This document shows positions 1 to 63,845 of a stretch of DNA of 63,845 nucleotides, one piece after another. The notes under the pieces are model-generated. The model saw only the letters and a list, made by a program, of their open reading frames with translations. It had not been told where the DNA came from and did not search any database. Every line of letters starts with the position of its first letter. Position 1 is the first letter of the stretch. Made by a program: the position numbers and the translations under genes. Source of the stretch: an uncultured Saprospiraceae bacterium (GTDB lineage: Bacteria; Bacteroidota; Bacteroidia; Chitinophagales; Saprospiraceae); NCBI GenBank assembly GCA_964403985.1, contig CAYOIL010000001.1, forward strand, positions 1 to 63,845, read 5' to 3'.

Positions 1-1
1 G

Positions 2-75
2 TGGTCCCACAAGGGCTCGAACCTTGGACCCCCTGATTATGAGTCAGGTGCTCTAACCAACTGAGCTATGGGACC
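2..75 (-). tRNA. tRNA with CAU anticodon (elongator tRNA-Met, or tRNA-Ile2 if the wobble C is lysidinylated)
   Basis: The reverse complement reads GGTCCCATAGCTCAGTTGGTTAGAGCACCTGACTCATAATCAGGGGGTCCAAGGTTCGAGCCCTTGTGGGACCA. It has a 7-bp acceptor stem GGTCCCA/TGGGACC, a D-loop AGCTCAGTTGGTTAGAGC, an anticodon loop CTCATAA and a T-loop GGTTCGAGCC. Confidence 0.9.
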
Positions 76-352
76 TCTTATAATAAGAACGCAAAAGTAA
101 ACAACTACTTAGATTCAAACAATAGTTGTGTAAGATTATATTATATTAAAACTTTAACTAATGTGTTTTGTGTTTTTTTGTCGGCTGTAATCCAATGATG
201 ACAGTGCTTTCAAAATTAATTTAAAAAAAGTTGAAAAATTTGGGAACGAAATGAAGGGGTAATTACACTAATAAAGGACAGCAAGAAAATCGAACTTTTT
301 ATTTCTTGCGTGAATTTTATAATCGCCCATATGGGCACAATTAACATTAATC

Positions 353-706
353 ATGAGTATTAATAATCAAATTACCTTAATCGGAAACTTAGGAGCTGAC
401 TTTGAAACAAAAGACCTAGGAAATGGAAGACTTTTAGCTAAATCATCTCTAGCAACTAACGAAACCTATCGAAACGCACAAGACGAACTTGTTCAAAAAA
501 CAGAATGGCACCGATTAGTTGTTTGGGGAAAACGTGCAGAGTTTATTTCAAAACTTGCCAAAAAAGGAACTCAATTAGCAATTACAGGTAAGCTTAAATA
601 CAATTCTTACGAAGATAGTGAGGGTGTGAAAAAAACTTCAGCTCAGATAGAGGTTAGTGAATTTCGTTTGCTTGAACCAAAATCTAAGGAACAAGTTGCT
701 GTTTAA
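353..706 (+). CDS. ssb: Single-stranded DNA-binding protein, short form (117 aa) without an acidic C-terminal tip
   Basis: OB-fold SSB signature ITLIGNLG...TEWHRLVVWGKRAEF...GKLKYNSYEDSEG. The protein ends ...EPKSKEQVAV, with no Gly/Pro linker and no D-D-x-P-F tail. Confidence 0.85.
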   Translation: MSINNQITLIGNLGADFETKDLGNGRLLAKSSLATNETYRNAQDELVQKTEWHRLVVWGKRAEFISKLAKKGTQLAITGKLKYNSYEDSEGVKKTSAQIEVSEFRLLEPKSKEQVAV

Positions 707-906
707 TCAGGGTTTAACCCAAACAGTTAAATTGAAGCTTCTCTTATTTACATGGAAAACACACACCCATTAATTATCAACAAAGGTTGTGAAGTAAGAG
801 TAGTCTAGAATGGGTAAATCTATGTTCACAAACATAGATGCCCGTTCTTTTTTACGAATGTTCATTTAGTGGAATTGCATTATTCAAAAGCAGAAGATTT
901 ATAAAT

Positions 907-941
907 TATATTAGTCTATATATATTGGAAATACTAATATA
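907..941. promoter_or_regulatory. Perfect 9-bp inverted repeat TATATTAGT-N17-ACTAATATA upstream of recA (candidate operator)
   Basis: The arms at 907-915 and 933-941 are exact reverse complements. The right arm abuts a near-consensus -7 box, (t)AAATTTTG at 941-948, about 90 nt upstream of the recA ATG. Confidence 0.3.
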
Positions 942-1038
942 AATTTTGCATCTTTGTAGCCTTGAATTTGCGAGCTAAAAGCCTAAAATTCATAGTTCAT
1001 CCCACTAATCATTTTATTAATATTTAGAAAAAATTATC

Positions 1039-2073
1039 ATGGCAGATAAACAACAACAAGAAAAATTAAAAGCGCTAAAACTCGCTGTTGATAAATTAGA
1101 TAAAACTTATGGTAAAGGGACCATAATGAAGTTAGGAGATAAGCAAGTTGTAGAGACTGATGTTATTCCTACAGGATCACTTGGTCTTGATATAGCTTTA
1201 GGAATAGGAGGTTTGCCCAAAGGAAGAGTAGTAGAAATCTATGGACCGGAATCTTCAGGAAAAACAACACTAGCCATTCATGCAATTGCTGAGTGTCAGA
1301 AAAACGGTGGAATTGCCGCATTTATTGATGCAGAACATGCATTCGATAAGTTTTATGCAGAGCACCTAGGTGTAGATACAGAAAATCTATTGATTTCTCA
1401 ACCGGATAATGGTGAGCAAGCACTTGAAATTGCAGAAAACTTGATAAGATCTGGCGCAATAGACATTATTGTAATTGATTCAGTTGCTGCATTGGTTCCA
1501 AGAGCTGAGATAGAAGGAGAGATGGGAGATAGCAAGATGGGTCTTCAAGCAAGATTAATGTCTCAAGCATTAAGAAAACTTACTGGAACAATAGGGAGAA
1601 CTGGATGCTGCTGTATTTTTATTAACCAATTAAGAGAGAAGATTGGTGTAATGTTTGGAAATCCAGAAACAACAACAGGTGGTAATGCACTTAAATTTTA
1701 TGCCTCAGTAAGATTGGACATTAGAAGATCTGGATCGGCAATAAAAGACAAAGAAGGAAATGTAATAGGTAATCCTACTAAAGTGAAGGTTGTTAAGAAT
1801 AAATTAGCGCCTCCTTTCAGATTAGCATTATTTGACATTATGTTTGGAGAGGGTGTTTCAAAACTTGGTGAAATTATTGATCTAGGAGTTGATGCTGATA
1901 TAATGGAAAAAAGTGGTTCATGGTATGGATACGAAGGAACTAAAATTGCACAAGGAAGAGAAGCAGCAAAAAGATTCTTAAGCGATAATCCAGAAGTTGC
2001 TTTAGAAATAGAGAAGAGAGTAAAAGCAAAATATAATGTTCCCATGAAAGAAGAGGCTGAAGTAAAAGCATAA
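1039..2073 (+). CDS. recA: Recombinase RecA
   Basis: Walker [27 protein letters not shown] and the loop 2 region [37 protein letters not shown]. Confidence 0.98.
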
Positions 2074-2145
2074 AATTTACTTTTAACCTGAGTTTGAGAA
2101 AACTTGCTTATTCATTTTGTTGATTTGCAAGTGATTAAAAAATAT

Positions 2146-2181
2146 AAAAGCCTATTCATTTGATTTTGAATAGGCTTTTTG
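2146..2181 (+). terminator. Intrinsic terminator after recA
   Basis: Hairpin AAAAGCCTATTCA-loop-TGAATAGGCTTTT followed by a T-run, about 70 nt after the recA stop. Confidence 0.75.
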
Positions 2182-2197
2182 TATTTAAATACATACA

Positions 2198-2394
2198 GAT
2201 TAAACTCGAATTATGCTTTAGGGCTTTGTTAAGAGGAACGAAAATGCAATAAAATCAGGAGAATTGGAAGATTTAACATAGCATCTCAAACGCTTAAGGC
2301 GTTACAAGTAATGGTGAATCTGAAAACTCCAGTGAAACGTTGATTTTGAAGTAGTTTCGTTACGCAATAGTCTAAAGCATAATTCGGGTTAAAC
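2198..2394 (+). repeat. Copy A of a roughly 197-nt rod-like structured element (unclassified sRNA or MITE-like repeat)
   Basis: A 17-bp closing stem CTCGAATTATGCTTTAG / CTAAAGCATAATTCGGG, inner helices AACGAAA/TTTCGTT and AAAATCA/TGATTTT, and an AACGC-TTAAG-GCGTT hairpin. A second copy lies at 24097-24295 on the opposite strand. Confidence 0.7.
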
Positions 2395-2431
2395 ACTAAA
2401 ATATTTTACCACCTTCCTAAGAATCAAAAGC

Positions 2432-4447
2432 TTACTTTAAGCTTATTTCTATGAAATCCATAGTATTACTTTCGTGACGTTCATTATAAATAAGTGTTTC
2501 ATTATTAATCACTTTTACTCTTGTATAATTATCCTCTTTAGATATTAGAATAGAAAAATTACCCCCAAATGCTTTATTGTTTAATAATTCCATAGAGTCC
2601 CAAGAACTTGGGAGAGAAGGTTTAAATCTAAAAGAATAGAAGCCTGTTCCTTGAATTCCAAATAAACCTTCGGTTAAAACCCTACAATATAAGCCACTTT
2701 CAGCTGATAAATGTGCCATAGAACCTTCGGGATAAGCTTCTACAGCATAAGGTACACGATCTTTTAAAAGCCTTTTATCTGTGTATTGTATTAGTTTGTT
2801 TAAAGATTGATCCGTTGCCCCTGACAAGAATGTGCCCCTTAAAGCGTATAGTGTTCCTCTGTCCCAAAAGATCGATGAAATATCTGGATTCGGATGATTT
2901 CGTTCAACATATACACCATTTTCTCCCCATAGTTTATCAAATAAAGCAATAATCGTTTCCTCTTTTCTATTGTTTATTCCGACAACTAATGGCATACAAA
3001 TCCAATGTCTTAAATTCTCGTGTCCTTCAAAGTATCTATATGTTTTTAATCCCTCAATCTCCATTCCAAAATATTGTTCAAGATTAATGGCTAATTTCTC
3101 AGCTTGCTCTTTATACTTCTGCGCTAATTCGCTATTACCCATTGATTGTGCTAAAATACAGGCTTGATTTAAAGCCCCATAATATAAGCAAGATGTTGAT
3201 AAATTCGCATGACCGGTTTCAATTCTTCCCTCCATTTCATCGCTTTCACTTTTTACAACACCTTTTTCATTTAACATTCGATGGTTGTATTCTAGACACC
3301 ATTCTATTAATGGCCATATTCTTTCGGCTTCTTTAGTATTTGAATAAGCTAATAAAAACTGACTGGCACCATATGCAATCATTGCGGCATCTCCTCTATC
3401 TAAAGTTGGTGTAGGTGCAATTCCTTCTAATTCAAATGAGTAGCGAATGTTTGAATATGTTTCATTAATTTCATTTAAAAAGGCTGTATAACAGTTTAAA
3501 GCAGATTGATTACCGATAGAATAACCTAAAAACGGAAAAAGAGGACTAATATATTCGGCTTGATCATTTGCCCAGAAACCAACATAATATCTTCCTCCCC
3601 CTGGAGAGTGAATTAGTCCATATCTGGATTGAAAGATACTTTCACTTCCTCTAATTTTTGAAAATTCATATAGTTGGTTAATATTTTCATTTGGTGTTTT
3701 TAAAACACAAGAAGTTTTCATTTGACTAAGAAACTTTTTTCTTTTACTCCACTCATTTTCGGAATTCAACTGGGTAGATTCCAATGAAATGGAGACCATA
3801 AATGAATGGGACTCCTTCGGATTTATTTCAAAGAATTTTTCTATATCACAGTCCGATACCATACTTTGCCTTTCTCCATCGATTGTAAGACAAGAAACAG
3901 ACTTTTGGTTTTTAACAGCTTGAATTTTTATTGCTTCTTTATTAGAATTTGAAATTGTAAATCGCTCTATATATGCTGCCTTGTCCGTCGATGGAAAAAT
4001 AGTTCTAGATATGGAAATGCCGTTTATTGATTTATATGTAAAAGCAATATAACCATCAATTTTTATAGATTCCAAAGTATCTAATATAATTTGCCTATCC
4101 TTATAATAGAGTTTGGGAAGAATCTCATTGTCTGTAAAGGTCTCTTTAAAGTAAGCTCTATAAATCTTCCAATCCGCGTCTGTACTTTTTAATTTTGGAT
4201 GTACTTGAGGAAAAATAACTTCTCTTTTAATCGTCGCAACCCCTACAGAATCTACAGAATAATCAACAATTGTTGATAGTAATTGACCTGACATTTCAAT
4301 ATTATCTTGAATTTCAATTGGTTTAGATGCATTGTACTTGTAGCTAATACCTTGGCTTGAGTTTTGCCATTCGTTTGTGGTTTGGGCTGTAGCCCAAAAA
4401 GAAAAGAAAAAAAGAGTAATAAAAAAATTAGTAGCTTTAACAGACAT
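2432..4447 (-). CDS. Secreted (alpha/alpha)6 six-hairpin glycosidase-like protein, family undetermined
   Basis: N-terminal signal peptide (FFITLFFFSFWATAQ). The C-terminal half has helical-toroid-like segments (FWANDQAEY, GDAAMIAYGASQFLLAY, CLYYGALNQA). No family assignment is possible by eye. Confidence 0.4.
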   Translation of the reverse strand: MSVKATNFFITLFFFSFWATAQTTNEWQNSSQGISYKYNASKPIEIQDNIEMSGQLLSTIVDYSVDSVGVATIKREVIFPQVHPKLKSTDADWKIYRAYFKETFTDNEILPKLYYKDRQIILDTLESIKIDGYIAFTYKSINGISISRTIFPSTDKAAYIERFTISNSNKEAIKIQAVKNQKSVSCLTIDGERQSMVSDCDIEKFFEINPKESHSFMVSISLESTQLNSENEWSKRKKFLSQMKTSCVLKTPNENINQLYEFSKIRGSESIFQSRYGLIHSPGGGRYYVGFWANDQAEYISPLFPFLGYSIGNQSALNCYTAFLNEINETYSNIRYSFELEGIAPTPTLDRGDAAMIAYGASQFLLAYSNTKEAERIWPLIEWCLEYNHRMLNEKGVVKSESDEMEGRIETGHANLSTSCLYYGALNQACILAQSMGNSELAQKYKEQAEKLAINLEQYFGMEIEGLKTYRYFEGHENLRHWICMPLVVGINNRKEETIIALFDKLWGENGVYVERNHPNPDISSIFWDRGTLYALRGTFLSGATDQSLNKLIQYTDKRLLKDRVPYAVEAYPEGSMAHLSAESGLYCRVLTEGLFGIQGTGFYSFRFKPSLPSSWDSMELLNNKAFGGNFSILISKEDNYTRVKVINNETLIYNERHESNTMDFIEISLK

Positions 4448-4477
4448 ATTTCTATTTGAAGATCAAATATACGTATT

Positions 4478-5428
4478 ATGAAAAGGCGAAAATTTATTAC
4501 CAGCGGAACACATTTGGGAGCGTTATTATTAATTGCTCCATATTTAGTTTCTTGTAAAGGAAAATCTAAAGAAGAAATCAAAAAAGTAATAGAAGAATCC
4601 AACTCTGGAGTTTTTACATCAAATGATGATTATACGATTACACATGTTGAAGGAAATATATATACCTTCGAAGAGAGAGGAGGAACGATTGGTTTTTATG
4701 TGACAGAAGATACAGTAATAATAATTGATACTCAGTTTCCCGACCAATCTCAACATTTGATAGATGCCATATCTACTCAGTCACAATCCAAAGTTGACTT
4801 GTTAGTAAATACCCATCATCATGGAGATCATACCTCAGGGAATATTGCCTATAAAGACATCCTAGGTATGCATATTGCACATGAAAATAGCTTAAAAAAT
4901 CAAAAGAGAGTAGCGGAAGAAAGAGATCAAAAAGATGTATTATATCCCACAAATACTTTCTCTACAGATCAAACCTATTCTAAAGGGGATTTGAAAATGG
5001 AGTTTAGTTATTTTGGACCTGCTCATACAGATGGAGACATCATTTCGTTTTTTGCAAATGAAAATGTAGTCCATATGGGGGATTTAATATTTAATAGAAG
5101 ATTTCCATTTATTGATAAATCATCAGGGGCTAATATTTCTAATTGGATTAAGGTTTTGGATCAAACACTTACTAAATTCGATTCAGAAACGAAATATATA
5201 TTTGGTCATTCGGCGAATGGGCATAATGTTAGAGGATCGTCGGAAGACGTAAAAGCATTTCAGAATTACTTAGAGAAATTGTTAGAATTTGGAATGGAGA
5301 GCAAGAAGGCGGGAAAGAGTTTAGAGGAAATAAAAAGTGATACAAAGCTTATTCCAGGAGCAGAAGAATGGGAAGGAAAAGGAATTGATAGATCATTGGA
5401 TGCAGTATATGCGGAATTAAATGAATAA
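4478..5428 (+). CDS. MBL-fold metallo-hydrolase with a Tat-like lipoprotein signal
   Basis: HHHGDH zinc motif (VNTHHHGDHTSGN), downstream H/D ligands (GPAHTDGD, GHS), and an N-terminal RRKFI...LVSC signal. Confidence 0.8.
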   Translation: MKRRKFITSGTHLGALLLIAPYLVSCKGKSKEEIKKVIEESNSGVFTSNDDYTITHVEGNIYTFEERGGTIGFYVTEDTVIIIDTQFPDQSQHLIDAISTQSQSKVDLLVNTHHHGDHTSGNIAYKDILGMHIAHENSLKNQKRVAEERDQKDVLYPTNTFSTDQTYSKGDLKMEFSYFGPAHTDGDIISFFANENVVHMGDLIFNRRFPFIDKSSGANISNWIKVLDQTLTKFDSETKYIFGHSANGHNVRGSSEDVKAFQNYLEKLLEFGMESKKAGKSLEEIKSDTKLIPGAEEWEGKGIDRSLDAVYAELNE

Positions 5429-5448
5429 AATGATTTAGCTTAATTCAT

Positions 5449-8400
5449 ATGAAACAAATAGTATTATTTATATCCTTTTTTGTCATTGTTTCGATTTCAA
5501 ATGTATTTGGAGGAGATGATATTTGTAATGCGACAGAGATTGATTTAAATGATGAATTGACAGAATTTGATAATACATTAAATACGAATTCAACAATTGT
5601 TCCACCACCATTTGGAGGTTATGTAGGACCGGATACATGGATAGAATTTGAGATGCCAGTAGGGCCGCTTTATTTAACAATAGAAGAACTAAGTTTAATT
5701 AATCCGGCAATAGCTATTTATGAGGGACCATGTACAGATCCCAAATTATTGTATAATGTATTGGATAATAATTGTGATGGTTCTGAGTCGCCAGCATTAT
5801 TAATTGAAAATCTAGAACCTGGAGAGACATATTATTTACGAATATGGCCAGAAAATGGGAGTCAGAATGGTACTTTTTTAATTGGCTTTTCGGATATGAT
5901 TTCTACGATTCCAAATTTTGAAACATATGAAGATGCTTTTATAAACGGAGATTGTATAACGCTTACACCCCAACAAGGAGGTCAACAAGGCTGTGCTTGG
6001 TATCAAATTCCAATTGATTTTAATTTCTCGTTTACTCATACAATGACAGCAAACTTTGGTGTATTAAATGGGAATGGTGCTGATGGAATTTGTTTAGTAT
6101 ATCAATCTGCAGGACCTAATTTTTGTGGAGGAACAGGATCTGGAATTGGTGCAGGAGGAATGCCGAACTCAGCTATTTTTGAATTTGATACTTGGCAAAA
6201 TGGGTTTTTAAATGATCCTGTTGATGATCATACTTCTCTAAATATAAATGGAGATATGAATCATGCTAATTCGATAGAAGGACCAGTGGTCTTAGGAAAT
6301 ATTGAAGATGGTCTAGATCATACTCTTACATTTGAATGGAATCCTATAGGCAATCAATACACCTTGTTTTTCGATGGAATGATTGTATTATCTGGGAGTT
6401 TTGACTTTATAACAAATTGTTTTGGAGGAGAAAACTTAGCTTACTGGGGATATACATCAGCAACAGGTGGTTCGACTAATCTACATGTTATATGTCCAGA
6501 AGTTGAAGAATACTTGCCAAGCACAATTGATTATTTAGAAATTGATTTATGTGCAGGAGGTTCTTACAATGGATTTACAGAAAGTGGTTATTACACGGAA
6601 TTGGTTAATGGTCCAAATGGGTGTTTACACCAGAACAATATCTTATTAAATATTGAAGCCGCATCTCCACCTAATTTTATTGATACCATTATCTGTTATG
6701 GAGAAAGTGTTGTCGTTAATAATCAAATATTTTCAGAACCCTTTTTATATTTAATAGAAACACAAACAGACATTGGCTGTGATAGCAGTATAATTCTAGA
6801 TTTGGAAGTAATAGAATTAGAAGTAGCATTTGATTCGATGCCCTTTTTATCTTGTAATTTTTCAGAAATAGAAATTGGTCCAAGTATTGAATCTAATGTA
6901 CCAGAAGATCAGATAAGTTATTTATGGAGTCAAAATGGTGAAACAACAGAAAGTATTTTTGTAAATACTCCAGGTGATTATACTGTTTTTGTTTCTGTTG
7001 AAATTGATGGTGTTACATGTCAAAGCTTCGAAACAATCTCAATTAGTGCAGAAGATGAACCTGTAATTGAAAGTTTAGATGATATATTTCTTGATTGTGA
7101 GACAAGTGACTCTACATTTATTTTAACTAATAATACTTCAACCATAAATTCTGAAGTTACTTGGTTCTATGATAATACTATTGTAAGCACGAATAATTCA
7201 ACTCAAGTTGTAAATCCAGGACAATATATCTTTTTTCTTCAAGATACAATTTCTGGTTGCTCTGCTTCAGATACAGTAAATGTTGTTGCTTCTGATGAGC
7301 AACCAATGGTCAGTATTGAAGGACAAGAGTTGAATTGTGAATTAACGGAATTTATTCCAGAAGTAACTACCTCCAATGATGTAGTAGAATTTAATTGGTT
7401 TCTTGACAGCTTTTTAGTTTCTAATACCGAAGAGATAATTATTGACCAAGGAGGAACATATGTTTTACAAGTACAAAATGCGAATGGCTGTTCTTCTCAA
7501 ACACAAATTGAAATCAATCAAGATACGATTGCACCAGAAATAGATATTCCAAATGGAATTATTTTATGTGATGAAAATTCAGTTACTATTTACACAGATT
7601 TATCTTTTGATAATTTCTATGGTATTTCAGATCCTGAAAATATAGATTTTAATCCTGACTCTATTACTTTTAATGCAGAGGGAGAATATATTATTAATGC
7701 AATAAATCCAATTAACGAGTGTTTCAATCCTGATACTATTCTTATTACTTCTTTAGGAGATTCTCCTGAAATTGTCTTTATTTCTGATACACTTAATTGT
7801 AATACCACTTCCTTTCCATTAACTTCTATAACGAATCAATCAGGACTTATTTATGAGTGGGCAGTAGACGGATCTATTATTTCTCAAGATTCTTTGGTTT
7901 CTATTGATTCACCATCCATTTATTATCATACGGTTACGACAGCAACAGGATGTTCTACCACGGATTCTATTTTAATTATTGAAGACCTTTCTGCGCCAAT
8001 TGTTAATGTTTCTTCTGATACAATTGATTGTGAATTTCCAAGTACAATCCTTCAGTTTGAAAATGAAGATTTTTATTCTACAATATGGACAGATGAAGAA
8101 AATAATGTTTTTAATTCTTCAGATTTAGTAGTTAATCAACCGGGTGTTTATTTTGTTGATGTTGAAAATATAATAACAGGTTGTCATACTTATGATACAA
8201 TTGAAGTAATTTCTAATTCTATCTTTCCAGATTATTCTATTATGAATGGAAATTTAGATTGTAACCAAACGAGTCTTGAATTGGACTTTACAATTAATAA
8301 TAATTATGAAACTTTAAATTGGTCTGGACCATCTCAGTTTCAATCAACAGAGATTAATCCTACAATAGAAGAAGATGGGGTTTATAATATATTTGTTGAT

Positions 8401-9693
8401 TTAGGTGGAGGATGTATTATTGATACATTTATTATAATAAGTGAAGATTTCGAAAGTCCAAATTTAGATATTATATATGATACAATCACATGTAATAAAA
8501 ATCTTGCAGATATATCTTTAATAGGTGAAAACTCTTCAGTTATTAATTTAATAAATCCGGAAGATAATACGATTAATGACATTACTTCTTATTCGACAGA
8601 CTTACCGGGTGAGTATATGGCAATAGTAATAGGAGAAAATGGATGCTCGGATAGTATTATTTTTGAAATACTAGCATTTACTTCTCCCCCTTCTTTAGAC
8701 ATAGCGATTCCAGATCCTATAACATGTATTAATACAACAGCAGAAATTGATGCAACTTCTTTAGAAGCTGAATCTTTTTCTTGGTCGGGACCAGATGATT
8801 TTTTAGCATTTAATTCTACAATTACAGCAATGAATGGCGGACAATATTTAGTAGTCGTTGAAGATTCCTATGGCTGTACAAACTCTGCTACAATTAATGT
8901 AGAAGAATTTCTTGATCTACCAGAAATTGACATAACTGGAGGTAGTTTAAATTGTGAAATAAGCGAAACAACAATTGTACTTGATGGAGAAGGGATTGAT
9001 GATTTAATTGAATGGAGATTAAATGGAGATTTTATTTCTGATCAGCAAAATATAAGTGTAAATCAAGAAGGATATTATTATTGTTTTGTAACTAATGAAT
9101 ATGGGTGCACATCAATTGATTCTTTCTTTGTTAATGAAAATATCGAATACCCAAATATTTTGCCAATTACAGAAACGGATATCGTTTTTTTCCCTACTGA
9201 AAATGAAAAGGATATAATAGTTGATGTTAATTCTAATGTTGATTATTCACTAAGTTGGATACCAGAAAATGCTGTGTCATGTTCAGATTGCGAAAGTACT
9301 ATTTTAAATAATTCAACAATTGACAGTTTAATTGTAATCGTAAATAATATTTATGGATGTATGGATACTTTGGTTTTTCAAATAAGAAGTGAATATTTCC
9401 CTCAAGTTATGGTTCCTAATGTTTTTACTCCGAATGATGACGGGAATAATGACTTTTTCACATTATTTGCTAATGATAAAATTCAAGAGATTGTTACCAT
9501 GTTAATTTATGATAGGTGGGGAAATAAGGTCGAAGAAAACAACAATTTTCTTCCCAATCAACCGAACTTGGGATGGGATGGTAAATTAAATGATTTAAAT
9601 GTTGTAGCAGGAGTGTATGCTTACTATTTTAAAGTGTTATTAGTTGATGGAGAAGAAATAGAAGTAATAGGTGATGTTACTGTTATGAGGTAA
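5449..9693 (+). CDS. Giant T9SS-secreted adhesin-like protein: N-terminal Cys-framed domain, L-type (bacterial) lectin-like domain, about 11 Cys-pair Ig-like repeats and a type B CTD
   Basis: Signal peptide, then a lectin-like block (CAWYQIPIDF...ADGICLVYQ...FEFDTWQN...DDH). Repeats of about 75-80 aa each end in a G-C-x-S/T motif. The C-terminus VPNVFTPNDDGNNDFF...YDRWGN is the gliding-motility-associated (type B T9SS) sorting domain. Confidence 0.85.
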   Translation: MKQIVLFISFFVIVSISNVFGGDDICNATEIDLNDELTEFDNTLNTNSTIVPPPFGGYVGPDTWIEFEMPVGPLYLTIEELSLINPAIAIYEGPCTDPKLLYNVLDNNCDGSESPALLIENLEPGETYYLRIWPENGSQNGTFLIGFSDMISTIPNFETYEDAFINGDCITLTPQQGGQQGCAWYQIPIDFNFSFTHTMTANFGVLNGNGADGICLVYQSAGPNFCGGTGSGIGAGGMPNSAIFEFDTWQNGFLNDPVDDHTSLNINGDMNHANSIEGPVVLGNIEDGLDHTLTFEWNPIGNQYTLFFDGMIVLSGSFDFITNCFGGENLAYWGYTSATGGSTNLHVICPEVEEYLPSTIDYLEIDLCAGGSYNGFTESGYYTELVNGPNGCLHQNNILLNIEAASPPNFIDTIICYGESVVVNNQIFSEPFLYLIETQTDIGCDSSIILDLEVIELEVAFDSMPFLSCNFSEIEIGPSIESNVPEDQISYLWSQNGETTESIFVNTPGDYTVFVSVEIDGVTCQSFETISISAEDEPVIESLDDIFLDCETSDSTFILTNNTSTINSEVTWFYDNTIVSTNNSTQVVNPGQYIFFLQDTISGCSASDTVNVVASDEQPMVSIEGQELNCELTEFIPEVTTSNDVVEFNWFLDSFLVSNTEEIIIDQGGTYVLQVQNANGCSSQTQIEINQDTIAPEIDIPNGIILCDENSVTIYTDLSFDNFYGISDPENIDFNPDSITFNAEGEYIINAINPINECFNPDTILITSLGDSPEIVFISDTLNCNTTSFPLTSITNQSGLIYEWAVDGSIISQDSLVSIDSPSIYYHTVTTATGCSTTDSILIIEDLSAPIVNVSSDTIDCEFPSTILQFENEDFYSTIWTDEENNVFNSSDLVVNQPGVYFVDVENIITGCHTYDTIEVISNSIFPDYSIMNGNLDCNQTSLELDFTINNNYETLNWSGPSQFQSTEINPTIEEDGVYNIFVDLGGGCIIDTFIIISEDFESPNLDIIYDTITCNKNLADISLIGENSSVINLINPEDNTINDITSYSTDLPGEYMAIVIGENGCSDSIIFEILAFTSPPSLDIAIPDPITCINTTAEIDATSLEAESFSWSGPDDFLAFNSTITAMNGGQYLVVVEDSYGCTNSATINVEEFLDLPEIDITGGSLNCEISETTIVLDGEGIDDLIEWRLNGDFISDQQNISVNQEGYYYCFVTNEYGCTSIDSFFVNENIEYPNILPITETDIVFFPTENEKDIIVDVNSNVDYSLSWIPENAVSCSDCESTILNNSTIDSLIVIVNNIYGCMDTLVFQIRSEYFPQVMVPNVFTPNDDGNNDFFTLFANDKIQEIVTMLIYDRWGNKVEENNNFLPNQPNLGWDGKLNDLNVVAGVYAYYFKVLLVDGEEIEVIGDVTVMR

Positions 9694-9697
9694 TTGA

Positions 9698-11257
9698 TTA
9701 TAAATCTTCAATGTTTTGTAAATATTCTTCGGCTTTATCAATAAGTGCATTTTTCTCTTCGTCACTCTTTTTTCTCCATACGTTATACATCATTCCAATT
9801 CTATTATTCTTACCAAGCTTATCTTCATTTATTGCATAAAATCTCCAGTATAAAGAATTAAATGGACAGGCATTTTCTCCAGTTTTATCTTTATAATTGT
9901 AATGACAGCCTTTACAGTAGTCACTCATTTTATTAATATAATTCGCTGATGAAACGTAGGGTTTGGTCCCTACAATCCCACCGTCAGCAAATTGACTCAT
10001 TCCTCTAGTATTAGTAATTTCTACCCACTCTATTGCATCGATATATATCCCTAAATACCATTCATCTAATTCGTCGGGATTAATTTCTGTAAGAAGAGCA
10101 AAGTTTCCTGTTACCATTAAGCGTTGAATGTGATGAGCATAAGAATAATTCAAACTTTGATTTATGGAATGACTCATACAATTCATTTTTGTTTCTCCAG
10201 TCCAAAAATAATCGGGTAATTTTCTTTTATGATTAAAGAAATTCATTTCTTTAAATTCAGGCATTTTTGCCCAATATATACCTCGCATAAATTCTCTCCA
10301 ACCAATTATTTGCCTAACAAATCCTTCTATTTGAGCAATGCTAATTTCTTCTTGGTTTAATCTCCATTTTTCAATAGCTCTTTCAACAACAGTTAATGGA
10401 GAAATCATTTTGGAGTTTAATGTAAAGGATATTCGAGAGTGATATAAAGACCACTCTCTTTCAACCATTGCATCTTGATATTTACCAAAATTTTCTAAAC
10501 AGTCATCTAGAAAAAAGGTTAGTATTTCTTCTGTTTCTTCATAAGTTGTTGGCCATATAAACTCTTCTTGATTTATACGTCCTATTGTTTTTACCCCTTC
10601 TTTTTTAAGCAGAGAAATGATTTCACTTACATTTTTTGAGAATAACTTTGGTTTTATTATTTCGTGTTTCTTATTTAATGCTTTTCTATTTTCTTTATCG
10701 TAATTCCATTTTCCAGTTAATGGCTTATTCGGATCCATTTCATCCATTAAAAGAGTATATTTTTTCCGAATACTTCTATAAAATGATTCCATTATTATTG
10801 TCTTATTACCCTCAAAAAAAGTAGCTAAGTATTCTCTTTTGGTAAGAAAATGTTCCGTATCAAAAACTTCAGTATTGATATTTATTTCTTTACATAGCGC
10901 TATTAATTGCTGATCAAGACGATATTCATCAGGTAATTGATATTCAAATGACTTTATAGAATACGTTTTTATTATGTCTTTTATATTCTCAACCAATGAA
11001 CCATTGTTTCTAGAGTCATCTAAGGTATAATAAAGAACATGATGTCCTTCATCTTTTAGCACATCAGACATGTTTCTCATTGCAAGGAAAAAAGCAACTA
11101 TTTTCTGGATATGATGCGAGGTATATTCCATTTCTTGTTTCATCTCCATAAATAGATACAGAGTGTTTTCGTCCTTTGAATTGAACCAAGAATGTTCTTT
11201 ATTTAGTTGATCACCTAGAATAAGTCTAAGTGTTTTATAAGTAGCTTTTAATTTCAA
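9698..11257 (-). CDS. Cryptochrome/photolyase family protein of the FeS-BCP type, i.e. a (6-4) photolyase-like PhrB/CryB class
   Basis: About 520 aa with a COG3046-like layout. The C-terminal C-x2-C-x12-C (CKGCHYNYKDKTGENAC) plus an upstream Cys (NCMSHS) matches the four-Cys [4Fe-4S] ligand spacing of PhrB. Confidence 0.8.
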   Translation of the reverse strand: MKLKATYKTLRLILGDQLNKEHSWFNSKDENTLYLFMEMKQEMEYTSHHIQKIVAFFLAMRNMSDVLKDEGHHVLYYTLDDSRNNGSLVENIKDIIKTYSIKSFEYQLPDEYRLDQQLIALCKEININTEVFDTEHFLTKREYLATFFEGNKTIIMESFYRSIRKKYTLLMDEMDPNKPLTGKWNYDKENRKALNKKHEIIKPKLFSKNVSEIISLLKKEGVKTIGRINQEEFIWPTTYEETEEILTFFLDDCLENFGKYQDAMVEREWSLYHSRISFTLNSKMISPLTVVERAIEKWRLNQEEISIAQIEGFVRQIIGWREFMRGIYWAKMPEFKEMNFFNHKRKLPDYFWTGETKMNCMSHSINQSLNYSYAHHIQRLMVTGNFALLTEINPDELDEWYLGIYIDAIEWVEITNTRGMSQFADGGIVGTKPYVSSANYINKMSDYCKGCHYNYKDKTGENACPFNSLYWRFYAINEDKLGKNNRIGMMYNVWRKKSDEEKNALIDKAEEYLQNIEDL

Positions 11258-11426
11258 TCTCTTTTTTTATATAAATGGATTTTTATAAAGGAATGTTTAG
11301 GTGTTAAAATCCTATTTATTTATAATCTCATTAAATGACTTGTGTTTTCAAGACTTGTTTTTCAACAATTTAATCTTAAACACAGGTAAATATTTTTTCT
11401 TATTTTACCAATCTTAATTTATAGCA

Positions 11427-13736
11427 ATGACACGATATATATTTTTAGCAATGAGTTTCTTCCTTTGCTTTTGGGCGAAAGCTCAAATTAATGAAGGCTT
11501 TTTCAATTTCTCATACGATCAAAAGGATGGCTCTATTCACTTAGAAGTTGATGAAGAAAAAGGAGAATTCCTTTATGTTAATTATTTGTCATCTGGATTA
11601 GGGTCAAATGATATAGGCCTAGATAGAGGTCAGATTGGTGATAACAGAGTTGTTGAATTCAAAAGGTATGGGAACATGCTTTACTTAATAGAAAAGAATT
11701 TGGATTATAGGGCGGACAGTGATAATGAGAATGAAAAAGCATCGATTGAGGAGGCTTTTGCAAGTTCTGTATTATACTCATTTCCTATTGTAAAATCTGA
11801 GGGAAAGGTCCATACGATTAATTTGAAGTCTATGCTTTTGTCAGACAGCCACAAAGTAGCACAACAGCTTAAAAAATCTAAAGAAGGAAGTTATAAACTG
11901 GATAAGGGAAGATCGGCGATTTTGGCAGAATTCTGTAAATCATTTTCTGATAATACTGAATTTCGTTCAATGATAACTTTTGGGGGAAACCCGACTGGAA
12001 AAAATATAAGAACAGTTGTTCCCACTCCGGAATCAATCACCTTGCGGATGCATCATAGTTTCGTGAGGTTGCCAGATTCTAATTATTCGCCTCGTAAATT
12101 TCATCCAGAATCTGGGTATTTTGCACGATCTTTTAAGGACTATGCCGTACCTATAGAAGAAGATATGAATCAACGATTTATTACAAGACATCGACTAGAG
12201 TTATCGACTGAAGGCAATGTGATAGAACCTATAGTATATTATATAGATAGAGGTTGCCCAGAACCGATAAAATCAGCATTGATGGAAGGGGCTTCATGGT
12301 GGAATCAAGCATTTGAAGCTGCTGGATTTAAAGATGCTTTTCAAGTAAAAGAACTTCCTGAGGGTGCTGATCCGCTTGACGTGAGATATAATATGATTCA
12401 GTGGGTGCATAGAAGTACAAGGGGGTGGTCATACGGTGCAAGCGTAGTAGATCCCAGAACAGGTGAAATTTTAAAAGGTCATGTATCTCTTGGTTCTTTA
12501 AGAGTTCGACAAGATTACTTGATAATGCAAGCCTTGATGTCTCCATTCAATGGTGCAGAAAACTTTGATGTGATGAATCCAATGACTCAAATTGCTTTAG
12601 CAAGATTACGCCAACTTTCGGCGCATGAGGTAGGACATACTATTGGTTTGGCGCATAATTTTGCGGCCAGTACAAATGATAGATCTTCGGTTATGGATTA
12701 TCCACACCCAAAGTTGAAATGGACTGGAGAAGATATAAATTTTACAGATGCTTATGATGATAAAATAGGAGAGTGGGACAAACAAGCGATTAAATATGGC
12801 TATTCTGTTTTTGATGAAAATGAAGCAGAGGAATTACAAAAAATTATAGAAGAAAACCACACAAAAGGACTTTCTTATATTACAGATTCTGATGCTCGTC
12901 CAAGTGGAGGAGCTCATGCTGACGCCCATTTATGGGACAATGGATCGGATATTGTAAAAGAATTAAACGATTTATATAAGATACGTGCTTATGGATTTAA
13001 AAATTTTGGGGAAGCGACGATAAGCGAAGGGACTCCTTATAGTGAATTAGAAAAATACATTGTTCCACTCTATATGATGCATCGATATCAACTAGAAGGT
13101 GCGGCAAAATTATTGGGAGGGGTTCATTATTCTTATGATGTAAAGGATGGTGATGAAATAAAAAAGCTTGAAAAAGTATCGGAAAAAGAACAAAGTGCAG
13201 CACTTGATGCCATTTTAATTACATTGAGTAATGACTTTTTGAGTCAAGAAAAAATTGTAGAATTTATACTTCCTAATGCACAAGGATATAGGAAATCAAG
13301 AGAATCTGCCAAAGGTAATATGGGGCCAGTTTATGATCCGAATGCATTAATTTCGGCTTCTGCAAAACACACCTTAAGACTTTTGCTCAACCCTCAAAGG
13401 CTGAATAGATTAGCGGAACCGAGTTACTCTTTTGGGGAAACCCACCTTGAAAATTATTTATCGAAAATTATTAAAACAATAGAATCAAATAGACATCAGG
13501 GGGATTTATTAAAAGAAATACAGCTTGATTATTTGATTTCTGCATACCATTCTTCGGCATTATATCCTACTGCAAAAAATGAGATTTATAAGGCGATTAT
13601 TAAGATTAATAACTCTTCAATGACTCCTGTTTATATGAAAAACAAGATAGATCAGTTTACAAAAGGAACGTATAAAGGGGAATATATTTTTGATAAAATT
13701 ACAATTCCGCCAGGTTCTCCTATTGGTTGTCATTAA
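11427..13736 (+). CDS. Secreted zinc metalloprotease (metzincin-type motif; DUF5117/DUF4953-like family)
   Basis: Signal peptide and an HEVGHTIGLAHN (HExxHxxGxxH) zinc site. Confidence 0.8.
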   Translation: MTRYIFLAMSFFLCFWAKAQINEGFFNFSYDQKDGSIHLEVDEEKGEFLYVNYLSSGLGSNDIGLDRGQIGDNRVVEFKRYGNMLYLIEKNLDYRADSDNENEKASIEEAFASSVLYSFPIVKSEGKVHTINLKSMLLSDSHKVAQQLKKSKEGSYKLDKGRSAILAEFCKSFSDNTEFRSMITFGGNPTGKNIRTVVPTPESITLRMHHSFVRLPDSNYSPRKFHPESGYFARSFKDYAVPIEEDMNQRFITRHRLELSTEGNVIEPIVYYIDRGCPEPIKSALMEGASWWNQAFEAAGFKDAFQVKELPEGADPLDVRYNMIQWVHRSTRGWSYGASVVDPRTGEILKGHVSLGSLRVRQDYLIMQALMSPFNGAENFDVMNPMTQIALARLRQLSAHEVGHTIGLAHNFAASTNDRSSVMDYPHPKLKWTGEDINFTDAYDDKIGEWDKQAIKYGYSVFDENEAEELQKIIEENHTKGLSYITDSDARPSGGAHADAHLWDNGSDIVKELNDLYKIRAYGFKNFGEATISEGTPYSELEKYIVPLYMMHRYQLEGAAKLLGGVHYSYDVKDGDEIKKLEKVSEKEQSAALDAILITLSNDFLSQEKIVEFILPNAQGYRKSRESAKGNMGPVYDPNALISASAKHTLRLLLNPQRLNRLAEPSYSFGETHLENYLSKIIKTIESNRHQGDLLKEIQLDYLISAYHSSALYPTAKNEIYKAIIKINNSSMTPVYMKNKIDQFTKGTYKGEYIFDKITIPPGSPIGCH

Positions 13737-13795
13737 TTAACATAGGAATTAAAACGAAATCGGATGGAACCGCATAAATATCTATATCTTTGTAA

Positions 13796-14887
13796 ATGAT
13801 GAAAGGAATATTAATTTTTGTGTGTATAAGTATAGTTAGCGCATTAACAGCGCAATATGATCATGAAGCTGTTTTTCCAGATAAAATAGGAGATGAGTTA
13901 AAGATTTTGGTTGTTGACAATTTCCGACCAGTAAATGTTCTAAGTTACAGCGATGCAAGAGATACTATGTACGCGATTATTTACAATGTTAATGATACGA
14001 TAGCGGGAATTTATACCGATCACAAGGTTTACGTAACTCCTGGAGAAGATCCGTCAGTTGCTGTTTTTATGGATGGAGTTCCCAATGGTATAAATGCGGA
14101 ACATTCTTACCCTCAATCTAAAGGAGCAGGAGATGGGAATCCAAGAAGTGATATGCATCATCTTTTTCCTTCAAGAGTTTCGGCAAATAGCGCCAGAGGT
14201 TCGATGCCTTTTGCAGAGATAAATGATAATATTACCCAGACGTGGTATTATAAAACAATTGAATCATCAGCTGGACCGTCTTTGGATGTACGAGATAATT
14301 ATAGCGAAAAGAGTTCTACTAGATGGGAGCCGAGAGAAGAGGCAAAAGGGAATATTGCACGGGCAATTTTTTATTTTTATACAATGTATCAAACACAAGC
14401 AGATAATGCAGATCCTGAATTTTTTGGTTTGCAAAAAGATGTTTTATGCGAATGGCATGATTTAGACCCGGTTGATCAATTGGAATGGGAACGGTCGAAA
14501 ATGATAGGAAAATGGCAGGATGATAAAGCGAATCCTTTTGTATTGGATTGTACGTTAGCAGGTAGAATGTATTGTCCAGCAGTTTCGGCAGCGTGTCAAT
14601 TAGTTGATGTAGATGTGGAAGAAATCGTTGAGGAGTTTAGATTAATTCAGAATCCTTTTTCTTCTGCAATTCTTTTAGAAGGGGCTTCCGCCCAAAATAA
14701 AATTCATGATGTAAAGATTTATTCACTATTGGGTGAATTAATTTCTGTCAATGACTTTTCAATTGAAGGAAATTCGATTACAATTCCTACAGACAATTTA
14801 ATAGCAGGCACATATTTTATTAGAATTAATTTTGAGAATAATAATAAATTACAGTCACAAGTAATTAAAGGTATTAAAACGAATTAA
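13796..14887 (+). CDS. Endonuclease I family extracellular nuclease with a type A T9SS C-terminal sorting domain
   Basis: Endonuclease-I-like blocks NAEHSYPQSKG, DMHHLFPS..ANSARG and EPREEAKGNIARAIFYF. The C-terminus LIQNPFSS...YSLLGELI...GTYFIRI resembles a Por/T9SS tail. Confidence 0.8.
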   Translation: MMKGILIFVCISIVSALTAQYDHEAVFPDKIGDELKILVVDNFRPVNVLSYSDARDTMYAIIYNVNDTIAGIYTDHKVYVTPGEDPSVAVFMDGVPNGINAEHSYPQSKGAGDGNPRSDMHHLFPSRVSANSARGSMPFAEINDNITQTWYYKTIESSAGPSLDVRDNYSEKSSTRWEPREEAKGNIARAIFYFYTMYQTQADNADPEFFGLQKDVLCEWHDLDPVDQLEWERSKMIGKWQDDKANPFVLDCTLAGRMYCPAVSAACQLVDVDVEEIVEEFRLIQNPFSSAILLEGASAQNKIHDVKIYSLLGELISVNDFSIEGNSITIPTDNLIAGTYFIRINFENNNKLQSQVIKGIKTN

Positions 14888-14893
14888 ATATCT

Positions 14894-15955
14894 ATGCGTA
14901 AGATCATACACGTTGACATGGATTGTTTTTATGCTGCAATCGAACAGCGCGATAATCCTGATTTAAAAGGTAAGCCAATTGCTGTAGGGGGCTCTGATAA
15001 AAGACGTGGTGTTATTGCAACGGCTAGTTATGAAGCAAGAAAGTATGGAATAAAATCAGCTTTGGCAACACGTGTTGCTAAGAATAAATGTCCTCGTTTA
15101 ATTATTGTTCCTCCTCGCTTTTCTGTTTATAAAGAAGTGTCCAAACAAATTCATGAGATATTTTACAAGTACACTGACCTTGTAGAACCCCTTTCTCTCG
15201 ATGAAGCTTATCTCGATGTAACGGAGAATAAACTCGATATGAAGTCTGCGATTCTGATCGCTAGGAGAATTAAAGAAGACATTCTTAATGAAATAAATAT
15301 TACGGCTTCTGCTGGAGTTTCTTATAATAAATTCCTAGCAAAAGTGGCTAGTGATTATAATAAACCAGATGGACTAACAGCTATTTTACCTGAAAAGGCG
15401 CAATCGTTTATGCTGGACTTGCCTATCGAAAAATTCTTTGGGATAGGACAAGCTACGGCAAGGAAAATGCATAGACTGAAAATTAAAAAAGGAGTCGATT
15501 TAAAACGAATGAATAAAATTGAGCTTGGTCAACATTTCGGAAAAAATGGTCAGTTTTATTTTGACATTGTTCGAGGAATTGATAATCGGGAAGTAAATCC
15601 TGACAGAGTAAGAAAGTCAATTAGCGAGGAAACAACTTTTGCCGAAGACAAAGTTCTTGAAAAAGAAATACTTGATGTGCTAAAAAATCAAAGTGAAAGT
15701 CTTTCTAAAAAATTAATTAAAAATAAAATTAAAGGGAAAACTTTTGTTTTAAAAGTCCGATATAAAAATTTTGAAACAATTACTCGAAATAAAACAATTG
15801 ACTTTTATACGGCGGATAAAAAACACATTTTTACTTCTATTAAAAAGTTATACAAAGAGCTAAAAAACGAAAGACATGTTCGATTGCTAGGTGTAGGTAT
15901 GACTAATTTAGACACAGAACTTGATGGCATTCAACTTACTCTTGATTTGGATTAA
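14894..15955 (+). CDS. dinB: DNA polymerase IV (Y-family translesion polymerase)
   Basis: MRKIIHVDMDCFYAAIEQRDNP..., SLDEAYLDVT and the Y-family palm and little-finger layout. Confidence 0.95.
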   Translation: MRKIIHVDMDCFYAAIEQRDNPDLKGKPIAVGGSDKRRGVIATASYEARKYGIKSALATRVAKNKCPRLIIVPPRFSVYKEVSKQIHEIFYKYTDLVEPLSLDEAYLDVTENKLDMKSAILIARRIKEDILNEINITASAGVSYNKFLAKVASDYNKPDGLTAILPEKAQSFMLDLPIEKFFGIGQATARKMHRLKIKKGVDLKRMNKIELGQHFGKNGQFYFDIVRGIDNREVNPDRVRKSISEETTFAEDKVLEKEILDVLKNQSESLSKKLIKNKIKGKTFVLKVRYKNFETITRNKTIDFYTADKKHIFTSIKKLYKELKNERHVRLLGVGMTNLDTELDGIQLTLDLD

Positions 15956-15962
15956 GTGACAT

Positions 15963-16349
15963 TTATTTCTTGTCTCCTCTATGTATTAAATATAAGGTTA
16001 CTAAACAAATAATAATCCCGAAAAACTCTCGGGTATATTCAATATGAGCTTTTCCTGCTTCCATCGATTGGACAATACTCGGCATTCCTTTTTTTATCCA
16101 ATTTATTATTTCCGGAATTAATATTGATCCATAAATAATAAGCAAGCATGCGATAATTATAAGTATATATTTATTGATTTTTGTAAAAAGAGACATTAAT
16201 AAAAGCCCAGCTATTGTTCCATAAATTGAAATCCATAATACAGGATCAGGATCATTAAATTGTGTGTAGGCAAAAAGAATAAATAGAATGCAGAAAATAA
16301 TTCTGATTGCAAGGGATAGATTAGTTCTTGTGGAGTAGAGTTTTGGCAT
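15963..16349 (-). CDS. Small four-TM membrane protein (TMEM220-like, unknown function)
   Basis: Four hydrophobic spans and an NDPDPVLW motif. No other signature. Confidence 0.5.
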   Translation of the reverse strand: MPKLYSTRTNLSLAIRIIFCILFILFAYTQFNDPDPVLWISIYGTIAGLLLMSLFTKINKYILIIIACLLIIYGSILIPEIINWIKKGMPSIVQSMEAGKAHIEYTREFFGIIICLVTLYLIHRGDKK

Positions 16350-16507
16350 AAAGAGTTTCGTTTTCTAATACTGCAATATAGTTTTAACAATGAGATTTAC
16401 ACAAGTAAGTTTATAATTTTAAAATATTTCACCTTTTGAAGGGAGATAAGGGAGGAAATTAACTAGTCCTGAAATAAGTTTACACAAAAGTAAACGGTTC
16501 CAAATCA

Positions 16508-16665
16508 CAGCAGAAAGATTGGTGTTTTAATTAAAAGACTGACTAAGAAATAAGGGATATATTATTTGTCGAATGTGCCCCCTGAGCAAAGGAATAGGAC
16601 AGCAGAAAGATTTATGTTTTAATTAAAAGACTGACTAAGAAAAAAGGGATATGTTATTTGTCGAA
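16508..16665. repeat. Tandem direct duplication: two 66-bp units (16508-16573 and 16600-16665) with a 92-bp period, spanning the stop codon of the GT2 gene
   Basis: The units CAGCAGAAAGATT(GG/TA)TGTTTTAATTAAAAGACTGACTAAGAAA(T/A)AAGGGATAT(A/G)TTATTTGTCGAA differ at about 4 positions. Each contains the palindrome TTTTAATTAAAA and the reverse complement of ...TTCGACAAATAA (F-D-K-stop). Confidence 0.85.
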
Positions 16666-17595
16666 GGGGGGGTTCTCTATATTCGATTCCCGCACAATAT
16701 AAAGAGGTCTTTCTTTTACATTATTTCCTATTCGACTAATATATTCTCCTATTATTCCTATTCCTATCATTTGAACACCTCCAATAAATAAGATAGAAAT
16801 CATTAAACTTGACCAACCTTGAACGGTACTTTCAAAAAACAACCATGAAATCATTGTATAAATTATCAATACAAATGTTAGTATGAAAACAAAGATGCCC
16901 ATACTAAAAACAAACTTTAATGGTGCATCACTAAATGCAGTTATTCCATCAACAGCAAAACGCAACATTTTTTTTAAGGGATAACCTGTTTCTCCTGCAT
17001 TTCTTTCTGCTCGATCAAATTCTACAAACGTTTGACGGAAGCCAATCCAACTAATCTGTCCTCTAAGAAATTTATTCTTTTCTGGCATTTCTCTTAATAC
17101 CTCTACAATTTTGTGATCCATCATTCTAAAATCACCTGTATTCAATGGTATATCAATACTAGTTATTGAGCGAAGAATTTTATAAAAAGCAGAAGCGGTG
17201 ATTTTTTTAAAAATGGATTCTCCTTTTCTTGAACGCCTTTGGGCGTATACAACTTCGAAACCATCATCCATTTTACTTGCCATCTCAAGAATTAATTCCG
17301 GAGGGTCTTGAAGATCAGCGTCTATAATTACAACTCGATTTCCTATACATCTATCTAGTCCAGCTGAAACAGCAATTTGATGTCCAAAATTGCGACTAAA
17401 ATCTATGTATTTGACTGATTCATTTTGGGCGGAAAGCCCCTTAATTAATGAAATAGACTTATCGACACTACCATCATTAATAAAGATATATTCTCTTGTT
17501 CCACCCAATGAAGACATTACTTCTTCAAGTCTATCATATAAAAGTTGAATGTTTTCTTCCTCGTTATAAATTGGGATAATTACTGAGTAGTCCAT
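16654..17595 (-). CDS. GT2 polyprenyl-phosphate glycosyltransferase (DPM1/GtrB/ArnC-like)
   Basis: IIPIYNEEENI, INDGSVDKS and IDADLQDPPE (DxD), with two C-terminal TM helices typical of the GtrB/ArnC class. Confidence 0.85.
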   Translation of the reverse strand: MDYSVIIPIYNEEENIQLLYDRLEEVMSSLGGTREYIFINDGSVDKSISLIKGLSAQNESVKYIDFSRNFGHQIAVSAGLDRCIGNRVVIIDADLQDPPELILEMASKMDDGFEVVYAQRRSRKGESIFKKITASAFYKILRSITSIDIPLNTGDFRMMDHKIVEVLREMPEKNKFLRGQISWIGFRQTFVEFDRAERNAGETGYPLKKMLRFAVDGITAFSDAPLKFVFSMGIFVFILTFVLIIYTMISWLFFESTVQGWSSLMISILFIGGVQMIGIGIIGEYISRIGNNVKERPLYIVRESNIENPPFDK

Positions 17596-17614
17596 GGGGT
17601 AAAGATAGATTTGT

Positions 17615-18166
17615 TTAGGCGTTTTTTCTTCCTAAAATGAAACCAAAAATTGAACCACAGATTCCACCAATTATATGAGCAGCTTGACTCACTGAATCTT
17701 CTTGAAATGTATGAATCACCTCTTTCCCAACAAACAATAAGGCTACTAATATAAAAGTAAGTGGAATCTTGCCATCTTTCATATTTGTAAAACTCACAAG
17801 TAGAATTAACATAAAAACAATACCACTTGCGCCGAGTAAACCAGTACTAAAAAAGGCCATGTTTATAATTGCAGTAATTAATGCAGTAATTACAATCATG
17901 AATATTATTTTGTTACTACCGTATTTCTCTTCTACAATAGGGCCTAGAAGCAAAATGAAAGTCATATTTCCCAGTAAATGATCTATACTGCCATGACCAA
18001 TTACATGTGAAAACATTGAAAATAAAACAACAGGATGTGCACTGAACTGGGTTCCTACAGCAAAGTAAGACATAAGCCCTCCCGCCATTATGCTATCGAT
18101 AAAAAACACAGCAGTACATATTAATGCAAATGTTAGTATTACTGGTGAATTATAAGATATCTTCAT
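17615..18166 (-). CDS. Rhomboid family intramembrane serine protease
   Basis: HLLGNM (HxxxN), GASGIVF (GxSG catalytic Ser) and AHIIGGICG (catalytic His) within six TM spans. Confidence 0.8.
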   Translation of the reverse strand: MKISYNSPVILTFALICTAVFFIDSIMAGGLMSYFAVGTQFSAHPVVLFSMFSHVIGHGSIDHLLGNMTFILLLGPIVEEKYGSNKIIFMIVITALITAIINMAFFSTGLLGASGIVFMLILLVSFTNMKDGKIPLTFILVALLFVGKEVIHTFQEDSVSQAAHIIGGICGSIFGFILGRKNA

Positions 18167-18176
18167 TTTTTTATTT

Positions 18177-21128
18177 TTAATCAGTTACTTTAATAGGAGC
18201 AACATAATCTTCTAACGAATTATAAATTACAGACTGTATCCTAGGACGGTAATTCTTTTTTCCAAATTTATTGTTTTCCATAGTAGGATACGTTCTGTTA
18301 CTTAACATAACATAAACGATATTATGTTCTGGGTCTACAAAAGTACAAGTTCCTGTAAAACCTAAATGACCAAATGTTGAAACAGAAGCAAATTCACTCA
18401 TATTCTCATATTTTGACAAATCAAGTTCTTTCATATCGAAACCTACACCGCGGCGAGTAGAATATTGATATCTACTTGTAAATTCAAGAACAGTCTGAGG
18501 AGACATATATTCTTTACCTCCATAATATCCTCCATTTAATAGCATTTGCATTAATATAGCAAGGTCATGAGAGTTACTAAATAATCCAGCATGACCACTC
18601 ACACCACCCAACATTGCAGCTCCCATATCATGAACGTGTCCATGGATTACTTGATTCCTGAAATAGGAATCTTTTTCAGAGGGAACAATATTACTCAAGG
18701 CAAATTTTTCTTTTGGATTGTAACTGGTATATCGCATGCCAAGAGGTTGATAAAAGTTATGATTTGCATAAGCATCTAGTGTCATCCCACTCTGTGCCTC
18801 TACTACTTTCATCATAAAATAAAAACCAATATCGCTGTATTTGTATTTTTTATTTTCACGTAGATCAGAAACTAGAATCCGACTCCATACAGAGTCTGGA
18901 TAGTCTGACCTTAAATATAGGTTATTGGCCACCTCAACATTAAATGAATCGGTTCTTACTTTCCTGTAATATTTGTCTAGTACTTTTCTTTTTTTAGAAA
19001 GAGGGTCAATCGTATTTTTATAAAACGGAATCCAAGAAGCTAGGCCAGCATGATGTGTCATCATTTCTCGAATTGTCTGTGTTTTTTTATTTGTTGTATC
19101 AACTTGAGGCATTATGCCTAGAAGTGTTCCATCAATATCAAGTTTTCCTTGATCTTTCAGTCGCATGATAGAAACTGTAGAAGCGGCAATTTTGGTAATT
19201 GAGGCAAGGTCATAAATATCATTAATTTTTACTTCCTTTTTTCCATCGTATGTATGATTTCCATAGGCTTTATGCCACACGATTTTTCCGTCTTTAGCAA
19301 TAAGAACTTGACAACCTGGGGCTGCTTTCTTTTTGATCATCTCCTCTACAATTTCATCTATTTTCCTTAGGGAGTCCATACTCATACCTACTTCAATCGG
19401 TTGTACATACCCTAGTCGACCAATCCCTGTACGTTGAATTCCTGTTCCGTATTTAAATTTTCCAGAACTTACAGGTAGTCTACCACGTATATCTGCTGCC
19501 CCAAAAATGGCTTGAGCAGTTCGATCTTGCATGATGGAGTCATCAGTGTAAGCGACAACTATTTCATCATGTTCTTGGAAATATGTCAACGCATATGGAG
19601 AACCGAATACCACCAAAATCACATTTGTTTCAGCAGATAATTGATTTATAAATGTTCTTGTTTTGCTAGAAACACCGAATTGATTTTTCTGTAATTTATT
19701 CATGTCATGAATAGAGACAATTACTCGATCATATTTTTTTAATTTTTCAATTGTTCCATTAACTCCAAGAGTCGTGAAATCTTTATTTGTTTGAAAGTGG
19801 TCGAATTTTGCATAGCCATCAAGTCGAGTTTGAAAATCAGTTTTTGAGATCGTATTTATCGAAAGGCTAGCGTAAGAAAAAGAATCAATATTTACGAAAG
19901 GTATTAAGTTGTCAGAATCAGCAACCAAAGTGATTGCTTCGGCAAGAAGTCTACTTTTGAGACTTAACCCTTTTGGCGTGACAAGGTCTTTAGTAATTTC
20001 ATTCAACATGATTCTAGGTCTATAATTCAGCCCGAGCTCATATTTTTTTCTTAAAATTCTCGATACACTTTCATCGATTTGACCTTCTTGAATTATTCCA
20101 TCATCAACATATTTTTTGATGGCGTCAATCGCTACTTTTGTATCTCTTGGCAAACAAATAATGTCATTTCCTGCAAGGATCGCTTCTGCCTCTGCAACTC
20201 CAGGAGGAAAATGTCTTGTGACCCCTTCCATCTCCATCGCATCGGTAATTATTATGCCATTAAAACCAATGCTGTCTCTTAATACATTTTTTATTGTGTA
20301 TTCAGAAAGTGTTGTTGGACGGTTTTTTCTATTGTCAAAAACAGGAACATTTAAATGTGCAATCATCATACTACTAATCCCTTTATCTGATAAATATTTA
20401 AAAGGATATAACTCTAAGCTGTCAAGTCTTTTTCTGCCGAAATTAAGTACAGGAAGACCATAATGACTGTCTACATCTGTATCTCCATGTCCGGGAAAAT
20501 GTTTTGCGCAAGCTAATACGCCAGCATCTTCCATTCCACGTGCGTATTGAAATGATTTAGAGGCAACATTGTCTTTGTCTTCTCCAAATGAACGATTGTT
20601 AATTACAGGGTTTGCAGGATTATTATTCACATCTACTACTGGCGCAAAGTTTAAGTGAATTCCTATTCTTTTCAAGTCATAAGCTACCTGACGACCCATT
20701 TCATAAATCAATTTATCATCGCTGATTGCACCTAAAGTTAATTGTCTTGGATAACTAACAATGTCTTTTTTGAATCGCATTCCTAGACCCCATTCGCCAT
20801 CTATTGCTACAATCAAAGGAATGTCAGCTAAACCTTGATAAATATTAGTTAATTCTGCTTGTTTTACTGGAGTTCCTTGAAAAAAGCATAAAGATCCAAC
20901 TTTATAATCTTTAACTAATTTTTTAACATGGTCAATATGATCTTGCCCTTTGTTCGAATGAGCCCGAACCATAATCAGCTGACCTATTTTTTCTTCTAGA
21001 GTCATCCCTCCTAGCTTTTCACTAACCCATGCCTCTTTGGGGTCGATCATTGCGATGGGATCAACTTGAGCTTTTGGGCCTTGAGCCCATAAAAAAAGCA
21101 CTATAACTGATAAAATATAGTTTCTCAT
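18177..21128 (-). CDS. Fusion of a GH3 beta-N-acetylhexosaminidase (NagZ-like) with a serine-hydrolase/beta-lactamase-fold domain
   Basis: The N-terminal half carries KHFPGHGDTDVDSH and ITDAMEM (GH3). The C-terminal half carries SITK (SxxK) in a class C beta-lactamase/esterase-like domain. A signal peptide is present. Confidence 0.85.
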   Translation of the reverse strand: MRNYILSVIVLFLWAQGPKAQVDPIAMIDPKEAWVSEKLGGMTLEEKIGQLIMVRAHSNKGQDHIDHVKKLVKDYKVGSLCFFQGTPVKQAELTNIYQGLADIPLIVAIDGEWGLGMRFKKDIVSYPRQLTLGAISDDKLIYEMGRQVAYDLKRIGIHLNFAPVVDVNNNPANPVINNRSFGEDKDNVASKSFQYARGMEDAGVLACAKHFPGHGDTDVDSHYGLPVLNFGRKRLDSLELYPFKYLSDKGISSMMIAHLNVPVFDNRKNRPTTLSEYTIKNVLRDSIGFNGIIITDAMEMEGVTRHFPPGVAEAEAILAGNDIICLPRDTKVAIDAIKKYVDDGIIQEGQIDESVSRILRKKYELGLNYRPRIMLNEITKDLVTPKGLSLKSRLLAEAITLVADSDNLIPFVNIDSFSYASLSINTISKTDFQTRLDGYAKFDHFQTNKDFTTLGVNGTIEKLKKYDRVIVSIHDMNKLQKNQFGVSSKTRTFINQLSAETNVILVVFGSPYALTYFQEHDEIVVAYTDDSIMQDRTAQAIFGAADIRGRLPVSSGKFKYGTGIQRTGIGRLGYVQPIEVGMSMDSLRKIDEIVEEMIKKKAAPGCQVLIAKDGKIVWHKAYGNHTYDGKKEVKINDIYDLASITKIAASTVSIMRLKDQGKLDIDGTLLGIMPQVDTTNKKTQTIREMMTHHAGLASWIPFYKNTIDPLSKKRKVLDKYYRKVRTDSFNVEVANNLYLRSDYPDSVWSRILVSDLRENKKYKYSDIGFYFMMKVVEAQSGMTLDAYANHNFYQPLGMRYTSYNPKEKFALSNIVPSEKDSYFRNQVIHGHVHDMGAAMLGGVSGHAGLFSNSHDLAILMQMLLNGGYYGGKEYMSPQTVLEFTSRYQYSTRRGVGFDMKELDLSKYENMSEFASVSTFGHLGFTGTCTFVDPEHNIVYVMLSNRTYPTMENNKFGKKNYRPRIQSVIYNSLEDYVAPIKVTD

Positions 21129-23038
21129 TTATTTATTTTTTCTTGCAAGGAAGGGTCAAGCTGAATCGCTTTATTGTGATTGAATTGACCACTTTCTTCG
21201 TCTCCATTTATATAATAAGCATTCCCTAAATTGTAGTATGCAAAAGCTTCATTTGGGCGAAGTTTAACTGCTTCTTCAAAATATTTTATTGCTTCATTCT
21301 TTTTTCCTCCCATGCCGTTACTTACAGCTAAAAGTCTGACCGTTTCGTAATCCTTAGGATTTAAATTATAAGCTTGTTGTAAATATGATAGGGCCGCGTT
21401 TAAATCATTTTTCTTTTCACCAAAATATCGGCCACCATCTCGATAAGCGATATGCATATTTATCAAACATTGGGCATGTACAGGGTTTATTTTTAGTAAA
21501 TTGTTATAACTCTTAATGGATCTGTCATACAGATTCATATACTGATAATTATTACCCATTATCAAGTACGCATTAGAATACCTGGGATGAAGGTTTAATG
21601 CCTTTTCCAAGTAACTATTCGACAATTCAAGCATTGTTTTTTGTTCTTCTTTATTTTTAATTTTGGCTCCTTTCGTTGATAAAGCACCTGCTGCTCCATG
21701 CAAGGCTTTCGCGCTATTGTTTGATGTTTTTACATCTGTTGTTAACAAGGTGAAATTATCTTTCCATACAAATGATCGGCTGATTGTTTTTATAGAAAAT
21801 AATAGACAAGTTATTCCTATAAGTCCTATTATAATGGGGCTTGCGCTACGCTTGCCCAAAAGGCTTTTGATAAGAAGGACTAATGCAAAAAAGAATCCAA
21901 AAGAAGGTAGAAATAGAAAGCGCTCACTTATATTTGTTCCTATATTGAATGGAATATTTGACATTAAAAACAAGAACCCAAAGTAGAAGATTAATCCATA
22001 TGCCCACGCGCTTCGTTTTAGCAAACCTAAAATAGCTAAAACACCTCCGCCCGCATACAGAATCATCGAAAGAATAACGCCAAAATCATTGAAAGACTTA
22101 ATACTAAAATGATAGGGATAATAATCCGAAGTTAATGGATGTGGAAATACTAATAATTGAATGTACTTTCCCAAATTGAAAATAATTGATGCCCACTTTT
22201 CTGACGAATTAAAAGACATTAAAGTTCCATCAACATATTTCAAAAATGGATTATTCATTAATTCCATACTTTGTTCGGCAATTGCTCCACTTAAAACACC
22301 TTGTCGAGCAATAAGAAATAGAACTGATGTTATACTTAATAAACCAGCTCCTAAAAATAGCTTTGCTCTCTGTTCGTCATTTTTATAAAAAAAGAATACT
22401 GTCAATGGAATAATCAAAACAAAGACTAATGCGTGTTCTTTAGAAAAATAGCAAATGAGAATGGATAAAAAAGCGAGTATATAGTTTTTGATATTTAGCT
22501 TTTGGGTAAATAGAATAACCATTGAAAGGATGCCGAAAAGGCCAACCATAATTTCATCTCTTCCTTTCACATTAGCAACAACTTCAGAATGAATGGGATG
22601 ACAAGTAAATAAAAGGCTTATGACAAGAGCAAGGACTTTATGGTGTTCTTTAAACCGAGTTCTGCTTAAAATTTCTTTAGTAAAAACATAGAGAAGTAAA
22701 CAGAGTATTGCATAAAGAAGCGTATTGATAAGGTGACTCATATAGGCTTTTTGGCCCCATAATGATTGTTCTATTGCAAAAGTTACGAGAGAAGCAGGCC
22801 TATACCGACCACCTTGTACAAGCGTTTCTTTTCCTTCAACTTTGAAAAAGCCGTAAAATGTATCTTTAGTAAATAAACTAGGAATTCCTTTGACTCCTTG
22901 TGTAACAAACTGGTTGTCAGTAAAAACGATCGCATCATCTTGCGCATAATTAAAGCCAATAGAGGGACAATACAGCAAAAAAGCTAGTATCCCAATAAGC
23001 AATAAATGAGCTCTGGAGTTATTTGTTATTTCTTTCAA
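21125..23038 (-). CDS. TMTC-like GT-C glycosyltransferase (DUF1736-type polytopic domain) with C-terminal TPR repeats
   Basis: The first-loop motif FNYAQDDAIVFTDNQF and the RYRPASLVTFAIE block are followed by about 10 TM spans and C-terminal TPRs (NAYLIMGNNY, AFAYYNLGNAYY). The stop overlaps the next gene start by 4 nt (ATGA). Confidence 0.7.
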   Translation of the reverse strand: MKEITNNSRAHLLLIGILAFLLYCPSIGFNYAQDDAIVFTDNQFVTQGVKGIPSLFTKDTFYGFFKVEGKETLVQGGRYRPASLVTFAIEQSLWGQKAYMSHLINTLLYAILCLLLYVFTKEILSRTRFKEHHKVLALVISLLFTCHPIHSEVVANVKGRDEIMVGLFGILSMVILFTQKLNIKNYILAFLSILICYFSKEHALVFVLIIPLTVFFFYKNDEQRAKLFLGAGLLSITSVLFLIARQGVLSGAIAEQSMELMNNPFLKYVDGTLMSFNSSEKWASIIFNLGKYIQLLVFPHPLTSDYYPYHFSIKSFNDFGVILSMILYAGGGVLAILGLLKRSAWAYGLIFYFGFLFLMSNIPFNIGTNISERFLFLPSFGFFFALVLLIKSLLGKRSASPIIIGLIGITCLLFSIKTISRSFVWKDNFTLLTTDVKTSNNSAKALHGAAGALSTKGAKIKNKEEQKTMLELSNSYLEKALNLHPRYSNAYLIMGNNYQYMNLYDRSIKSYNNLLKINPVHAQCLINMHIAYRDGGRYFGEKKNDLNAALSYLQQAYNLNPKDYETVRLLAVSNGMGGKKNEAIKYFEEAVKLRPNEAFAYYNLGNAYYINGDEESGQFNHNKAIQLDPSLQEKINK

Positions 23039-23203
23039 TGTAAACCCTGATAATTACCGATGTAAATATAATGAATTTTTATAATATGTTGTGCTGAACT
23101 GCCGATTCTTATAAGTTTTTGAAGAGTATAGATCAAAGACTTTATCAGTGATACATAAATTAGGTTATATTTATCTAAGAAATTCTTTTGATATAACGTT
23201 AGT

Positions 23204-23926
23204 ATGTATACTTCAATCCTTTTGCTTTTTGTTCTTTTTTTAGGCGTCAATGTTTTTAAGTCTAAGGATGAAGTTGCTGTTGATGAACTACCAAAACCTT
23301 TATTTCTAAGAACATATTTATTGATTTATATTTCCTGGTTTTTCTTGGGATGTTTATTTGCGTTTATTGAATATACAGTAAATAAAGAATTAGAAAATAA
23401 AGCACATGATTTTGTTTTTAATTTATATCCAGATAATAATTTTTGGATAGGAACGTCTATTATTTTTGGTTTTGCAGTTGCTTTGGTTGTTTGTTTTGGA
23501 GGGATGGAAATTATCTTAAAAAATAGAGCTGGTTCATTTTGGCTAACTTATAATAAACGATATCCTTTCAATGCAAAAATCTTTCTTAAAATCTTATTGT
23601 TTTTATTAACTATTGTGGGCATATCAATCAGTCAATTGGGACATCGAGCATTTTTTAAAGTGTATGAAGATAAAATAGAAATAAGTAGACTATTTGAATT
23701 GGAAAAGAATGAATTTAGTATGGATGAAATTATAGAATTAAACCATCTACAATTGTATCTTGCTCCTAGTGGAGAAAAAGTAAATAAACCCCATTATGAA
23801 ATTCTTTTTAATGACTCTTCTTCTTGGAACACACTAGTAGATATGAGACTTCCATCAAAAAAGGATTCTATGTATTTTGAATATATCAGTACACAGTCGG
23901 GAATACTAATCCAGATTAAGAATTAA
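23204..23926 (+). CDS. Hypothetical membrane protein
   Basis: ORF with about 4 hydrophobic spans followed by a soluble C-terminal domain. No recognisable motif. Confidence 0.45.
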   Translation: MYTSILLLFVLFLGVNVFKSKDEVAVDELPKPLFLRTYLLIYISWFFLGCLFAFIEYTVNKELENKAHDFVFNLYPDNNFWIGTSIIFGFAVALVVCFGGMEIILKNRAGSFWLTYNKRYPFNAKIFLKILLFLLTIVGISISQLGHRAFFKVYEDKIEISRLFELEKNEFSMDEIIELNHLQLYLAPSGEKVNKPHYEILFNDSSSWNTLVDMRLPSKKDSMYFEYISTQSGILIQIKN

Positions 23927-24096
23927 AATCAAATAATAATAAAAGTTGACTATTCAATTAGAATAATTACAGTGTTTCAAATCACCTTTATGAATGTCAA
24001 ACGATCTTTTAAAAGTTGTTTCATTAGTTTTAGATCAGGCTTTTACACAATTCGAGTAAAATATAGATAGGGAATCTGATTGTTATTTCTACCTTT

Positions 24097-24295
24097 GTTT
24101 AACCCAAATTATGCAATAGACAATCTATTAGGTAACCAAACTACTGCAAAATCAATGTTTCATTGGAGTTTTCAGATTTACCATTGTTTGTAACGTTTTT
24201 AGCGTTAGCGATGCTATGTAAAATCTTTCAAATCTCATGATTTTTGCATTTACGTTCCATTTAATAAAGCCCTATTTCATAATTCGGGATTAATC
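24097..24295 (-). repeat. Copy B of the roughly 197-nt rod-like structured element (inverted relative to copy A)
   Basis: The reverse complement aligns end to end with 2198-2394, at roughly 80-85 percent identity by manual alignment. The closing stem is preserved, with two T:A to A:T compensatory swaps. The copy ends 15 nt before the proC ATG. Confidence 0.7.
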
Positions 24296-24309
24296 ACAAA
24301 TCAATTCAT

Positions 24310-25098
24310 ATGCATACTACTAAAATCGCAATTATAGGTTGTGGAAACCTAGGGTCGGCCATTTTAAATGGCTTACTTAGTAATGAAAAAGTAAAACCAG
24401 AGAACCTTACTGCAACAAGAAGAAATACTAAAGACTTAGAACATTTTCGAAAAAAAGGCGTACACATAACAAGTGATAATGCTGAGGCGATAAGAAATTC
24501 AGAAATTATAATTGTTGGGCTTAAACCGTATAAGATTGTTCAAAACTTAACAAAGAATAAATCTGTATTTAAAGAAGACCATATTGTTATTTCTTTAGCT
24601 ACTGCGATTTCTATTGAACAAATCGAAAAAGCAATAGAAGCAAATGTTCAAGTATTTAGAGCAATGCCAAATACAGCTGCAGAGGTTGGTGTTTCAATGA
24701 ACTGTATTTGTACCAATACTAACAATCAAAAAACGATCGACAAGGTAATTGAGTGTTTTAATTCGGTAGGAGAAACAATTGTAATAAATGAAGAATTAAT
24801 GGATTCGGCAACAGTATTGGGTGCATGTGGTATTGCTTATGTTCTTAGATTTATTCGTGCAATGATACAAGGGGGAATAGAAATAGGGTTTGATGCAAAA
24901 ACGGCAAGCAATATTGCTACACAAACAGTTAAAGGTGCGGCAGAATTATTGATCCAAAGAAATCAACATCCAGAATATGAAATTGATAAAGTAACGACAC
25001 CAAAAGGGTGTACTATTGCCGGCTTAAATGAAATGGAACACAATGGATTTAGTTCTGCTTTAATAAAAGGAATTTTAACGTCTCATAATAAAATTTAA
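24310..25098 (+). CDS. proC: Pyrroline-5-carboxylate reductase
   Basis: Rossmann IAIIGCGNLGSA, MPNTAAEVG, and the C-terminal VTTPKGCTIAGL motif. Confidence 0.92.
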   Translation: MHTTKIAIIGCGNLGSAILNGLLSNEKVKPENLTATRRNTKDLEHFRKKGVHITSDNAEAIRNSEIIIVGLKPYKIVQNLTKNKSVFKEDHIVISLATAISIEQIEKAIEANVQVFRAMPNTAAEVGVSMNCICTNTNNQKTIDKVIECFNSVGETIVINEELMDSATVLGACGIAYVLRFIRAMIQGGIEIGFDAKTASNIATQTVKGAAELLIQRNQHPEYEIDKVTTPKGCTIAGLNEMEHNGFSSALIKGILTSHNKI

Positions 25099-26600
25099 AA
25101 GCTAAATTTTCTGTCTAACATTGTTCCTATTTTTAAATTGCCAAGAGAGATTTTTTTAAATTCACTGTACTTATTTATTAGATCTTCTTTAAATTTTTTG
25201 TCTTTGTATATAAAGACTTCTTTTTTTAATTGACCGATTTTTATTGCTTGTAAATAATAGGGGTTTTCTCTCAACATTTTTGAAATAATTAATTCTATTT
25301 CATTGATCTTACTTGGTTCTGTATAGTTGATATAACAACTATAGTAGGCTTGGTTTTCTTTAAACTGAGGTTGAATAAAGAAATAATGAATTAAATTTGA
25401 TTCATGTAGTTTTTTTACAATCTGATTGATATGTTCAAGGGCAAGTTTTTCACCAACTAAATCGCTTGTAATATTTCCTCTACCCATAAATTCTAAAGCA
25501 GGAAGACTATCAGTTATTGCAACAACTTTTACAATGTCGTGAGTATTATATCTATATAATCCACCACCAGTTGTAATTAGTACTGTATATTTTTCTCCAA
25601 TTTTTAATTCATGGCTTCGGAAACAATTACCTGAACGATCAAGAAATTCATAAAAGTGTGAGTGATACGAAAGGTAATTGTGCTTATTAAAAGGAGTTGT
25701 AACAACTCCCTCTGTTAAAAGTAAGCCTTTAGAATGAATAGGAATTCCTCCTGCAATTTTTTCCAATTCGTTTAGCCAGATGCTTGCACTTGAATCGGTC
25801 CAACAACTTATTACTTTACATTTAGGAAATAGAACTTTTAAATTAACTTCGTTAAATTTTTCAGGCAGACGATTTGTCTTTAGTTCAGCATAATTATTTT
25901 TTAAAACAGAAAATAATTGGATTAAGAAACTAGGTGACCATATCGAAATCAAACTTAGATTTTTGGTGTTTATTAATTGTCTCCAAGTTTCTATAAAAAA
26001 CTCGTCGCTGGATGTAAATTTATTTGGTTTAATATTTACAGCTCGAATAAATCCATATAAAAACTTTATTGTCTTGGTTAAATATTCAGTATCATCTTCT
26101 ATACCTATTCTTATCCCCGCTTCGCTAAAGCGATTTTCTTTTAATGCGGGGGACAAACTCCAATATGCTTTTCCAGAAAATACCCCGGGATAATTTTTGT
26201 TCATTGTATGAATCCATGGAGCAAAAGCTTTATTAAATTCATTTTTTAGATCTTGAGTATATGGTATCAATTTGGAAGCGGAAGAACTACCTGAGGTTTC
26301 TTCAAAGAATAAAATGTCATCTGAAAATAATATATTCCTATCACCTTTTGCTATTGTATTTATATACGAGCTTATTTTTTCATATTCACTAATAATAGGG
26401 ACTTTCTCTTTGAAATCAACATATGATTTAATTTCACTGAAGTTAAATTTTATTCCATATTTGCTTGTTTTGTTTTTATTAATATAGAATAATAACTTCT
26501 GTTGTTGAATTGATGCTGAGGTAGAAAATTGCGAATGGAAATCTTTAAAATCCCTCTTTAAAGAGAGATGCCAAAGTTTATTTAGTAATTTACTTAACAT
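25095..26600 (-). CDS. GH3 family (auxin-responsive-promoter-type) acyl-adenylating amido ligase homolog
   Basis: About 500 aa with a GH3-like N-terminus (QQQKLLFYINKNKTSKYG...FKEKVPIISYE) and a phosphate-binding-like ETSGSSSASKLIPYT. The start overlaps the upstream stop by 1 nt (TAATG). Confidence 0.7.
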   Translation of the reverse strand: MLSKLLNKLWHLSLKRDFKDFHSQFSTSASIQQQKLLFYINKNKTSKYGIKFNFSEIKSYVDFKEKVPIISEYEKISSYINTIAKGDRNILFSDDILFFEETSGSSSASKLIPYTQDLKNEFNKAFAPWIHTMNKNYPGVFSGKAYWSLSPALKENRFSEAGIRIGIEDDTEYLTKTIKFLYGFIRAVNIKPNKFTSSDEFFIETWRQLINTKNLSLISIWSPSFLIQLFSVLKNNYAELKTNRLPEKFNEVNLKVLFPKCKVISCWTDSSASIWLNELEKIAGGIPIHSKGLLLTEGVVTTPFNKHNYLSYHSHFYEFLDRSGNCFRSHELKIGEKYTVLITTGGGLYRYNTHDIVKVVAITDSLPALEFMGRGNITSDLVGEKLALEHINQIVKKLHESNLIHYFFIQPQFKENQAYYSCYINYTEPSKINEIELIISKMLRENPYYLQAIKIGQLKKEVFIYKDKKFKEDLINKYSEFKKISLGNLKIGTMLDRKFSF

Positions 26601-27334
26601 TAAAATAATGGATTTTCTAAACCATCAATTAAATATTTTTTACCGCTTCTAATCATATTGTCTACACTTATTTCAGTAAGGCATACTAATTCATCACCAT
26701 TATAAAATCCTGGGTTTTTTTCTAGAAAGAATGCTGCAAACGTACTTCTTTTATTAAAAGATGCTTCTGCTAACTCTTTATTTAATTCACCAATTTTCTC
26801 TTTAAATTGTATAACCCCTTTTTCTATTTTATATTTTTCTCCATAAAATAGATCGGAACATCTTTCGGCGATAGATTGATAAAGAGGATCTTTAGTCCCT
26901 TCATGTGATGGGAAATAGTCAGAAAAGAATAATGGCAAATACATATACGTTCTATGACCTTTTGTTAATAAATACCAATATAATTTCTTAGAGGATGAAT
27001 GGTGTAAAAATGTTCCTACGGTTCTACACCAAGATTGCATCATAATTTGAGTGCCCCAAAATTCAGGGTCAATTATTGTATCTCCACTAAATACAATATT
27101 GTATTCATCTGTTCCACTGTTTTGGGGGTTTATTGCATACGTTGTAAATCCATAAATTATATTTTCTAATGTAAAAATTCCAACGTATTGCTTGGCTAAC
27201 AAATCCTTTTCAACGTTTTCTCTATTTACATGATTGTAATTATTTGACATCAATTCATACATTCTGTCAAAATCCAATAATCCAAAATCTTCTTTCTTTA
27301 CTAAACAGTACTCTAATTCATTTTTCATATCCAA
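26600..27334 (-). CDS. Hypothetical 244-aa protein (possibly a GNAT-like acyltransferase fold)
   Basis: Embedded in the operon by overlaps at both ends. I could confirm no diagnostic motif. Confidence 0.5.
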   Translation of the reverse strand: MDMKNELEYCLVKKEDFGLLDFDRMYELMSNNYNHVNRENVEKDLLAKQYVGIFTLENIIYGFTTYAINPQNSGTDEYNIVFSGDTIIDPEFWGTQIMMQSWCRTVGTFLHHSSSKKLYWYLLTKGHRTYMYLPLFFSDYFPSHEGTKDPLYQSIAERCSDLFYGEKYKIEKGVIQFKEKIGELNKELAEASFNKRSTFAAFFLEKNPGFYNGDELVCLTEISVDNMIRSGKKYLIDGLENPLF

Positions 27335-28395
27335 AATTCAATGTCTTTAACGATAGGTTTTGGTTTGTTTTTAGTTGCTGGATTTTCTGCATGATCTCTT
27401 AAGGATTCAATATATATATGCATTGCATCACATTGAGTTGATCTATACTCTGTTTCTTTAAATTGTTGAATATTTTTTCCGTGAAGATCCATTATCCATA
27501 CGTCCTGATCTATTACTTTCCTAGTGTACCAATTTAATCCTAGTTTCGCTACAGGCGTCATTAATCCAAATTTATAGGATATTAAAGTATAGACCATTGT
27601 ATCAAATTCACCTCTTGGTGTGCAGGTACTAGAAATAATAAAACCTCTTTCATTTTCTCCGAATATATAATCTACTCGAGTATTATTTGGCATATAAAAA
27701 TTGTCCGTATGCTTCATCGGCAAGTTCTTCGGATTTATTAAAAAATTAGAAAAACCGATGCTATCGTTTGGCTGATCGTATGTTACTAACACACTATCAT
27801 TTGTACGTTCCACTTTTGCTTCTATGTGAACTTGTTTACGATCTCTAAACCAGCCTTTATGTACAAAAACAGTATGAGGAACATCCATAAAGTTTTCAAC
27901 GAGATCTGTTACATTATTTTTAAAAGCCGTTTTCATATAATAATAGTTCCAACCATGTTCTTCCATAACGGGCATTAGAAATATTTCTCGAGAAGGGGTT
28001 TTATTTTCACCCATCCAAACCCAGATTAATCCATACTTCGACTCTATAGGAAAAGACTCTACTTTTTTATTAGGGATTCTTTCTACATATGGTCCTTCGC
28101 TTGGAATAGACGTGCATTGTCCTTCTTCATTATAAACCCATCCGTGATAAGGACAAACAATACATTTATCAATTATTTTACCTTTACTTAAAGGCGCATT
28201 TCTATGATTGCACCTGTCTAGTATAGCGGCGTATTCTCCATCTTCATTTAGCCATACTGCAATCGGAATATCAAAAACAATTCGTTGTAACGGTTTGTTT
28301 TTTTTGAATTCTTTTACCTCCCCGATAGCGTACCAATAATTTACTAGATCACCACTTTTTTCGTACATCTTTGTTCTAAAATTCGCTTGACTCAT
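27325..28395 (-). CDS. Rieske [2Fe-2S] non-heme iron oxygenase (PAO/KshA-like alpha subunit type)
   Basis: Rieske CNH-x16-CPYH (CNHRNAPLSKGKIIDKCIVCPYHGW) and a mononuclear iron motif ENFMDVPHTVFVH (E-x3-D-x2-H-x4-H). Confidence 0.88.
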   Translation of the reverse strand: MSQANFRTKMYEKSGDLVNYWYAIGEVKEFKKNKPLQRIVFDIPIAVWLNEDGEYAAILDRCNHRNAPLSKGKIIDKCIVCPYHGWVYNEEGQCTSIPSEGPYVERIPNKKVESFPIESKYGLIWVWMGENKTPSREIFLMPVMEEHGWNYYYMKTAFKNNVTDLVENFMDVPHTVFVHKGWFRDRKQVHIEAKVERTNDSVLVTYDQPNDSIGFSNFLINPKNLPMKHTDNFYMPNNTRVDYIFGENERGFIISSTCTPRGEFDTMVYTLISYKFGLMTPVAKLGLNWYTRKVIDQDVWIMDLHGKNIQQFKETEYRSTQCDAMHIYIESLRDHAENPATKNKPKPIVKDIEFWI

Positions 28396-31156
28396 TCTCT
28401 GATTTTTGAATAATAGAATAATATTTATTTAAATCTTGTAGGTCAATCCATTCTTCTTCTCCATTGAACCATTTAATATTAAGTTTAACTTCTTCTATTA
28501 AATTGTTTTGGGCTCCAAGCCCAAAAATTATTCTAGAGTCTTCCATTGCCATAAACCCATTGACTAATTTTTGTTCTTGATATTGTTGCATTTGTTTTCC
28601 GTTTTCCTTGTAATATAAAATTACTTGAGTGCCTACAGCATCAGTTGTTGTATTTTCCCCATTTCCTTTTATATCAAAGCCTAACCAATTCTTTCCAGAT
28701 ACATTATTTTTATAAAGAAAAGGTGATCCGAATTGATTGGTAATTAATAAGTCATCATCTCCATCATTATCAAAATCGGCTGCAACAATTCCTCTTGTAT
28801 TTGCTTCGTGATCGAAACCTAAAAGTTCTCCATAATCTTTAAAATAATTTCCATTATGATTTAGCATTAATCCATCTTTTTCGTCTTCATAAATGCACAT
28901 GCCTCTTATGTCTGCCCACTTATCAGCATAGCTATGAATTTCTGGTCCTGTCCTTGCAATTTGTGCTTGATAATACCAAAAATCCATTCTCTCGTCATAG
29001 ATCTTATCCCAAGAATCCCCCACCATTCCATTCGCTTGAATAATGTCTTTCCATCCATCTAAGTTTAAATCAGCAAAACTTGCTCCCCAGCCGAAACGCT
29101 TTGTATTTAATGCATTCAAGTTAGTAGCCGATTCCTTCATTTTTAATTTCTCTCCTTCTGAATAATTCATCCATAATAAACTTCCTTCTGCCTGCATCGC
29201 ATGATGTACATTGCTTACGTAAACATCTTCTTTTCCATTATTGTCTAAGTCACCAACACTAGAGTTCATTCCTTTATAAGTATCCATCCCCAAATCACCA
29301 TAGAATTTACCTTCAATTTTTTCGAACTTCTGTCCTTCTTTGTTTAAATAAATATCATCTGTGCCAAAATCATTTGAAACATAAATATCCGTATATCCAT
29401 CATCGTTGAAATCAGATGTACCAATTGATAATGTCCATCTCGTTTCTTTTAAAGTAGAAATTTCTGAAGGAACTTCTGAAAAGATATTTTCATCTCCTGT
29501 ATTTACAAAGAGTTGATTCATTCCACCATTATTAGCATTGTGCCAACTTTCATGCATAAAGTGAAACATTCTACGGTCTCCTTCATATTGTGGTTCCGGT
29601 AGATCAAAAATATTTAATGGTGTTGGGTTATTATAATCTGGCAAGTTTCTTAACAATGTATTTCCTAAAATAAAATCTAATTTTCCATCTTTATTATAGT
29701 CAAAAGCATTTGCTGACAAGCAAATTGTGTGACCTTCTAAAGCAGGAATTTTCTTTTCTTTAAATTCTAATTCACCAAGAGGAATTATAGTATTTTCAAA
29801 CAAGCGCGACTGTCCAAAACCGAATCCGACAAATAAATCTTTGTCCCCATCATTATCATAATCCATAAACATTGCAAAGCCAGGTAAACCATATGAAACA
29901 GGATCGTTTAGGTACTTTTCAAGATCGGGAATAGATCTTTTTTCAAAAGTAAAATCCCCAGTATTTATGTGTAGTTTTCCTCTCCACGCTGTTGATTTTA
30001 AGATTTGTGTCATAAATAGATCTTGGTCTCCATCTAAATCTATATCGGCTACCGCAGCAGCATCACCAACGGATATTACCCATTTTGCAACATGTGCAAC
30101 TCTCTTATCAACATCTTCAAGGACAGTACTTTTTTTATGAGATAATCCACTTATACTCTCATCTATTCTTTCCAGAGAAAAACCTTCAAGTATGGAATTT
30201 ATTCCTATAAATTGTGGTGTTTTAAAAGCATAAATAAATGGTAGAAAAAGCAGAAGAGCTACGACGTATCTAGGAATAATCTGTAAGCTGTTTTTTATCA
30301 TTTGGGGAAACCCATTTTTACTTAAATCAAGCCCAATAAAATATATATATCTTACCGCAGCAACCGTCATTCCTGCAAAAAAGAAAGTGTAATAACTTAA
30401 TTTCATATGGTAAATTAAATCCAATAAACCAATTGCACTTCCTGTAAATATTTGAGCCCATTTTCCTTTAGGACTTGTACCTGGATCAGTAATCATATAG
30501 AAAGTAAACAGATAAAAAGCAGGAGATGAAAGAGAGCTCATAAATAGCGTTTCCCAAGGAATAATATGCTCCATAATTTCTGCTCTGTAAATCGATTGAA
30601 GAGTAAAAACAAGGAGAAAACTTCCTATTAACCAGTTTCTGTTAATTTTAAAAACAAATAAAACTAAAGCACCTGTAACGACAAACCAGATCATCATAGA
30701 TGCAGTTGCTGCGCTACCATACCATTGATAACTAGGAGCTAAAGTAATGAGATCATCGGTAAATAAGATGCAAACAACGATTGCAAAAAGCGAAGGATTA
30801 AAATAATGTTTACCTTTTAATGTTATTAAATACTTAGAAATAATACAGATAAAAACAGGTATCCACAAATTGTGAAAAGCATAACTCCAGTTTAATATAA
30901 TCGCTAAGGAACAACAGGAAATCATAGCTGATAAAGGAAATACCTTACGCTTCTTGAATATACCATTTAGCACAACATCAAGTAAAGCACCAGCTCCAAT
31001 CAGTACAAATATTTGGACTGGTTTCCGGTCAAATCCTAAAAAGAAAATGCCTAAAAGCAAATAGAAAAATAACAATCCAAAAGCTCTCCATCTTACATCT
31101 TTAGCAGAAGGTAGTGCATATGAACCTGTCCAATTTTTTGGGTTAAAATTTATCAT
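28376..31156 (-). CDS. Fusion protein: N-terminal RnfD/NqrB-like polytopic membrane domain, seven FG-GAP/VCBS repeats and a C-terminal ASPIC/UnbV domain (CRTAC1-like)
   Basis: The first 310 aa or so are multi-TM and carry FYMITDPGTSPKGKWAQIFTGSAIGLL, resembling the FMATDPxTSP block of RnfD/NqrB. Seven Ca-binding-like DxDxDGxxD repeats follow (DIDLDGDQD, DYDNDGDKD, DYNKDGKLD, DFNDDGYTD, DLDNNGKED, DLNLDGWKD, DFDNDGDDD). The tail GTQVILYY...FGLG is UnbV-like. Confidence 0.7.
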   Translation of the reverse strand: MINFNPKNWTGSYALPSAKDVRWRAFGLLFFYLLLGIFFLGFDRKPVQIFVLIGAGALLDVVLNGIFKKRKVFPLSAMISCCSLAIILNWSYAFHNLWIPVFICIISKYLITLKGKHYFNPSLFAIVVCILFTDDLITLAPSYQWYGSAATASMMIWFVVTGALVLFVFKINRNWLIGSFLLVFTLQSIYRAEIMEHIIPWETLFMSSLSSPAFYLFTFYMITDPGTSPKGKWAQIFTGSAIGLLDLIYHMKLSYYTFFFAGMTVAAVRYIYFIGLDLSKNGFPQMIKNSLQIIPRYVVALLLFLPFIYAFKTPQFIGINSILEGFSLERIDESISGLSHKKSTVLEDVDKRVAHVAKWVISVGDAAAVADIDLDGDQDLFMTQILKSTAWRGKLHINTGDFTFEKRSIPDLEKYLNDPVSYGLPGFAMFMDYDNDGDKDLFVGFGFGQSRLFENTIIPLGELEFKEKKIPALEGHTICLSANAFDYNKDGKLDFILGNTLLRNLPDYNNPTPLNIFDLPEPQYEGDRRMFHFMHESWHNANNGGMNQLFVNTGDENIFSEVPSEISTLKETRWTLSIGTSDFNDDGYTDIYVSNDFGTDDIYLNKEGQKFEKIEGKFYGDLGMDTYKGMNSSVGDLDNNGKEDVYVSNVHHAMQAEGSLLWMNYSEGEKLKMKESATNLNALNTKRFGWGASFADLNLDGWKDIIQANGMVGDSWDKIYDERMDFWYYQAQIARTGPEIHSYADKWADIRGMCIYEDEKDGLMLNHNGNYFKDYGELLGFDHEANTRGIVAADFDNDGDDDLLITNQFGSPFLYKNNVSGKNWLGFDIKGNGENTTTDAVGTQVILYYKENGKQMQQYQEQKLVNGFMAMEDSRIIFGLGAQNNLIEEVKLNIKWFNGEEEWIDLQDLNKYYSIIQKSENESSEF

Positions 31157-31796
31157 AATTCAAGATGTATATGCTGAAGATAACAATTATTGCCAATATA
31201 AAAAGAAAATTGTTTCTCTTTGTTATTGAGTTTATCTTATCAAATTTTGGGTCATTGGAAGCAAACCAAATCGCTTTATCTCCCATAGTTTCCTTTCCTA
31301 CTAGTTTTCCGAATTCGAAGGCATAAAAGCTATCAGTTAATAGCGTTGTTGCCATTGTCAAAGCGTATATAATATAAAACCATGAAATTGATGATTTTGG
31401 GCTTAAAGCCCAAAAATTATAAGGCCCAAAAATCAGATATATCGTAAAACATAAAATTAGGGTTGCTGAAGAAATATTAAAGAATACTCCATGTTTAGTC
31501 CTCCAGTTTTTGGATATATACATCATATAAGATTGGATGATGGTACGGAATAAAATAATAGCAATTATCAATAATAGTAATTTACGCCAGGGTTGTTCAT
31601 GCCAATAAAGTATGAGAAAAGAAATCGGAAAAATACCGTAGAGATAAAGAGCATAACCAAGCCAAAATGTTTTTGGGATACTTATTTTACCTCCTATATT
31701 CCCAGACTTATTCTGTCCTTTACGGTAATTTAAAACAATTATTATCCACGCAATCGTAATGGCAATGACTATAGATAAAGAAAGTAAGTTGTTCAT
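31143..31796 (-). CDS. Polytopic membrane protein of unknown function (first gene of the five-gene operon)
   Basis: About six hydrophobic spans. The stop overlaps the next gene start by 14 nt. Confidence 0.55.
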   Translation of the reverse strand: MNNLLSLSIVIAITIAWIIIVLNYRKGQNKSGNIGGKISIPKTFWLGYALYLYGIFPISFLILYWHEQPWRKLLLLIIAIILFRTIIQSYMMYISKNWRTKHGVFFNISSATLILCFTIYLIFGPYNFWALSPKSSISWFYIIYALTMATTLLTDSFYAFEFGKLVGKETMGDKAIWFASNDPKFDKINSITKRNNFLFILAIIVIFSIYILNYDKF

Positions 31797-31802
31797 TTTT
31801 TA

Positions 31803-31810
31803 TACCTTTG
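31803..31810 (+). promoter_or_regulatory. Candidate Bacteroidota -7 promoter box TACCTTTG for the riboswitch-btuB transcript
   Basis: Matches TAnnTTTG and sits immediately upstream of the riboswitch P1 5' strand. It is only 7 nt from the divergent start codon at 31796. Confidence 0.35.
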
Positions 31811-31976
31811 AGGTGCATAAAAGTACACATTCAATCTCACAAATTGGATCGGAATCCGGTTAAAATCCGGAGCTGTCCCGCAGCTGTAAGTTTCACATAA
31901 GTTTATATCGTTCGCCACTGCGAAAGCGGGAAGGTGATATAAATGAAACAAGCCAGAAGACCTACTTTATGTGCTC
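31811..31976 (+). promoter_or_regulatory. Cobalamin (B12) riboswitch
   Basis: Conserved core GGTTAAAATCCGGAGCTGTCCCGCAGCTGTAAG, GCCACTGCGAAAGCGGGAAGG and the B12 box AGCCAGAAGACCT. P1 pairs GCATAAAAGTA with TACTTTATGTGC. The element is directly upstream of a TonB-dependent receptor. Confidence 0.88.
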
Positions 31977-32018
31977 AAAATGAGCGGACGTCAACTTTCG
32001 GTGTGAAAAGACAAGACA

Positions 32019-33842
32019 ATGAAGAAGATTATGCTATGCATAGCCATAGGGCTATTTTTTATGGGGGCTTATGCCCAAAGCGATTCATTGCTTATTGATA
32101 CAGTTGTTATCAATGGTGCACCATATAGTTCTTCTCATGTTTCAGAAATTTCTCCAACATCAACTACCGAAAGTTTAGCAACTAGCCTTCAGTCAAAAGA
32201 AGCTGTTTATATAAAGAATTATGGAGGAATGAGTTTGGCAACACTTTCCCTACGTGGAAGTAGCGCGTCTCAAACAGGAGTATATTGGAACAACCTTTCA
32301 ATAAGTAATAATATGCTTGGCTTGCTAGATCTTTCATTAATCCCTAGTGGGTTTAATGAAGAAACTAAGTTGGTTTATGGAAGTGAATCTACATCATATG
32401 GTAGTGGTAATATAGGAGGAGGAATATATCTGGAGAATAAACCCACCAGTAAATTTACTTTTTCAAGTAGTATTGGAAGCTTTAATAATTATTCAACAAC
32501 AGCAATTGTAGGAATTGATAGAAAAATAAAATCTTCACTAAAGGTAAATATTCAACGATTTAAAAATGATTATCCCTATAAATTATCTAATGGTGAAGAG
32601 CGAAAATTAATTAATGGAGACGGAGGGCAAGCACATTTGATGTATAACTCTTTTCTAAGTGTAGGAAAAAACAAATTTGGATTTAATTATTGGGGAAGCG
32701 TTGCAAGAAGAAATATTCCTTTTACAACGCGACAAACTAGTGGAAATGATTCAACTGCCGATAGTAATAATCGACTAAATTTTAACTTTAAAAGGGTTAA
32801 CAAAAAGTCAATTATTGAATTGAATTCTGGTTATTTTATTAATTCAAATCAATTTTTTCAAACGGATTTAATTAATACAAATGTTGTTCGATCATTCGAA
32901 AATAGACTTATCTATAAGCAAATATTTAATAAGTATCAATACACGTTGGGTTTAAATCAAAGTGTAGCAAATGCAGACTCGAAAAATTATACGAATACTC
33001 AACAACAATCTCGAATAGCAGTTTTTGGTCAAGCTTCATTGAGGACAAATCTTGTAAATATAGATATGAGATTTAGACAGGAAATGATTGATTTAAATGT
33101 TGTTCCTTTTATTCCTGAAATTTCTATTTCAAAAACGATTCTTAAATCATATACATTTGGAATAAAAGGAAATAGAGTCTACAGAAACCCAACACTTAAT
33201 GATTTGTTTTGGGTTCCAGGAGGCAACCCAGAATTGTTGGCTGAAATAGGATGGGCAGGAGAGGTTTTTAATTCAATAGAATGGGACAGTGATAAGTGGG
33301 GTTTGTTTTTCGGACTGACAGCATATAGCCGATTGGTTGATAATTGGATTCAATGGACGTTGACTGAAGGACAAGTTTTTTTCAGACCATTGAATGTGAA
33401 TAAAGTCTGGAGTAGAGGAGTTGAATTAAAAGCAAGATCTAGCTATATAATAAATGAGAAATGGAATTTAAATAATTCTTTATCCTATGGTTTTAATCGT
33501 TCAACATATCAAGAATCTTTATCCATTCCTATAGTAAATGCAGGAGATCAATTATTTTATACTCCTATTCATCAATTGAATAATGTTTTTGTTTTGTCAC
33601 ATAAAAGCACGGCATTATCTTATACGAATAGATATTTTAGCGAGTCAAGAGGTATTAGTGAAAACATTGGAAAATATGCAATAACTGATTTATTAATATC
33701 CCAACAAATTAATATAAAGAAGCACTATTTAAAACTAAGTTTTTCAATAAACAATATAACAAATACATCTTACCGAATAATTGAATTTCGACCAATGCCT
33801 GGCAGGAATTATTTATTAAACCTTACATACAAATTAAATTAA
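32019..33842 (+). CDS. btuB: TonB-dependent outer-membrane receptor, B12-riboswitch controlled (BtuB-like)
   Basis: Signal peptide, plug domain (VYIKNYGGMSLATLSLRGSSASQTGVYWNN), a long beta-barrel, and the riboswitch context. Confidence 0.85.
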   Translation: MKKIMLCIAIGLFFMGAYAQSDSLLIDTVVINGAPYSSSHVSEISPTSTTESLATSLQSKEAVYIKNYGGMSLATLSLRGSSASQTGVYWNNLSISNNMLGLLDLSLIPSGFNEETKLVYGSESTSYGSGNIGGGIYLENKPTSKFTFSSSIGSFNNYSTTAIVGIDRKIKSSLKVNIQRFKNDYPYKLSNGEERKLINGDGGQAHLMYNSFLSVGKNKFGFNYWGSVARRNIPFTTRQTSGNDSTADSNNRLNFNFKRVNKKSIIELNSGYFINSNQFFQTDLINTNVVRSFENRLIYKQIFNKYQYTLGLNQSVANADSKNYTNTQQQSRIAVFGQASLRTNLVNIDMRFRQEMIDLNVVPFIPEISISKTILKSYTFGIKGNRVYRNPTLNDLFWVPGGNPELLAEIGWAGEVFNSIEWDSDKWGLFFGLTAYSRLVDNWIQWTLTEGQVFFRPLNVNKVWSRGVELKARSSYIINEKWNLNNSLSYGFNRSTYQESLSIPIVNAGDQLFYTPIHQLNNVFVLSHKSTALSYTNRYFSESRGISENIGKYAITDLLISQQINIKKHYLKLSFSINNITNTSYRIIEFRPMPGRNYLLNLTYKLN

Positions 33843-34775
33843 ATGAAATTATTTTACACTTTTATTTTATCGATTTCTTTTCTTATTGTTAATGCTCAAA
33901 TTAGTTTTGAAACGTTTGGCTTAGAAATGGAAACATTTGACAACAATAGTGATATTGGGTTTTCTGAAGGAGATATAACGTTGCCTAATTCTTTTAATTC
34001 TACATATAGTTTTTTTACAGGTTTTGCTCTATCTACAATGACAGATACAATTACTGAAGGTTTTTTAAACCAATACAGTGTTATTTCTGGAGTAGGTGCA
34101 AATAATACGATGACTTATGCAATTGGATATTTAACTGCAGATAATAGTATATATGTAAATAATGGGTCTCTATTAGAAAGCTTGCAGATAAATAACACAA
34201 CATTTGCTGGATTAAGTATCCAAAATGGAGATGGATTTGCAAAAAAATTTGGTGGGGAAACAGGAGACGATCCGGACTTTTTCCTTTTAACTATGAAGTT
34301 TTATGATAATAATATTCCGACAGGAGATTCAATAGAATTCTATTTGGCAGATTATAGATTTGATGATAACGAGTTAGATTATATAATTAAAGACTGGACG
34401 ACAATTGATCTATCAGAAATAAATTCTTCTTATGACGAAATTAAATTGATTTTATCTTCCTCAGATATTGGTGCTTTTGGTATGAATACACCGGCATATA
34501 TAGCTATTGATGAATTACAGTTTTTACCTTCAAGTTCAATCGAAACAGTAGATGATAATATTCATATTTATCCTAATCCTGCTATAGATTTATTAAATGT
34601 AGAAGTAAATTCTATTTCTCATTTTTACCTTTTTAATTCTATTGGCGAATCTGTTCTTAATGGAGAATTAAGTGGTGAATCGAAAATAAACATTAGTCAC
34701 CTAATTAAAGGGGTATATTTTTTAAGAATTGAAAACGAAGATGGAAGGACTATTAAAACTATTATAAAGCAGTAA
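33843..34775 (+). CDS. DUF4465-like protein with a type A T9SS C-terminal sorting domain (candidate surface B12-capture accessory)
   Basis: The start abuts the btuB stop (TAAATG). The block FFTGFALSTMTD...NQYSVISGVGANNTMTYAIGY resembles DUF4465. The C-terminus HIYPNPAIDLLNV...GVYFLRIENEDG...IIKQ is a Por/T9SS tail. Confidence 0.6.
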   Translation: MKLFYTFILSISFLIVNAQISFETFGLEMETFDNNSDIGFSEGDITLPNSFNSTYSFFTGFALSTMTDTITEGFLNQYSVISGVGANNTMTYAIGYLTADNSIYVNNGSLLESLQINNTTFAGLSIQNGDGFAKKFGGETGDDPDFFLLTMKFYDNNIPTGDSIEFYLADYRFDDNELDYIIKDWTTIDLSEINSSYDEIKLILSSSDIGAFGMNTPAYIAIDELQFLPSSSIETVDDNIHIYPNPAIDLLNVEVNSISHFYLFNSIGESVLNGELSGESKINISHLIKGVYFLRIENEDGRTIKTIIKQ

Positions 34776-34815
34776 TGATAGGATAATTAAATTTAGTATC
34801 TTGTAAAGAAAAGTT

Positions 34816-35187
34816 ATGAAATTAGGTGCATTTTCAGTTAGTCTTTCAGTTAAAGACCTAACCGTTTCTAAGGATTTTTATAAAAAACTTGGCTTTATTG
34901 TTTTTGGTGGCGATATGGCTAAAAATTATTTAATCATGAAAAATGATACAACTTTAGTTGGATTGTTTCAAGGGATGTTTGAAGGTAATATATTAACGTT
35001 TAATCCTGGCTGGGATTCTGATGCTAAAGCATTAGATAATTATAGTGATGTAAGAGAAATTCAAAAACATTTAAAAACAGAAGGATTAAACTTTGTTTCT
35101 GAGGCAGATGAATCGACAAATGGTCCTGCTAGTTTTATTGTTGTTGATCCTGATGGAAATACTATAATGGTTGATCAACATGTATAA
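34816..35187 (+). CDS. VOC/glyoxalase-fold family protein
   Basis: 123 aa with a beta-alpha-beta-beta-beta pattern (SVKDLTVSKDFYKKLGF ... VVDPDGNTIMV). Confidence 0.7.
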   Translation: MKLGAFSVSLSVKDLTVSKDFYKKLGFIVFGGDMAKNYLIMKNDTTLVGLFQGMFEGNILTFNPGWDSDAKALDNYSDVREIQKHLKTEGLNFVSEADESTNGPASFIVVDPDGNTIMVDQHV

Positions 35188-35376
35188 TTTAAAATAGCCA
35201 TTTTAAGTACAAGAGTTGTAAATAGTCTAGGTTGTTTAGGAATAAATGGGATATAAAATGTTTATGCCATAATTCGTTATCGTTAAATATTGCAATTGGG
35301 TTTCGAAATCTAGACTCAGCTAGATCTTTTGATGGATTAAATGTAATCCTACATTAATTATTCTAATAAATGAATA

Positions 35377-36453
35377 TTAATGGTGAGATAAATACTTCTT
35401 AATTTCTCGTACTACTTTAAATCCACCTTGTCCATCTCCAAAAGATGAGCCATGATAACTAGGAATTTCAATTGAATGCACGGCAGTTTTAATTTTCTCC
35501 GTATTTGGTCCACAGACTATTGACCATCCTTGTTGGACGCTCTCGACCCATTCGGTTTGATTGTCAATAATGATACAATAGGTCTTGTGGAAATAGCTTT
35601 CCTTAATAATTCCACCCGAATCGGTTATGACGTAATCAGCGTGTTTGATGAGGCTTTGTGTATCGTAATAATTAATTGAATCAAGAAGACGAATGTGTTT
35701 CTTACATTTTTGGCTTAGGCCAAAAGTTTCCATAGCTTTTTTGGTTCGTGGATGTACCAGGAATATGACTTCGTGTTCCATAGAATTGAGCCCTTCAATT
35801 ACATGTTCTAGTAATGATTTGTCAGCTGTGGTTGCTGCACGATGGCATGTAGCAAGAATGAAGGTTTCAGGTAAAGAATATTTTTCAGAGATGATTTTTT
35901 TTGATGGAATTTTATTTTCGGTTAGTAAATCATAAGTAATATCTCCGGTGATATAGACTTTTTTATTCACTCCACTTTTTACTAGGTTTTCGGCTGCTGT
36001 TTGAGAAGGGCAAAAGAAAAGATCGCTTACGGAATCTGTGAGTAATTTATTTATTTCTTCTGGAATGCTTTTATTCCATTCACGCATTCCAGCTTCTACA
36101 TGAGCGAGAGGGATGTTTAATTTACTTGCCGTAATAGCAGCAGCAACAGTTGTGTTAGTATCACCAACTACGACCACCATATCGCAAGGGTGTTCTTCAA
36201 TGAAAGCATCAAATGCAATTAAAAATTCAGCGATAAAAACATTGTGTTTTTTGGATCCAATGTGAAAATTAACTACTGGTTCTTTCAAGCTGAGCTCTTG
36301 AAAAAACGCTCTACTCATATTTTCGTCATAATGTTGGCCACTATGGACTATTTCGTAATCAAGAGATCCGTCATCTTCTATTGCTCTTGCGAGTGCAGCA
36401 GCTTTCATGATTTGTGGACGAGCGCCGACAACGATATATAGTTTCTTTTTCAA
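35377..36453 (-). CDS. wecB: UDP-N-acetylglucosamine 2-epimerase (non-hydrolysing type)
   Basis: VVGARPQIMKAA, HSGQHYDENMS, VGDTNTT and HVEAGMR motifs. Confidence 0.88.
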   Translation of the reverse strand: MKKKLYIVVGARPQIMKAAALARAIEDDGSLDYEIVHSGQHYDENMSRAFFQELSLKEPVVNFHIGSKKHNVFIAEFLIAFDAFIEEHPCDMVVVVGDTNTTVAAAITASKLNIPLAHVEAGMREWNKSIPEEINKLLTDSVSDLFFCPSQTAAENLVKSGVNKKVYITGDITYDLLTENKIPSKKIISEKYSLPETFILATCHRAATTADKSLLEHVIEGLNSMEHEVIFLVHPRTKKAMETFGLSQKCKKHIRLLDSINYYDTQSLIKHADYVITDSGGIIKESYFHKTYCIIIDNQTEWVESVQQGWSIVCGPNTEKIKTAVHSIEIPSYHGSSFGDGQGGFKVVREIKKYLSHH

Positions 36454-36618
36454 ACGAGGAAAGATGTTTTAATAAAGAAACAAAGGTAGGGATTTTTGTT
36501 TGGTGAATTACCAGAGTGAGTTTGCTTGAAGAATTTAAAGAGTGGAATAAGGAAAGCGTGTTGATTTAAAATTTTTGATAGGAGAAAATGATGTCTTTTT
36601 AATAGCTAAATTTATAAT

Positions 36619-36652
36619 TAGCTCTGTCAGAGCTTAAGCCCTGACAGGGCTA
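36619..36652 (-). terminator. 34-nt near-perfect palindrome (possible bidirectional terminator)
   Basis: TAGCTCTGTCAGAGCTTAAGCCCTGACAGGGCTA folds into a stem of about 17 bp centred on CTTAAG. It lies 100 nt downstream of the 36752 stop and has A/T-rich flanks. Confidence 0.35.
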
Positions 36653-36751
36653 GTGCAAAAAATAATCTATAATTCCAAATTTTCTTTTATAATTATTATT
36701 GATCCTGTTTTTTAAACAAGTTCTAGAGGGTAAATAAGATATAACCGGAGA

Positions 36752-38308
36752 CTATTGTTTAACTATTCTTTTAATTGAAACGTTATCGGCTGAGTATATT
36801 TTTACAAAATAAATACCATCTGATAATTGAGTTAAATCAAAGCTTGTAGATTCTTTTTTAGGTGTTTTTGAAAGTATAATATTTCCTTCAATAGTTAATA
36901 ATTCAATGTGTGAAATAATCTTAGTACTATTTATTTTAATAAAGTTCGTGGAAGGATTTGGAAAAATAGTAATTAACGAAGGATCTATATTGTATGTGGA
37001 TACTTCGCTATTTGGGTTAAAACCCAAAGTATAGGAGTAAGCATCAAAATCCCCTAATCCATAGCAATAAGCAAAAACACCTCTAGGAGCTTCCAGTAGA
37101 GAGCTTCCTGCTTCTTTAGTTATTGTTGCATAACTGAATGAAGGGTAATTTGGAAATTCTTGGAATTCATCACTGATGTTGACATCGTCGATTTTTATAT
37201 CATCTATGTTTTCCGTTTCAGTAAATAGAGTAATATTTCTTTGTGAAAAAGCTTGCGAACCATTAAATCCAAATAAATTTTCGAAGAACACTTTTTTGGT
37301 CCTGTAATTCGATGAATGAAGAGTGATCATTGTAGGGTCTCCGAGTTGACTTAAGTTGCATCCTTGTGAAGGATTAAATTGTGCAACAAAAATATTTTTA
37401 GACGAGGTTAAAATTTGGGGAGTATCATATAATTCTTCACTATATTCACCACTTTGCAAGGTGGTGAATAAAGAACTATTAATATATATTTCAGTATCAT
37501 CTTCCAATGCAAGAAATTTGAAAAGGGAGAGACCTTGTCCTTTAAAAGGGATAAGTGCATATTCTTTTGCACCATATGAAATGGGATAAGCTTGGTCGTA
37601 TAGATGGTTGTCAGCAAAAAGGTCGCAAGCAATGTCAGCTTGTTGGGCTCCTGCAAAAACGGCTATTTTTGATTCATTTAAAGAACGTATTTTAGAACCA
37701 GTTAAGTCACCTAATGCATGTACCTGATAACTATTACCTGCATTTAAAGTTATTGAAAAAGGAATTCCTGCGGGTCTAAGTTCGGCCGTATTAGCGGAAG
37801 GGGTAATTTCAACTTCCGTATTATCTTCGGTTGCAACAATTACAAAAGATGAAGGAGAATTCGTTGAATTATTAAAATCTTTACCGGCGAGAATGATGTA
37901 TTCGTTATCAAGAATTTCAACAGGAAGAACGATGCTGGCTTCTGAAAAAAACACTCTGTAATGAACCGCGGTTATATTTGTTGGACTTGTTGTATTTATT
38001 CGGAAGCCAAAGTTTTTAATTGCTTCTGACCCTGTTGCATATAAAATATTGGGAGGAAAATTGAATTCTGTTACTGTGTTCGCATCATAAGAAAAAGAAT
38101 ATTCTAATCCTGTTGCAGCAGCAGTTATAGTAGCTTCACCAGATTCTTCTGCAGATACATATATTGAAAATTGGGGATCACCATTAAAAGCTAATGTTAG
38201 GTTTTCCATATATGCGAGCCAGAATTCTGTTCCTTTAGTACCAGATTCTTGAGCATAAATTGTATTAAAAAGTAATAAAAAAAGGAGGATAGGTAAAAAT
38301 TTCTTCAT
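36752..38308 (-). CDS. T9SS-secreted protein with an IgGFc-binding-protein-like N-terminal domain and a type A CTD
   Basis: Signal peptide, then GTEFWLAYMEN (characteristic of the IgGFc_binding-like domain in Bacteroidota). The C-terminus ITIFPNPSTNFIKI...GIYFVKIYS...IVKQ is a T9SS tail. Confidence 0.7.
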   Translation of the reverse strand: MKKFLPILLFLLLFNTIYAQESGTKGTEFWLAYMENLTLAFNGDPQFSIYVSAEESGEATITAAATGLEYSFSYDANTVTEFNFPPNILYATGSEAIKNFGFRINTTSPTNITAVHYRVFFSEASIVLPVEILDNEYIILAGKDFNNSTNSPSSFVIVATEDNTEVEITPSANTAELRPAGIPFSITLNAGNSYQVHALGDLTGSKIRSLNESKIAVFAGAQQADIACDLFADNHLYDQAYPISYGAKEYALIPFKGQGLSLFKFLALEDDTEIYINSSLFTTLQSGEYSEELYDTPQILTSSKNIFVAQFNPSQGCNLSQLGDPTMITLHSSNYRTKKVFFENLFGFNGSQAFSQRNITLFTETENIDDIKIDDVNISDEFQEFPNYPSFSYATITKEAGSSLLEAPRGVFAYCYGLGDFDAYSYTLGFNPNSEVSTYNIDPSLITIFPNPSTNFIKINSTKIISHIELLTIEGNIILSKTPKKESTSFDLTQLSDGIYFVKIYSADNVSIKRIVKQ

Positions 38309-38605
38309 TTGTGAGCGTATTCAATAATTGTATAATGGGTTAACATTCAACGGAATAAGATAAATATAGTACAATTAATTTTCAAAAAAGTTGAGCAAGC
38401 TTAAAAAAGATTTTTTATTTTGTTTGTAAAACCTAATTAAAAGAAATTTCATTTTGATAATAAGAAGTATTCCATTGAAAGAAAATGGCATTCTAAAGTC
38501 TTAATTAAGTCAACAGTTATTCTTTTTATTTTCAAAACAGAGTAAAATAAATGAGAATTATTAGGTAATAGTTTTGAGTTTGATGCCTTTTGGGTTAACG
38601 GGATA

Positions 38606-38658
38606 GTTCATTAAACTGTGTCTGATTATAAATATAAAGAAGACACACTTTAATGAAC
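38606..38658. other. Strong hairpin (18-bp stem with 17/18 paired, 17-nt loop) downstream of the GT4-like gene
   Basis: GTTCATTAAACTGTGTCT pairs with AGACACACTTTAATGAAC. There is no clear U-tract on either strand. Confidence 0.5.
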
Positions 38659-38712
38659 ATTCTCCAGTCTCCTTGATAATATATATTTTTAAAAATATCA
38701 GTTTCCATACAA

Positions 38713-39966
38713 TTATTTAATCAATTCCCCCACCCGCGAATGCCAACTCATCCCCTTTCTCGCAGCAAGCCCCGCTTCCGACATTTTCCATAATTCGCCT
38801 TTCTCCCAAAGACAATAATAATATCCTAAGCTTTCTTTCAAATGACCCAATGTCTCAGGATAGAAAATGTCGCCAGCGTCCGTGGTCCTAAATAATTCCT
38901 CAAACTCTTCATCTCGTATTCCATTAATATAGTTCATAACAGGATTTCCCGTTTCTAAGTATTCAAATAATTTCCCCGTAAAAACACCTTGGTGTTCCTC
39001 GGACGAACTCGTTAATAACAATAAAACACCAGCTTCGTTTTGTAGCTCCAAGGCTTCCCCTCTCGCTATAAATCCCCTATTATCTAAATAGTCCTCTATC
39101 CCGCATTCCTCAAACCACCTTTCCCATATTTCTCCTTCCCTTCCCGCATATACAAACTGGAAAGTGTCAGAAGAAATATTACCCCCTTCTACAAATTGCT
39201 TCACTTCACTTACGACCGACTTCCCATCTCTATACTCGTAAAACAAACTCCCTGTATAAACCATCGTAAATACTTTCGAAACCGCTTTTCGCTCTTCTCG
39301 CATGATGACTCCACGCGGCAAAGAAATAACCTTTGGGTGTAAACCCCGCAAATGCTTTGCTAGTCCATCTGAAATGGTCGATACTTTTTCTGCACCTTCT
39401 AAGATCTTTCGCTCTTGTCGCTTATTCCAAGCCTCGAAATACACATTCTTATAAGCAGGCTCAACTTGTAAATCACGGAAATCAGCATACCATTTTATAT
39501 ACTTATTTCCTTTTTTTAAAACACTCGCTATCTTATGATCGGCATAAGGCATAAACGAAGAATACATGTGACTTACCTCATATTTCTCTAAAATCTCTTT
39601 CCCTAGTTTAATCGCAGACTTTATATATCGTTGACCTCCTTCGTCCAAATAAAAATGGAAGGGTAATGTTTTCTTTAATTTGGATAATGCCTTGAACAAG
39701 GAACTGTTCTTTTTTTTCATGGAAAGATGATTTCCACTCGTCACCACACTCCGAAAATCTTTCGTCGATGCTTTATAAATAATTACATTATCAGGTAAAG
39801 GCAAAGCCTCTGTTGCCATGACCTCCACATTGGATGTGGTGATGATATGAACTCGATCAAACATTTGGGCGAAAGCCCAGCTCATATAATAATTCCTTAG
39901 TACACCACCCGACCGAATCGGCGGATAATAATAATGCACACAGAGAATGTCCGAGCCTATTTTCAT
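38713..39966 (-). CDS. GT-B fold glycosyltransferase (GT4-like)
   Basis: The C-terminal FTGKLFEYLETGNPV resembles the GT4 E-x7-E region. GC content is noticeably higher than in the surrounding genes. Confidence 0.6.
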   Translation of the reverse strand: MKIGSDILCVHYYYPPIRSGGVLRNYYMSWAFAQMFDRVHIITTSNVEVMATEALPLPDNVIIYKASTKDFRSVVTSGNHLSMKKKNSSLFKALSKLKKTLPFHFYLDEGGQRYIKSAIKLGKEILEKYEVSHMYSSFMPYADHKIASVLKKGNKYIKWYADFRDLQVEPAYKNVYFEAWNKRQERKILEGAEKVSTISDGLAKHLRGLHPKVISLPRGVIMREERKAVSKVFTMVYTGSLFYEYRDGKSVVSEVKQFVEGGNISSDTFQFVYAGREGEIWERWFEECGIEDYLDNRGFIARGEALELQNEAGVLLLLTSSSEEHQGVFTGKLFEYLETGNPVMNYINGIRDEEFEELFRTTDAGDIFYPETLGHLKESLGYYYCLWEKGELWKMSEAGLAARKGMSWHSRVGELIK

Positions 39967-41649
39967 CTATATTTTTGACTCAACAATTTTCAGTATCGCC
40001 TCTTTTTCATTTACAGATGACTCGCTAATTCTTTCAGCTTGGTCCATAATGTCTCGAATATAATCCTTGTCTGAAATACCAGGAAGATTGATTTTTACAT
40101 TCAAGAATGCTCCTTCAATTGCGGTATATGTACACAAAGCACCAACCCCAACATCACTCGCCGAGGCAGGATTTCCGTTATCAGCCATTTCACGTAAAAC
40201 AGCATAATTTTCATACGCGGTTTTCATTACAGCAAGAGGAATTTCGATGGCATTTTTTGTCGCGGCAACAAGTGCATTTTTACGAGCGGCTTTATCTTCA
40301 TCAGTCGTTTTGGGCATTTTTATAGCGTACATAATCTGATTGAACGCATCGGTGTCTTTATCAACTAATTCGAGTAATTTGTCCTTTAGGGCTTGACCCT
40401 TTTCTCCTATTTCAGCAAAGTATGGAACCTTTGCATCCCAGCCTCTTTTGTTCGCGCTCAAATTCGAAACCATCGTACCTAACGAAATTCCTAAAGCACC
40501 ACAATAAGCCGAAATACTTCCTCCTCCTGGAGCAGCACTTTCACTTGCGGTTTCATTGGCAAATTCTCGGAGGTTCATCGAGATCAAGCTTTCCTCTTTA
40601 GCTTTCATTACATACTCGATAATCTTTTTACGCGGATCAAAAGGAGCAAGCTCATCAAGACCCAAAGATTTCACAGCAATGTGAATGATTTCTTCTTCAG
40701 AAACACCTGTCGAACGACCTTGCTTTTCAAGGAAAAATTTACCCGCATCTGTGATTACTTTTAGTGGCATAAGACCAACTAATTCCGATCCTGTCACACG
40801 CAATCCTCTATTGTTCGCACTCTTTCTGCATTCTTCAAACGCAATATGTAGAGGGGTAACATTGATGTCCGTAAGGTTCATGGAAATCTGAGCGAGATCA
40901 TATTCTTCTATGAACCAACCGATGGCTTTCACGGATTTACAAGTGCCTGGAACTCTCACAGGAACTCCATTTTCTTCGACAATTTTACCAGTGATAGGAT
41001 TTCCTTCTCTTTTAACTCGCCCGTTTTCGCGAATATCAAATGCAACAGAATTAGCTCTTCTTGTACTTTTTGTATTTAAGTTAACATTGTATGCAATAAG
41101 AAAATCTCGAGCACCGATAACCGTTGCACCGCTTGCTGGTAAAAAAGTAGCTGGACCATAATCTGGTTTCCATGCAGGATCTTGTAATTTCTTTTCCATT
41201 CCCTCATATTCACCAGCACGAATGCTTGCGAGGTTCTTTCTCTTTTCTTCTTTGGCAGCACTTTCGTACATAAAAATAGGAAGCCCAAGTTCTTCACCCA
41301 CACGTTTACCTAACTTGTTTGCATACTCCACTGTTTCTTCCATAGAAATTCCAGAAATAGGAATTAGTGGACACACATCGGTAGCACCCATCCGCGGATG
41401 TTCTCCTGTTTGCTTTGCCATATCGATAACTTCCATTGCCTTTCTAATGGCTTGAAAAGCACCTTCTATAACAGCTTCAGGATGGCCAACGAAAGTAACA
41501 ACTGTTCGATTTGTAGCTTTTCCTGGATCTACGTCCAAAAGCGTTACGCCTTCAACTTTTTCGATTTCATCGGTAATTTTTCGGATGACCGCGAGATCTC
41601 TACCTTCGCTAAAATTCGGTACACATTCTATGATTTTGTTATCACTCAT
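39967..41649 (-). CDS. Bifunctional glutamate formimidoyltransferase / formimidoyltetrahydrofolate cyclodeaminase
   Basis: The N-terminus IECVPNFSEGRD is the hallmark of formiminotransferase. The C-terminal helical domain of about 200 aa (SAAPGGGSISAYCGALG) matches the cyclodeaminase. Confidence 0.88.
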   Translation of the reverse strand: MSDNKIIECVPNFSEGRDLAVIRKITDEIEKVEGVTLLDVDPGKATNRTVVTFVGHPEAVIEGAFQAIRKAMEVIDMAKQTGEHPRMGATDVCPLIPISGISMEETVEYANKLGKRVGEELGLPIFMYESAAKEEKRKNLASIRAGEYEGMEKKLQDPAWKPDYGPATFLPASGATVIGARDFLIAYNVNLNTKSTRRANSVAFDIRENGRVKREGNPITGKIVEENGVPVRVPGTCKSVKAIGWFIEEYDLAQISMNLTDINVTPLHIAFEECRKSANNRGLRVTGSELVGLMPLKVITDAGKFFLEKQGRSTGVSEEEIIHIAVKSLGLDELAPFDPRKKIIEYVMKAKEESLISMNLREFANETASESAAPGGGSISAYCGALGISLGTMVSNLSANKRGWDAKVPYFAEIGEKGQALKDKLLELVDKDTDAFNQIMYAIKMPKTTDEDKAARKNALVAATKNAIEIPLAVMKTAYENYAVLREMADNGNPASASDVGVGALCTYTAIEGAFLNVKINLPGISDKDYIRDIMDQAERISESSVNEKEAILKIVESKI

Positions 41650-41769
41650 TAATCCTGTTTTTATTGGAGTAAAACTATAAATTTTGTATGGACTTTTATG
41701 AGGAGAGATTTGAACTTAATATTATATCCAACGAGGATTGGTTTTTATTCGTCTTAAAGATAAAATAGA

Positions 41770-42186
41770 ATGATGATAAAGAATATATTACTAGGATTAA
41801 TGGTTTTAATTTTCTTCAGCTGCAGCAAAATAAATGAGAGCAAATTAATGGATGAATATTCACTAACGCTAACATCAGGAGGCATAACAGGAAAAAATTG
41901 TACATATGAAATAGGAGAAATTACTTGGAAATTTGATAGTAAAACACTAACAAAGGAAATTAATATTACAGAAGATTCTGAAGGCTGTCTTTCAAAACAA
42001 GAAAGAACAATTGAATGTCTATTTGAATTGAAAGAAAACGATGAAGGCTATTTTCTATTTATTGATGATTCAGACAGAGGCTTAGTTACTTTTACTGAGA
42101 ATGGTTTCAATATAAATTCAAATAAATATTTTAATGGAAATGAAGGTGCCGATGGATTTGAACATTATTTTATACGAATTATATAA
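41770..42186 (+). CDS. Small lipoprotein, unknown function
   Basis: Lipobox-like LIFFSCSK. No other motif. Confidence 0.45.
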   Translation: MMIKNILLGLMVLIFFSCSKINESKLMDEYSLTLTSGGITGKNCTYEIGEITWKFDSKTLTKEINITEDSEGCLSKQERTIECLFELKENDEGYFLFIDDSDRGLVTFTENGFNINSNKYFNGNEGADGFEHYFIRII

Positions 42187-42190
42187 TTTC

Positions 42191-43606
42191 TTAACACTCC
42201 GGTTGTATGACAGAAAGGTTTATTGCTAAACCGCCTTCAGCTGTTTCTTTGTATTTAAAATTCATGTCTTGAGCTGTTTCCCACATCGTTTTTATTACAG
42301 CGTCTAGACTCACAATTGCATTTTTAGCATCAGTAGAAAGAGCAATGTTTGATGCCGTTATAGCTTTAATTGCACCCATTGCGTTTCTTTCGATACAAGG
42401 AATCTGGACCAAGCCACCAATTGGATCGCAAGTCATTCCTAAATGATGTTCCATTGCTATTTCAGCAGCCATTAATACTTGTTCAGGAGATCCACCTTGT
42501 ATTTCTGTTAATGCACCAGCAGCCATTGCAGATGAAACGCCAATTTCAGCTTGACAACCACCCATCGCTGCAGAGATAGTCGCTCCTTTTTTAAATAAAC
42601 ATCCGATTTCTCCACTTACATAGAAAAAACGCTCAATAGCTTTTTCTACAACTTCATCACAAAAACAAATATAAAAGAGTAATACAGCAGGAATTACTCC
42701 TGCAGCGCCATTTGTAGGAGACGTAACGACTCGACCGAAAGCTGCATTTTCTTCATTAACAGCAAGGGCAAAACAACTGATCCATTTATTAATAGTATTG
42801 AAACTAGGATCTGTATCTTTTATAGCAGCCAGCCATTCAATGAGATTGTCGGTCTCTTTTAAAGAAGGCAATAGTTTCATGGCGATTTCTTTAGCCCTTC
42901 GAGTAACATTAAGTCCTCCGGGTAAAATTCCTGAGGTATGACATCCTCTATAAACAGATTTCAGAATTGATTTGTGGATAGAGGTAAGTTTAGTCTTTAT
43001 TTCATCTTCTGACCGAAAGCTTAATTCATTTTGATACACTATTTCAGAAATTGATTTATCTTCTTTTTGACAATAGGAGAGCAGATCACTTGCCTTTTGA
43101 ATTGGAAAAGGAAGACGCATTGGTTGCTCGTCATTCGACTCATTTTCACCTTCTTTTTCAATAAACCCACCACCAACAGAATAGTATGTTTGTTCTATTT
43201 TTGTAGCCTGAGAATCGATCATTGATAAGGTTAGGGCATTTGGATGTTTTGGAAGAGAATCCGGTCTAAAAACAATATTGATTGTTGGATCAAAAAATGC
43301 ATTTCCAGATGGAAAAGATATTTGTTTCTCTTGTTTTAAATTAGCAACATAGGAATTTATTTTTGTTGTATCAATTATTACAGGATCATGCCCTAAAAGT
43401 CCCATCATTATGGCAATATCTGTTCCATGTCCTTTTCCCGTTTTAGATAAAGATCCATATAATTCAACGTTTAAAGTTACAGCCGGATAAGGGTGGTTTT
43501 TTATAATTTCAAGAAAATTTAATGCAGCTCTCCAAGGGCCAAGAGTGTGAGAACTAGAAGGGCCAACGCCTATTTTGAATATATCGAAAACACTAAGACT
43601 TTCCAT
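42191..43606 (-). CDS. sdaA: L-serine ammonia-lyase, iron-sulfur dependent, single chain
   Basis: Begins MESLSVFDIFKIGVGPSSSHTLGP, the canonical SdaA N-terminus. The 43-aa extension in the ORF track (to 43735) is non-homologous and was trimmed. Confidence 0.9.
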   Translation of the reverse strand: MESLSVFDIFKIGVGPSSSHTLGPWRAALNFLEIIKNHPYPAVTLNVELYGSLSKTGKGHGTDIAIMMGLLGHDPVIIDTTKINSYVANLKQEKQISFPSGNAFFDPTINIVFRPDSLPKHPNALTLSMIDSQATKIEQTYYSVGGGFIEKEGENESNDEQPMRLPFPIQKASDLLSYCQKEDKSISEIVYQNELSFRSEDEIKTKLTSIHKSILKSVYRGCHTSGILPGGLNVTRRAKEIAMKLLPSLKETDNLIEWLAAIKDTDPSFNTINKWISCFALAVNEENAAFGRVVTSPTNGAAGVIPAVLLFYICFCDEVVEKAIERFFYVSGEIGCLFKKGATISAAMGGCQAEIGVSSAMAAGALTEIQGGSPEQVLMAAEIAMEHHLGMTCDPIGGLVQIPCIERNAMGAIKAITASNIALSTDAKNAIVSLDAVIKTMWETAQDMNFKYKETAEGGLAINLSVIQPEC

Positions 43607-43837
43607 TATAATGAAGTTAGTTGCACAGACAAACTTAAATAAGAATAGTAAAAAAGAGGCTTTTTTGGCAGACAAAGCAGAAGCATTTTTAAGAAAAAGA
43701 TAAATAAACCAAAACGTCAACTTTTTTGGTGGCAAAAATTATTTTATAGGTGGCATGAATTTAGGCTAGAAAAGACCATATTTTATAGAGCTTTTGAGGA
43801 CACTCAAAAAAAAAAACAAAATGTGCCTTTTTCCTAT

Positions 43838-43845
43838 TACTTTTG
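43838..43845 (+). promoter_or_regulatory. Candidate -7 promoter box TACTTTTG upstream of prfA
   Basis: Matches the Bacteroidota TAnnTTTG consensus, 18 nt upstream of the prfA ATG. Confidence 0.3.
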
Positions 43846-43862
43846 CCTTATAATAACCGATT

Positions 43863-44933
43863 ATGATAGAGAAGTTGGAATCCATAAAAAATCGTTACGA
43901 AAACATTCGTGAACAACTTTATGATCCTGAGGTAGCGTCAGATCCTAAGCGATTTAATAAATTAAATAAAGAGTCAAAAGGCCTGGAAGAGGTTGTTTTA
44001 TTATACGATAAGTATGTAGAAGCAAAAGGGAATTTGAAAACGGCAGAAGAGATGCTAGCAGATCCAGATCCAGATATGAAGGAAATGGCGAAAGGAGAGA
44101 TTGGAGAGCTTAGACCATTGTTAGAATCAATGGAAGAAGAAATGAAAATCCTTCTGATACCAAAAGACCCAGAAGATTCCAAAGATATTATTTTGGAAAT
44201 TCGTTCTGGGACAGGAGGAGACGAGGCAAGTATTTTCGCTGGAGATTTATTCCGGATGTATTCTAAATATTTCGAAAAACAGAAATGGAAAACAGAACTA
44301 CTTTCTACAACCGAAGGTACTTCAGGAGGATATAGTAAACTTTCTATGGAAGTCTATGGAAATGACGTTTTTGCTAAAATGAAATTTGAGTCTGGTGCAC
44401 ATAGAGTACAACGTGTTCCAAGAACAGAAACACAAGGAAGGGTTCATACTTCTGCAGCAACCGTAGCGGTTATGCCAAAGTTTGAAATCGAGGAAATTGA
44501 AATAAATAAAGCAGACTTAAAAGTAGATACATTCCGTGCTTCAGGAGCTGGAGGACAGCACGTAAATAAAACGGAATCTGGAGTGAGGTTTACTCACTTA
44601 CCAACAGGTCTTGTTGCTGAAAGTACTGATGGTCGTTCACAAATTAAAAACCGTGAGATTGCTATTCAAAGGTTATATGTGAAAATTAATACGGCGGAAA
44701 GAGAGCGTAAAATGTCTAAAATTAGCGCTGAAAGAAGGTCTTTAGTGGGATCTGGTGATCGTTCCGATAAAATCAGAACTTATAATTATCCACAAAATAG
44801 AGTTACGGATCATCGTATTGGTTTAACTTTATATTCCTTGGATAAAATTATGGAAGGAGCTATCGATGATATAATTACAGGACTCCAAGTTTATGAAAAT
44901 GCTGAGAAGTTGAAAGCTGGAGAATCTATATAA
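43863..44933 (+). CDS. prfA: Peptide chain release factor 1
   Basis: PKT-region tripeptide context (VMPKFE), a GGQ motif (SGAGGQHVNKTESGVR), and a 356-aa RF1 layout. Confidence 0.95.
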   Translation: MIEKLESIKNRYENIREQLYDPEVASDPKRFNKLNKESKGLEEVVLLYDKYVEAKGNLKTAEEMLADPDPDMKEMAKGEIGELRPLLESMEEEMKILLIPKDPEDSKDIILEIRSGTGGDEASIFAGDLFRMYSKYFEKQKWKTELLSTTEGTSGGYSKLSMEVYGNDVFAKMKFESGAHRVQRVPRTETQGRVHTSAATVAVMPKFEIEEIEINKADLKVDTFRASGAGGQHVNKTESGVRFTHLPTGLVAESTDGRSQIKNREIAIQRLYVKINTAERERKMSKISAERRSLVGSGDRSDKIRTYNYPQNRVTDHRIGLTLYSLDKIMEGAIDDIITGLQVYENAEKLKAGESI

Positions 44934-46037
44934 ATGAAATTCTCACAACTTGTAGGATCAGAAAGTTCATGGACATCACTAAGAGAGTTAGTGACTGATG
45001 ATGTAATGCCACATGCACTTCTTATTTCAGGACCCAAGGGAAACAATAAATTACCAGCGGCACTAGCATATGTTTCTTACATAATGTGTGAAAACAAGGT
45101 TAATGAAGAAGCTTGTGGCGAATGTAGGGCATGTAAAAAAACCTTTAATTTTATACATCCCGATGTTCATTTCTCTTTTCCATTCTTCGGAGCCAATTCA
45201 GTTGCGGATGAGTTTATAAAGCCATGGAGAGGTTTTTTGGGGACCCACCCATATGGAACAATAAGCGAATGGCTAGATGCTATTAGTGCGGAGAATAAAC
45301 AGCCAAATATTAATGTAAAAGAGTGTAGAGCAATTATTCATAAATTGAATATGCAATCTTTTGAAAGTGATAAAAAGGTGCTCTTTTTATGGTTACCTGA
45401 ATATTTAAAAAAGGAAGGAAATCGCTTGTTAAAAATTATCGAAGAACCCACAGAAAACACATATTTTGTGTTGGTAACAGCTAAAGTTGATGATATTTTA
45501 GCTACAATTATTTCAAGATGTCAACACATTAAGTTACCACCTCTTCAAGACAATGAAATAAAAGAAGCCTTGATTAAAAGAGGTGGAACACCAGAACAGT
45601 CACAGTCGATAGCTTTTATCGCTGAAGGTAATATGAATAAAGCCTTAGAACTAATAACTAAAAATAATTCAACACTTGATGAGGAAGTTTTGTCCTGGCT
45701 AAGATCCTGTTATAGTGGTAAGGCAATTGATATTTTATCGTGGGTAGAGGCTTACGCCAAAAAAACAAAAGACGATCAAAAAAACTTTCTGAACTATGGC
45801 TTACATTTTTTAAGAGAAATTGCACGAGTAGGGATATTACCTGACGAAGCATTAAGAATTCAGGAAAAAGAAATAGAAACTGCTAAAAAAATAGCAAGGA
45901 TTCTTACCTTTGAGAAAATTGAAAAACTTAGTAATATCCTGACGGATACTATTTATTATATAGAGAGAAATGCTAATATTAAGATTTTGATGTGTGGTAC
46001 AAGTCTCTCTTTCAAGAACGTATTGCGACAGAATTAG
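44934..46037 (+). CDS. holB: DNA polymerase III delta-prime subunit
   Basis: HALLISGPKGNNKLPAA, the zinc-module-like CGECRACKK...HPDV, and the clamp-loader AAA+ layout. Confidence 0.8.
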   Translation: MKFSQLVGSESSWTSLRELVTDDVMPHALLISGPKGNNKLPAALAYVSYIMCENKVNEEACGECRACKKTFNFIHPDVHFSFPFFGANSVADEFIKPWRGFLGTHPYGTISEWLDAISAENKQPNINVKECRAIIHKLNMQSFESDKKVLFLWLPEYLKKEGNRLLKIIEEPTENTYFVLVTAKVDDILATIISRCQHIKLPPLQDNEIKEALIKRGGTPEQSQSIAFIAEGNMNKALELITKNNSTLDEEVLSWLRSCYSGKAIDILSWVEAYAKKTKDDQKNFLNYGLHFLREIARVGILPDEALRIQEKEIETAKKIARILTFEKIEKLSNILTDTIYYIERNANIKILMCGTSLSFKNVLRQN

Positions 46038-46063
46038 TCTGACGCAAGATTAAATATATAAAC

Positions 46064-47416
46064 ATGGCATGTGCAAGTTGCAGCGGTACTAATGGAGTAT
46101 CGAAGGGATGCGGAAACAAAGGCCATTGTTCGAGTGGAAGTTGTAATAAACTCAATACCTATGATTGGTTGTCAAAAAGGGATTTACCTTTAACATCCGG
46201 TCAAAACATAGTGGAAGTTAGCTTCAAAAATGGAGCAAGAAAAGACTTCTTTTTTATGGATCACACAATGTCAGTTGTTACTGGTGACATGATTGTGGTA
46301 AACTCCGGCAATGGATACGACGTAGGACGTCTAAGTCTCACAGGGGACTTGGTTTCCCTACAAATGAAAAAGAAAAAGGTCAAAGACGATCGGGTTCAAC
46401 ATAATGTTATTCGAAAAGCAAATGAGAGAGATCTTGAAAAACTTCAAGAAGCTCGAGATCAAGAAATAGCAACAATGGTAAGGGCAAGAGCGATTGCTAG
46501 AACCTTGAACCTAGACATGAAACTAGGAGATGTTGAATTTCAAGGTGATAAGCGAAAAGCTACATTCTATTATACAGCGGAAGGTAGAATCGACTTTAGA
46601 GAGCTTGTTCGTTCATATGCTCGTGAGTTCAAAGTAAAAATCGAAATGCGTCAAATAGGTTCTAGACAAGAATCGGCGCGAATAGGAGGAATTGGTTCTT
46701 GTGGAAGAGAACTGTGCTGTTCTACTTGGTTAACAGATTTTAAATCCGTTTCTACAACCGCTGCCCGCTATCAATATATGGCAATTAATCAATCTAAATT
46801 ATCCGGACAATGTGGACGACTTAAGTGTTGTCTGAACTATGAGTTAGATAATTACATGGATGCTATTTCTCATTTTCCAGAAAAAGCAGATTATATCCAA
46901 ACCGCTGATGGTAAAGCTCGATTAATGAAAATTGACATTTTTAAAGGCCTTATGTACTATTCTGTTATGGCTGGAAAAGGAAGATCTACGGTTGTAGCTA
47001 TGGATAAAGAAGATGTAAAGAAAGTCATAGAAATGAATAAAAATGGCGAAAAGCCAGCTTCTTTAGCGAGTCTTCAAAATATGGCTTACACAGAAGAAGT
47101 AGAAGATACTCCTGATTACGAAGATGTTACTGGAGCAGTGGAATTGCCAGATAGAAAAAGAAGAAATAAAAGAAGAAATAAGAATAAGCCTAAAGGAAAT
47201 TCACCTAGAGGCAAAAAACAAACAAATAATTCTTCTAAGGAAAAAGGTCAGGAAAAGCAGTCTTCACAACAGCGATCAGGCGATAAAAAACCTACTGCTA
47301 AAAAGAAGAATTATAGAAAAAATAGAGGAAAAAGGAAAAATGATGGGCAAAATGCAAAACAAAATAGTGCAAAACCCACTTCTGATAATAAACCGAATAA
47401 TAATACAAAAGATTAA
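46064..47416 (+). CDS. PSP1-domain protein (RicT/YaaT-like) with a Cys-rich N-terminus and a long basic C-terminal tail
   Basis: PSP1 core with CGRELCCSTWL and SGQCGRLKCCLNYE. The N-terminus is MACASCSGTNGVSKGCGNKGHCSSGSC. The last 90 aa or so are K/R/N-rich low complexity. Confidence 0.85.
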   Translation: MACASCSGTNGVSKGCGNKGHCSSGSCNKLNTYDWLSKRDLPLTSGQNIVEVSFKNGARKDFFFMDHTMSVVTGDMIVVNSGNGYDVGRLSLTGDLVSLQMKKKKVKDDRVQHNVIRKANERDLEKLQEARDQEIATMVRARAIARTLNLDMKLGDVEFQGDKRKATFYYTAEGRIDFRELVRSYAREFKVKIEMRQIGSRQESARIGGIGSCGRELCCSTWLTDFKSVSTTAARYQYMAINQSKLSGQCGRLKCCLNYELDNYMDAISHFPEKADYIQTADGKARLMKIDIFKGLMYYSVMAGKGRSTVVAMDKEDVKKVIEMNKNGEKPASLASLQNMAYTEEVEDTPDYEDVTGAVELPDRKRRNKRRNKNKPKGNSPRGKKQTNNSSKEKGQEKQSSQQRSGDKKPTAKKKNYRKNRGKRKNDGQNAKQNSAKPTSDNKPNNNTKD

Positions 47417-47422
47417 AATAGA

Positions 47423-48829
47423 ATGGCTTACGATTTATGTATAATTGGATCTGGTCCTGGTGGCTATGTGGCAGCAATAAGAGCGTCTCAACTAGGATTA
47501 AAAACAGCAATTGTTGAAAGATATAATACGCTTGGTGGAACGTGCTTGAACGTAGGATGCATTCCTTCAAAAGCTTTATTGGATTCTTCAGAACATTTTC
47601 ATAATGCTAGTCATACATTTGAAACTCATGGAATAGGACTTTCTAACTTGAAAGTAAATATGAAGCAGATGATCACACGAAAAAATGAAGTTGTAGATCA
47701 GACATGTAAAGGGGTGGAATTCTTAATGAAAAAGAATAAAATCGATGTTTATTACGGACATGGAAGTTTTGTAGATAAAAACAATGTCAAAGTTTCCAAG
47801 GAAGACGGATCGGAAGAAAACATTGAAGCTAAAAATATAATTATTGCTACAGGGTCAAAGCCAATTGCTCCTACAGCTTTTAATTATGATAAGAATAGAG
47901 TTATAACATCTACAGAAGCATTAAATATTGAGAAGTTACCAAAGAGCATGGTTGTTATAGGTGGAGGGGTTATTGGTCTCGAACTAGGTAGTGTGTATGC
48001 GAGACTAGGTACTAAAGTAGATGTAGTAGAATTCAATGACCGTATTTTAGGAGGAATGGATAAGGATTGTGCAAAAGAATTGCAACGATCAATGAAGAAA
48101 AAACTAGGGGTTACTTTTCATACTAAGCATAAAGTTGTTGACGTAAAAGGAACAAAAACAAAGGCAAAAGTTACAGTTGAACCAAAAAATGGAGGAGATC
48201 AATTTGTATTGGATGCTGACTATTGTTTGATCGCTATTGGACGATATGCATATACGGATAAACTAGGATTAGAGAATGTGGGAGTTGAAACGGATGAGCG
48301 CGGAAAAGTGGTTGTTGATGACCATTTAAGAACGAATGTTGATAATATTTATGCTCTTGGTGATGTCATAAAAGGCGCGATGTTGGCACATAAAGCAGAA
48401 GAAGAGGGAATATTTGTGGTAGAGCAACTTGCAGGGCAGAAACCACATATAAATCATCACTTAATTCCAGGGGTTGTTTATACTTGGCCTGAAGTATCAT
48501 CAGTAGGATATACTGAAGATGAGGCAAAAGAAGCAGGACATGAGATAAAGGTTGGTAAGTTCCCTTTTAAGGCATTGGGACGTGCTAGAGCGAGTATGGA
48601 CTTGGAGGGAATGGTTAAGATAATTGCAGATAAGGAAACAGATGAAATTTTGGGTGCGCACTTGATAGGAGCAAGAGCTGCGGATCTTATAATGGAGTTA
48701 TGTACGATTATGGAATTCAGAGGTACTGCAGAAGATTTATCTAGAATTTGTCATCCACATCCTACTTTTTCAGAAGCGATAAAAGAAGCAGCATTAGCAG
48801 CTACAGACAATAGGGCATTGCACGTGTAA
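47423..48829 (+). CDS. lpdA: Dihydrolipoyl dehydrogenase
   Basis: GSGPGGY FAD site, redox-active GGTCLNVGCIPSK, and the C-terminal HPHPTFSE motif. Confidence 0.95.
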   Translation: MAYDLCIIGSGPGGYVAAIRASQLGLKTAIVERYNTLGGTCLNVGCIPSKALLDSSEHFHNASHTFETHGIGLSNLKVNMKQMITRKNEVVDQTCKGVEFLMKKNKIDVYYGHGSFVDKNNVKVSKEDGSEENIEAKNIIIATGSKPIAPTAFNYDKNRVITSTEALNIEKLPKSMVVIGGGVIGLELGSVYARLGTKVDVVEFNDRILGGMDKDCAKELQRSMKKKLGVTFHTKHKVVDVKGTKTKAKVTVEPKNGGDQFVLDADYCLIAIGRYAYTDKLGLENVGVETDERGKVVVDDHLRTNVDNIYALGDVIKGAMLAHKAEEEGIFVVEQLAGQKPHINHHLIPGVVYTWPEVSSVGYTEDEAKEAGHEIKVGKFPFKALGRARASMDLEGMVKIIADKETDEILGAHLIGARAADLIMELCTIMEFRGTAEDLSRICHPHPTFSEAIKEAALAATDNRALHV

Positions 48830-49792
48830 ATGGAAGAGGCAATAGAAAAAATAAATAGTTTAGCGAAAATGCGTTTTCCTTTCTTGTTCATTTTTTCATA
48901 TGAACTAGATCAATTACATGTTTTTCCCTTGAATAATCTGCCTTCAGAGATTAATTATTTTTTCAGCAATGGTCACTTTTGTTGCGATTCTGTAAACGTT
49001 GATAAAGAGTTGGAGCTAGAGAAAACGCCTGTAGAACGCGAACGTTTTTCGAATGCATTTACATATTGTAAAGAGGAGATAGAATACGGGAATAGTTTTT
49101 TATTAAACCTGACGTTCCCTTCGGAAATCAAAACGAACTATACATTAGAAGAAATATTTCATTCAGCACGTTCAAGCTATAAAATTCTTTGGAAAGATAA
49201 ATTTGTTAGTTTTTCCCCAGAGTGTTTTGTTAAGATAAAAGATAATAAGATTTATTCCTATCCCATGAAGGGAACAATTGATGCGTCCATAGAAAATGCA
49301 AAGGAAAAGATAATTAATGATAAAAAGGAAGAAGCGGAGCATTATACAATTGTAGATCTTATAAGAAATGATTTAAGTATGGTGTCAAAGAATGTTCAAG
49401 TAACAAAATTTCGATATCTAGATGAAATTAAAACTCCAGACAAGAATCTACTTCAAGTAAGCTCTGAAATTTGTGGAGATTTACCAGAAGACTGGAGAGC
49501 AGATTTAGGAAATATTATAATGAAATTACTTCCAGCGGGTTCTATTTCGGGTGCGCCCAAAGAAAAAACGCGTCAGATTATTCAGAAAGCAGAACAGGAA
49601 AAAAGGGGGTTTTACACCGGCATATCGGGAATTTTTGATGGAGACACACTTGATAGTTGTGTACTCATACGGTTTATTGAAAAGAATGGCGATAAAAAGT
49701 TTTATAGATCTGGTGGAGGAATCACTTTTAGAAGTGAAGAAGAATCAGAATACAATGAGTTAATAGACAAGATATATGTCCCATCTTTTTGA
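48830..49792 (+). CDS. pabB: Aminodeoxychorismate synthase component I, short form (chorismate-binding domain only)
   Basis: LLPAGSISGAPK, RGFYTGISG and GGGITFRSEEESEYNE motifs. At 320 aa it is much shorter than the 453-aa E. coli PabB. Confidence 0.75.
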   Translation: MEEAIEKINSLAKMRFPFLFIFSYELDQLHVFPLNNLPSEINYFFSNGHFCCDSVNVDKELELEKTPVERERFSNAFTYCKEEIEYGNSFLLNLTFPSEIKTNYTLEEIFHSARSSYKILWKDKFVSFSPECFVKIKDNKIYSYPMKGTIDASIENAKEKIINDKKEEAEHYTIVDLIRNDLSMVSKNVQVTKFRYLDEIKTPDKNLLQVSSEICGDLPEDWRADLGNIIMKLLPAGSISGAPKEKTRQIIQKAEQEKRGFYTGISGIFDGDTLDSCVLIRFIEKNGDKKFYRSGGGITFRSEEESEYNELIDKIYVPSF

Positions 49793-50372
49793 AAGCATTC
49801 GAGTAATTAATGGGCAAGTAAGAAACCTAAAATATCATCAATCTAGAGTTGATAGGGCATATTTATTTTACGGTAAAAAGGATAAATTAAATTTACAATC
49901 TTTTATAAAGTCGTTTTCTATTCCTAGAGATGGCCTGTATAAATTGAGAATTTCTTATGATATAAAAAGTAATTCAGGTCTATCAAAAATAGAAGCATAT
50001 AAAGCAAAAGAGATTAATAGTTTAAAGTTAATTGAATTAAAGGAAGAAAGCTATATGCATAAATTCGAAGACCGTGAATTTATTAATTCTTTTTATGAAA
50101 AAAGGGGCAATGCGAGCGATGTATTGTTCTATAGAAATAATAAAATACTAGATACGTCATATTGTAATATTGCCTTCTTTAACGGCAAAGAGTGGCTTAC
50201 GCCCAAAATACCTTTATTAAAAGGAACGATGAGAGAACAATTAATTAATAAAGGAATTATTGTTGAAAAAGATATTCCTCTAGAAGACATTCAAAACTTC
50301 AAAAAAGCAAGGTTATTTAATGCAATGATTTTGTGGTCCGATAAAAAAGAGCTGTCAAATTTTTATACCTAG
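49776..50372 (+). CDS. pabC: Aminotransferase class IV family protein (aminodeoxychorismate lyase-like)
   Basis: Overlaps pabB by 17 nt. It is a fold-type IV-like small protein (NLKYHQSRV..., DTSYCNIAF). The assignment rests partly on context. Confidence 0.6.
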   Translation: MSHLFESIRVINGQVRNLKYHQSRVDRAYLFYGKKDKLNLQSFIKSFSIPRDGLYKLRISYDIKSNSGLSKIEAYKAKEINSLKLIELKEESYMHKFEDREFINSFYEKRGNASDVLFYRNNKILDTSYCNIAFFNGKEWLTPKIPLLKGTMREQLINKGIIVEKDIPLEDIQNFKKARLFNAMILWSDKKELSNFYT

Positions 50373-51148
50373 GAAAGGGTGTAATTATATTCTCCAAAAA
50401 GGTTATAGATATAGGATTCATTCCTCTCAAATTCTTGATATAATTTTGCTAAACTATTAAATAGTTTTTCTGATGCTCCATTTTTTAAATTTACTTTAAA
50501 TACGTTATCGGATTCATCAATGCAAATACATCTAATGTCATCAAATTGTATAGTTCTAAAAAACGCTTTTCCATCAATGATGTATTCTTCACTTAAGTAT
50601 TCTGGATCAATGTATTCTTTTAATCCAGGAATTTCATCTGTTATTCCTTCTAAATCAATTTCTCGAACAAAATATTTATTAGTAAACTGTTTCTTAAATA
50701 ACATATTTGAAAAATTAAGACTATCAACCTTTAAGTTTTGTAAATTTTCCTTTATCTCAAAACCAGAAAGATATGCATCAGCAAAATATAATATTAATTC
50801 CTTTGTTTGATTTTTTTGATTTAAAATGTGAATGTTTGATAAAATTTGAAAGTTATCATTGTTGTTAACATCAAAATGTAATGGGATAGCAGCAAAGCCT
50901 GTATAAGGACTTATGACTTCAAAAACCGCATTAAATTTTTTAGCTTGTTTTATTGCCTTGGAAAATTTTTCTAAATCAGAATTTAAAATAGGAAGAAGTA
51001 TTCGTAGAAATATTTTGAAATCATGTGTTTTATATTTTAACATAGATCTTTTTTTAAAATTCTTAAATCCGCGCCGCCTCCACATAAAAATAGGCGGCTC
51101 TAGTAAATTCTTCTCTTTCTTCATTCCTATGACCAACATAGAATTCAC
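50369..51148 (-). CDS. Hypothetical protein (the start is more likely the internal Met at 51043, MLKYKTHDF...)
   Basis: The longest ORF overlaps the upstream gene by 86 nt. The Met at 51043 lies 20 nt after the upstream stop. No recognisable motif. Confidence 0.45.
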   Translation of the reverse strand: MNSMLVIGMKKEKNLLEPPIFMWRRRGFKNFKKRSMLKYKTHDFKIFLRILLPILNSDLEKFSKAIKQAKKFNAVFEVISPYTGFAAIPLHFDVNNNDNFQILSNIHILNQKNQTKELILYFADAYLSGFEIKENLQNLKVDSLNFSNMLFKKQFTNKYFVREIDLEGITDEIPGLKEYIDPEYLSEEYIIDGKAFFRTIQFDDIRCICIDESDNVFKVNLKNGASEKLFNSLAKLYQEFERNESYIYNLFGEYNYTLS

Positions 51149-52196
51149 CGGCTATTTCTCGCTTTTTACGTATTTTCCCATGCACCTCTTGCAAAGGATC
51201 ACGAATATCCAAACTACTTAATAAATAATCATAAGCATCTAATCTTTCATTATTTAAAACAGCACTTAACATCTCCTCATAAATTGATGCCTCTCGATCC
51301 TTTATTAACAAACAGCTTATATATATATTCTTAATTTCTTCTCCTATTTCTTTTAATTTAAATCGACCTGTTATTGATGCCCAAAAATTATAAAATGGTT
51401 TTAGAAATTTAAAGCTCTTACTATAGCCTACAACCTTAATCTGTTTTACTTTTCGTAAATCCCATAAAGCAAAACAGCCAACGATTTCCCCCTCTTTTTC
51501 GGCAATATAGAAATCATTTATTTTTAAATCTTTATTATGTTTATTTCCCAAATTATTTAAATCGTAAACAGGGAAAAAATCAATTTTTTTAGATTCTTTA
51601 TCTATGAAGCTCTGTACTTTTTCAATGTCATTATAGCTTGCCTCGAAAATCTTATATTTACTTCCAGCTTTTAGTTTATTATTTCTTTCAATTAGAGTAG
51701 TTGTAATATTTCCTATTTTATGAGCATGGAATATTTTTAGTGATTTGCGTTTATTTTCACGTCCTGAAATAATAGTTAATATCGGTTTATTTTCTGAAAA
51801 CATTATTAAAGGGGCAGGAAGCGATTCTGTTTGTAATTTTTCGTAGGTAATTCGAACAATATGAATAAAAGCAGAACCATTCTGAAAATTTGGATGAATC
51901 TTTAAATCGCACAAGTAGACCATGGATTCTTTTTTACCTAAAAACCAGACATCTTTTCTACCTATATTAATGCATCCTATTAATTGTTTGTCTGATACTA
52001 TTAATTGTATCTCAGGTTCCTTAGTTTGTATAAATGCGCCTTGATAAAAATTTGGTTTTCTGCAAAGGCTAAATGAAATATTACCTTTTTGAGAATATTC
52101 ACTTAGCTCTTGGAGCCTCTTATCATATGAAGGATCATAAGGTATAATTTTCATGAGTGTAAATATAAGTCTAAATAGTGTGAGTTCAGTATACAA
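51063..52196 (-). CDS. Hypothetical protein, possibly a tandem GNAT-like acyltransferase (alternative start at 52154, MKIIPYD...)
   Basis: Two repeats of a GNAT-like beta-strand pattern (LIGCINIG...MVYLCDLKIHP; IVGCFALWD...) and a C-terminal FYVEAARI. The assignment is weak. Confidence 0.4.
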   Translation of the reverse strand: MYTELTLFRLIFTLMKIIPYDPSYDKRLQELSEYSQKGNISFSLCRKPNFYQGAFIQTKEPEIQLIVSDKQLIGCINIGRKDVWFLGKKESMVYLCDLKIHPNFQNGSAFIHIVRITYEKLQTESLPAPLIMFSENKPILTIISGRENKRKSLKIFHAHKIGNITTTLIERNNKLKAGSKYKIFEASYNDIEKVQSFIDKESKKIDFFPVYDLNNLGNKHNKDLKINDFYIAEKEGEIVGCFALWDLRKVKQIKVVGYSKSFKFLKPFYNFWASITGRFKLKEIGEEIKNIYISCLLIKDREASIYEEMLSAVLNNERLDAYDYLLSSLDIRDPLQEVHGKIRKKREIAGEFYVGHRNEEREEFTRAAYFYVEAARI

Positions 52197-52302
52197 GAAA
52201 TAGAGTAGACAATATACATCAAGATGTATTTTGTTTTAAAATATTTTCAATTTGACACCAACTCTTTTGTTAGCTTTATCGTCTTAGTGTAAAAATATAG
52301 TA

Positions 52303-53445
52303 ATGAAAAAAATATTCTTTTTTATAGCGCTTTTGACTTTTATAATATCTTGTTCTCCTGAAAATTCTGCAACCAAGGATTCTCTTGATGGTTCTTTTTT
52401 AAGTTCTGAAAGTTCCTCTAGTGGAAGTGGTTCGGAGTCTGGTTTAATAACTGCAGGGGAGTGGAATGATCTAGAAAATTGGGATTTTTGGAAGACATTA
52501 CAATTAGACAATGAATTTAATGTTCATCAGGAATATTGGGGGATGTACCCTAATAATAGAATTTCAATTGAGGTAGTAAATCAAGATAAAATTGTTAAAG
52601 GTGCCGAAGTGGAGCTTTTCAAGGATGGAGTGTTGGTGGCAAGTTCGATTTCCGATAATTATGGGCGAGTAGAGTTTATTGTTGATCTATTTGAAAATGA
52701 CAATAGCTCATCTAACGAATTTATCGCAAGGGTCGAAAAGACTGTATTAAGTAATTCTTTAAAATCTTTTGAATTTGGTATTAATGAAATTGAATATGGA
52801 ATCCAAACTTCTGTAAAAGATAAAGTCCAGCTTTCATTTATTGTGGATGCAACTGGATCAATGGGAGACGAGCTTAACTTTTTAAAAGAAGACCTTAAAG
52901 ATGTAATCCAACGAGCAGAGTCAGGAATTAATAATTTGTCTTTTGAAACTTCATCGGTATTTTACAGAGATCAAGGAGATTCTTATGTTACTAAAGACTC
53001 CGACTTTTCAAGTGACATTAATAATACAATCTCTTTTATTAAAGCCCAAAATGCAGGAGGAGGTGGTGACTTTCCTGAAGCAGTTCATAGTGCATTAGCC
53101 AATTGTTTAGAACTTGACTGGGACGAAAACGCACATACTAAAATAGCCTTTTTATTACTTGACGCTCCGCCACATTATAATGAAGATGTAATTCGAGACA
53201 TTAAAAATTCGATTCAACTTGCAATTGAAAAGGGAATTAAAATTATTCCGATAAGTGCAAGTGGGGTGAGTAAAGAAACTGAATTTCTAATGAGGTATTT
53301 TAGTATCGCCACAAATGGCACTTACATTTTTATAACAAATGATAGTGGTATTGGTAACGATCACATCGAAGCTACAGTAGGGGACTATGAAGTAGAATTT
53401 TTAAATGACCTTATGGTGCGAGTAATTAAGAAATATATTCAATAA
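52303..53445 (+). CDS. Lipoprotein with a carboxypeptidase-regulatory-like domain and a vWA domain
   Basis: Lipobox LTFIISCS, a beta-sandwich block (ISIEVVNQDKIVKGAEVELFKDG...GRVEF) and a MIDAS-like FIVDATGSMGDEL. Confidence 0.7.
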   Translation: MKKIFFFIALLTFIISCSPENSATKDSLDGSFLSSESSSSGSGSESGLITAGEWNDLENWDFWKTLQLDNEFNVHQEYWGMYPNNRISIEVVNQDKIVKGAEVELFKDGVLVASSISDNYGRVEFIVDLFENDNSSSNEFIARVEKTVLSNSLKSFEFGINEIEYGIQTSVKDKVQLSFIVDATGSMGDELNFLKEDLKDVIQRAESGINNLSFETSSVFYRDQGDSYVTKDSDFSSDINNTISFIKAQNAGGGGDFPEAVHSALANCLELDWDENAHTKIAFLLLDAPPHYNEDVIRDIKNSIQLAIEKGIKIIPISASGVSKETEFLMRYFSIATNGTYIFITNDSGIGNDHIEATVGDYEVEFLNDLMVRVIKKYIQ

Positions 53446-53446
53446 A

Positions 53447-54049
53447 TTAGTCGTCGTCACCTTGACTATATAATAATTCGAAAGGATTTTGCCACAAATC
53501 GAATGTATGTAAATCATACATTTCTATTTTATCAATCAACTTTTGGGCGTAAGCCTTATCTGTTGCATAGCCACATGATTTCAATCCAGTCGCCCAGTTG
53601 AAATAATCCGTACGGTCATATTGAAATAAAACGGAATAGTGAGCAGTGTACATTAAAAAATTAGAGTGATCTACATAACTATCAATCACTGTTTCATATG
53701 CTCTAAAACATGAATCTGTTAATTTTCCTTTGTCGTCAAAGTCATCATCTTTGTGATAATATGTTTGTCCTTTCCAGTATGATTTACATTTTATTCCAAA
53801 ATGATTATTACTTCCCGAAGCTAAGCGACTGTTTCCATTGCTAGATTCAAGAATTCCTTGAGCTAAAATAATGGATGCAGGAATACCGCTTCTATACATT
53901 TCTGCTACAGCTAGATCTTTGTATTGATCTATATAATTTATTGTCGCTTCAGATAAATCAGGTTTAGAATCAGCTATGGTTGAGAAATCAACGTTAGAAA
54001 AATATCCAGCTATAAGTGTATATAACACAGTTAAAAAATACTTCATCAT
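53447..54049 (-). CDS. Glucosaminidase (mannosyl-glycoprotein endo-beta-N-acetylglucosaminidase) domain protein
   Basis: IPASIILAQGILESSNGNSRLA...NNHFGIK...YRAYE matches the glucosaminidase (FlgJ/LytD C-terminal type) signature. Confidence 0.8.
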   Translation of the reverse strand: MMKYFLTVLYTLIAGYFSNVDFSTIADSKPDLSEATINYIDQYKDLAVAEMYRSGIPASIILAQGILESSNGNSRLASGSNNHFGIKCKSYWKGQTYYHKDDDFDDKGKLTDSCFRAYETVIDSYVDHSNFLMYTAHYSVLFQYDRTDYFNWATGLKSCGYATDKAYAQKLIDKIEMYDLHTFDLWQNPFELLYSQGDDD

Positions 54050-54153
54050 CAGGTTTTTATTCTACTTATAGAATATTCAATTATTGTGCCAAAGCGTATA
54101 TTCAAGTGAAAAATTTCTTCATTTTAACATGACTTTCTATCTTAAGGCTTAAT

Positions 54154-54648
54154 ATGAAAAAAGTGTTTTCTTATATTGATAAACTTACCAAATCATTTGG
54201 CGCAATTGCTGGATGGTCCAGTATTCTTTTGGTTTTGCTAGTTTGTATTGATGTTATACTAAGATATTTTTTCCAATGGTCTCGAGTATGGGTGATGGAA
54301 CTTGAGTTATATTTATTTGCTGCTACTTTTCTATTAGGAGGAGCATATGCTTTTCAGAAAGATCAACACGTAAGAGTAGATGTTTTTTATACAAACATGA
54401 GCGAAAAGAACAAAGCTAGAGTAAATCTTATAGGTGGTCTATTTTTGCTTTTGCCATGGTGTATAATAGTAATCTATATTAGTCAACGATATTTTTTAAA
54501 ATCATGGCGGATAGGCGAAAGTTCTGGTCAGCCTGGAGGACTACCTATGATTTATATCAAAAAAGGAATGGTGCTTTTGGCGTTTTTACTGCTTTTTTTA
54601 CAAGGACTTAGTTCTGTTTATTCATCCTATATAAGATTAAGGAAATAA
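54154..54648 (+). CDS. TRAP transporter small permease (DctQ-type)
   Basis: 164 aa with four TM spans, immediately followed by a DctM-type gene whose start overlaps its stop. Confidence 0.75.
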   Translation: MKKVFSYIDKLTKSFGAIAGWSSILLVLLVCIDVILRYFFQWSRVWVMELELYLFAATFLLGGAYAFQKDQHVRVDVFYTNMSEKNKARVNLIGGLFLLLPWCIIVIYISQRYFLKSWRIGESSGQPGGLPMIYIKKGMVLLAFLLLFLQGLSSVYSSYIRLRK

Positions 54649-55991
54649 TGGAAGTACTTGCATTAATTTTATTTATTTCCATTTTTATAACCATCCTTAA
54701 AGGATATCCTGTCTCTTTTACGCTAGGAGGCTTATCAATTTTATTCGCAATTGCCTGTTCTATTTTTGCTCCTGATTTTGTTGACATGCGAGATATGCGG
54801 TTACTTTCTAATAGAATTTTTGGGGTTGTAAATAATTATGTTTTAATGGCTGTTCCTCTTTTTATATTTATGGGGATCATGTTAGAAAAGTCTGGAATTG
54901 CTGAAGGATTGCTAGATACTATGGCTGTTTTATTTGGCAAAGTCAAAGGTGGTCTGGCAATTTCTGTAATAGTTGTAGGCGCTCTTTTGGCTGCTTCAAC
55001 AGGAATTGTAGGAGCGACTGTTGTTACAATGGGCCTCATAAGTCTGCCGACATTATTAAAAAGAGGATATAGTGTTTCTTTAGCCACTGGAACAATTGCA
55101 GCAAGTGGGACATTGGGTGTAATTATACCACCGTCTATTTTATTGGTTTTGTTGGCGGATACAATTAATAGCAGTAATAGAGGTGGAAGCCCTGTTGATG
55201 TAGGCCTTATGTTTAAAGCAGCCTTATTACCAGGTTTGTTTTTGGTTTTGTGTTATATATTATATGTTTTCATTAAAGCAAGAATTAGTCCTCATGAAGC
55301 ACCTGTTCTTTCCAACAAAGAAATAGCATCTTTTAAAAGTGAGAACTACACAAAGAAATTAGTCCAAGCTTTCGTTTTGCCTCTTTTATTAATTGCACTG
55401 GTCCTAGGCTCTATATTTGCAGGTATTGCTTCTCCTACAGAAGCCGCTGCAGTGGGAGCGATGGGAGCAATTTTGTTGACTTTGGTCAAAAGAAAATTAA
55501 GCTTTAAAATTCTGCAAGAGGTAGGAACCCAAACAGTCCATCTTACGAGTATGGTGTTTTTTATATTGCTCGGAGCAACCACATTTGCTTTCTTGTTTAG
55601 ACTGCTAGGTGGCGATGATTTATTGATTGATTTTGTTCAAAACGCCAATTTCACACCCTATATGTTTTTGATTGTTGTAATGATTATTTTATTTATCGCA
55701 GGCTTCTTTATTGATTTTATTGAAATCATTTTTATCATGGTTCCTATTATCACTCCATTGTTTAATGCTTTTGAACTTGATATGCTATGGGTTGGGGTTT
55801 TAATTGCTTTGAACTTGCAAACATCTTTCCTTACACCACCATTTGGTTTCTCTTTGTTTTATTTGAAAGGGGTTGCACCTCCTGAAGTGAAAACGAAAGA
55901 TATTTATAAAGGTATAGTTCCTTTTATTGCAATTCAAGCAGGAGTGATACTATTAATTATATTATTTCCTCAGTTAATTCGATTGATTTAA
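54648..55991 (+). CDS. TRAP transporter large permease (DctM-type)
   Basis: 447 aa with about 12 TM spans and DctM-like blocks (MAVPLFIFMGIMLEKSGIAE, IIPPSILLVL, TPPFGFSLFYLKGVAP). Confidence 0.85.
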   Translation: MEVLALILFISIFITILKGYPVSFTLGGLSILFAIACSIFAPDFVDMRDMRLLSNRIFGVVNNYVLMAVPLFIFMGIMLEKSGIAEGLLDTMAVLFGKVKGGLAISVIVVGALLAASTGIVGATVVTMGLISLPTLLKRGYSVSLATGTIAASGTLGVIIPPSILLVLLADTINSSNRGGSPVDVGLMFKAALLPGLFLVLCYILYVFIKARISPHEAPVLSNKEIASFKSENYTKKLVQAFVLPLLLIALVLGSIFAGIASPTEAAAVGAMGAILLTLVKRKLSFKILQEVGTQTVHLTSMVFFILLGATTFAFLFRLLGGDDLLIDFVQNANFTPYMFLIVVMIILFIAGFFIDFIEIIFIMVPIITPLFNAFELDMLWVGVLIALNLQTSFLTPPFGFSLFYLKGVAPPEVKTKDIYKGIVPFIAIQAGVILLIILFPQLIRLI

Positions 55992-56031
55992 TTTTGAATA
56001 CCTCAAATCATATTGTTTAGAAAAAGAATAC

Positions 56032-56826
56032 ATGAATTATATTGACGTCAATAAAGACTCGTGGAATAAACGAGTAGAACCACATTTAGAATCTGATTTT
56101 TACAATGTGGAAGAATTTATAAAAGGCAAATCATCCTTAAATTCAATAGAATTAGAGCTGTTAGGTGAAGTTAGCAGCAAGAAAATATTACACCTTCAAT
56201 GTCATTTTGGACAAGATACAATGTCCCTTTCTCGAATGGGGGCTGAATGTGTTGGAGTAGATTTTTCAGACAAAGCACTAGAAGCGGCCAATGAGTTAAG
56301 AGATAAACTTGAGCTAAAGACTAGATTTATCTGTTCCGATATTTATGATTTGGATAAATCCAAAATTGATGAAGAGTTTGATATTGTGTTTACAAGTTAT
56401 GGAACGATTGGATGGTTGCCGGATCTAAATAAATGGGCAGAAGTTGTTCGTACGTTTTTAAAACCTGGAGGACAATTTATAATTGCAGAGTTCCATCCTA
56501 CAATTTGGATGTTTAATGACGCGTTCACTGAAGTTACATATAGTTATTTCAATAAGGAAAAGATTGAAGAAGTCGAAGAGGGCAGCTATACGGATAAAAG
56601 CGAACATCTTAGGACAAAGTTTATAACATGGAATCATGGTTTGTCTGAGGTGTATAATGCATTGAAAAACAATGGTTTAAGGCTTGAAGAATTCCATGAA
56701 TTCGATTATTCTCCTTACAACTGTTTAGATGATATGATAGAACCCCAAAAAGGAAAGTTTATGATAAATGGGAAAAAGGGGAAATTTCCGATGGTTTATA
56801 GTATGAAATGGATTTGTGAGGAATAG
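56032..56826 (+). CDS. Class I SAM-dependent methyltransferase
   Basis: Motif I ILHLQCHFGQD, motif post-I VGVDFSDKA and motif II FDIVFTS. Confidence 0.8.
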   Translation: MNYIDVNKDSWNKRVEPHLESDFYNVEEFIKGKSSLNSIELELLGEVSSKKILHLQCHFGQDTMSLSRMGAECVGVDFSDKALEAANELRDKLELKTRFICSDIYDLDKSKIDEEFDIVFTSYGTIGWLPDLNKWAEVVRTFLKPGGQFIIAEFHPTIWMFNDAFTEVTYSYFNKEKIEEVEEGSYTDKSEHLRTKFITWNHGLSEVYNALKNNGLRLEEFHEFDYSPYNCLDDMIEPQKGKFMINGKKGKFPMVYSMKWICEE

Positions 56827-57014
56827 TAAGATGAATATTAAGGATTAATCAACATATATTTTATCTTTCATATGTTAAAAAACAGTAATATTTCTATTAA
56901 TTTTTGGAATAGTTTTTGATAAATTATAGTATTGTGGTACTGTTGAAATGTCAAATCCCAAATTTGATTCAACTTGAGAACATAAACCTTACTAATCTTA
57001 AACCGATTTTTATT

Positions 57015-57242
57015 ATGTCAACTAATCCTATTAGCTTGCATTCTCATGCAAGATTTGTTAGCAAACTTTATTCATTAACTGGTCCTCAAGAGAATTTACC
57101 TGAAATTCTTATCAATGTACTTGATATAGAAGAAGACGCAATCCGTCAAAAATTAAACGGGGGAGTAGAATTTACTAAAAACGAAATTTTATTGATTCGT
57201 GATTATTTCAAAAATGCGTCACTTTTACATAAGACAGCATAG
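57015..57242 (+). CDS. Small hypothetical protein (75 aa)
   Basis: An ORF only. The internal Met was chosen because the first 33 codons of the tracked ORF are low-complexity intergenic-like sequence. Confidence 0.3.
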   Translation: MSTNPISLHSHARFVSKLYSLTGPQENLPEILINVLDIEEDAIRQKLNGGVEFTKNEILLIRDYFKNASLLHKTA

Positions 57243-57273
57243 ATTCTTTACAATAAGGTCTAGAAATTAGATA

Positions 57274-58431
57274 CTATATTTTACTATCCTTTAACCAGCC
57301 TAGAGCGGTTCTCATTTTTTGATATATGTCTGTATTTTCATAAAATCCAGTAAACAAATCACTCATTGGGCCGGCACTAAAAACTGGAATAAGGTCAGCG
57401 GTATGATAATCAGATGTAAATTGCATGTCTAGTTTATTAAAGCTAGATCCTTTATTTATAGCTAAACCTCCTGTTTCATGATCAGCCGTCACTATGACTA
57501 ATGTCTCTGGATGTTCTTTTGTATAATTTAAAACAACATCAATAACTTTATCGAAGTCAATCATTTCTTGTACGATGTAATTCCCTTTATTCGCATGTCC
57601 TCCCCAGTCAATTTGTGCCCCTTCAATCATCAAGAAAAACCCTTGTTCGTCTTGACATTTATGATCTAAAAAGTCTATCGCTTTTTCGGCAGCTAAAGGC
57701 AAATAATCCCTTCCTTGCTCAACACTTAAAGGATCTTTGTCAGCAGTAAAGTAACCTACTTTATCATGCTCCCTAAAATTGATTTCATTCAACTCTTCAT
57801 CGAAATAATTACTCATATAATAACCTTTAGCTTGTAATTCCGAAGTTAGATTCCTTTCATCTGCTCGTCTTTCGAAAAACATATTTCCTCCTCCTATGAA
57901 TAAATCAATATCTGTTTTTAGAAAGTCTAAGGCTATTTCTTCATAATTTCTTCTTAATCTGTTATGTGCAATAAATGATGCTGGAGTAGCATGTACAATT
58001 GTTGAACTTGTTACCATTCCTGTTAAATACCCACGATCTTCTGCTTCCTCCAAGATTGAATAGGCAGGTAAAGTATCTGGCCCTACACCAATAGCGCCAT
58101 TATATGTTTTTTTGCCACAAGCAAATGCCGTTGCTCCAGCAGCAGAATCTGTCACTAAATTATCATAGGCATAGTTTTTATGAAAACCTATCTTTTTGAA
58201 TTGTTCTAATGAAAGTTTATTCCCATTTGAATATAAGCCAGCTGTAATTTGCGAAACACCCATTCCGTCTCCAATTAGAAGAATTACATTTTGGGCGAAA
58301 GCCCCATCATCCAAACTAGGTAAAATCGTCGTGTTGTCTCCAGTGGGTTGATAACCAACAAACTGTTGTGATGTGCATGCAAAAAATAGAAGAATAAAAA
58401 ACAAATAAGTTATTGTAAAAGAAGCCTTCAT
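57274..58431 (-). CDS. Alkaline phosphatase (PhoA family)
   Basis: Active-site VTDSAAGATAF (nucleophilic Ser), metal ligands DWGGH and ADHETGG, and a signal peptide. Confidence 0.92.
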   Translation of the reverse strand: MKASFTITYLFFILLFFACTSQQFVGYQPTGDNTTILPSLDDGAFAQNVILLIGDGMGVSQITAGLYSNGNKLSLEQFKKIGFHKNYAYDNLVTDSAAGATAFACGKKTYNGAIGVGPDTLPAYSILEEAEDRGYLTGMVTSSTIVHATPASFIAHNRLRRNYEEIALDFLKTDIDLFIGGGNMFFERRADERNLTSELQAKGYYMSNYFDEELNEINFREHDKVGYFTADKDPLSVEQGRDYLPLAAEKAIDFLDHKCQDEQGFFLMIEGAQIDWGGHANKGNYIVQEMIDFDKVIDVVLNYTKEHPETLVIVTADHETGGLAINKGSSFNKLDMQFTSDYHTADLIPVFSAGPMSDLFTGFYENTDIYQKMRTALGWLKDSKI

Positions 58432-58574
58432 TGATTTTTTTTATGCAAATATAACTGAATACTAGGTCTATTTCGCTTTGTTGTCAACACGAATCAAAAT
58501 TAAGCAATCAGTAATTTTATTGTATTCTATAATAGGTATTAAAAAACGCAGAACAACACGGACTTCAAGGAGGA

Positions 58575-59666
58575 TTAAATACAAATATATCTTTTTCCAG
58601 GGAGCGATTTAATTAGCCCTTTAAGTTCTAATTGTAATAAATCAGCTGCCAGTTTGGATGTTGGCCGAGAGGTAATTGCACTGATTTGATCTATGTGAGA
58701 TTCACCATTTTTCCTAATTGAATGAATTATTTCAGATTGTCCATCCGTTAATTCGGGAAATAATTTTCCTTGGGAGACTTTCGTTGGCTTTCCCCATCGC
58801 ATAATATATTCTAGATCTTTATGTTCTTCATACATATGCGCTCTATGAGATTTTATTAATAGATTACAACCTTCAGAATAATTGTCTCCTGGCCTTCCTG
58901 GAATGGCAAACACATCCTTTCCATATTCATTAGCGAAATTAGCAGTGATTAATGATCCTCCTTTTTTTGCTGATTCTACAACAATCAGAGCATCACACAT
59001 AGAGGCAACAATTCTATTTCGCATAGGAAAAAGCTCTCTTATCATTTCTGTGCCCGAAGGAAATTCGGTAAGTATTCCTCCTTCACCTAGCATTTTTTTC
59101 GCTGTGCTTGCGTGTTCACTTGGGTACAGGTTGTCAAGACCATGAGCGACTACACCTACAGTTGGTAAGCCAAATCGTAAGGCCATTTTATGGGCGGCAA
59201 TGTCAATGCCATAAGCTAAACCACTAACTATCAAACATTGATGATCAACAAGAGATTCGGCAATTTTTTGGCAATGAATTTTTCCTTGTTCAGTGCAATT
59301 TCGAGTACCGACGATAGAAACGATCTTGTGTGCATTGAGATCTGTATTTCCTCTGAAAAACAATAGTCTTGGCGTATTGTCATAATACAAAATTCGTTGC
59401 GGAAACGCTTTTTCATTAAAATTCAAAATGGAAATACCGTGTTTTTCACAATACTTAAATTCTTTCTCTGCTTGCGCCATTGTAGATCGATTCAATATAG
59501 ATTCAATGGCCTTTTTTTGAGAAATATGCTCTTTTAATTCTTCCTCTTTAAGAGTATAAACAACCTCCGCGGAGCTATACTCCTCTATTAGACTTGTGTA
59601 AGTTGAAGGACCTAGACCTTTAACAAAATTTAAAGCAAGCTGATATGTTTTTTCTGTTTGATCCAT
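58575..59666 (-). CDS. dprA: DNA-processing protein DprA (Smf)
   Basis: Rossmann-like core IVSGLAYGIDIAAH, ...GVVAHGLDNLYP..., LIVVESAKKGGSLITA, and a C-terminal winged-helix-like tail. Confidence 0.9.
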   Translation of the reverse strand: MDQTEKTYQLALNFVKGLGPSTYTSLIEEYSSAEVVYTLKEEELKEHISQKKAIESILNRSTMAQAEKEFKYCEKHGISILNFNEKAFPQRILYYDNTPRLLFFRGNTDLNAHKIVSIVGTRNCTEQGKIHCQKIAESLVDHQCLIVSGLAYGIDIAAHKMALRFGLPTVGVVAHGLDNLYPSEHASTAKKMLGEGGILTEFPSGTEMIRELFPMRNRIVASMCDALIVVESAKKGGSLITANFANEYGKDVFAIPGRPGDNYSEGCNLLIKSHRAHMYEEHKDLEYIMRWGKPTKVSQGKLFPELTDGQSEIIHSIRKNGESHIDQISAITSRPTSKLAADLLQLELKGLIKSLPGKRYICI

Positions 59667-61591
59667 TATTTGTTTTGATAGGAAGGATCGATTTGAACGG
59701 CTTTGCTTAAGAATTTATTACTTTGATTTTCGTTTCCAGCAAGCCTGTATGCTTTTGAAATAGCCCAATTTATTTTTGCATTATTGGGCTCTTTTATTAA
59801 TCCGTAATTTAGGAATTTTAATCCCCAGTCATAATTTCTTTTCTCCAATGTCAAGATTTCATATCCTGATTCATAAAAGAAATCCATTAATTTTTGGTCA
59901 TCTACTCTGTTGTCTAGGTATTCTATATATTCATGTAAAAAACTGAGACTAGGTCGATGCGGAACGATTTCTTTGAATGTATTTAATAATGCATCAATAT
60001 CCCCATTCATTTTATATAATTCGGCAGCAATACCAGCTTTCATAATATTCGCATTCGTGTATGAAGGCAATAGACTTGCTGATTTATTAGCATACATGTT
60101 TGCTTCGGTTAAAACATTTAATTTTTCACTTCTATCAGAAATCGTTTTTGCACTTTCAAATAATGCGGTTGCCATAAAAGTATTAGCTCGAGCACTATTT
60201 TTGGAAATTTTTACAGCGGCTGTATTAAGTGTTAATGGACTCTGCCACACCTGGGCTCTGTTAAAAGTAACTGCAAAAAATACAAGTGAAATAACTCCTA
60301 CAACAATAGGTGTAACTAAAGACGGAAGATTGAATTTTTTAACTATTTGGGTTAAACCCAAAACTAAAAAGATGCTTGTCGCAATCGTAGGAACGAATAA
60401 AAATCGCTCGTTCATTGTTGTCCCTAAATTGATTAAAATATTAGAATAAATACTAAGTGATGCGATATATATAAAGATTATGTAAGCCCAAATGTTTCTT
60501 TTCTTAAAGTTAATTGCAGCATAAATTGCCATAGCAAAATGAATAATTACACTTAGCAAAACGAATATATTTCCCCATCCAACCCTAGGAATTTGGAAAG
60601 GATAATAATCATGAGTTAACGGATAAGGAACAAAGCTTAGACCTAAATACTTTAAAAGGACATAAAAAATAGTTGCCATTCTTTCCATAAAACTCATTCC
60701 TAAGAATGGGTTATTCATAATGTCGTTAACCTCTATATCAGTTAGTAAATATCCTATCGCATCATATCGAAGAATAAGATATCCAACAAAAGATAAAAAC
60801 ATTGCAGCCATGATTAGCATCATTTTTTTAGGATTTGGTGCCCTGAAAAAATATAGAGTTGCTGGTATAATTGCTAAAAAGGTAATGGTATTTTCTTTTG
60901 ATAATAAGCCAAGGAAAAAGCATACAGCCAATGCTAATAGTTTGAGAATTTTCAAACGGTCCTTATTAAAATAGGATAAGCTCAAAAGCAAACAAGACAA
61001 AGAAAATACTAGAGACATAATTTCGTCTCTACTTTTAATATTTGCTACGACTTCTGCATGAACAGGGGCGACTAACCATAATACCCCAATTAACAAAGGA
61101 AGAGAAAGCCATGCTTTTTTGTCTGTTTTAATAATTTTACCTAGAAAAATGAAAAGTAGAAAACCACAAAGACCGTATAAAATAATGTTGAAAAGGTGAT
61201 TTATTCTTGGGTTTAAGCCACCAAATAATTCATATTCTATTGCAAACGTTACCATAGATAATGGTCGATATCTTGCTCCTGGTATCAAATCTTTTTGTTC
61301 TCCAAAGTATCCAACAAAGCTTTCACTATGTAATAATTTAGGAATTCCAGATAAGCCTTGTTTTACAAAATTATTTTCACTTACTACAATTTGATCATCT
61401 AGAACAAATTCATAAGGTAATGTTTGAACGTATTGAGCGAATGCTAATGCAAAGGCTACAAGAAGAGAAATAATTATATAATTTCTTGAAATAACAAAAT
61501 CCGTTGCTTTAGGAAGAGTATTTTGCTTCTTGCTATTTGGCGTTGCTTTTACAGCCTTTTTAGAGGACTTGGAGTTTTTCTTTTTGCTCAT
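59666..61591 (-). CDS. Second TMTC-like GT-C glycosyltransferase with C-terminal TPR repeats (paralog of 21125-23038)
   Basis: YEFVLDDQIVVSENNF and ARYRPLSMVTFAIEYE align with the paralog. It has a multi-TM core and a TPR tail. The stop overlaps the dprA start by 1 nt (TAATG). Confidence 0.7.
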   Translation of the reverse strand: MSKKKNSKSSKKAVKATPNSKKQNTLPKATDFVISRNYIIISLLVAFALAFAQYVQTLPYEFVLDDQIVVSENNFVKQGLSGIPKLLHSESFVGYFGEQKDLIPGARYRPLSMVTFAIEYELFGGLNPRINHLFNIILYGLCGFLLFIFLGKIIKTDKKAWLSLPLLIGVLWLVAPVHAEVVANIKSRDEIMSLVFSLSCLLLSLSYFNKDRLKILKLLALAVCFFLGLLSKENTITFLAIIPATLYFFRAPNPKKMMLIMAAMFLSFVGYLILRYDAIGYLLTDIEVNDIMNNPFLGMSFMERMATIFYVLLKYLGLSFVPYPLTHDYYPFQIPRVGWGNIFVLLSVIIHFAMAIYAAINFKKRNIWAYIIFIYIASLSIYSNILINLGTTMNERFLFVPTIATSIFLVLGLTQIVKKFNLPSLVTPIVVGVISLVFFAVTFNRAQVWQSPLTLNTAAVKISKNSARANTFMATALFESAKTISDRSEKLNVLTEANMYANKSASLLPSYTNANIMKAGIAAELYKMNGDIDALLNTFKEIVPHRPSLSFLHEYIEYLDNRVDDQKLMDFFYESGYEILTLEKRNYDWGLKFLNYGLIKEPNNAKINWAISKAYRLAGNENQSNKFLSKAVQIDPSYQNK

Positions 61592-61667
61592 GCTTTAAAT
61601 AAAGGACACACGAATATACGGTTTATCGAAAAATATCCTTTTTTTTACATAAAATTTTACAAATTAG

Positions 61668-62348
61668 ATGGGCCGAATATTAAGTGTGATATTTCTATTG
61701 TGTTATTTGTCGTTTAATTTAAACGCACAGCTTAACCTAAAGATAGGCTATGAGTCAGCGTTTATATCAAGTAAGCAGAATAAGATAGTTGTAGATCAAT
61801 TTAATTCTATTTATGCGGAAGAACTTTCTCAAGGAAAAGAATTGCAAAATTTAGGTTTTGCCAATGGACTTACTTTGGGTGTTTTGTATAAGTGGGAAAA
61901 TGCCCGAATAAGTGCAAACTGGCATAGTGCTTTCCGAAAAAGAGAAGCATTCGGTGAAATAAATGATCCTCCGGAAAGCTTCGAAAGAGAGGTGAGATAT
62001 AGAATGAGTGGACTTAGCCTACAATGTGAGTTTGTCTACGATAGATATAGTATAGGATTTGGTCCAGGAAGGGATGTTTTCCAAATGACGAGTGTAATAG
62101 GTGGAAGTAGTAACGATAAAACCTTAATGAATGAAGTCGTATATAATGTGCGATTCAATTTGGGGATTCGTTTATTTTCAACGGAACGAGTTTCAGTTCT
62201 TATTGAACCATATTATACATTTTTATTGAACGACCTTGATCATACAGGTGAATTTGAGTTTTTTGATTCTCCTACAATTCCTGATGATGTATTTGATAGA
62301 CCACATTATTTTGGCGTACAACTCTTGTTTTATAACGGTCTACAGTAG
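61668..62348 (+). CDS. Putative outer-membrane beta-barrel protein, unknown function
   Basis: Signal peptide (LSFNLNAQ), alternating-hydrophobicity strands and an aromatic-rich C-terminus (VQLLFYNGLQ). Confidence 0.45.
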   Translation: MGRILSVIFLLCYLSFNLNAQLNLKIGYESAFISSKQNKIVVDQFNSIYAEELSQGKELQNLGFANGLTLGVLYKWENARISANWHSAFRKREAFGEINDPPESFEREVRYRMSGLSLQCEFVYDRYSIGFGPGRDVFQMTSVIGGSSNDKTLMNEVVYNVRFNLGIRLFSTERVSVLIEPYYTFLLNDLDHTGEFEFFDSPTIPDDVFDRPHYFGVQLLFYNGLQ

Positions 62349-62430
62349 GTGTAAAACGTATTGTTTTAAATAAATCTATAAATTCGTAAAAATTTTTCAA
62401 GGTAACTCTTGCATAATGAAAGATTTATCT

Positions 62431-62438
62431 TATTTTTG
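62431..62438 (+). promoter_or_regulatory. Candidate -7 promoter box TATTTTTG for rpsT, with TTG at 62409-62411 as the -33 element
   Basis: Matches TAnnTTTG, with 19-nt spacing to the upstream TTG, 25 nt upstream of the rpsT ATG. Confidence 0.4.
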
Positions 62439-62462
62439 CGCTCCAAATTAAAATTAAATAAC

Positions 62463-62714
62463 ATGGCAAATCATAAGTCAGCGTTAAAGAGAGTTAGACA
62501 AGATGCTAAAAAGAGACTTCATAACAGATACTACAAAAAGTCTGCTAGAACGGCTATAAAGAATCTTCGTGAAATGACAGATAAGAAAGAAGCAGAAACT
62601 TTCTTACCTAAAGTTATCGGTATGATCGATAAACTAGCGAAGCATAATTCTGTACATAAAAATAAAGCAGCTAACTTAAAAAGCAAGCTTACTAAGTTTG
62701 TAGCTGCCCTTTAA
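62463..62714 (+). CDS. rpsT: 30S ribosomal protein S20
   Basis: MANHKSALKRVRQDAKKRLHNR... is the canonical S20 N-terminus. I used the internal Met rather than the longer tracked ORF. Confidence 0.93.
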   Translation: MANHKSALKRVRQDAKKRLHNRYYKKSARTAIKNLREMTDKKEAETFLPKVIGMIDKLAKHNSVHKNKAANLKSKLTKFVAAL

Positions 62715-62739
62715 GATAAACGGCTTCCTAAGCTAATGC

Positions 62740-62771
62740 AGGCTATCTTCTAATGGAGATAGCCTTTTTTT
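62740..62771 (+). terminator. Intrinsic terminator after rpsT
   Basis: GGCTATCT-loop-AGATAGCC followed by TTTTTTT. Confidence 0.8.
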
Positions 62772-62821
62772 ATTAGCTAATTTTAAATTTTAGCAAATGG
62801 TTTTTAGTAGTAATTTATATG

Positions 62822-63845
62822 CTAGTAAACATAAGTTCCTGAACCAGGACTCCATTTTCCTGATGTTTTAATTAGATTTATTAACATAGGAGTCAAAGGG
62901 CTATCTTTTCCTTTTATAATTTTAAAGTCTGAAGGAACTCCATTTTGTCCTACAGTAAAATCAAGTTGAATATTACTTGAGGCATTTTGCGAAATCAAGG
63001 ATGATTCCACTAGTGAATTAAATTTATCCCATCCCATTTCTGGAGAAGAAATTCCTGCTATTCCATTACCGACCACAACAACTTCACTTAATAATGCACC
63101 TTCCTGCATTTGAACCGTAAACTCTTCTCGAAGTGGGATTTCAATAGATTTAAAGCCAGTATAAGAAACTAAAGCCCTTGGCTTATCGATAAAAACATCT
63201 GATATTTCTACTTTACCATCATAATCTGTAATGTAGCCTTTGTCTGTTCCTAAAACAACAATACTAACACCTATTAAAGGCTCATTATATTGGTCTGTTA
63301 TTATTCCTTTATAAATTGGAGAACGATTGCTTTCGTTCTCTACTTGTGCACTTGCCCCATCAAAGCGTTCCATAGTTGGCTGTTGCTTTTTGGCTTTGGC
63401 TGAAACAGGTGCTGATGATTTTCTTTCAGGACTATATTCAGTGTTGAGATCGCCTTGTAGGACATCGCTATCCATTTCTTCCATAATTTCTTCTTCTGCA
63501 AAAACATCGTCATAATCTTTAGGTATAGATTGAGAAGGACGATTGGCAAAGTCTCCACCTTGGTCAGTGTCGCTATATTTCTCTTCTACTACTGCAGGTG
63601 GTGGAATAATTTTAACTGGTGGTTTTGTAGCACCACTATTTTCTTTTTGAGTGACTACTATTTTCTTTTCTTGTTCCCTATCATCACTTTGATTAGTTGT
63701 ATTTACTACTTCACTTTGAGTGATAGTTTCATTTTTAAGTTCTATTGTTTCATTGCTAGCCTCATCTTCAGTGAACTCTATGTCTTTTGCTTCTTTTGCT
63801 TCTTTTGCTTTTGAAGCATCTGCAAAGACGGGATCATTGCCGAGA
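62822..63845 (-). CDS. TonB-like protein with a Pro-rich spacer, a carboxypeptidase-regulatory-like domain and a C-terminal TonB-C-like domain (5' end outside the window)
   Basis: The reading frame stays open upstream of the tracked Met at 63484 all the way to the window edge (my translation reads ...KAKEAKEAKD...KPPVKIIPPPAVVEEKY...). The CarbopepD_reg-like block is GIITDQYNEPLIGVSIVVLGTDKGYITDYDGKVEI. Confidence 0.55.
   Translation of the reverse strand, partial: LGNDPVFADASKAKEAKEAKDIEFTEDEASNETIELKNETITQSEVVNTTNQSDDREQEKKIVVTQKENSGATKPPVKIIPPPAVVEEKYSDTDQGGDFANRPSQSIPKDYDDVFAEEEIMEEMDSDVLQGDLNTEYSPERKSSAPVSAKAKKQQPTMERFDGASAQVENESNRSPIYKGIITDQYNEPLIGVSIVVLGTDKGYITDYDGKVEISDVFIDKPRALVSYTGFKSIEIPLREEFTVQMQEGALLSEVVVVGNGIAGISSPEMGWDKFNSLVESSLISQNASSNIQLDFTVGQNGVPSDFKIIKGKDSPLTPMLINLIKTSGKWSPGSGTYVY

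Follow-up and report, generated by a model that had tools for sequence, protein, structure and literature searches.

Four co-directional genes form a compact string on the minus strand (23038..16654) of a 63,845-nucleotide stretch of DNA from an uncultured Saprospiraceae bacterium, referred to below as the window (Table 1). The first two genes overlap by 4 nt (ATGA); 10 nt (18167-18176) lie between the second gene and the rhomboid gene, and 19 nt (17596-17614) between the latter and the GT2 gene. The ORF coordinates thus bear out the arrangement described in an earlier note on this DNA. Since scans of the locus for promoters (36 sites, against 33.9 in shuffled sequence, using the sigma-70 consensus) and terminators (4 sites, against 3.5) did no better than shuffled sequence, it is solely from their spacing that we infer co-transcription of the four genes. 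Note also that Bacteroidota promoters differ from the sigma-70 consensus. Apart from the rhomboid gene, the GT2 gene has as neighbours a Y-family polymerase-like ORF and a gene whose product belongs to the TMEM220 family.

Table 1. Positions of the four clustered genes and of a further TMTC-like gene in the window
Feature	Position	Strand	Remarks
Gene 1: TMTC-like GT-C glycosyltransferase	21125..23038	-	637 aa, TTG start
Gene 2: GH3 (NagZ type)::beta-lactamase-fold serine hydrolase, secreted	18177..21128	-	983 aa
Gene 3: minimal six-helix rhomboid intramembrane serine protease	17615..18166	-	183 aa
Gene 4: GtrB-type polyprenyl-phosphate hexosyltransferase (GT2)	16654..17595	-	313 aa
Second TMTC-like paralogue, outside the cluster	59666..61591	-	641 aa ORF, same window

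The TMTC-like GT-C protein and its bacterial relatives

The product of the first gene consists of 11 membrane helices (residues 1-425) followed by a C-terminal TPR domain (about 428-637), the repeats of which are detected by Pfam, and its AF2 model (pLDDT 87, pTM 0.81) also places 11 membrane-length helices before the TPRs. When residues 1-440 of this model were compared with all representative PDB chains using VIA-align, structural matches were obtained with AglB (Z 19.1, 325 residues aligned), Pmt1-Pmt2 (Z 17.1, 343 residues), Pmt4 (Z 16.6), ALG12 (Z 16.4), ArnT (Z 16.3, 332 residues), STT3B (Z 16.2), PglB (Z 14.9), AftB (Z 13.7) and AftA (Z 12.9). The polytopic fold and a long first outer loop with an acidic motif, by which the GT-C superfamily is recognized, are both present, and the GT-C homology that the earlier note had staked on profile or structure comparison was upheld by the latter (AglB, Pmt1/2, Pmt4, ArnT).

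The GT-C matches surfaced only with VIA-align over representative chains. A Foldseek search of the whole model against the PDB was filled by TPR matches, and when the PDB was searched by sequence or by profile, with the whole 637-aa protein or with a 26-sequence alignment of its family, the matches listed were all TPR proteins. Likewise, when residues 1-437 were scanned alone against Pfam, no GT-C model was matched, even at E <= 10; TMTC_DUF1736, which covers the segment linking helices 7 and 8, was among those missed. Among the 26 aligned relatives, PMT_2 was matched by 15 (best E 1.6e-12) and TMTC_DUF1736 by 13 (relatives at 38-68% identity; best E 8.7e-6), and database names of relatives read 'protein O-mannosyl-transferase' or 'GT39'. 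A genome-wide scan with TMTC_DUF1736 matched a single protein, paralogue 3, with an E value of 0.002 that falls below the cut-off. The domain search proposed in the earlier note therefore detected the TPR and Glycos_transf_2 domains, but DUF1736 and PMT_2 only in relatives and not in the 637-aa protein itself. As this protein has no GT-C Pfam match of its own, its family membership is drawn from its relatives, its motifs and its predicted structure.

The first loop carries the motif FNYAQDDAIVFTDNQF (residues 29-44), which contains D34-D35, and further motifs are GGRYRP (76-81), HPIHSE (147-152), KGRDE (158-162), DYYP (305-308) and SERF (371-374), all invariant or nearly so in the 26-sequence alignment. 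The TMTC motifs described in PMC7801869 are DD in EL1, a SHKSYRP-like motif, an EL2 Asp/EL3 Lys pair, an AERV-like Arg before helix 10, DW in EL4, and HPIHT. In the window protein, DD corresponds to D34-D35, ..YRP to R78-Y79-R80-P81, the Asp/Lys pair to D161/K200, AER. to E372-R373 and HPIHT to H147-P148-x-H150-x-E152, each invariant in 26/26 sequences, while the place of DW is taken by D305-Y306; of the five motifs other than HPIHT, four thus match exactly in kind. A catalytically dead TPR scaffold was considered and rejected, because all catalytic motifs are invariant in the alignment. Lys/Arg-rich loops alternate along the membrane domain (121-134, 178-185, 218-226, 341-343, 391-398), which would place EL1, EL4 and the TPRs on the periplasmic side, and the TPR domain is accordingly predicted to be non-cytoplasmic, in keeping with a TMTC-like topology. 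The TMTC-like GT-C/TPR identity with a first-loop DD that had been proposed for this protein agrees with the fold matches (Z 16-19), the 11 helices, the TPRs and the motifs: judged by its modelled fold, its motifs and its predicted topology, the 637-aa protein is a TMTC-type GT-C enzyme with a putative activity, donor and acceptor.

Since the fold alone cannot tell protein from glycan acceptors, we also considered that the enzyme acts on lipid A/LPS core, capsule/exopolysaccharide or peptidoglycan, like ArnT, GtrC-type or Emb/Aft enzymes, with TPRs serving localisation only. ArnT, AftB and AftA are indeed among the structural matches and the neighbouring gene encodes a peptidoglycan-fragment hydrolase, but the protein-modifying AglB, Pmt1-Pmt2 and Pmt4 score as high or higher; moreover, the motif set is TMTC-like and not ArnT-like, above all in HPIH.E and ..YRP, and 11 helices with C-terminal TPRs are the architecture of protein-modifying TMTCs. 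A non-protein acceptor thus appears quite unlikely.

TMTC relatives are numerous in Bacteroidia, where the family was detected in 63 of 101 sampled genomes, with up to 12 copies per genome. Four paralogues occur in the source genome (assembly 81% complete), including the 641-aa protein encoded in the window, which aligns with the N-domain of the 637-aa protein at 37% identity (E 1.2e-67), gives no Pfam match at E <= 0.001 and has dprA and an alkaline phosphatase gene as neighbours. The N-domain was not found in the remaining 38 of the 101 genomes, and TMTC_DUF1736 was matched in 0/14 control genomes, Bacteroides thetaiotaomicron included. As this model also misses the 637-aa protein, these results are weak evidence against the family acting as the general O-oligosaccharyltransferase of Bacteroidota, an enzyme not named in the Prevotella paper. 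In line with the earlier note, a literature search found no experimental study of bacterial TMTC-like proteins, and the 637-aa protein enlarges a family already recognized in bacteria.

Products of the three downstream genes

The 983-aa protein contains Glyco_hydro_3 (residues 43-360, E 5.8e-80) and Beta-lactamase (590-951, E 1.3e-38) Pfam domains, and it is matched by the NCBIfam models for PBP4B (E 1e-54; 186 bits, below the 385-bit cut-off) and beta-N-acetylhexosaminidase (E 1.2e-45; 156 bits, below the 207-bit cut-off). Its GH3 part is closest to characterised N-acetylglucosaminidases in the PDB (6k5j, E 7e-70; B. subtilis YbbD/NagZ 3bmx, E 4e-61) and carries at residues 209-222 the motif KHFPGHGDTDVDSH, matching what we take to be the NagZ signature, KH[FI]PG[HL]Gx4D[ST]H; both features are those expected of a NagZ-type GH3 enzyme. 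The serine-hydrolase motifs (SxxK, YxN/D, H/KxG) are found as SITK (643-646), YSD (764-766) and HLG (921-923). Domain matches, PDB matches and motifs therefore agree with the NagZ::beta-lactamase-fold fusion proposed earlier, and from its sequence the protein is assigned as a NagZ-type GH3 enzyme fused to a beta-lactamase-fold serine hydrolase that possibly resembles PBP4B and AmiE, the latter of which presumably has the same beta-lactamase fold as PBP4B. Full-length relatives of this hydrolase occur in 92 of the 101 Bacteroidia genomes.

The 183-aa protein matches Pfam Rhomboid (E 1.5e-16) and, below the cut-off, NCBIfam GlpG (E 2e-13). Rhomboid proteases are characterized by HxxxN, GxSG and AHxxG motifs, and all three are intact here (HLLGN 63-67, GASG 112-115 and AHIIG 163-167), confirming the earlier assignment as a rhomboid protease.

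The 313-aa GT2 aligns over nearly its full length (residues 2-303 to 27-328 of 341) with Synechocystis GtrB sll0501 (5ekp; E 2.2e-91), and it also matches ArnC (E about 3e-41) and Pfam Glycos_transf_2 (E 1.5e-27). It has a DXD motif (DAD, 92-94) and the architecture of GtrB proteins, namely a GT-A domain, juxtamembrane helices and two C-terminal membrane helices. The best NCBIfam model, PgfS (NF047588), scores 278.7 bits (E 5.4e-83) against a cut-off of 500 bits, and the protein is not a PgfS equivalog. The DPM1/GtrB/ArnC-type identity given in the earlier note is well borne out by the 5EKP match and the DAD motif, and we assign the protein, on sequence grounds, as a polyprenyl-phosphate GT2 of the GtrB/ArnC type. 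Gtr cassettes for O-antigen modification (GtrA-GtrB-GtrC) have a GtrA-family flippase and a serotype-specific GtrC side by side with GtrB, often within a prophage. That the GT2 might belong to such a cassette was rejected, as no GtrA or GtrC neighbour and no prophage context were seen and the only PF04138 (GtrA-family) match in the source genome (assembly 81% complete) lies on another contig, C370; the GT2 thus stands outside the known Gtr cassettes.

Gene order among relatives and a proposed two-block reading of the locus

The same four-gene order is present in all five same-genus genomes, tight in three of them, each of which also has the GT-C/hydrolase overlap; in the other two, 1 kb and 6.5 kb are inserted between the first gene pair (block 1) and the second (block 2). 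The GT2 and rhomboid genes were found in 0/80 orthologous GT-C loci of other Saprospiraceae and Lewinellaceae (flanks of up to 10 kb). Conversely, none of the other three genes lies near the GT2 orthologue (55-63% identity) in the three other genera that have it, and a TMTC-like gene stands beside the GT2 orthologue in 0/29 class-wide loci. The rhomboid gene adjoins the GT2 gene in 5/5 same-genus genomes and in no other locus examined. The adjacency of the GT-C and GT2 genes, the conservation of which the earlier note had made a test of its proposal, is therefore kept within the genus but not elsewhere.

Where the GT2 orthologue has any neighbour resembling a GT-C protein (G009, L156 and L165), this neighbour is a different one, a TPR-less 625-aa membrane protein with a weak PMT_2 match. 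Compared by hhalign with the 26-sequence GT-C alignment, this protein gave a weak match (74 columns, 25% probability), and a search with the G009 protein found no counterpart in the source genome (assembly 81% complete). Across the 101 genomes, TMTC-like genes and close GT2 relatives occur together in 44, one without the other in 19 and 18, and neither in 20; the co-occurrence that the earlier note had proposed to check is weak (odds ratio 2.6, uncorrected for phylogeny).

These data bear on the proposal that the four genes constitute a single operon, self-contained and dedicated to periplasmic glycosylation, in which the GT2 feeds this GT-C enzyme while the rhomboid and the hydrolase mark its target. 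Co-directionality, the overlap and short gaps, the order kept within the genus, the detection of only two GtrB-like synthases in the source genome (the GT2 included; assembly 81% complete), and more distant GT2 paralogues that adjoin TMTC-like genes in other Bacteroidia (e.g. G117:C15, 273 nt apart) are all compatible with it. The missing linkage in the 80 GT-C loci, the three other genera and the 29 GT2 loci, together with the insertions between the two halves and the lack of a flippase gene within the cluster, argue the other way. The enzyme identities and the spacing stand, but the linkage of GT-C and GT2 does not reach beyond the genus, and we consider a single dedicated operon unlikely.

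The pairing of the GT-C gene with the GH3::beta-lactamase gene extends further. Of 73 callable Saprospiraceae loci, 42 have it, at 35-46% protein identity; the two genes are co-directional in every case, and the median gap between them is about 100 nt. In 41 of these loci the hydrolase gene follows the GT-C gene immediately, and in one it is found 3 kb downstream. The adjacency is missing in 30 of the 73 loci, was seen in 0/29 loci from other families, and is scattered over the orthologue tree with at least 12-14 losses; such a scatter is in keeping with an ancestral arrangement that was lost repeatedly. As it is missing from so many loci and unseen outside the family, the adjacency may have no functional meaning and simply reflect inherited gene order.

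Alternatively, the TMTC-like enzyme could glycosylate the hydrolase as its client or bind it as a partner, and protein glycosylation would then be tied to peptidoglycan turnover. The recurrence of the pair on one strand and the translational overlap in this genus are in favor of such a link, for which there are precedents in glycosyltransferase genes located beside their targets and in glycosylated streptococcal peptidoglycan enzymes (PMC12041528). Besides the repeated losses and the restriction to one family, it is at odds with this link that the hydrolase is core (92/101 genomes) while the GT-C family is missing from 38/101, and that the hydrolase has no Ser/Thr-rich stretch (at most 9 Ser/Thr per 30 residues); we hold it to be rather improbable. 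An extension of it, which we put forward as decidedly speculative, is that the Saprospiraceae enzyme is dedicated to or coupled with the NagZ::serine hydrolase, and that bacterial TMTC relatives are client-specific O-glycosyltransferases fed by a GtrB-made Und-P-hexose pool. If true, each bacterial TMTC paralogue would serve its own class of clients, as animal TMTCs do.

We favor, with a probability of about 0.55, a locus that is a composite of two blocks and not one evolved module. Block 1 would be an old Saprospiraceae synteny, joining by translational coupling a TMTC-like GT-C enzyme and a hydrolase of peptidoglycan fragments that is a core enzyme of the periplasm, and block 2, consisting of the rhomboid and the GtrB-type synthase, would have been attached downstream in this genus only. 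As part of this two-block reading, the GT2, whose enzyme class is shown by its sequence matches, would attach a hexose taken from a nucleotide sugar to undecaprenyl phosphate on the cytoplasmic side of the membrane. The lipid-sugar would next be flipped to the periplasmic face; the genome has one GtrA-family gene, at a different place. The GT-C domain, by means of the DD in its first loop and the conserved Arg in SERF, would then transfer one sugar unit from this lipid donor, or from a similar one, to an acceptor bound by the periplasmic TPR domain, most likely Ser/Thr residues of envelope proteins. As one of the two GtrB-like synthases detected in the source genome (assembly 81% complete), the GT2 could reasonably provide the donor for all four TMTC-like paralogues, although conserved linkage does not establish such supply. 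Biochemically, a donor-synthase/transferase relation is plausible, but no conserved operon structure speaks for it.

Comparison with known systems

The locus adds no new principle. It does offer a concrete handle on bacterial TMTC relatives, in the form of a candidate donor synthase in the same gene string as the GT-C gene, and a second one in the candidate client or partner, the NagZ::beta-lactamase-fold hydrolase, encoded beside the GT-C gene across a bacterial family. The loci compared include those of the cultivable relatives Flavilitoribacter nigricans (L024) and Aureispira (L001).

Animal TMTC enzymes put O-mannose on cadherins, and their loss causes brain malformations. The activity that characterizes TMTCs is the O-mannosylation of folded beta-sandwich domains with polyprenyl-phosphate-mannose as donor. 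Metazoan TMTC1-4 (Pfam TMTC_DUF1736 and TPR), which we take to constitute CAZy GT105, are matched through TMTC_DUF1736 by the relatives of the 637-aa protein noted above, and vertebrates have four TMTC paralogues per genome, as does the source genome. Human TMTC proteins have eight to ten TPRs, whereas the window protein has about five, as well as DY in place of the metazoan DW motif. Metazoan TMTCs work in the ER with Dol-P-Man, whereas the window protein would reside in the bacterial inner membrane and use an undecaprenyl-phosphate-sugar. Further shared features are the 11 membrane helices with TPRs C-terminal to them, the DD of the first outer loop, ..YRP, HPIH.E at helix 3, [AS]ER before helix 10, and a pair formed by an acidic residue ahead of helix 4 and a Lys following helix 5.

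The fungal and animal PMTs (GT39; Pmt1-Pmt2, Pmt4) share with the window protein the GT-C fold and the first-loop acidic pair, and relatives of the protein match PMT_2; they differ in having a MIR domain where the window protein has TPRs, and identity in the structural alignment is 10-12%. The GT2 resembles Synechocystis GtrB and ArnC in its domains, membrane helices and DXD motif, but it is found without GtrA/GtrC neighbours or prophage context.

In the streptococcal GtrB/PgtC2 and PgfS/PgfM1 systems (PMC12041528), the Und-P-sugar made by a GtrB-type GT2 serves a GT-C enzyme as donor for the modification of extracytoplasmic proteins, peptidoglycan enzymes among them. The proposed two-step logic is the same, and the closest NCBIfam model of the window GT2 is PgfS, although its score is well short of the cut-off for that family. 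PgtC2, as described there, belongs to the YfhO family and not to the TMTC type, has no TPRs, and targets Ser/Thr-rich disordered tails. Finally, the hydrolase recalls B. subtilis NagZ (YbbD) acting with AmiE (PMC8054146), since its GH3 part matches YbbD and has a NagZ-type motif; differently from that system, both activities would here share one 983-aa polypeptide.

Layout of the four-gene string

The earlier note had described four co-directional genes as one self-contained periplasmic glycosylation operon, and its account of their layout proved accurate when open reading frames and sequence were checked. The ATGA stop/start overlap between the 637-aa and 983-aa genes and the gaps of 10 nt and 19 nt are all present, and the quoted first-loop motif, FNYAQDDAIVFTDNQF, corresponds to residues 29-44 of the 637-aa protein. 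We infer co-transcription of the four genes from their spacing alone, because consensus promoter and terminator scans of the stretch returned sites no commoner than in shuffled sequence. Just downstream of the GT2 gene lie two copies of a direct repeat that are 92 nt apart, the second spanning the last 12 nt of the gene. A gene of the animal-named TMEM220 family sits 305 nt downstream of GT2; its product was not found by tblastn in same-genus loci.

Features of the locus, of the window and of related loci
Feature	Position	Strand	Detail
GT-C/TPR gene, 637 aa	23038..21125	minus	ORF call; TTG start
GH3::beta-lactamase hydrolase gene, 983 aa	21128..18177	minus	ORF call
Rhomboid gene, 183 aa	18166..17615	minus	ORF call
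GT2 gene, 313 aa	17595..16654	minus	ORF call
67-nt direct repeat, just downstream of GT2	16507-16573 and 16599-16665		two copies, 94% identical
TMEM220-family membrane protein, 128 aa	15963-16349	minus	Pfam TMEM220, E 1.1e-22
Second TMTC-like paralogue, 641 aa	59666..61591	minus	N-domain 37% identical to 637-aa protein
TPR-less membrane protein after GT2 orthologue, 625 aa	L119 13664-15538; L156; L165		three other lineages

Identity of the four proteins

The only Pfam matches in the 637-aa protein are TPR repeats in its C-terminal third, and the N-terminal 437 residues match no Pfam family even at E <= 10. Pfam being blank there, the N-terminal region is identified as a GT-C domain from its relatives, structure alignment and motifs. 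With residues 1-440 as query, at least 2,794 relatives were recovered among 8,000 candidates scored; PF13231 is present in many, and a few bear the name 'protein O-mannosyl-transferase' or 'glycosyltransferase family 39'. In an alignment of 26 sequences, 38-68% identical to the window protein, PMT_2 is found in 15 (best E 1.6e-12) and TMTC_DUF1736 in 13 (best E 8.7e-6). The AlphaFold model built on this alignment is confident (pLDDT 87, pTM 0.81). Foldseek output for the model was swamped by TPR matches; in a VIA-align comparison with 48,161 representative chains, residues 1-440 could be superposed on the GT-C enzymes AglB (Z 19.1, 325 residues), Pmt1-Pmt2 (Z 17.1, 343 residues), Pmt4 (Z 16.6), ALG12 (Z 16.4), ArnT (Z 16.3, 332 residues), STT3B (Z 16.2) and PglB (Z 14.9). 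The model contains 11 membrane-length helices ahead of the TPRs, and Lys/Arg residues are concentrated in every other short loop, which together place the DD loop, the long helix 7-8 loop and the TPR domain on the predicted periplasmic side. As modelled, the architecture is that of TMTC proteins.

The 313-aa protein is a polyprenyl-phosphate hexosyltransferase: it matches Synechocystis GtrB (5EKP) over residues 2-303 (E 2.2e-91) and ArnC (E about 3e-41), and among NCBIfam models it scores best against streptococcal PgfS, though under the cut-off. Membership of a Gtr cassette was rejected, as the sole GtrA-family match in the 81% complete genome lies on another contig. The 183-aa protein is a rhomboid of minimal form and retains the catalytic motifs. 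The 983-aa protein carries a signal peptide, a GH3 domain whose nearest relatives are characterised beta-N-acetylglucosaminidases (B. subtilis NagZ/YbbD among them) and a beta-lactamase-fold domain with SITK, YSD and HLG. Of 101 genomes sampled across the class, 92 have a match, mostly at full length, which marks this predicted hydrolase as a core envelope enzyme. AmiE likewise has a beta-lactamase fold. By analogy with B. subtilis NagZ and AmiE, a model for stepwise muropeptide breakdown (PMC8054146), the fusion is likely to act in the same manner.

Two blocks of different conservation

On the preferred reading the locus consists of two blocks: an older one, made up of the coupled GT-C/TPR and hydrolase genes, and a younger, genus-specific addition of the rhomboid and GT2 genes. 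From Saprospiraceae and Lewinellaceae genomes we fetched 80 loci whose products are related to the 637-aa protein, with flanks of up to 10 kb per side; these sequences are taken as orthologues because in a FastTree phylogeny all of them cluster with the window protein and separately from its three paralogues. The hydrolase gene lies directly downstream on the same strand in 41 loci, 3 kb downstream in one more and elsewhere in another; it was not found in the available sequence of 30, and in the remaining 7 the downstream sequence was too short for a call. Cultivable strains with the pair include Flavilitoribacter nigricans DSM 23189 (L024) and Aureispira (L001). Adjacency is scattered over the tree and requires at least 14 changes, consistent with a pairing that is ancestral and has been lost repeatedly. 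At one locus (L044, 12063-13670) the GH3 part is found downstream of the GT-C gene and the beta-lactamase-fold part is absent across 10 kb downstream, which may reflect a split or truncated fusion at this locus. The only other recurrent neighbour on ORF clustering is an FtsX/MacB-type permease of about 405 aa, located just 3' of the hydrolase in 24/80 loci (~3 kb downstream of GT-C), which lengthens the conserved block. In other families of the class, no TMTC-like gene lies within 1.5 kb at any of 29 hydrolase-orthologue loci.

The argument for a dedicated module from a conserved operon fails on adjacency in relatives, the test that the earlier note had itself set: tblastn detected GT2, the rhomboid and the TMEM220-like protein at 0/80 orthologous GT-C loci, and class-wide no TMTC-like gene occurs at 29 GT2-orthologue loci (42-64% identity). 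The gene order GT-C, hydrolase, rhomboid, GT2 is preserved in all five same-genus genomes that have a GT2 orthologue, tightly spaced in three and with 1 kb or 6.5 kb between hydrolase and rhomboid in two; in three of three other genera the other three genes are not near the GT2 orthologue (55-63% identity). In one same-genus locus (L115, G003:C3, 6230-11751) the insertion encodes two PKD-domain proteins, of 1242 aa and of 599 aa; the shorter one carries a sorting domain for type IX secretion. Surface proteins of this beta-sandwich kind could conceivably be clients of TMTC-type enzymes. Two of the 29 GT2-orthologue loci, as well as genome G009, where the two genes overlap, have directly after GT2 a 625-aa membrane protein that lacks TPRs and matches PMT_2 weakly. 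This looks like a different GT2/GT-C pairing; the 625-aa protein was not found in the present genome (assembly 81% complete).

The same assembly contains four TMTC-like paralogues. One of these four is the second copy inside the window, for which a Pfam search was blank, TPRs included, and whose stop overlaps the dprA start by 1 nt. Among the 101 genomes, 63 have the TMTC-like N-domain (1-12 matches each) and 62 a close GT2 relative (E <= 1e-45); 44 have both, 19 and 18 one alone and 20 neither. Since the resulting association (odds ratio 2.6, p = 0.03) is uncorrected for phylogeny, it is weak support at best. One unpublished genome (G124) is among the 101 in the hydrolase, TMTC-like and GT2 surveys, and supplies L143, one of the 29 hydrolase loci; the conclusions are independent of G124. 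Other Bacteroidia genomes have four or five TMTC-like genes arrayed in tandem (G123:C51:3064-10087; G079:C71:3017-10100), and several GtrB-like matches fall within open frames of 649-666 aa (e.g. G056:C11, G128:C92), which suggests fusions.

Proposed chemistry and comparison with known systems

In the proposed scheme, a GtrB-type enzyme would make a lipid-linked monosaccharide, which would flip across the membrane and be used by the GT-C enzyme for transfer in the periplasm. The search of this genome detected just two GtrB-like genes, so the 313-aa protein is a fair candidate for supplying the donor. The chemistry of a donor synthase serving a GT-C enzyme, as put forward in the earlier note, is sound, whereas a dedicated conserved operon is not upheld; streptococcal GtrB/PgtC2 and PgfS/PgfM1, described as glycosylating envelope proteins including PBP1a (PMC12041528), provide a precedent. 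What is new here is the family-wide pairing of the GT-C gene with a NagZ::beta-lactamase-fold hydrolase, which suggests that protein glycosylation may be linked to cell-wall turnover.

Bacterial TMTC homologues are mentioned in passing in one paper; in the literature, judged mostly by titles and abstracts, we found no experimental study of them. The GT-C protein of this locus is another member of the TMTC-like GT-C/TPR family. The counterparts of the conserved motifs that Eisenhaber and colleagues describe for human TMTC1-4 (PMC7801869) are invariant in all 26 aligned sequences: the DD of the first outer loop is matched by D34-D35, ..YRP by GGRYRP (76-81), HPIHT of helix 3 by HPIHSE (147-152), the Asp that precedes helix 4 and the Lys that follows helix 5 by D161 and K200, and the AERV Arg ahead of helix 10 by that of SERF (371-374), whereas the human DW is replaced by DY at 305-306.

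Follow-up and report, generated by a model that had tools for sequence, protein, structure and literature searches.

The question raised by the window analysed here (the whole stretch of 63,845 nucleotides) is which pathway is encoded by a compact array of five minus-strand ORFs that spans positions 25095–31796. Gene 1 (31143–31796) encodes a polytopic membrane protein of 217 aa; gene 2 (28376–31156), a 926-aa fusion of RnfD-like, FG-GAP and UnbV_ASPIC domains; gene 3 (27325–28395), a predicted Rieske oxygenase alpha subunit of 356 aa; gene 4 (26600–27334), a 244-aa protein with a predicted GNAT fold; and gene 5 (25095–26600), a predicted GH3-family amido synthetase of 501 aa. When the longest-ORF starts are used, adjacent genes overlap by 14, 20, 10 and 1 nt, and on this point the ORF list agrees exactly with the earlier note on this DNA; the junction sequences are TTATGATAAATTTTAA between genes 1 and 2 and TAATG between genes 4 and 5. 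Alternative starts are available at two junctions. Translation of the 244-aa gene from ATG 27328 yields a canonical ATGA overlap of 4 nt and agrees with the 99% identical protein P0001 (242 aa), and translation of the Rieske gene from ATG 28368 replaces the 20-nt overlap with a 7-nt gap. Whichever starts are chosen, the five genes are too tightly packed for internal promoters. Because the ORFs overlap and no minus-strand terminator-like hairpin was found inside the array, the five genes form one real operon, so that the tightly packed unit recognized in the earlier note stands. The GH3, Rieske, RnfD-like and FG-GAP/UnbV_ASPIC assignments made there are all above the Pfam gathering thresholds. 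A TonB receptor gene under the control of a cobalamin riboswitch adjoins the operon and shows linkage to it only in the nearest relative.

As a functional set, the five-gene unit is incomplete: a tandem-GNAT gene located 26 kb away (51063–52154, minus strand, 363 aa) belongs to it as well. A family search identified this gene as the only match in the window to a family that is encoded directly 3' of GH3 elsewhere; it immediately follows GH3 in most genomes and lies 444 nt after it in the closest relative (locus L002). The five operon genes and the tandem-GNAT gene constitute a six-gene module that is kept together, or at least within the same genome, across more than 10 bacterial phyla. The module is recovered regardless of whether the search is seeded with the 244-aa protein (80 genome loci) or with the fusion protein (80 metagenome loci, the best 80 of 401 confirmed metagenome relatives). 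Some 120 independent loci, distributed over many phyla, show the same genes clustered, which places the arrangement far beyond chance. Among the genome loci seeded with the 244-aa protein, 42 had enough flanking sequence for counting; GH3 is present in 41 of these, the Rieske oxygenase and the tandem GNAT in 36 each, and the fusion gene and the small membrane protein in 28 each, with a median gap of −4 nt for both the GNAT-GH3 and the GH3-tandem-GNAT pairs. Of the fusion-seeded metagenome loci, 24 extend 6 kb or more to either side; the Rieske oxygenase, GNAT and GH3 genes are found in 22 of these each, the tandem GNAT in 21, the small membrane protein in 17, and all six genes in 14. The co-occurrence that the earlier note had proposed to examine is thus strong from both seeds. 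The carriers include Bacteroidota, Verrucomicrobiota, Cyanobacteria, Pseudomonadota and Acidobacteriota, and all carrier phyla are diderms. The cultured Nodularia sphaerocarpa and Ottowia testudinis possess the same genes in a different order, and further carriers are found in Segetibacter and Marivirga (with the cultured S. aerophilus and M. aurantiaca), in Chitinimonas, likewise cultured, and in Oceaniferula. No paper describing the six-gene module and no characterized cluster matching it were found in the literature, in line with the initial statement that no described pathway is known to use this gene set.

The reading tentatively favored here, at somewhat less than an even chance, is that the module builds, in association with the membrane, an envelope compound that has an amide linkage and is probably N-acylated (such as an aminolipid or N-acyl amide), and tailors it by oxidation. 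The polytopic nature of two of the six core proteins suggests the link to the membrane; beyond that, we infer the substrate class, the order of the reactions, what the membrane proteins do and which way they face. Counted against an N-acyl lipid are the absence of an acyl carrier protein, a fatty-acid synthase and an acyl-CoA ligase from the module core, along with several features of the individual proteins. Should the product prove to be a membrane lipid, diderm bacteria of soils, waters and activated sludge would have a widespread lipid class that has gone unnoticed.

Gene 5 is confidently predicted to encode a GH3-family adenylating acyl-acid amido synthetase. Pfam identifies the GH3 N domain (PF03321, 129.5 bits, cutoff 23.6) and GH3_M (PF23571, 58.2 bits), and the translation contains the nucleotide-binding motifs ETSGSSSASKLIPYT, LLLTEG and GLYRYNTHD, which correspond to the family's P-loop-like S/T-S-G-S/T-S...K, T-E-G and Y-R-x-x-x-D. 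Among 58 cluster homologues, the motifs TSGSS..K.IP, TEG and LYRY..D are conserved, their core residues in 95% or more. The best matches in PDB are plant GH3-1, JAR1 and GH3.15. Gene 5 belongs to the same family as the plant enzymes (JAR1, GH3-1, GH3.12/PBS3) and has the same order of the N and M domains, yet these best solved-structure matches reach only E about 1e-15, over two stretches. In addition, gene 5 is about 100 residues shorter than the plant enzymes and sits in a bacterial operon; GH3_C, for which the gene 5 product gave no match at E ≤ 0.1, is seen in the homologues from Segetibacter, Nodularia (faint) and locus L075.

The earlier view that the bacterial GH3 homologues have no assigned substrate is outdated. 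OlsH, the only characterized bacterial GH3 (2025), ligates fatty acids to ornithine to make N-acyl-ornithine, with the alpha/beta-hydrolase O-acyltransferase OlsI as its operon partner (PMC12493201); more than 7500 bacterial GH3 homologues exist, about 90% of them in Bacteroidota (PMC12493201). Like the OlsH/OlsI system of Singulisphaera acidiphila (PMC12493201), the module combines, in a bacterial operon, an ATP-dependent GH3-family amido synthetase with an acyltransferase and tailoring enzymes, and gene 5 shares the GH3 nucleotide-binding motifs with OlsH. However, the module lacks OlsI and the methyltransferase OlsG, no alpha/beta-hydrolase being present in the operon or among the recurrent neighbors; in their place are two proteins with a GNAT fold, the Rieske oxygenase and the pair of polytopic membrane proteins. 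Assignment of gene 5 as OlsH itself was rejected (NF052613, 44.4 bits against an equivalog cutoff of 620), and this low score is counted against an N-acyl lipid. The retention of the nucleotide motifs, together with the precedent of OlsH, points to an N-acyl amide: the GH3 protein would activate a carboxylic acid with ATP and couple this acid to an amine. The module is the second well-delimited context for a bacterial GH3, after OlsH; the fixed partners here are both GNATs, the Rieske oxygenase and the membrane proteins of genes 1 and 2.

The 244-aa protein was first described as lacking any recognizable motif. It indeed shows no match in Pfam and no sequence-level match in PDB, but the AF2 model (pLDDT 92.7) is matched by Foldseek to GNAT acetyltransferases (AAC(2')-Ia, ElaA and others) with the probability of 1.0 and E of 2.6e-5 over about 140 residues. 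Thus, a GNAT fold is predicted for this protein, which is a putative acyltransferase; compared with the single GNATs, it adds a helical insertion of about 80 residues. The family numbers 2060 representative homologues and displays the invariant motifs FSGDT, WG and SKGHRT. Of 65 loci, 51 have this gene next to GH3 (median gap, −4), and in at least three lineages the two proteins are fused into one polypeptide, the GNAT forming the N-terminal and GH3 the C-terminal part (P0284, P0289 and P0301, which fall into three different 50%-identity clusters). The existence of these natural fusions indicates that the 244-aa GNAT is a functional partner of GH3, as judged from sequence. In the proposed pathway, it would work in physical contact with GH3 and either deliver or acylate the amine partner. 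With the fusions and the mutable cultured carriers at hand, the question of the substrate is directly testable.

The 363-aa product of the sixth gene is predicted to consist of two GNAT domains in an N-myristoyltransferase/Eis-like arrangement. Weak GNAT matches are detectable in both halves of the sequence, and the AF2 model (pLDDT 87) yields full-length Foldseek matches to the Eis-like structures 3n7z and 2i00 (E 8e-13) and superposes over the full length on NMT (TM 0.55). The likeness is at the level of the fold, with sequence identity to known systems of about 10% for the tandem and the single GNAT alike, and neither the 363-aa nor the 244-aa protein has a Pfam hit above the threshold; for NMT, the restriction of the likeness to the fold is counted against an N-acyl lipid. 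NMT is a long-chain acyl transferase that acts on protein N-termini. The superposition on a long-chain enzyme argues for an N-acyl amide, in which case the tandem GNAT would add a further acyl group. The resemblance to NMT and Eis is also compatible with modification of an envelope macromolecule, whereby lipoprotein or other protein termini, peptidoglycan stem peptides, or LPS or polysaccharide would be acylated or amidated, with the periplasmic propeller of the fusion protein binding the target. The diderm nature of every carrier phylum and the typical use of FG-GAP/ASPIC propellers as ligand- or glycan-binding modules fit this scheme as well. However, GH3 and both GNATs lack signal peptides and transmembrane segments and are therefore expected to act on small precursors in the cytoplasm, and no glycosyltransferase, peptidoglycan or LPS gene recurs nearby, which makes a macromolecular target quite unlikely.

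Gene 3 encodes, by all indications from its sequence, the alpha subunit of a Rieske non-heme-iron oxygenase of the VanA/DdmC/KshA/SxtT type, with matches to Rieske (PF00355, 86 bits) and VanA_C (PF19112, 40.6 bits). Both metal motifs reported as intact in the earlier note, CxH-x16-CxxH (CNH...CPYH in the translation) and E-x3-D-x2-H-x4-H (ENFMDVPHTVFVH), are indeed present and are kept in 60 homologues. The best PDB matches are SxtT, SxtDIOX, DdmC, NdmA and KshA, and the top NCBIfam model, SdmA, scores 120 bits (cutoff 600). The protein shares the [2Fe-2S] motif, the mononuclear-iron motif and VanA_C with the alpha3-type Rieske monooxygenases but scores far below the family cutoffs and has no cognate reductase or ferredoxin nearby: none is encoded in the operon, and an NDH-2-like flavoprotein lies inside the cluster in the Nodularia locus only. 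In the proposed pathway, this enzyme would hydroxylate or otherwise oxidize the acyl chain or the head group. The VanA_C domain, the PGAP label of the homologues (“aromatic ring-hydroxylating dioxygenase subunit alpha”) and the plant GH3 precedent could also be taken to indicate a catabolic or detoxifying operon, in which an imported aromatic or fatty acid would be demethylated or hydroxylated by a VanA-like Rieske enzyme and inactivated by GH3 through amino acid conjugation, as with plant hormones. Such a function is very unlikely given the lack of downstream ring-cleavage or beta-oxidation genes and of a dedicated transporter, the retention of the module in organisms of very different lifestyles, and the lack of any role in it for the GNATs or for the highly conserved membrane protein with the propeller.

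The variable neighbors of the module in other lineages comprise fatty-acid desaturases and fatty-acid hydroxylases, di-iron oxygenases of the AurF type, B12-radical-SAM enzymes and PAP2 phosphatases. FA_desaturase is found in at least 62 related loci, AurF-like oxygenases in 26 and MatE exporters in 9; FA_hydroxylase (best NCBIfam match, OlsE), PAP2, an Mpo1-like domain, START and lipocalin recur as well. The recurrence of lipid-type accessory genes supports the N-acyl amide interpretation and lends indirect support to the original guess, a plausible one, that a hydrophobic carboxylate is oxidized and then joined through an amide bond in the envelope. Oxidation would be extended in these lineages by the membrane desaturases or hydroxylases, AurF-like oxygenases and B12-radical-SAM methylases. 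No lipid-type accessory gene occurs within the 64-kb window, which is again counted against an N-acyl lipid. An alternative product would be a small molecule that is soluble or secreted, for example a signal derived from an amino acid, a toxin-like amide or a hydroxamate-type chelator. Under this scheme, the oxygenases would modify an amino acid or amine, the GNATs would N-acylate it with short acyl groups, GH3 would form the amide in the manner of NIS synthetases, and the membrane proteins would export or sense the product. FA_desaturase-family enzymes are not confined to lipids, and the best NCBIfam match of one such accessory, albeit weak, is the arginine hydroxylase GntB; AurF-like enzymes are arylamine N-oxygenases; plant GH3 enzymes use small acids; and the closest solved Rieske relatives, SxtT/SxtDIOX, DdmC and NdmA, have small substrates of a polar or aromatic kind (saxitoxin, dicamba, caffeine). 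The GntB match, the AurF-like enzymes and the Rieske relatives are all counted against an N-acyl lipid, and the MatE exporters also fit a small product, which would imply a new ligase-based biosynthetic logic. Still, a small molecule appears unlikely because the core includes two polytopic membrane proteins, lipid-type neighbors (FA_hydroxylase, PAP2, START, Mpo1-like) do occur, and the conserved neighbors include no recurrent TonB receptors, ABC importers, NRPS/PKS or precursor-supply genes, the riboswitch-controlled TonB receptor beside the operon being linked to it only in the nearest relative, as described above.

Under the favored envelope-amide reading, the two membrane proteins would take over the product, at the inner membrane or in the periplasm. 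The larger one, the gene 2 product, consists of an RnfD-like transmembrane domain with a linker helix (30224–31099, aa 20–311, 11 hydrophobic segments), a seven-bladed FG-GAP beta-propeller (28697–30109, aa ~350–820) and a C-terminal UnbV_ASPIC domain (28433–28639, aa 840–908), all on the minus strand. The seven FG-GAP repeats and ASPIC/UnbV tail initially read from the sequence are borne out by matches to FG-GAP_3 (PF13517, 111.6 bits, E 2.7e-32), FG-GAP (PF01839, 62.7 bits, E 2.7e-17) and UnbV_ASPIC (PF07593, 35.1 bits, E 1.2e-8), and by seven DxDxDG-type loops that accompany an invariant His/Glu/Arg-rich patch. The fusion protein is 41–84% identical to its homologues from other phyla, with invariant stretches that include HESWHNANNGG, DTYKGMN, SNVHH and QAEGSLLW. 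As in CRTAC1/ASPIC-type proteins, a propeller with calcium loops precedes UnbV_ASPIC; here, however, an RnfD-like membrane domain anchors the propeller, and the latter has the family-specific motifs DTYKGMN and QAEGSLLW, which retrieved the 401 confirmed metagenome relatives, the best 80 of which align to the query from the RnfD-like N-terminal domain onward. The propeller probably faces the periplasm, a placement derived from a crude hydropathy count, which is counted against an N-acyl lipid.

The RnfD/NqrB-like character of the membrane domain stands in terms of fold and homology, with a match to NQR2_RnfD_RnfE (PF03116, 36.1 bits against a cutoff of 27.7, E 6e-9), profile matches to the RnfD chains 9eri_D, 7zc6_D and 8ahx_D (E 5e-7), and invariant NP and TDPxTSP motifs retained from the homologous polytopic domain of Rnf and Na+-NQR. 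The flavinylation site and the partner subunits, in contrast, are missing. In the RnfD/NqrB family, flavin is attached to the threonine of the S-G-A-T motif; the corresponding consensus among 24–33 homologues is YQWYGSAxxAW, with no Thr or Ser kept after G-S-A. The homology and the lack of a reductase for the Rieske enzyme in the operon could suggest an Rnf/Nqr-like ion-pumping redox complex that passes electrons to this oxygenase. This possibility is extremely improbable considering the loss of the flavin-attachment threonine, the absence of any other Rnf/Nqr subunit from the operon and of such subunits, ApbE or ferredoxin from the recurrent families of 162 related loci, and the fusion, through an extra transmembrane helix, to a 615-residue FG-GAP/UnbV ectodomain with calcium loops. 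An RnfD-type fold appears to be used here outside respiratory complexes, joined to an unusually conserved propeller; the protein could combine a channel-like domain with a calcium-binding, probably periplasm-facing propeller. A bolder version of the envelope-amide reading, namely an unrecognized pan-phylum pathway to envelope lipids of a new, amide-linked class, with a GH3-GNAT complex and with the RnfD-fold domain and a catalytic or ligand-binding calcium propeller performing a new type of periplasm-facing lipid processing or translocation, is rather doubtful.

The small membrane protein encoded by gene 1 contains six hydrophobic segments according to hydropathy analysis and shows no significant match in Pfam or NCBIfam. 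Its first loop carries the conserved motif G-G-K-x-S-x-P-K-x-x-W, and homologues are encoded in 89 of the 162 related loci, where they either adjoin the fusion gene or separate the Rieske gene from the GNAT gene.

The five minus-strand genes at 25095–31796 constitute a GH3-centered, presumably amide-forming operon that belongs to a real, widely conserved six-gene module. Known enzyme families are brought together here in a combination that is both new and fixed: the module joins an adenylating ligase, whose motifs are intact, to a Rieske monooxygenase, two proteins of the GNAT fold and two polytopic membrane proteins. The ORF list and the junction sequences bear out the five genes and the overlaps reported in an earlier note. 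In the order of transcription, the genes encode a 217-aa membrane protein (31143–31796), a 926-aa fusion of an RnfD-like membrane domain to an FG-GAP propeller (28376–31156), a Rieske oxygenase of 356 aa (27325–28395), a 244-aa GNAT-fold protein (26600–27334) and a GH3 protein of 501 aa (25095–26600); with the longest-ORF starts, consecutive ORFs overlap by 14, 20, 10 and 1 nt. Genes 1, 2 and 5 have a single possible ATG each, an alternative ATG at 27328 gives the 244-aa gene a 4-nt ATGA overlap (a start with which the 99% identical, 242-aa homolog P0001 agrees), and an alternative ATG at 28368 leaves a 7-nt gap instead of an overlap before the Rieske gene. Whichever starts apply, there is no space for internal promoters within the operon, and a terminator scan found no terminator-like hairpin on its minus strand; a sigma-70 promoter scan, which is not designed for Bacteroidota promoters, detected fewer promoter-like sites than in shuffled sequences and is uninformative. 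The GH3 gene and a convergent gene (24310–25098, plus strand), whose 262-aa product appears to resemble pyrroline-5-carboxylate reductase, share the last 4 nt of their 3' ends (25095–25098), so that no space is left for a terminator between them. About 2 kb past the GH3 end of the operon lies a gene (21125–23038, minus strand) for a 637-aa protein with a polytopic N-terminal half, for which no Pfam match to the membrane domain was found, and C-terminal TPR repeats; the window itself starts with a tRNA gene (2–75, minus strand; RF00005, 73 bits).

All domain assignments in the operon proteins exceed the curated Pfam cutoffs, in support of the previous GH3, Rieske and RnfD-like/FG-GAP/UnbV_ASPIC calls. 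The GH3 protein matches GH3 N (129.5 bits) and GH3_M, the Rieske protein matches Rieske (86 bits) and VanA_C (40.6 bits), and the fusion matches NQR2_RnfD_RnfE (36.1 bits vs a cutoff of 27.7), FG-GAP_3 (111.6 bits), FG-GAP (62.7 bits) and UnbV_ASPIC (35.1 bits); Pfam gives nothing significant for the 217-aa and 244-aa proteins. As described earlier, both metal motifs of the Rieske protein are intact: CNH-x16-CPYH for the cluster and ENFMDVPHTVFVH for the iron are present in the translation and conserved across 60 homologs, and the nucleotide motifs of GH3 (TSGSS..K.IP, TEG and LYRY..D) are conserved across 58 homologs. A search of PDB sequences identifies plant GH3-1, JAR1 and GH3.15 as the closest solved structures for the GH3 protein, and SxtT, SxtDIOX, DdmC, NdmA and KshA for the Rieske oxygenase, for which the best NCBIfam match is the sterol demethylase SdmA (120 bits vs a cutoff of 600). 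Public databases label the module homologs in generic terms: “hypothetical protein”, “FG-GAP-like repeat-containing protein”, “aromatic ring-hydroxylating dioxygenase subunit alpha” (Rieske) and “GH3 auxin-responsive promoter family protein” (GH3).

The only characterized bacterial GH3 protein is OlsH from Singulisphaera acidiphila, which ligates a fatty acid and ornithine with ATP (PMC12493201; reviewed in PMC12971839); its alpha/beta-hydrolase partner OlsI attaches the second acyl chain, and the substrates of the more than 7500 bacterial GH3 homologs, about 90% of them from Bacteroidota, are not assigned (PMC12493201). The earlier statement that bacterial GH3 homologs have no assigned substrate is thus superseded by the role of OlsH in ornithine acylation (PMC12493201). 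Identity of the GH3 protein from the window with OlsH is rejected given that its score with the OlsH model is 44 bits, far below the cutoff of 620, and that, unlike OlsH, it is not accompanied by OlsI. In the full-text literature searched, no description of the six-gene set was found, in agreement with the view that no described pathway uses these genes; one match to “GH3-like” refers to glycoside hydrolase family 3.

The 244-aa protein, in which the earlier note recognized no motif, has 210 homologs in a word-indexed search and 2060 representative homologs, 785 of these with E <= 1e-30, in an exhaustive HMM search. The lack of a Pfam match is consistent with that assessment, but a Foldseek search with an AlphaFold2 model built from 42 sequences (pLDDT 92.7), as the note had proposed, reveals a GNAT fold, with matches to AAC(2')-Ia, ElaA and many others (E ~3e-5, probability 1.0). 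The match spans about 140 of the 244 residues, the rest being a predicted helical insertion; the profile of the family finds nothing among PDB sequences, so the GNAT assignment stands at the level of the fold. In a locus from Thermoanaerobaculia (L075, 3653–5878), a single 742-aa protein (P0284) combines this family with GH3: residues 22–226 align at 35% identity with the 244-aa protein (E 2e-46), and residues 277–708 at 33% identity with the GH3 protein (E 2e-88). The exhaustive search identifies two further fusions, P0289 (788 aa) and P0301 (726 aa), in which the N-terminal GNAT is followed by Pfam GH3 domains, and each of the three comes from a different 50%-identity cluster. Such single-chain proteins are classic evidence that the two enzymes act together, and the 244-aa GNAT is apparently physically coupled to the GH3 ligase.

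A scan seeded with the 244-aa protein, with one genome per species, yielded 131 confirmed relatives, and the best 80 of the 131 loci were analyzed by combining phmmer with an ORF filter and BLAST clustering. Of these, 42 loci extend at least 8 kb upstream and at least 3 kb downstream; GH3 is present in 41 of them, the Rieske gene in 36, the fusion and the 217-aa membrane protein in 28 each, and a sixth gene encoding a protein of about 366 aa directly follows GH3 in 36/42; the median gap is -4 nt both between GNAT and GH3 and between GH3 and the sixth gene. In the reverse direction, a metagenome scan seeded with the fusion gave 401 confirmed relatives; of the loci kept, 24 are flanked by at least 6 kb in either direction, and these contain Rieske, GNAT and GH3 (22/24 each), the sixth gene, a tandem GNAT (21/24), and the small membrane protein (17/24), with all six in 14; in two of the fusion-seeded loci (L093 and L124), the module is split. 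The two sets of counts agree, so the association holds both ways, and chance juxtaposition is excluded. The neighborhood thus passes the conservation check from either seed, and the five genes reported previously do co-occur, but that unit was incomplete in that it omitted the tandem GNAT. Carriers include Bacteroidota (Saprospiraceae, Cytophagales, Flavobacteriales and Chitinophagales, among them the cultured Segetibacter aerophilus and Marivirga aurantiaca), Verrucomicrobiota (including Oceaniferula spumae and Haloferula), Pseudomonadota (Lysobacterales and Chitinimonas), Omnitrophota, Leptospirales, Fibrobacteria, Phycisphaerae, Elusimicrobia, Acidobacteriota and Eisenbacteria. Two homologs of the sixth gene led to the cyanobacterium Nodularia sphaerocarpa, where all six genes are present but arranged differently, and to the betaproteobacterium Ottowia testudinis, with Rieske, GNAT, GH3, tandem GNAT and flanking desaturases. 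Given the cultured hosts and the natural GNAT-GH3 fusions, the module is experimentally tractable.

In the window, the sole homolog of the gene that follows GH3 elsewhere encodes a 363-aa tandem GNAT (51063–52154, minus strand) and lies 26 kb from the operon. In the closest relative, an uncultured Saprospiraceae MAG (L002) with a fusion protein 84% identical to that of the window, the tandem GNAT gene is located 444 nt after GH3 and is followed, in the same direction, by a VWA gene (the two together at 10738–13047). The same VWA gene, encoding a lipoprotein (52303–53445, plus strand), adjoins the tandem GNAT in the window, which together with the gene order in the relative indicates that a rearrangement split the module in the lineage of the window. 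A single-sequence search with a 377-aa ORF matched only itself and one relative, so that a profile of locus-derived homologs was required; the profile search identified 134 homologs. Foldseek with the AlphaFold2 model (pLDDT 87) detects full-length similarity to tandem-GNAT enzymes, both the Eis-like 3n7z and 2i00 (E 8e-13) and N-myristoyltransferase (TM ~0.55); in PDB sequences, the profile finds GNATs solely at E > 0.1. GC content falls to its minimum for the window (0.279) at 50–52 kb, and a 259-aa ORF directly downstream of the tandem GNAT (50369–51148, minus strand), overlapping its 3' end if a GTG start is used, has no Pfam family and no homolog among the 162 related loci.

Conservation of the fusion protein is unusually high, with 41–44% identity over about 920 residues between Bacteroidota, Verrucomicrobiota and Cyanobacteria and many invariant positions. 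A sequence search of PDB with the whole fusion finds nothing, and a profile of the N-terminal domain recovers RnfD chains (9eri_D, E 5e-7; 7zc6_D; 8ahx_D), with alignments that span helices one to four and the region around TDPxTSP. The RnfD/NqrB-like description therefore holds as homology, in Pfam and PDB alike, but the stretch corresponding to the flavinylation motif S-G-A-T reads YQWYGSAxxAW in consensus and lacks a conserved threonine among the aligned homologs, and no other Rnf or Nqr subunit is recurrent among the 162 loci. Thus, the domain is an RnfD-fold homolog rather than a respiratory subunit, an Rnf/Nqr complex is rejected, and an Rnf-like redox role of the module, for which this homology would speak, is extremely improbable. 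Hydropathy reveals 11 hydrophobic segments, of which ten belong to the RnfD-like core and one, at 293–309, is additional; by this crude method, the acidic propeller with its Ca-loops would be periplasmic if the basic N-terminus is inside. Its invariant patches (HESWHNANNGG, DTYKGMN, SNVHH, QAEGSLLW, RFGWG and QANGMV) look like a putative binding or active site. In the 217-aa protein, six segments are hydrophobic and a single loop motif is conserved. Modification of an envelope macromolecule, to which a periplasmic propeller might contribute, is distinctly unlikely as the function of the module.

All ORFs of the 162 loci were clustered and the representatives annotated. The variable neighbors include enzymes, namely FA_desaturase families (at least 62 loci), AurF-like di-iron oxygenases (26), B12-binding radical-SAM enzymes of the PhpK/BchE type (21), PAP2 phosphatases (17) and FA_hydroxylase (16; best NCBIfam match OlsE), as well as SnoaL-like proteins (28), OmpR/TPR regulators (25) and MatE exporters (9); START, lipocalin, Mpo1-like and LpxO/OlsC-like genes turn up in isolated cases. 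None of these is found within the 64-kb window. Lineage-specific extensions of the module are present in Marivirga (L048, 5482–9999), where two FA desaturase genes and a gene for a 556-aa B12-radical-SAM protein lie between core genes, in Ottowia (L083, 3351–12027), with flanking desaturases and an LpxO/OlsC-like Asp_Arg_Hydrox gene, and in Nodularia (L082, 15885–17246), where an NDH-2-like flavoprotein encoded within the cluster could be the missing Rieske reductase. The accessory set points to O2-dependent tailoring of what would be mostly hydrophobic substrates; the NCBIfam matches (DesA, CrtW/CrtR, GntB, OlsE and PhpK-type) are far below threshold and do not settle the substrate class. A weak resemblance of one desaturase-like family to the arginine hydroxylase GntB keeps the set from being decisive. 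A soluble small-molecule product is unlikely, and catabolism or detoxification is quite improbable.

We tentatively favor an amide lipid as the product, a reading that has a reasonable chance of being correct. GH3 would activate a hydrophobic carboxylic acid and couple it to an amine or an amino acid through an amide bond; the 244-aa GNAT might supply the amine partner or acylate it further, and the tandem GNAT might attach another acyl group. The Rieske enzyme would hydroxylate the product, with desaturases, hydroxylases and radical-SAM methylases possibly joining in elsewhere, and the RnfD-fold/propeller protein together with the 217-aa protein could translocate or process it at the inner membrane or in the periplasm. 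The earlier note, which proposed oxidation and amide conjugation of a carboxylate at the envelope, was correct in its observation and broadly reasonable in its interpretation but incomplete and partly outdated.

Next to the operon, a cobalamin riboswitch (31803–31983, plus strand; RF00174, 74 bits) precedes genes for a TonB-dependent receptor (32019–33842, plus strand) and a 310-aa secreted protein (33843–34775, plus strand). A siderophore cluster served by this receptor is rejected because the receptor is controlled by the B12 riboswitch and TonB receptors are not recurrent neighbors; a functional B12 link to the operon is likewise rejected, the module of the window having no B12-radical-SAM gene. 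In an Rfam scan of 8 loci, the same layout is present in the nearest relative (3418–3598 in L002) only and not in the 7 others. The riboswitch occupies the divergent intergenic region, and 7 nt separate its beginning from the start codon of the 217-aa gene, the first of the operon, so that its promoter must be inside the opening codons of that gene, the operon promoter must be inside the riboswitch DNA, and the two 5' regions are mutually antisense.
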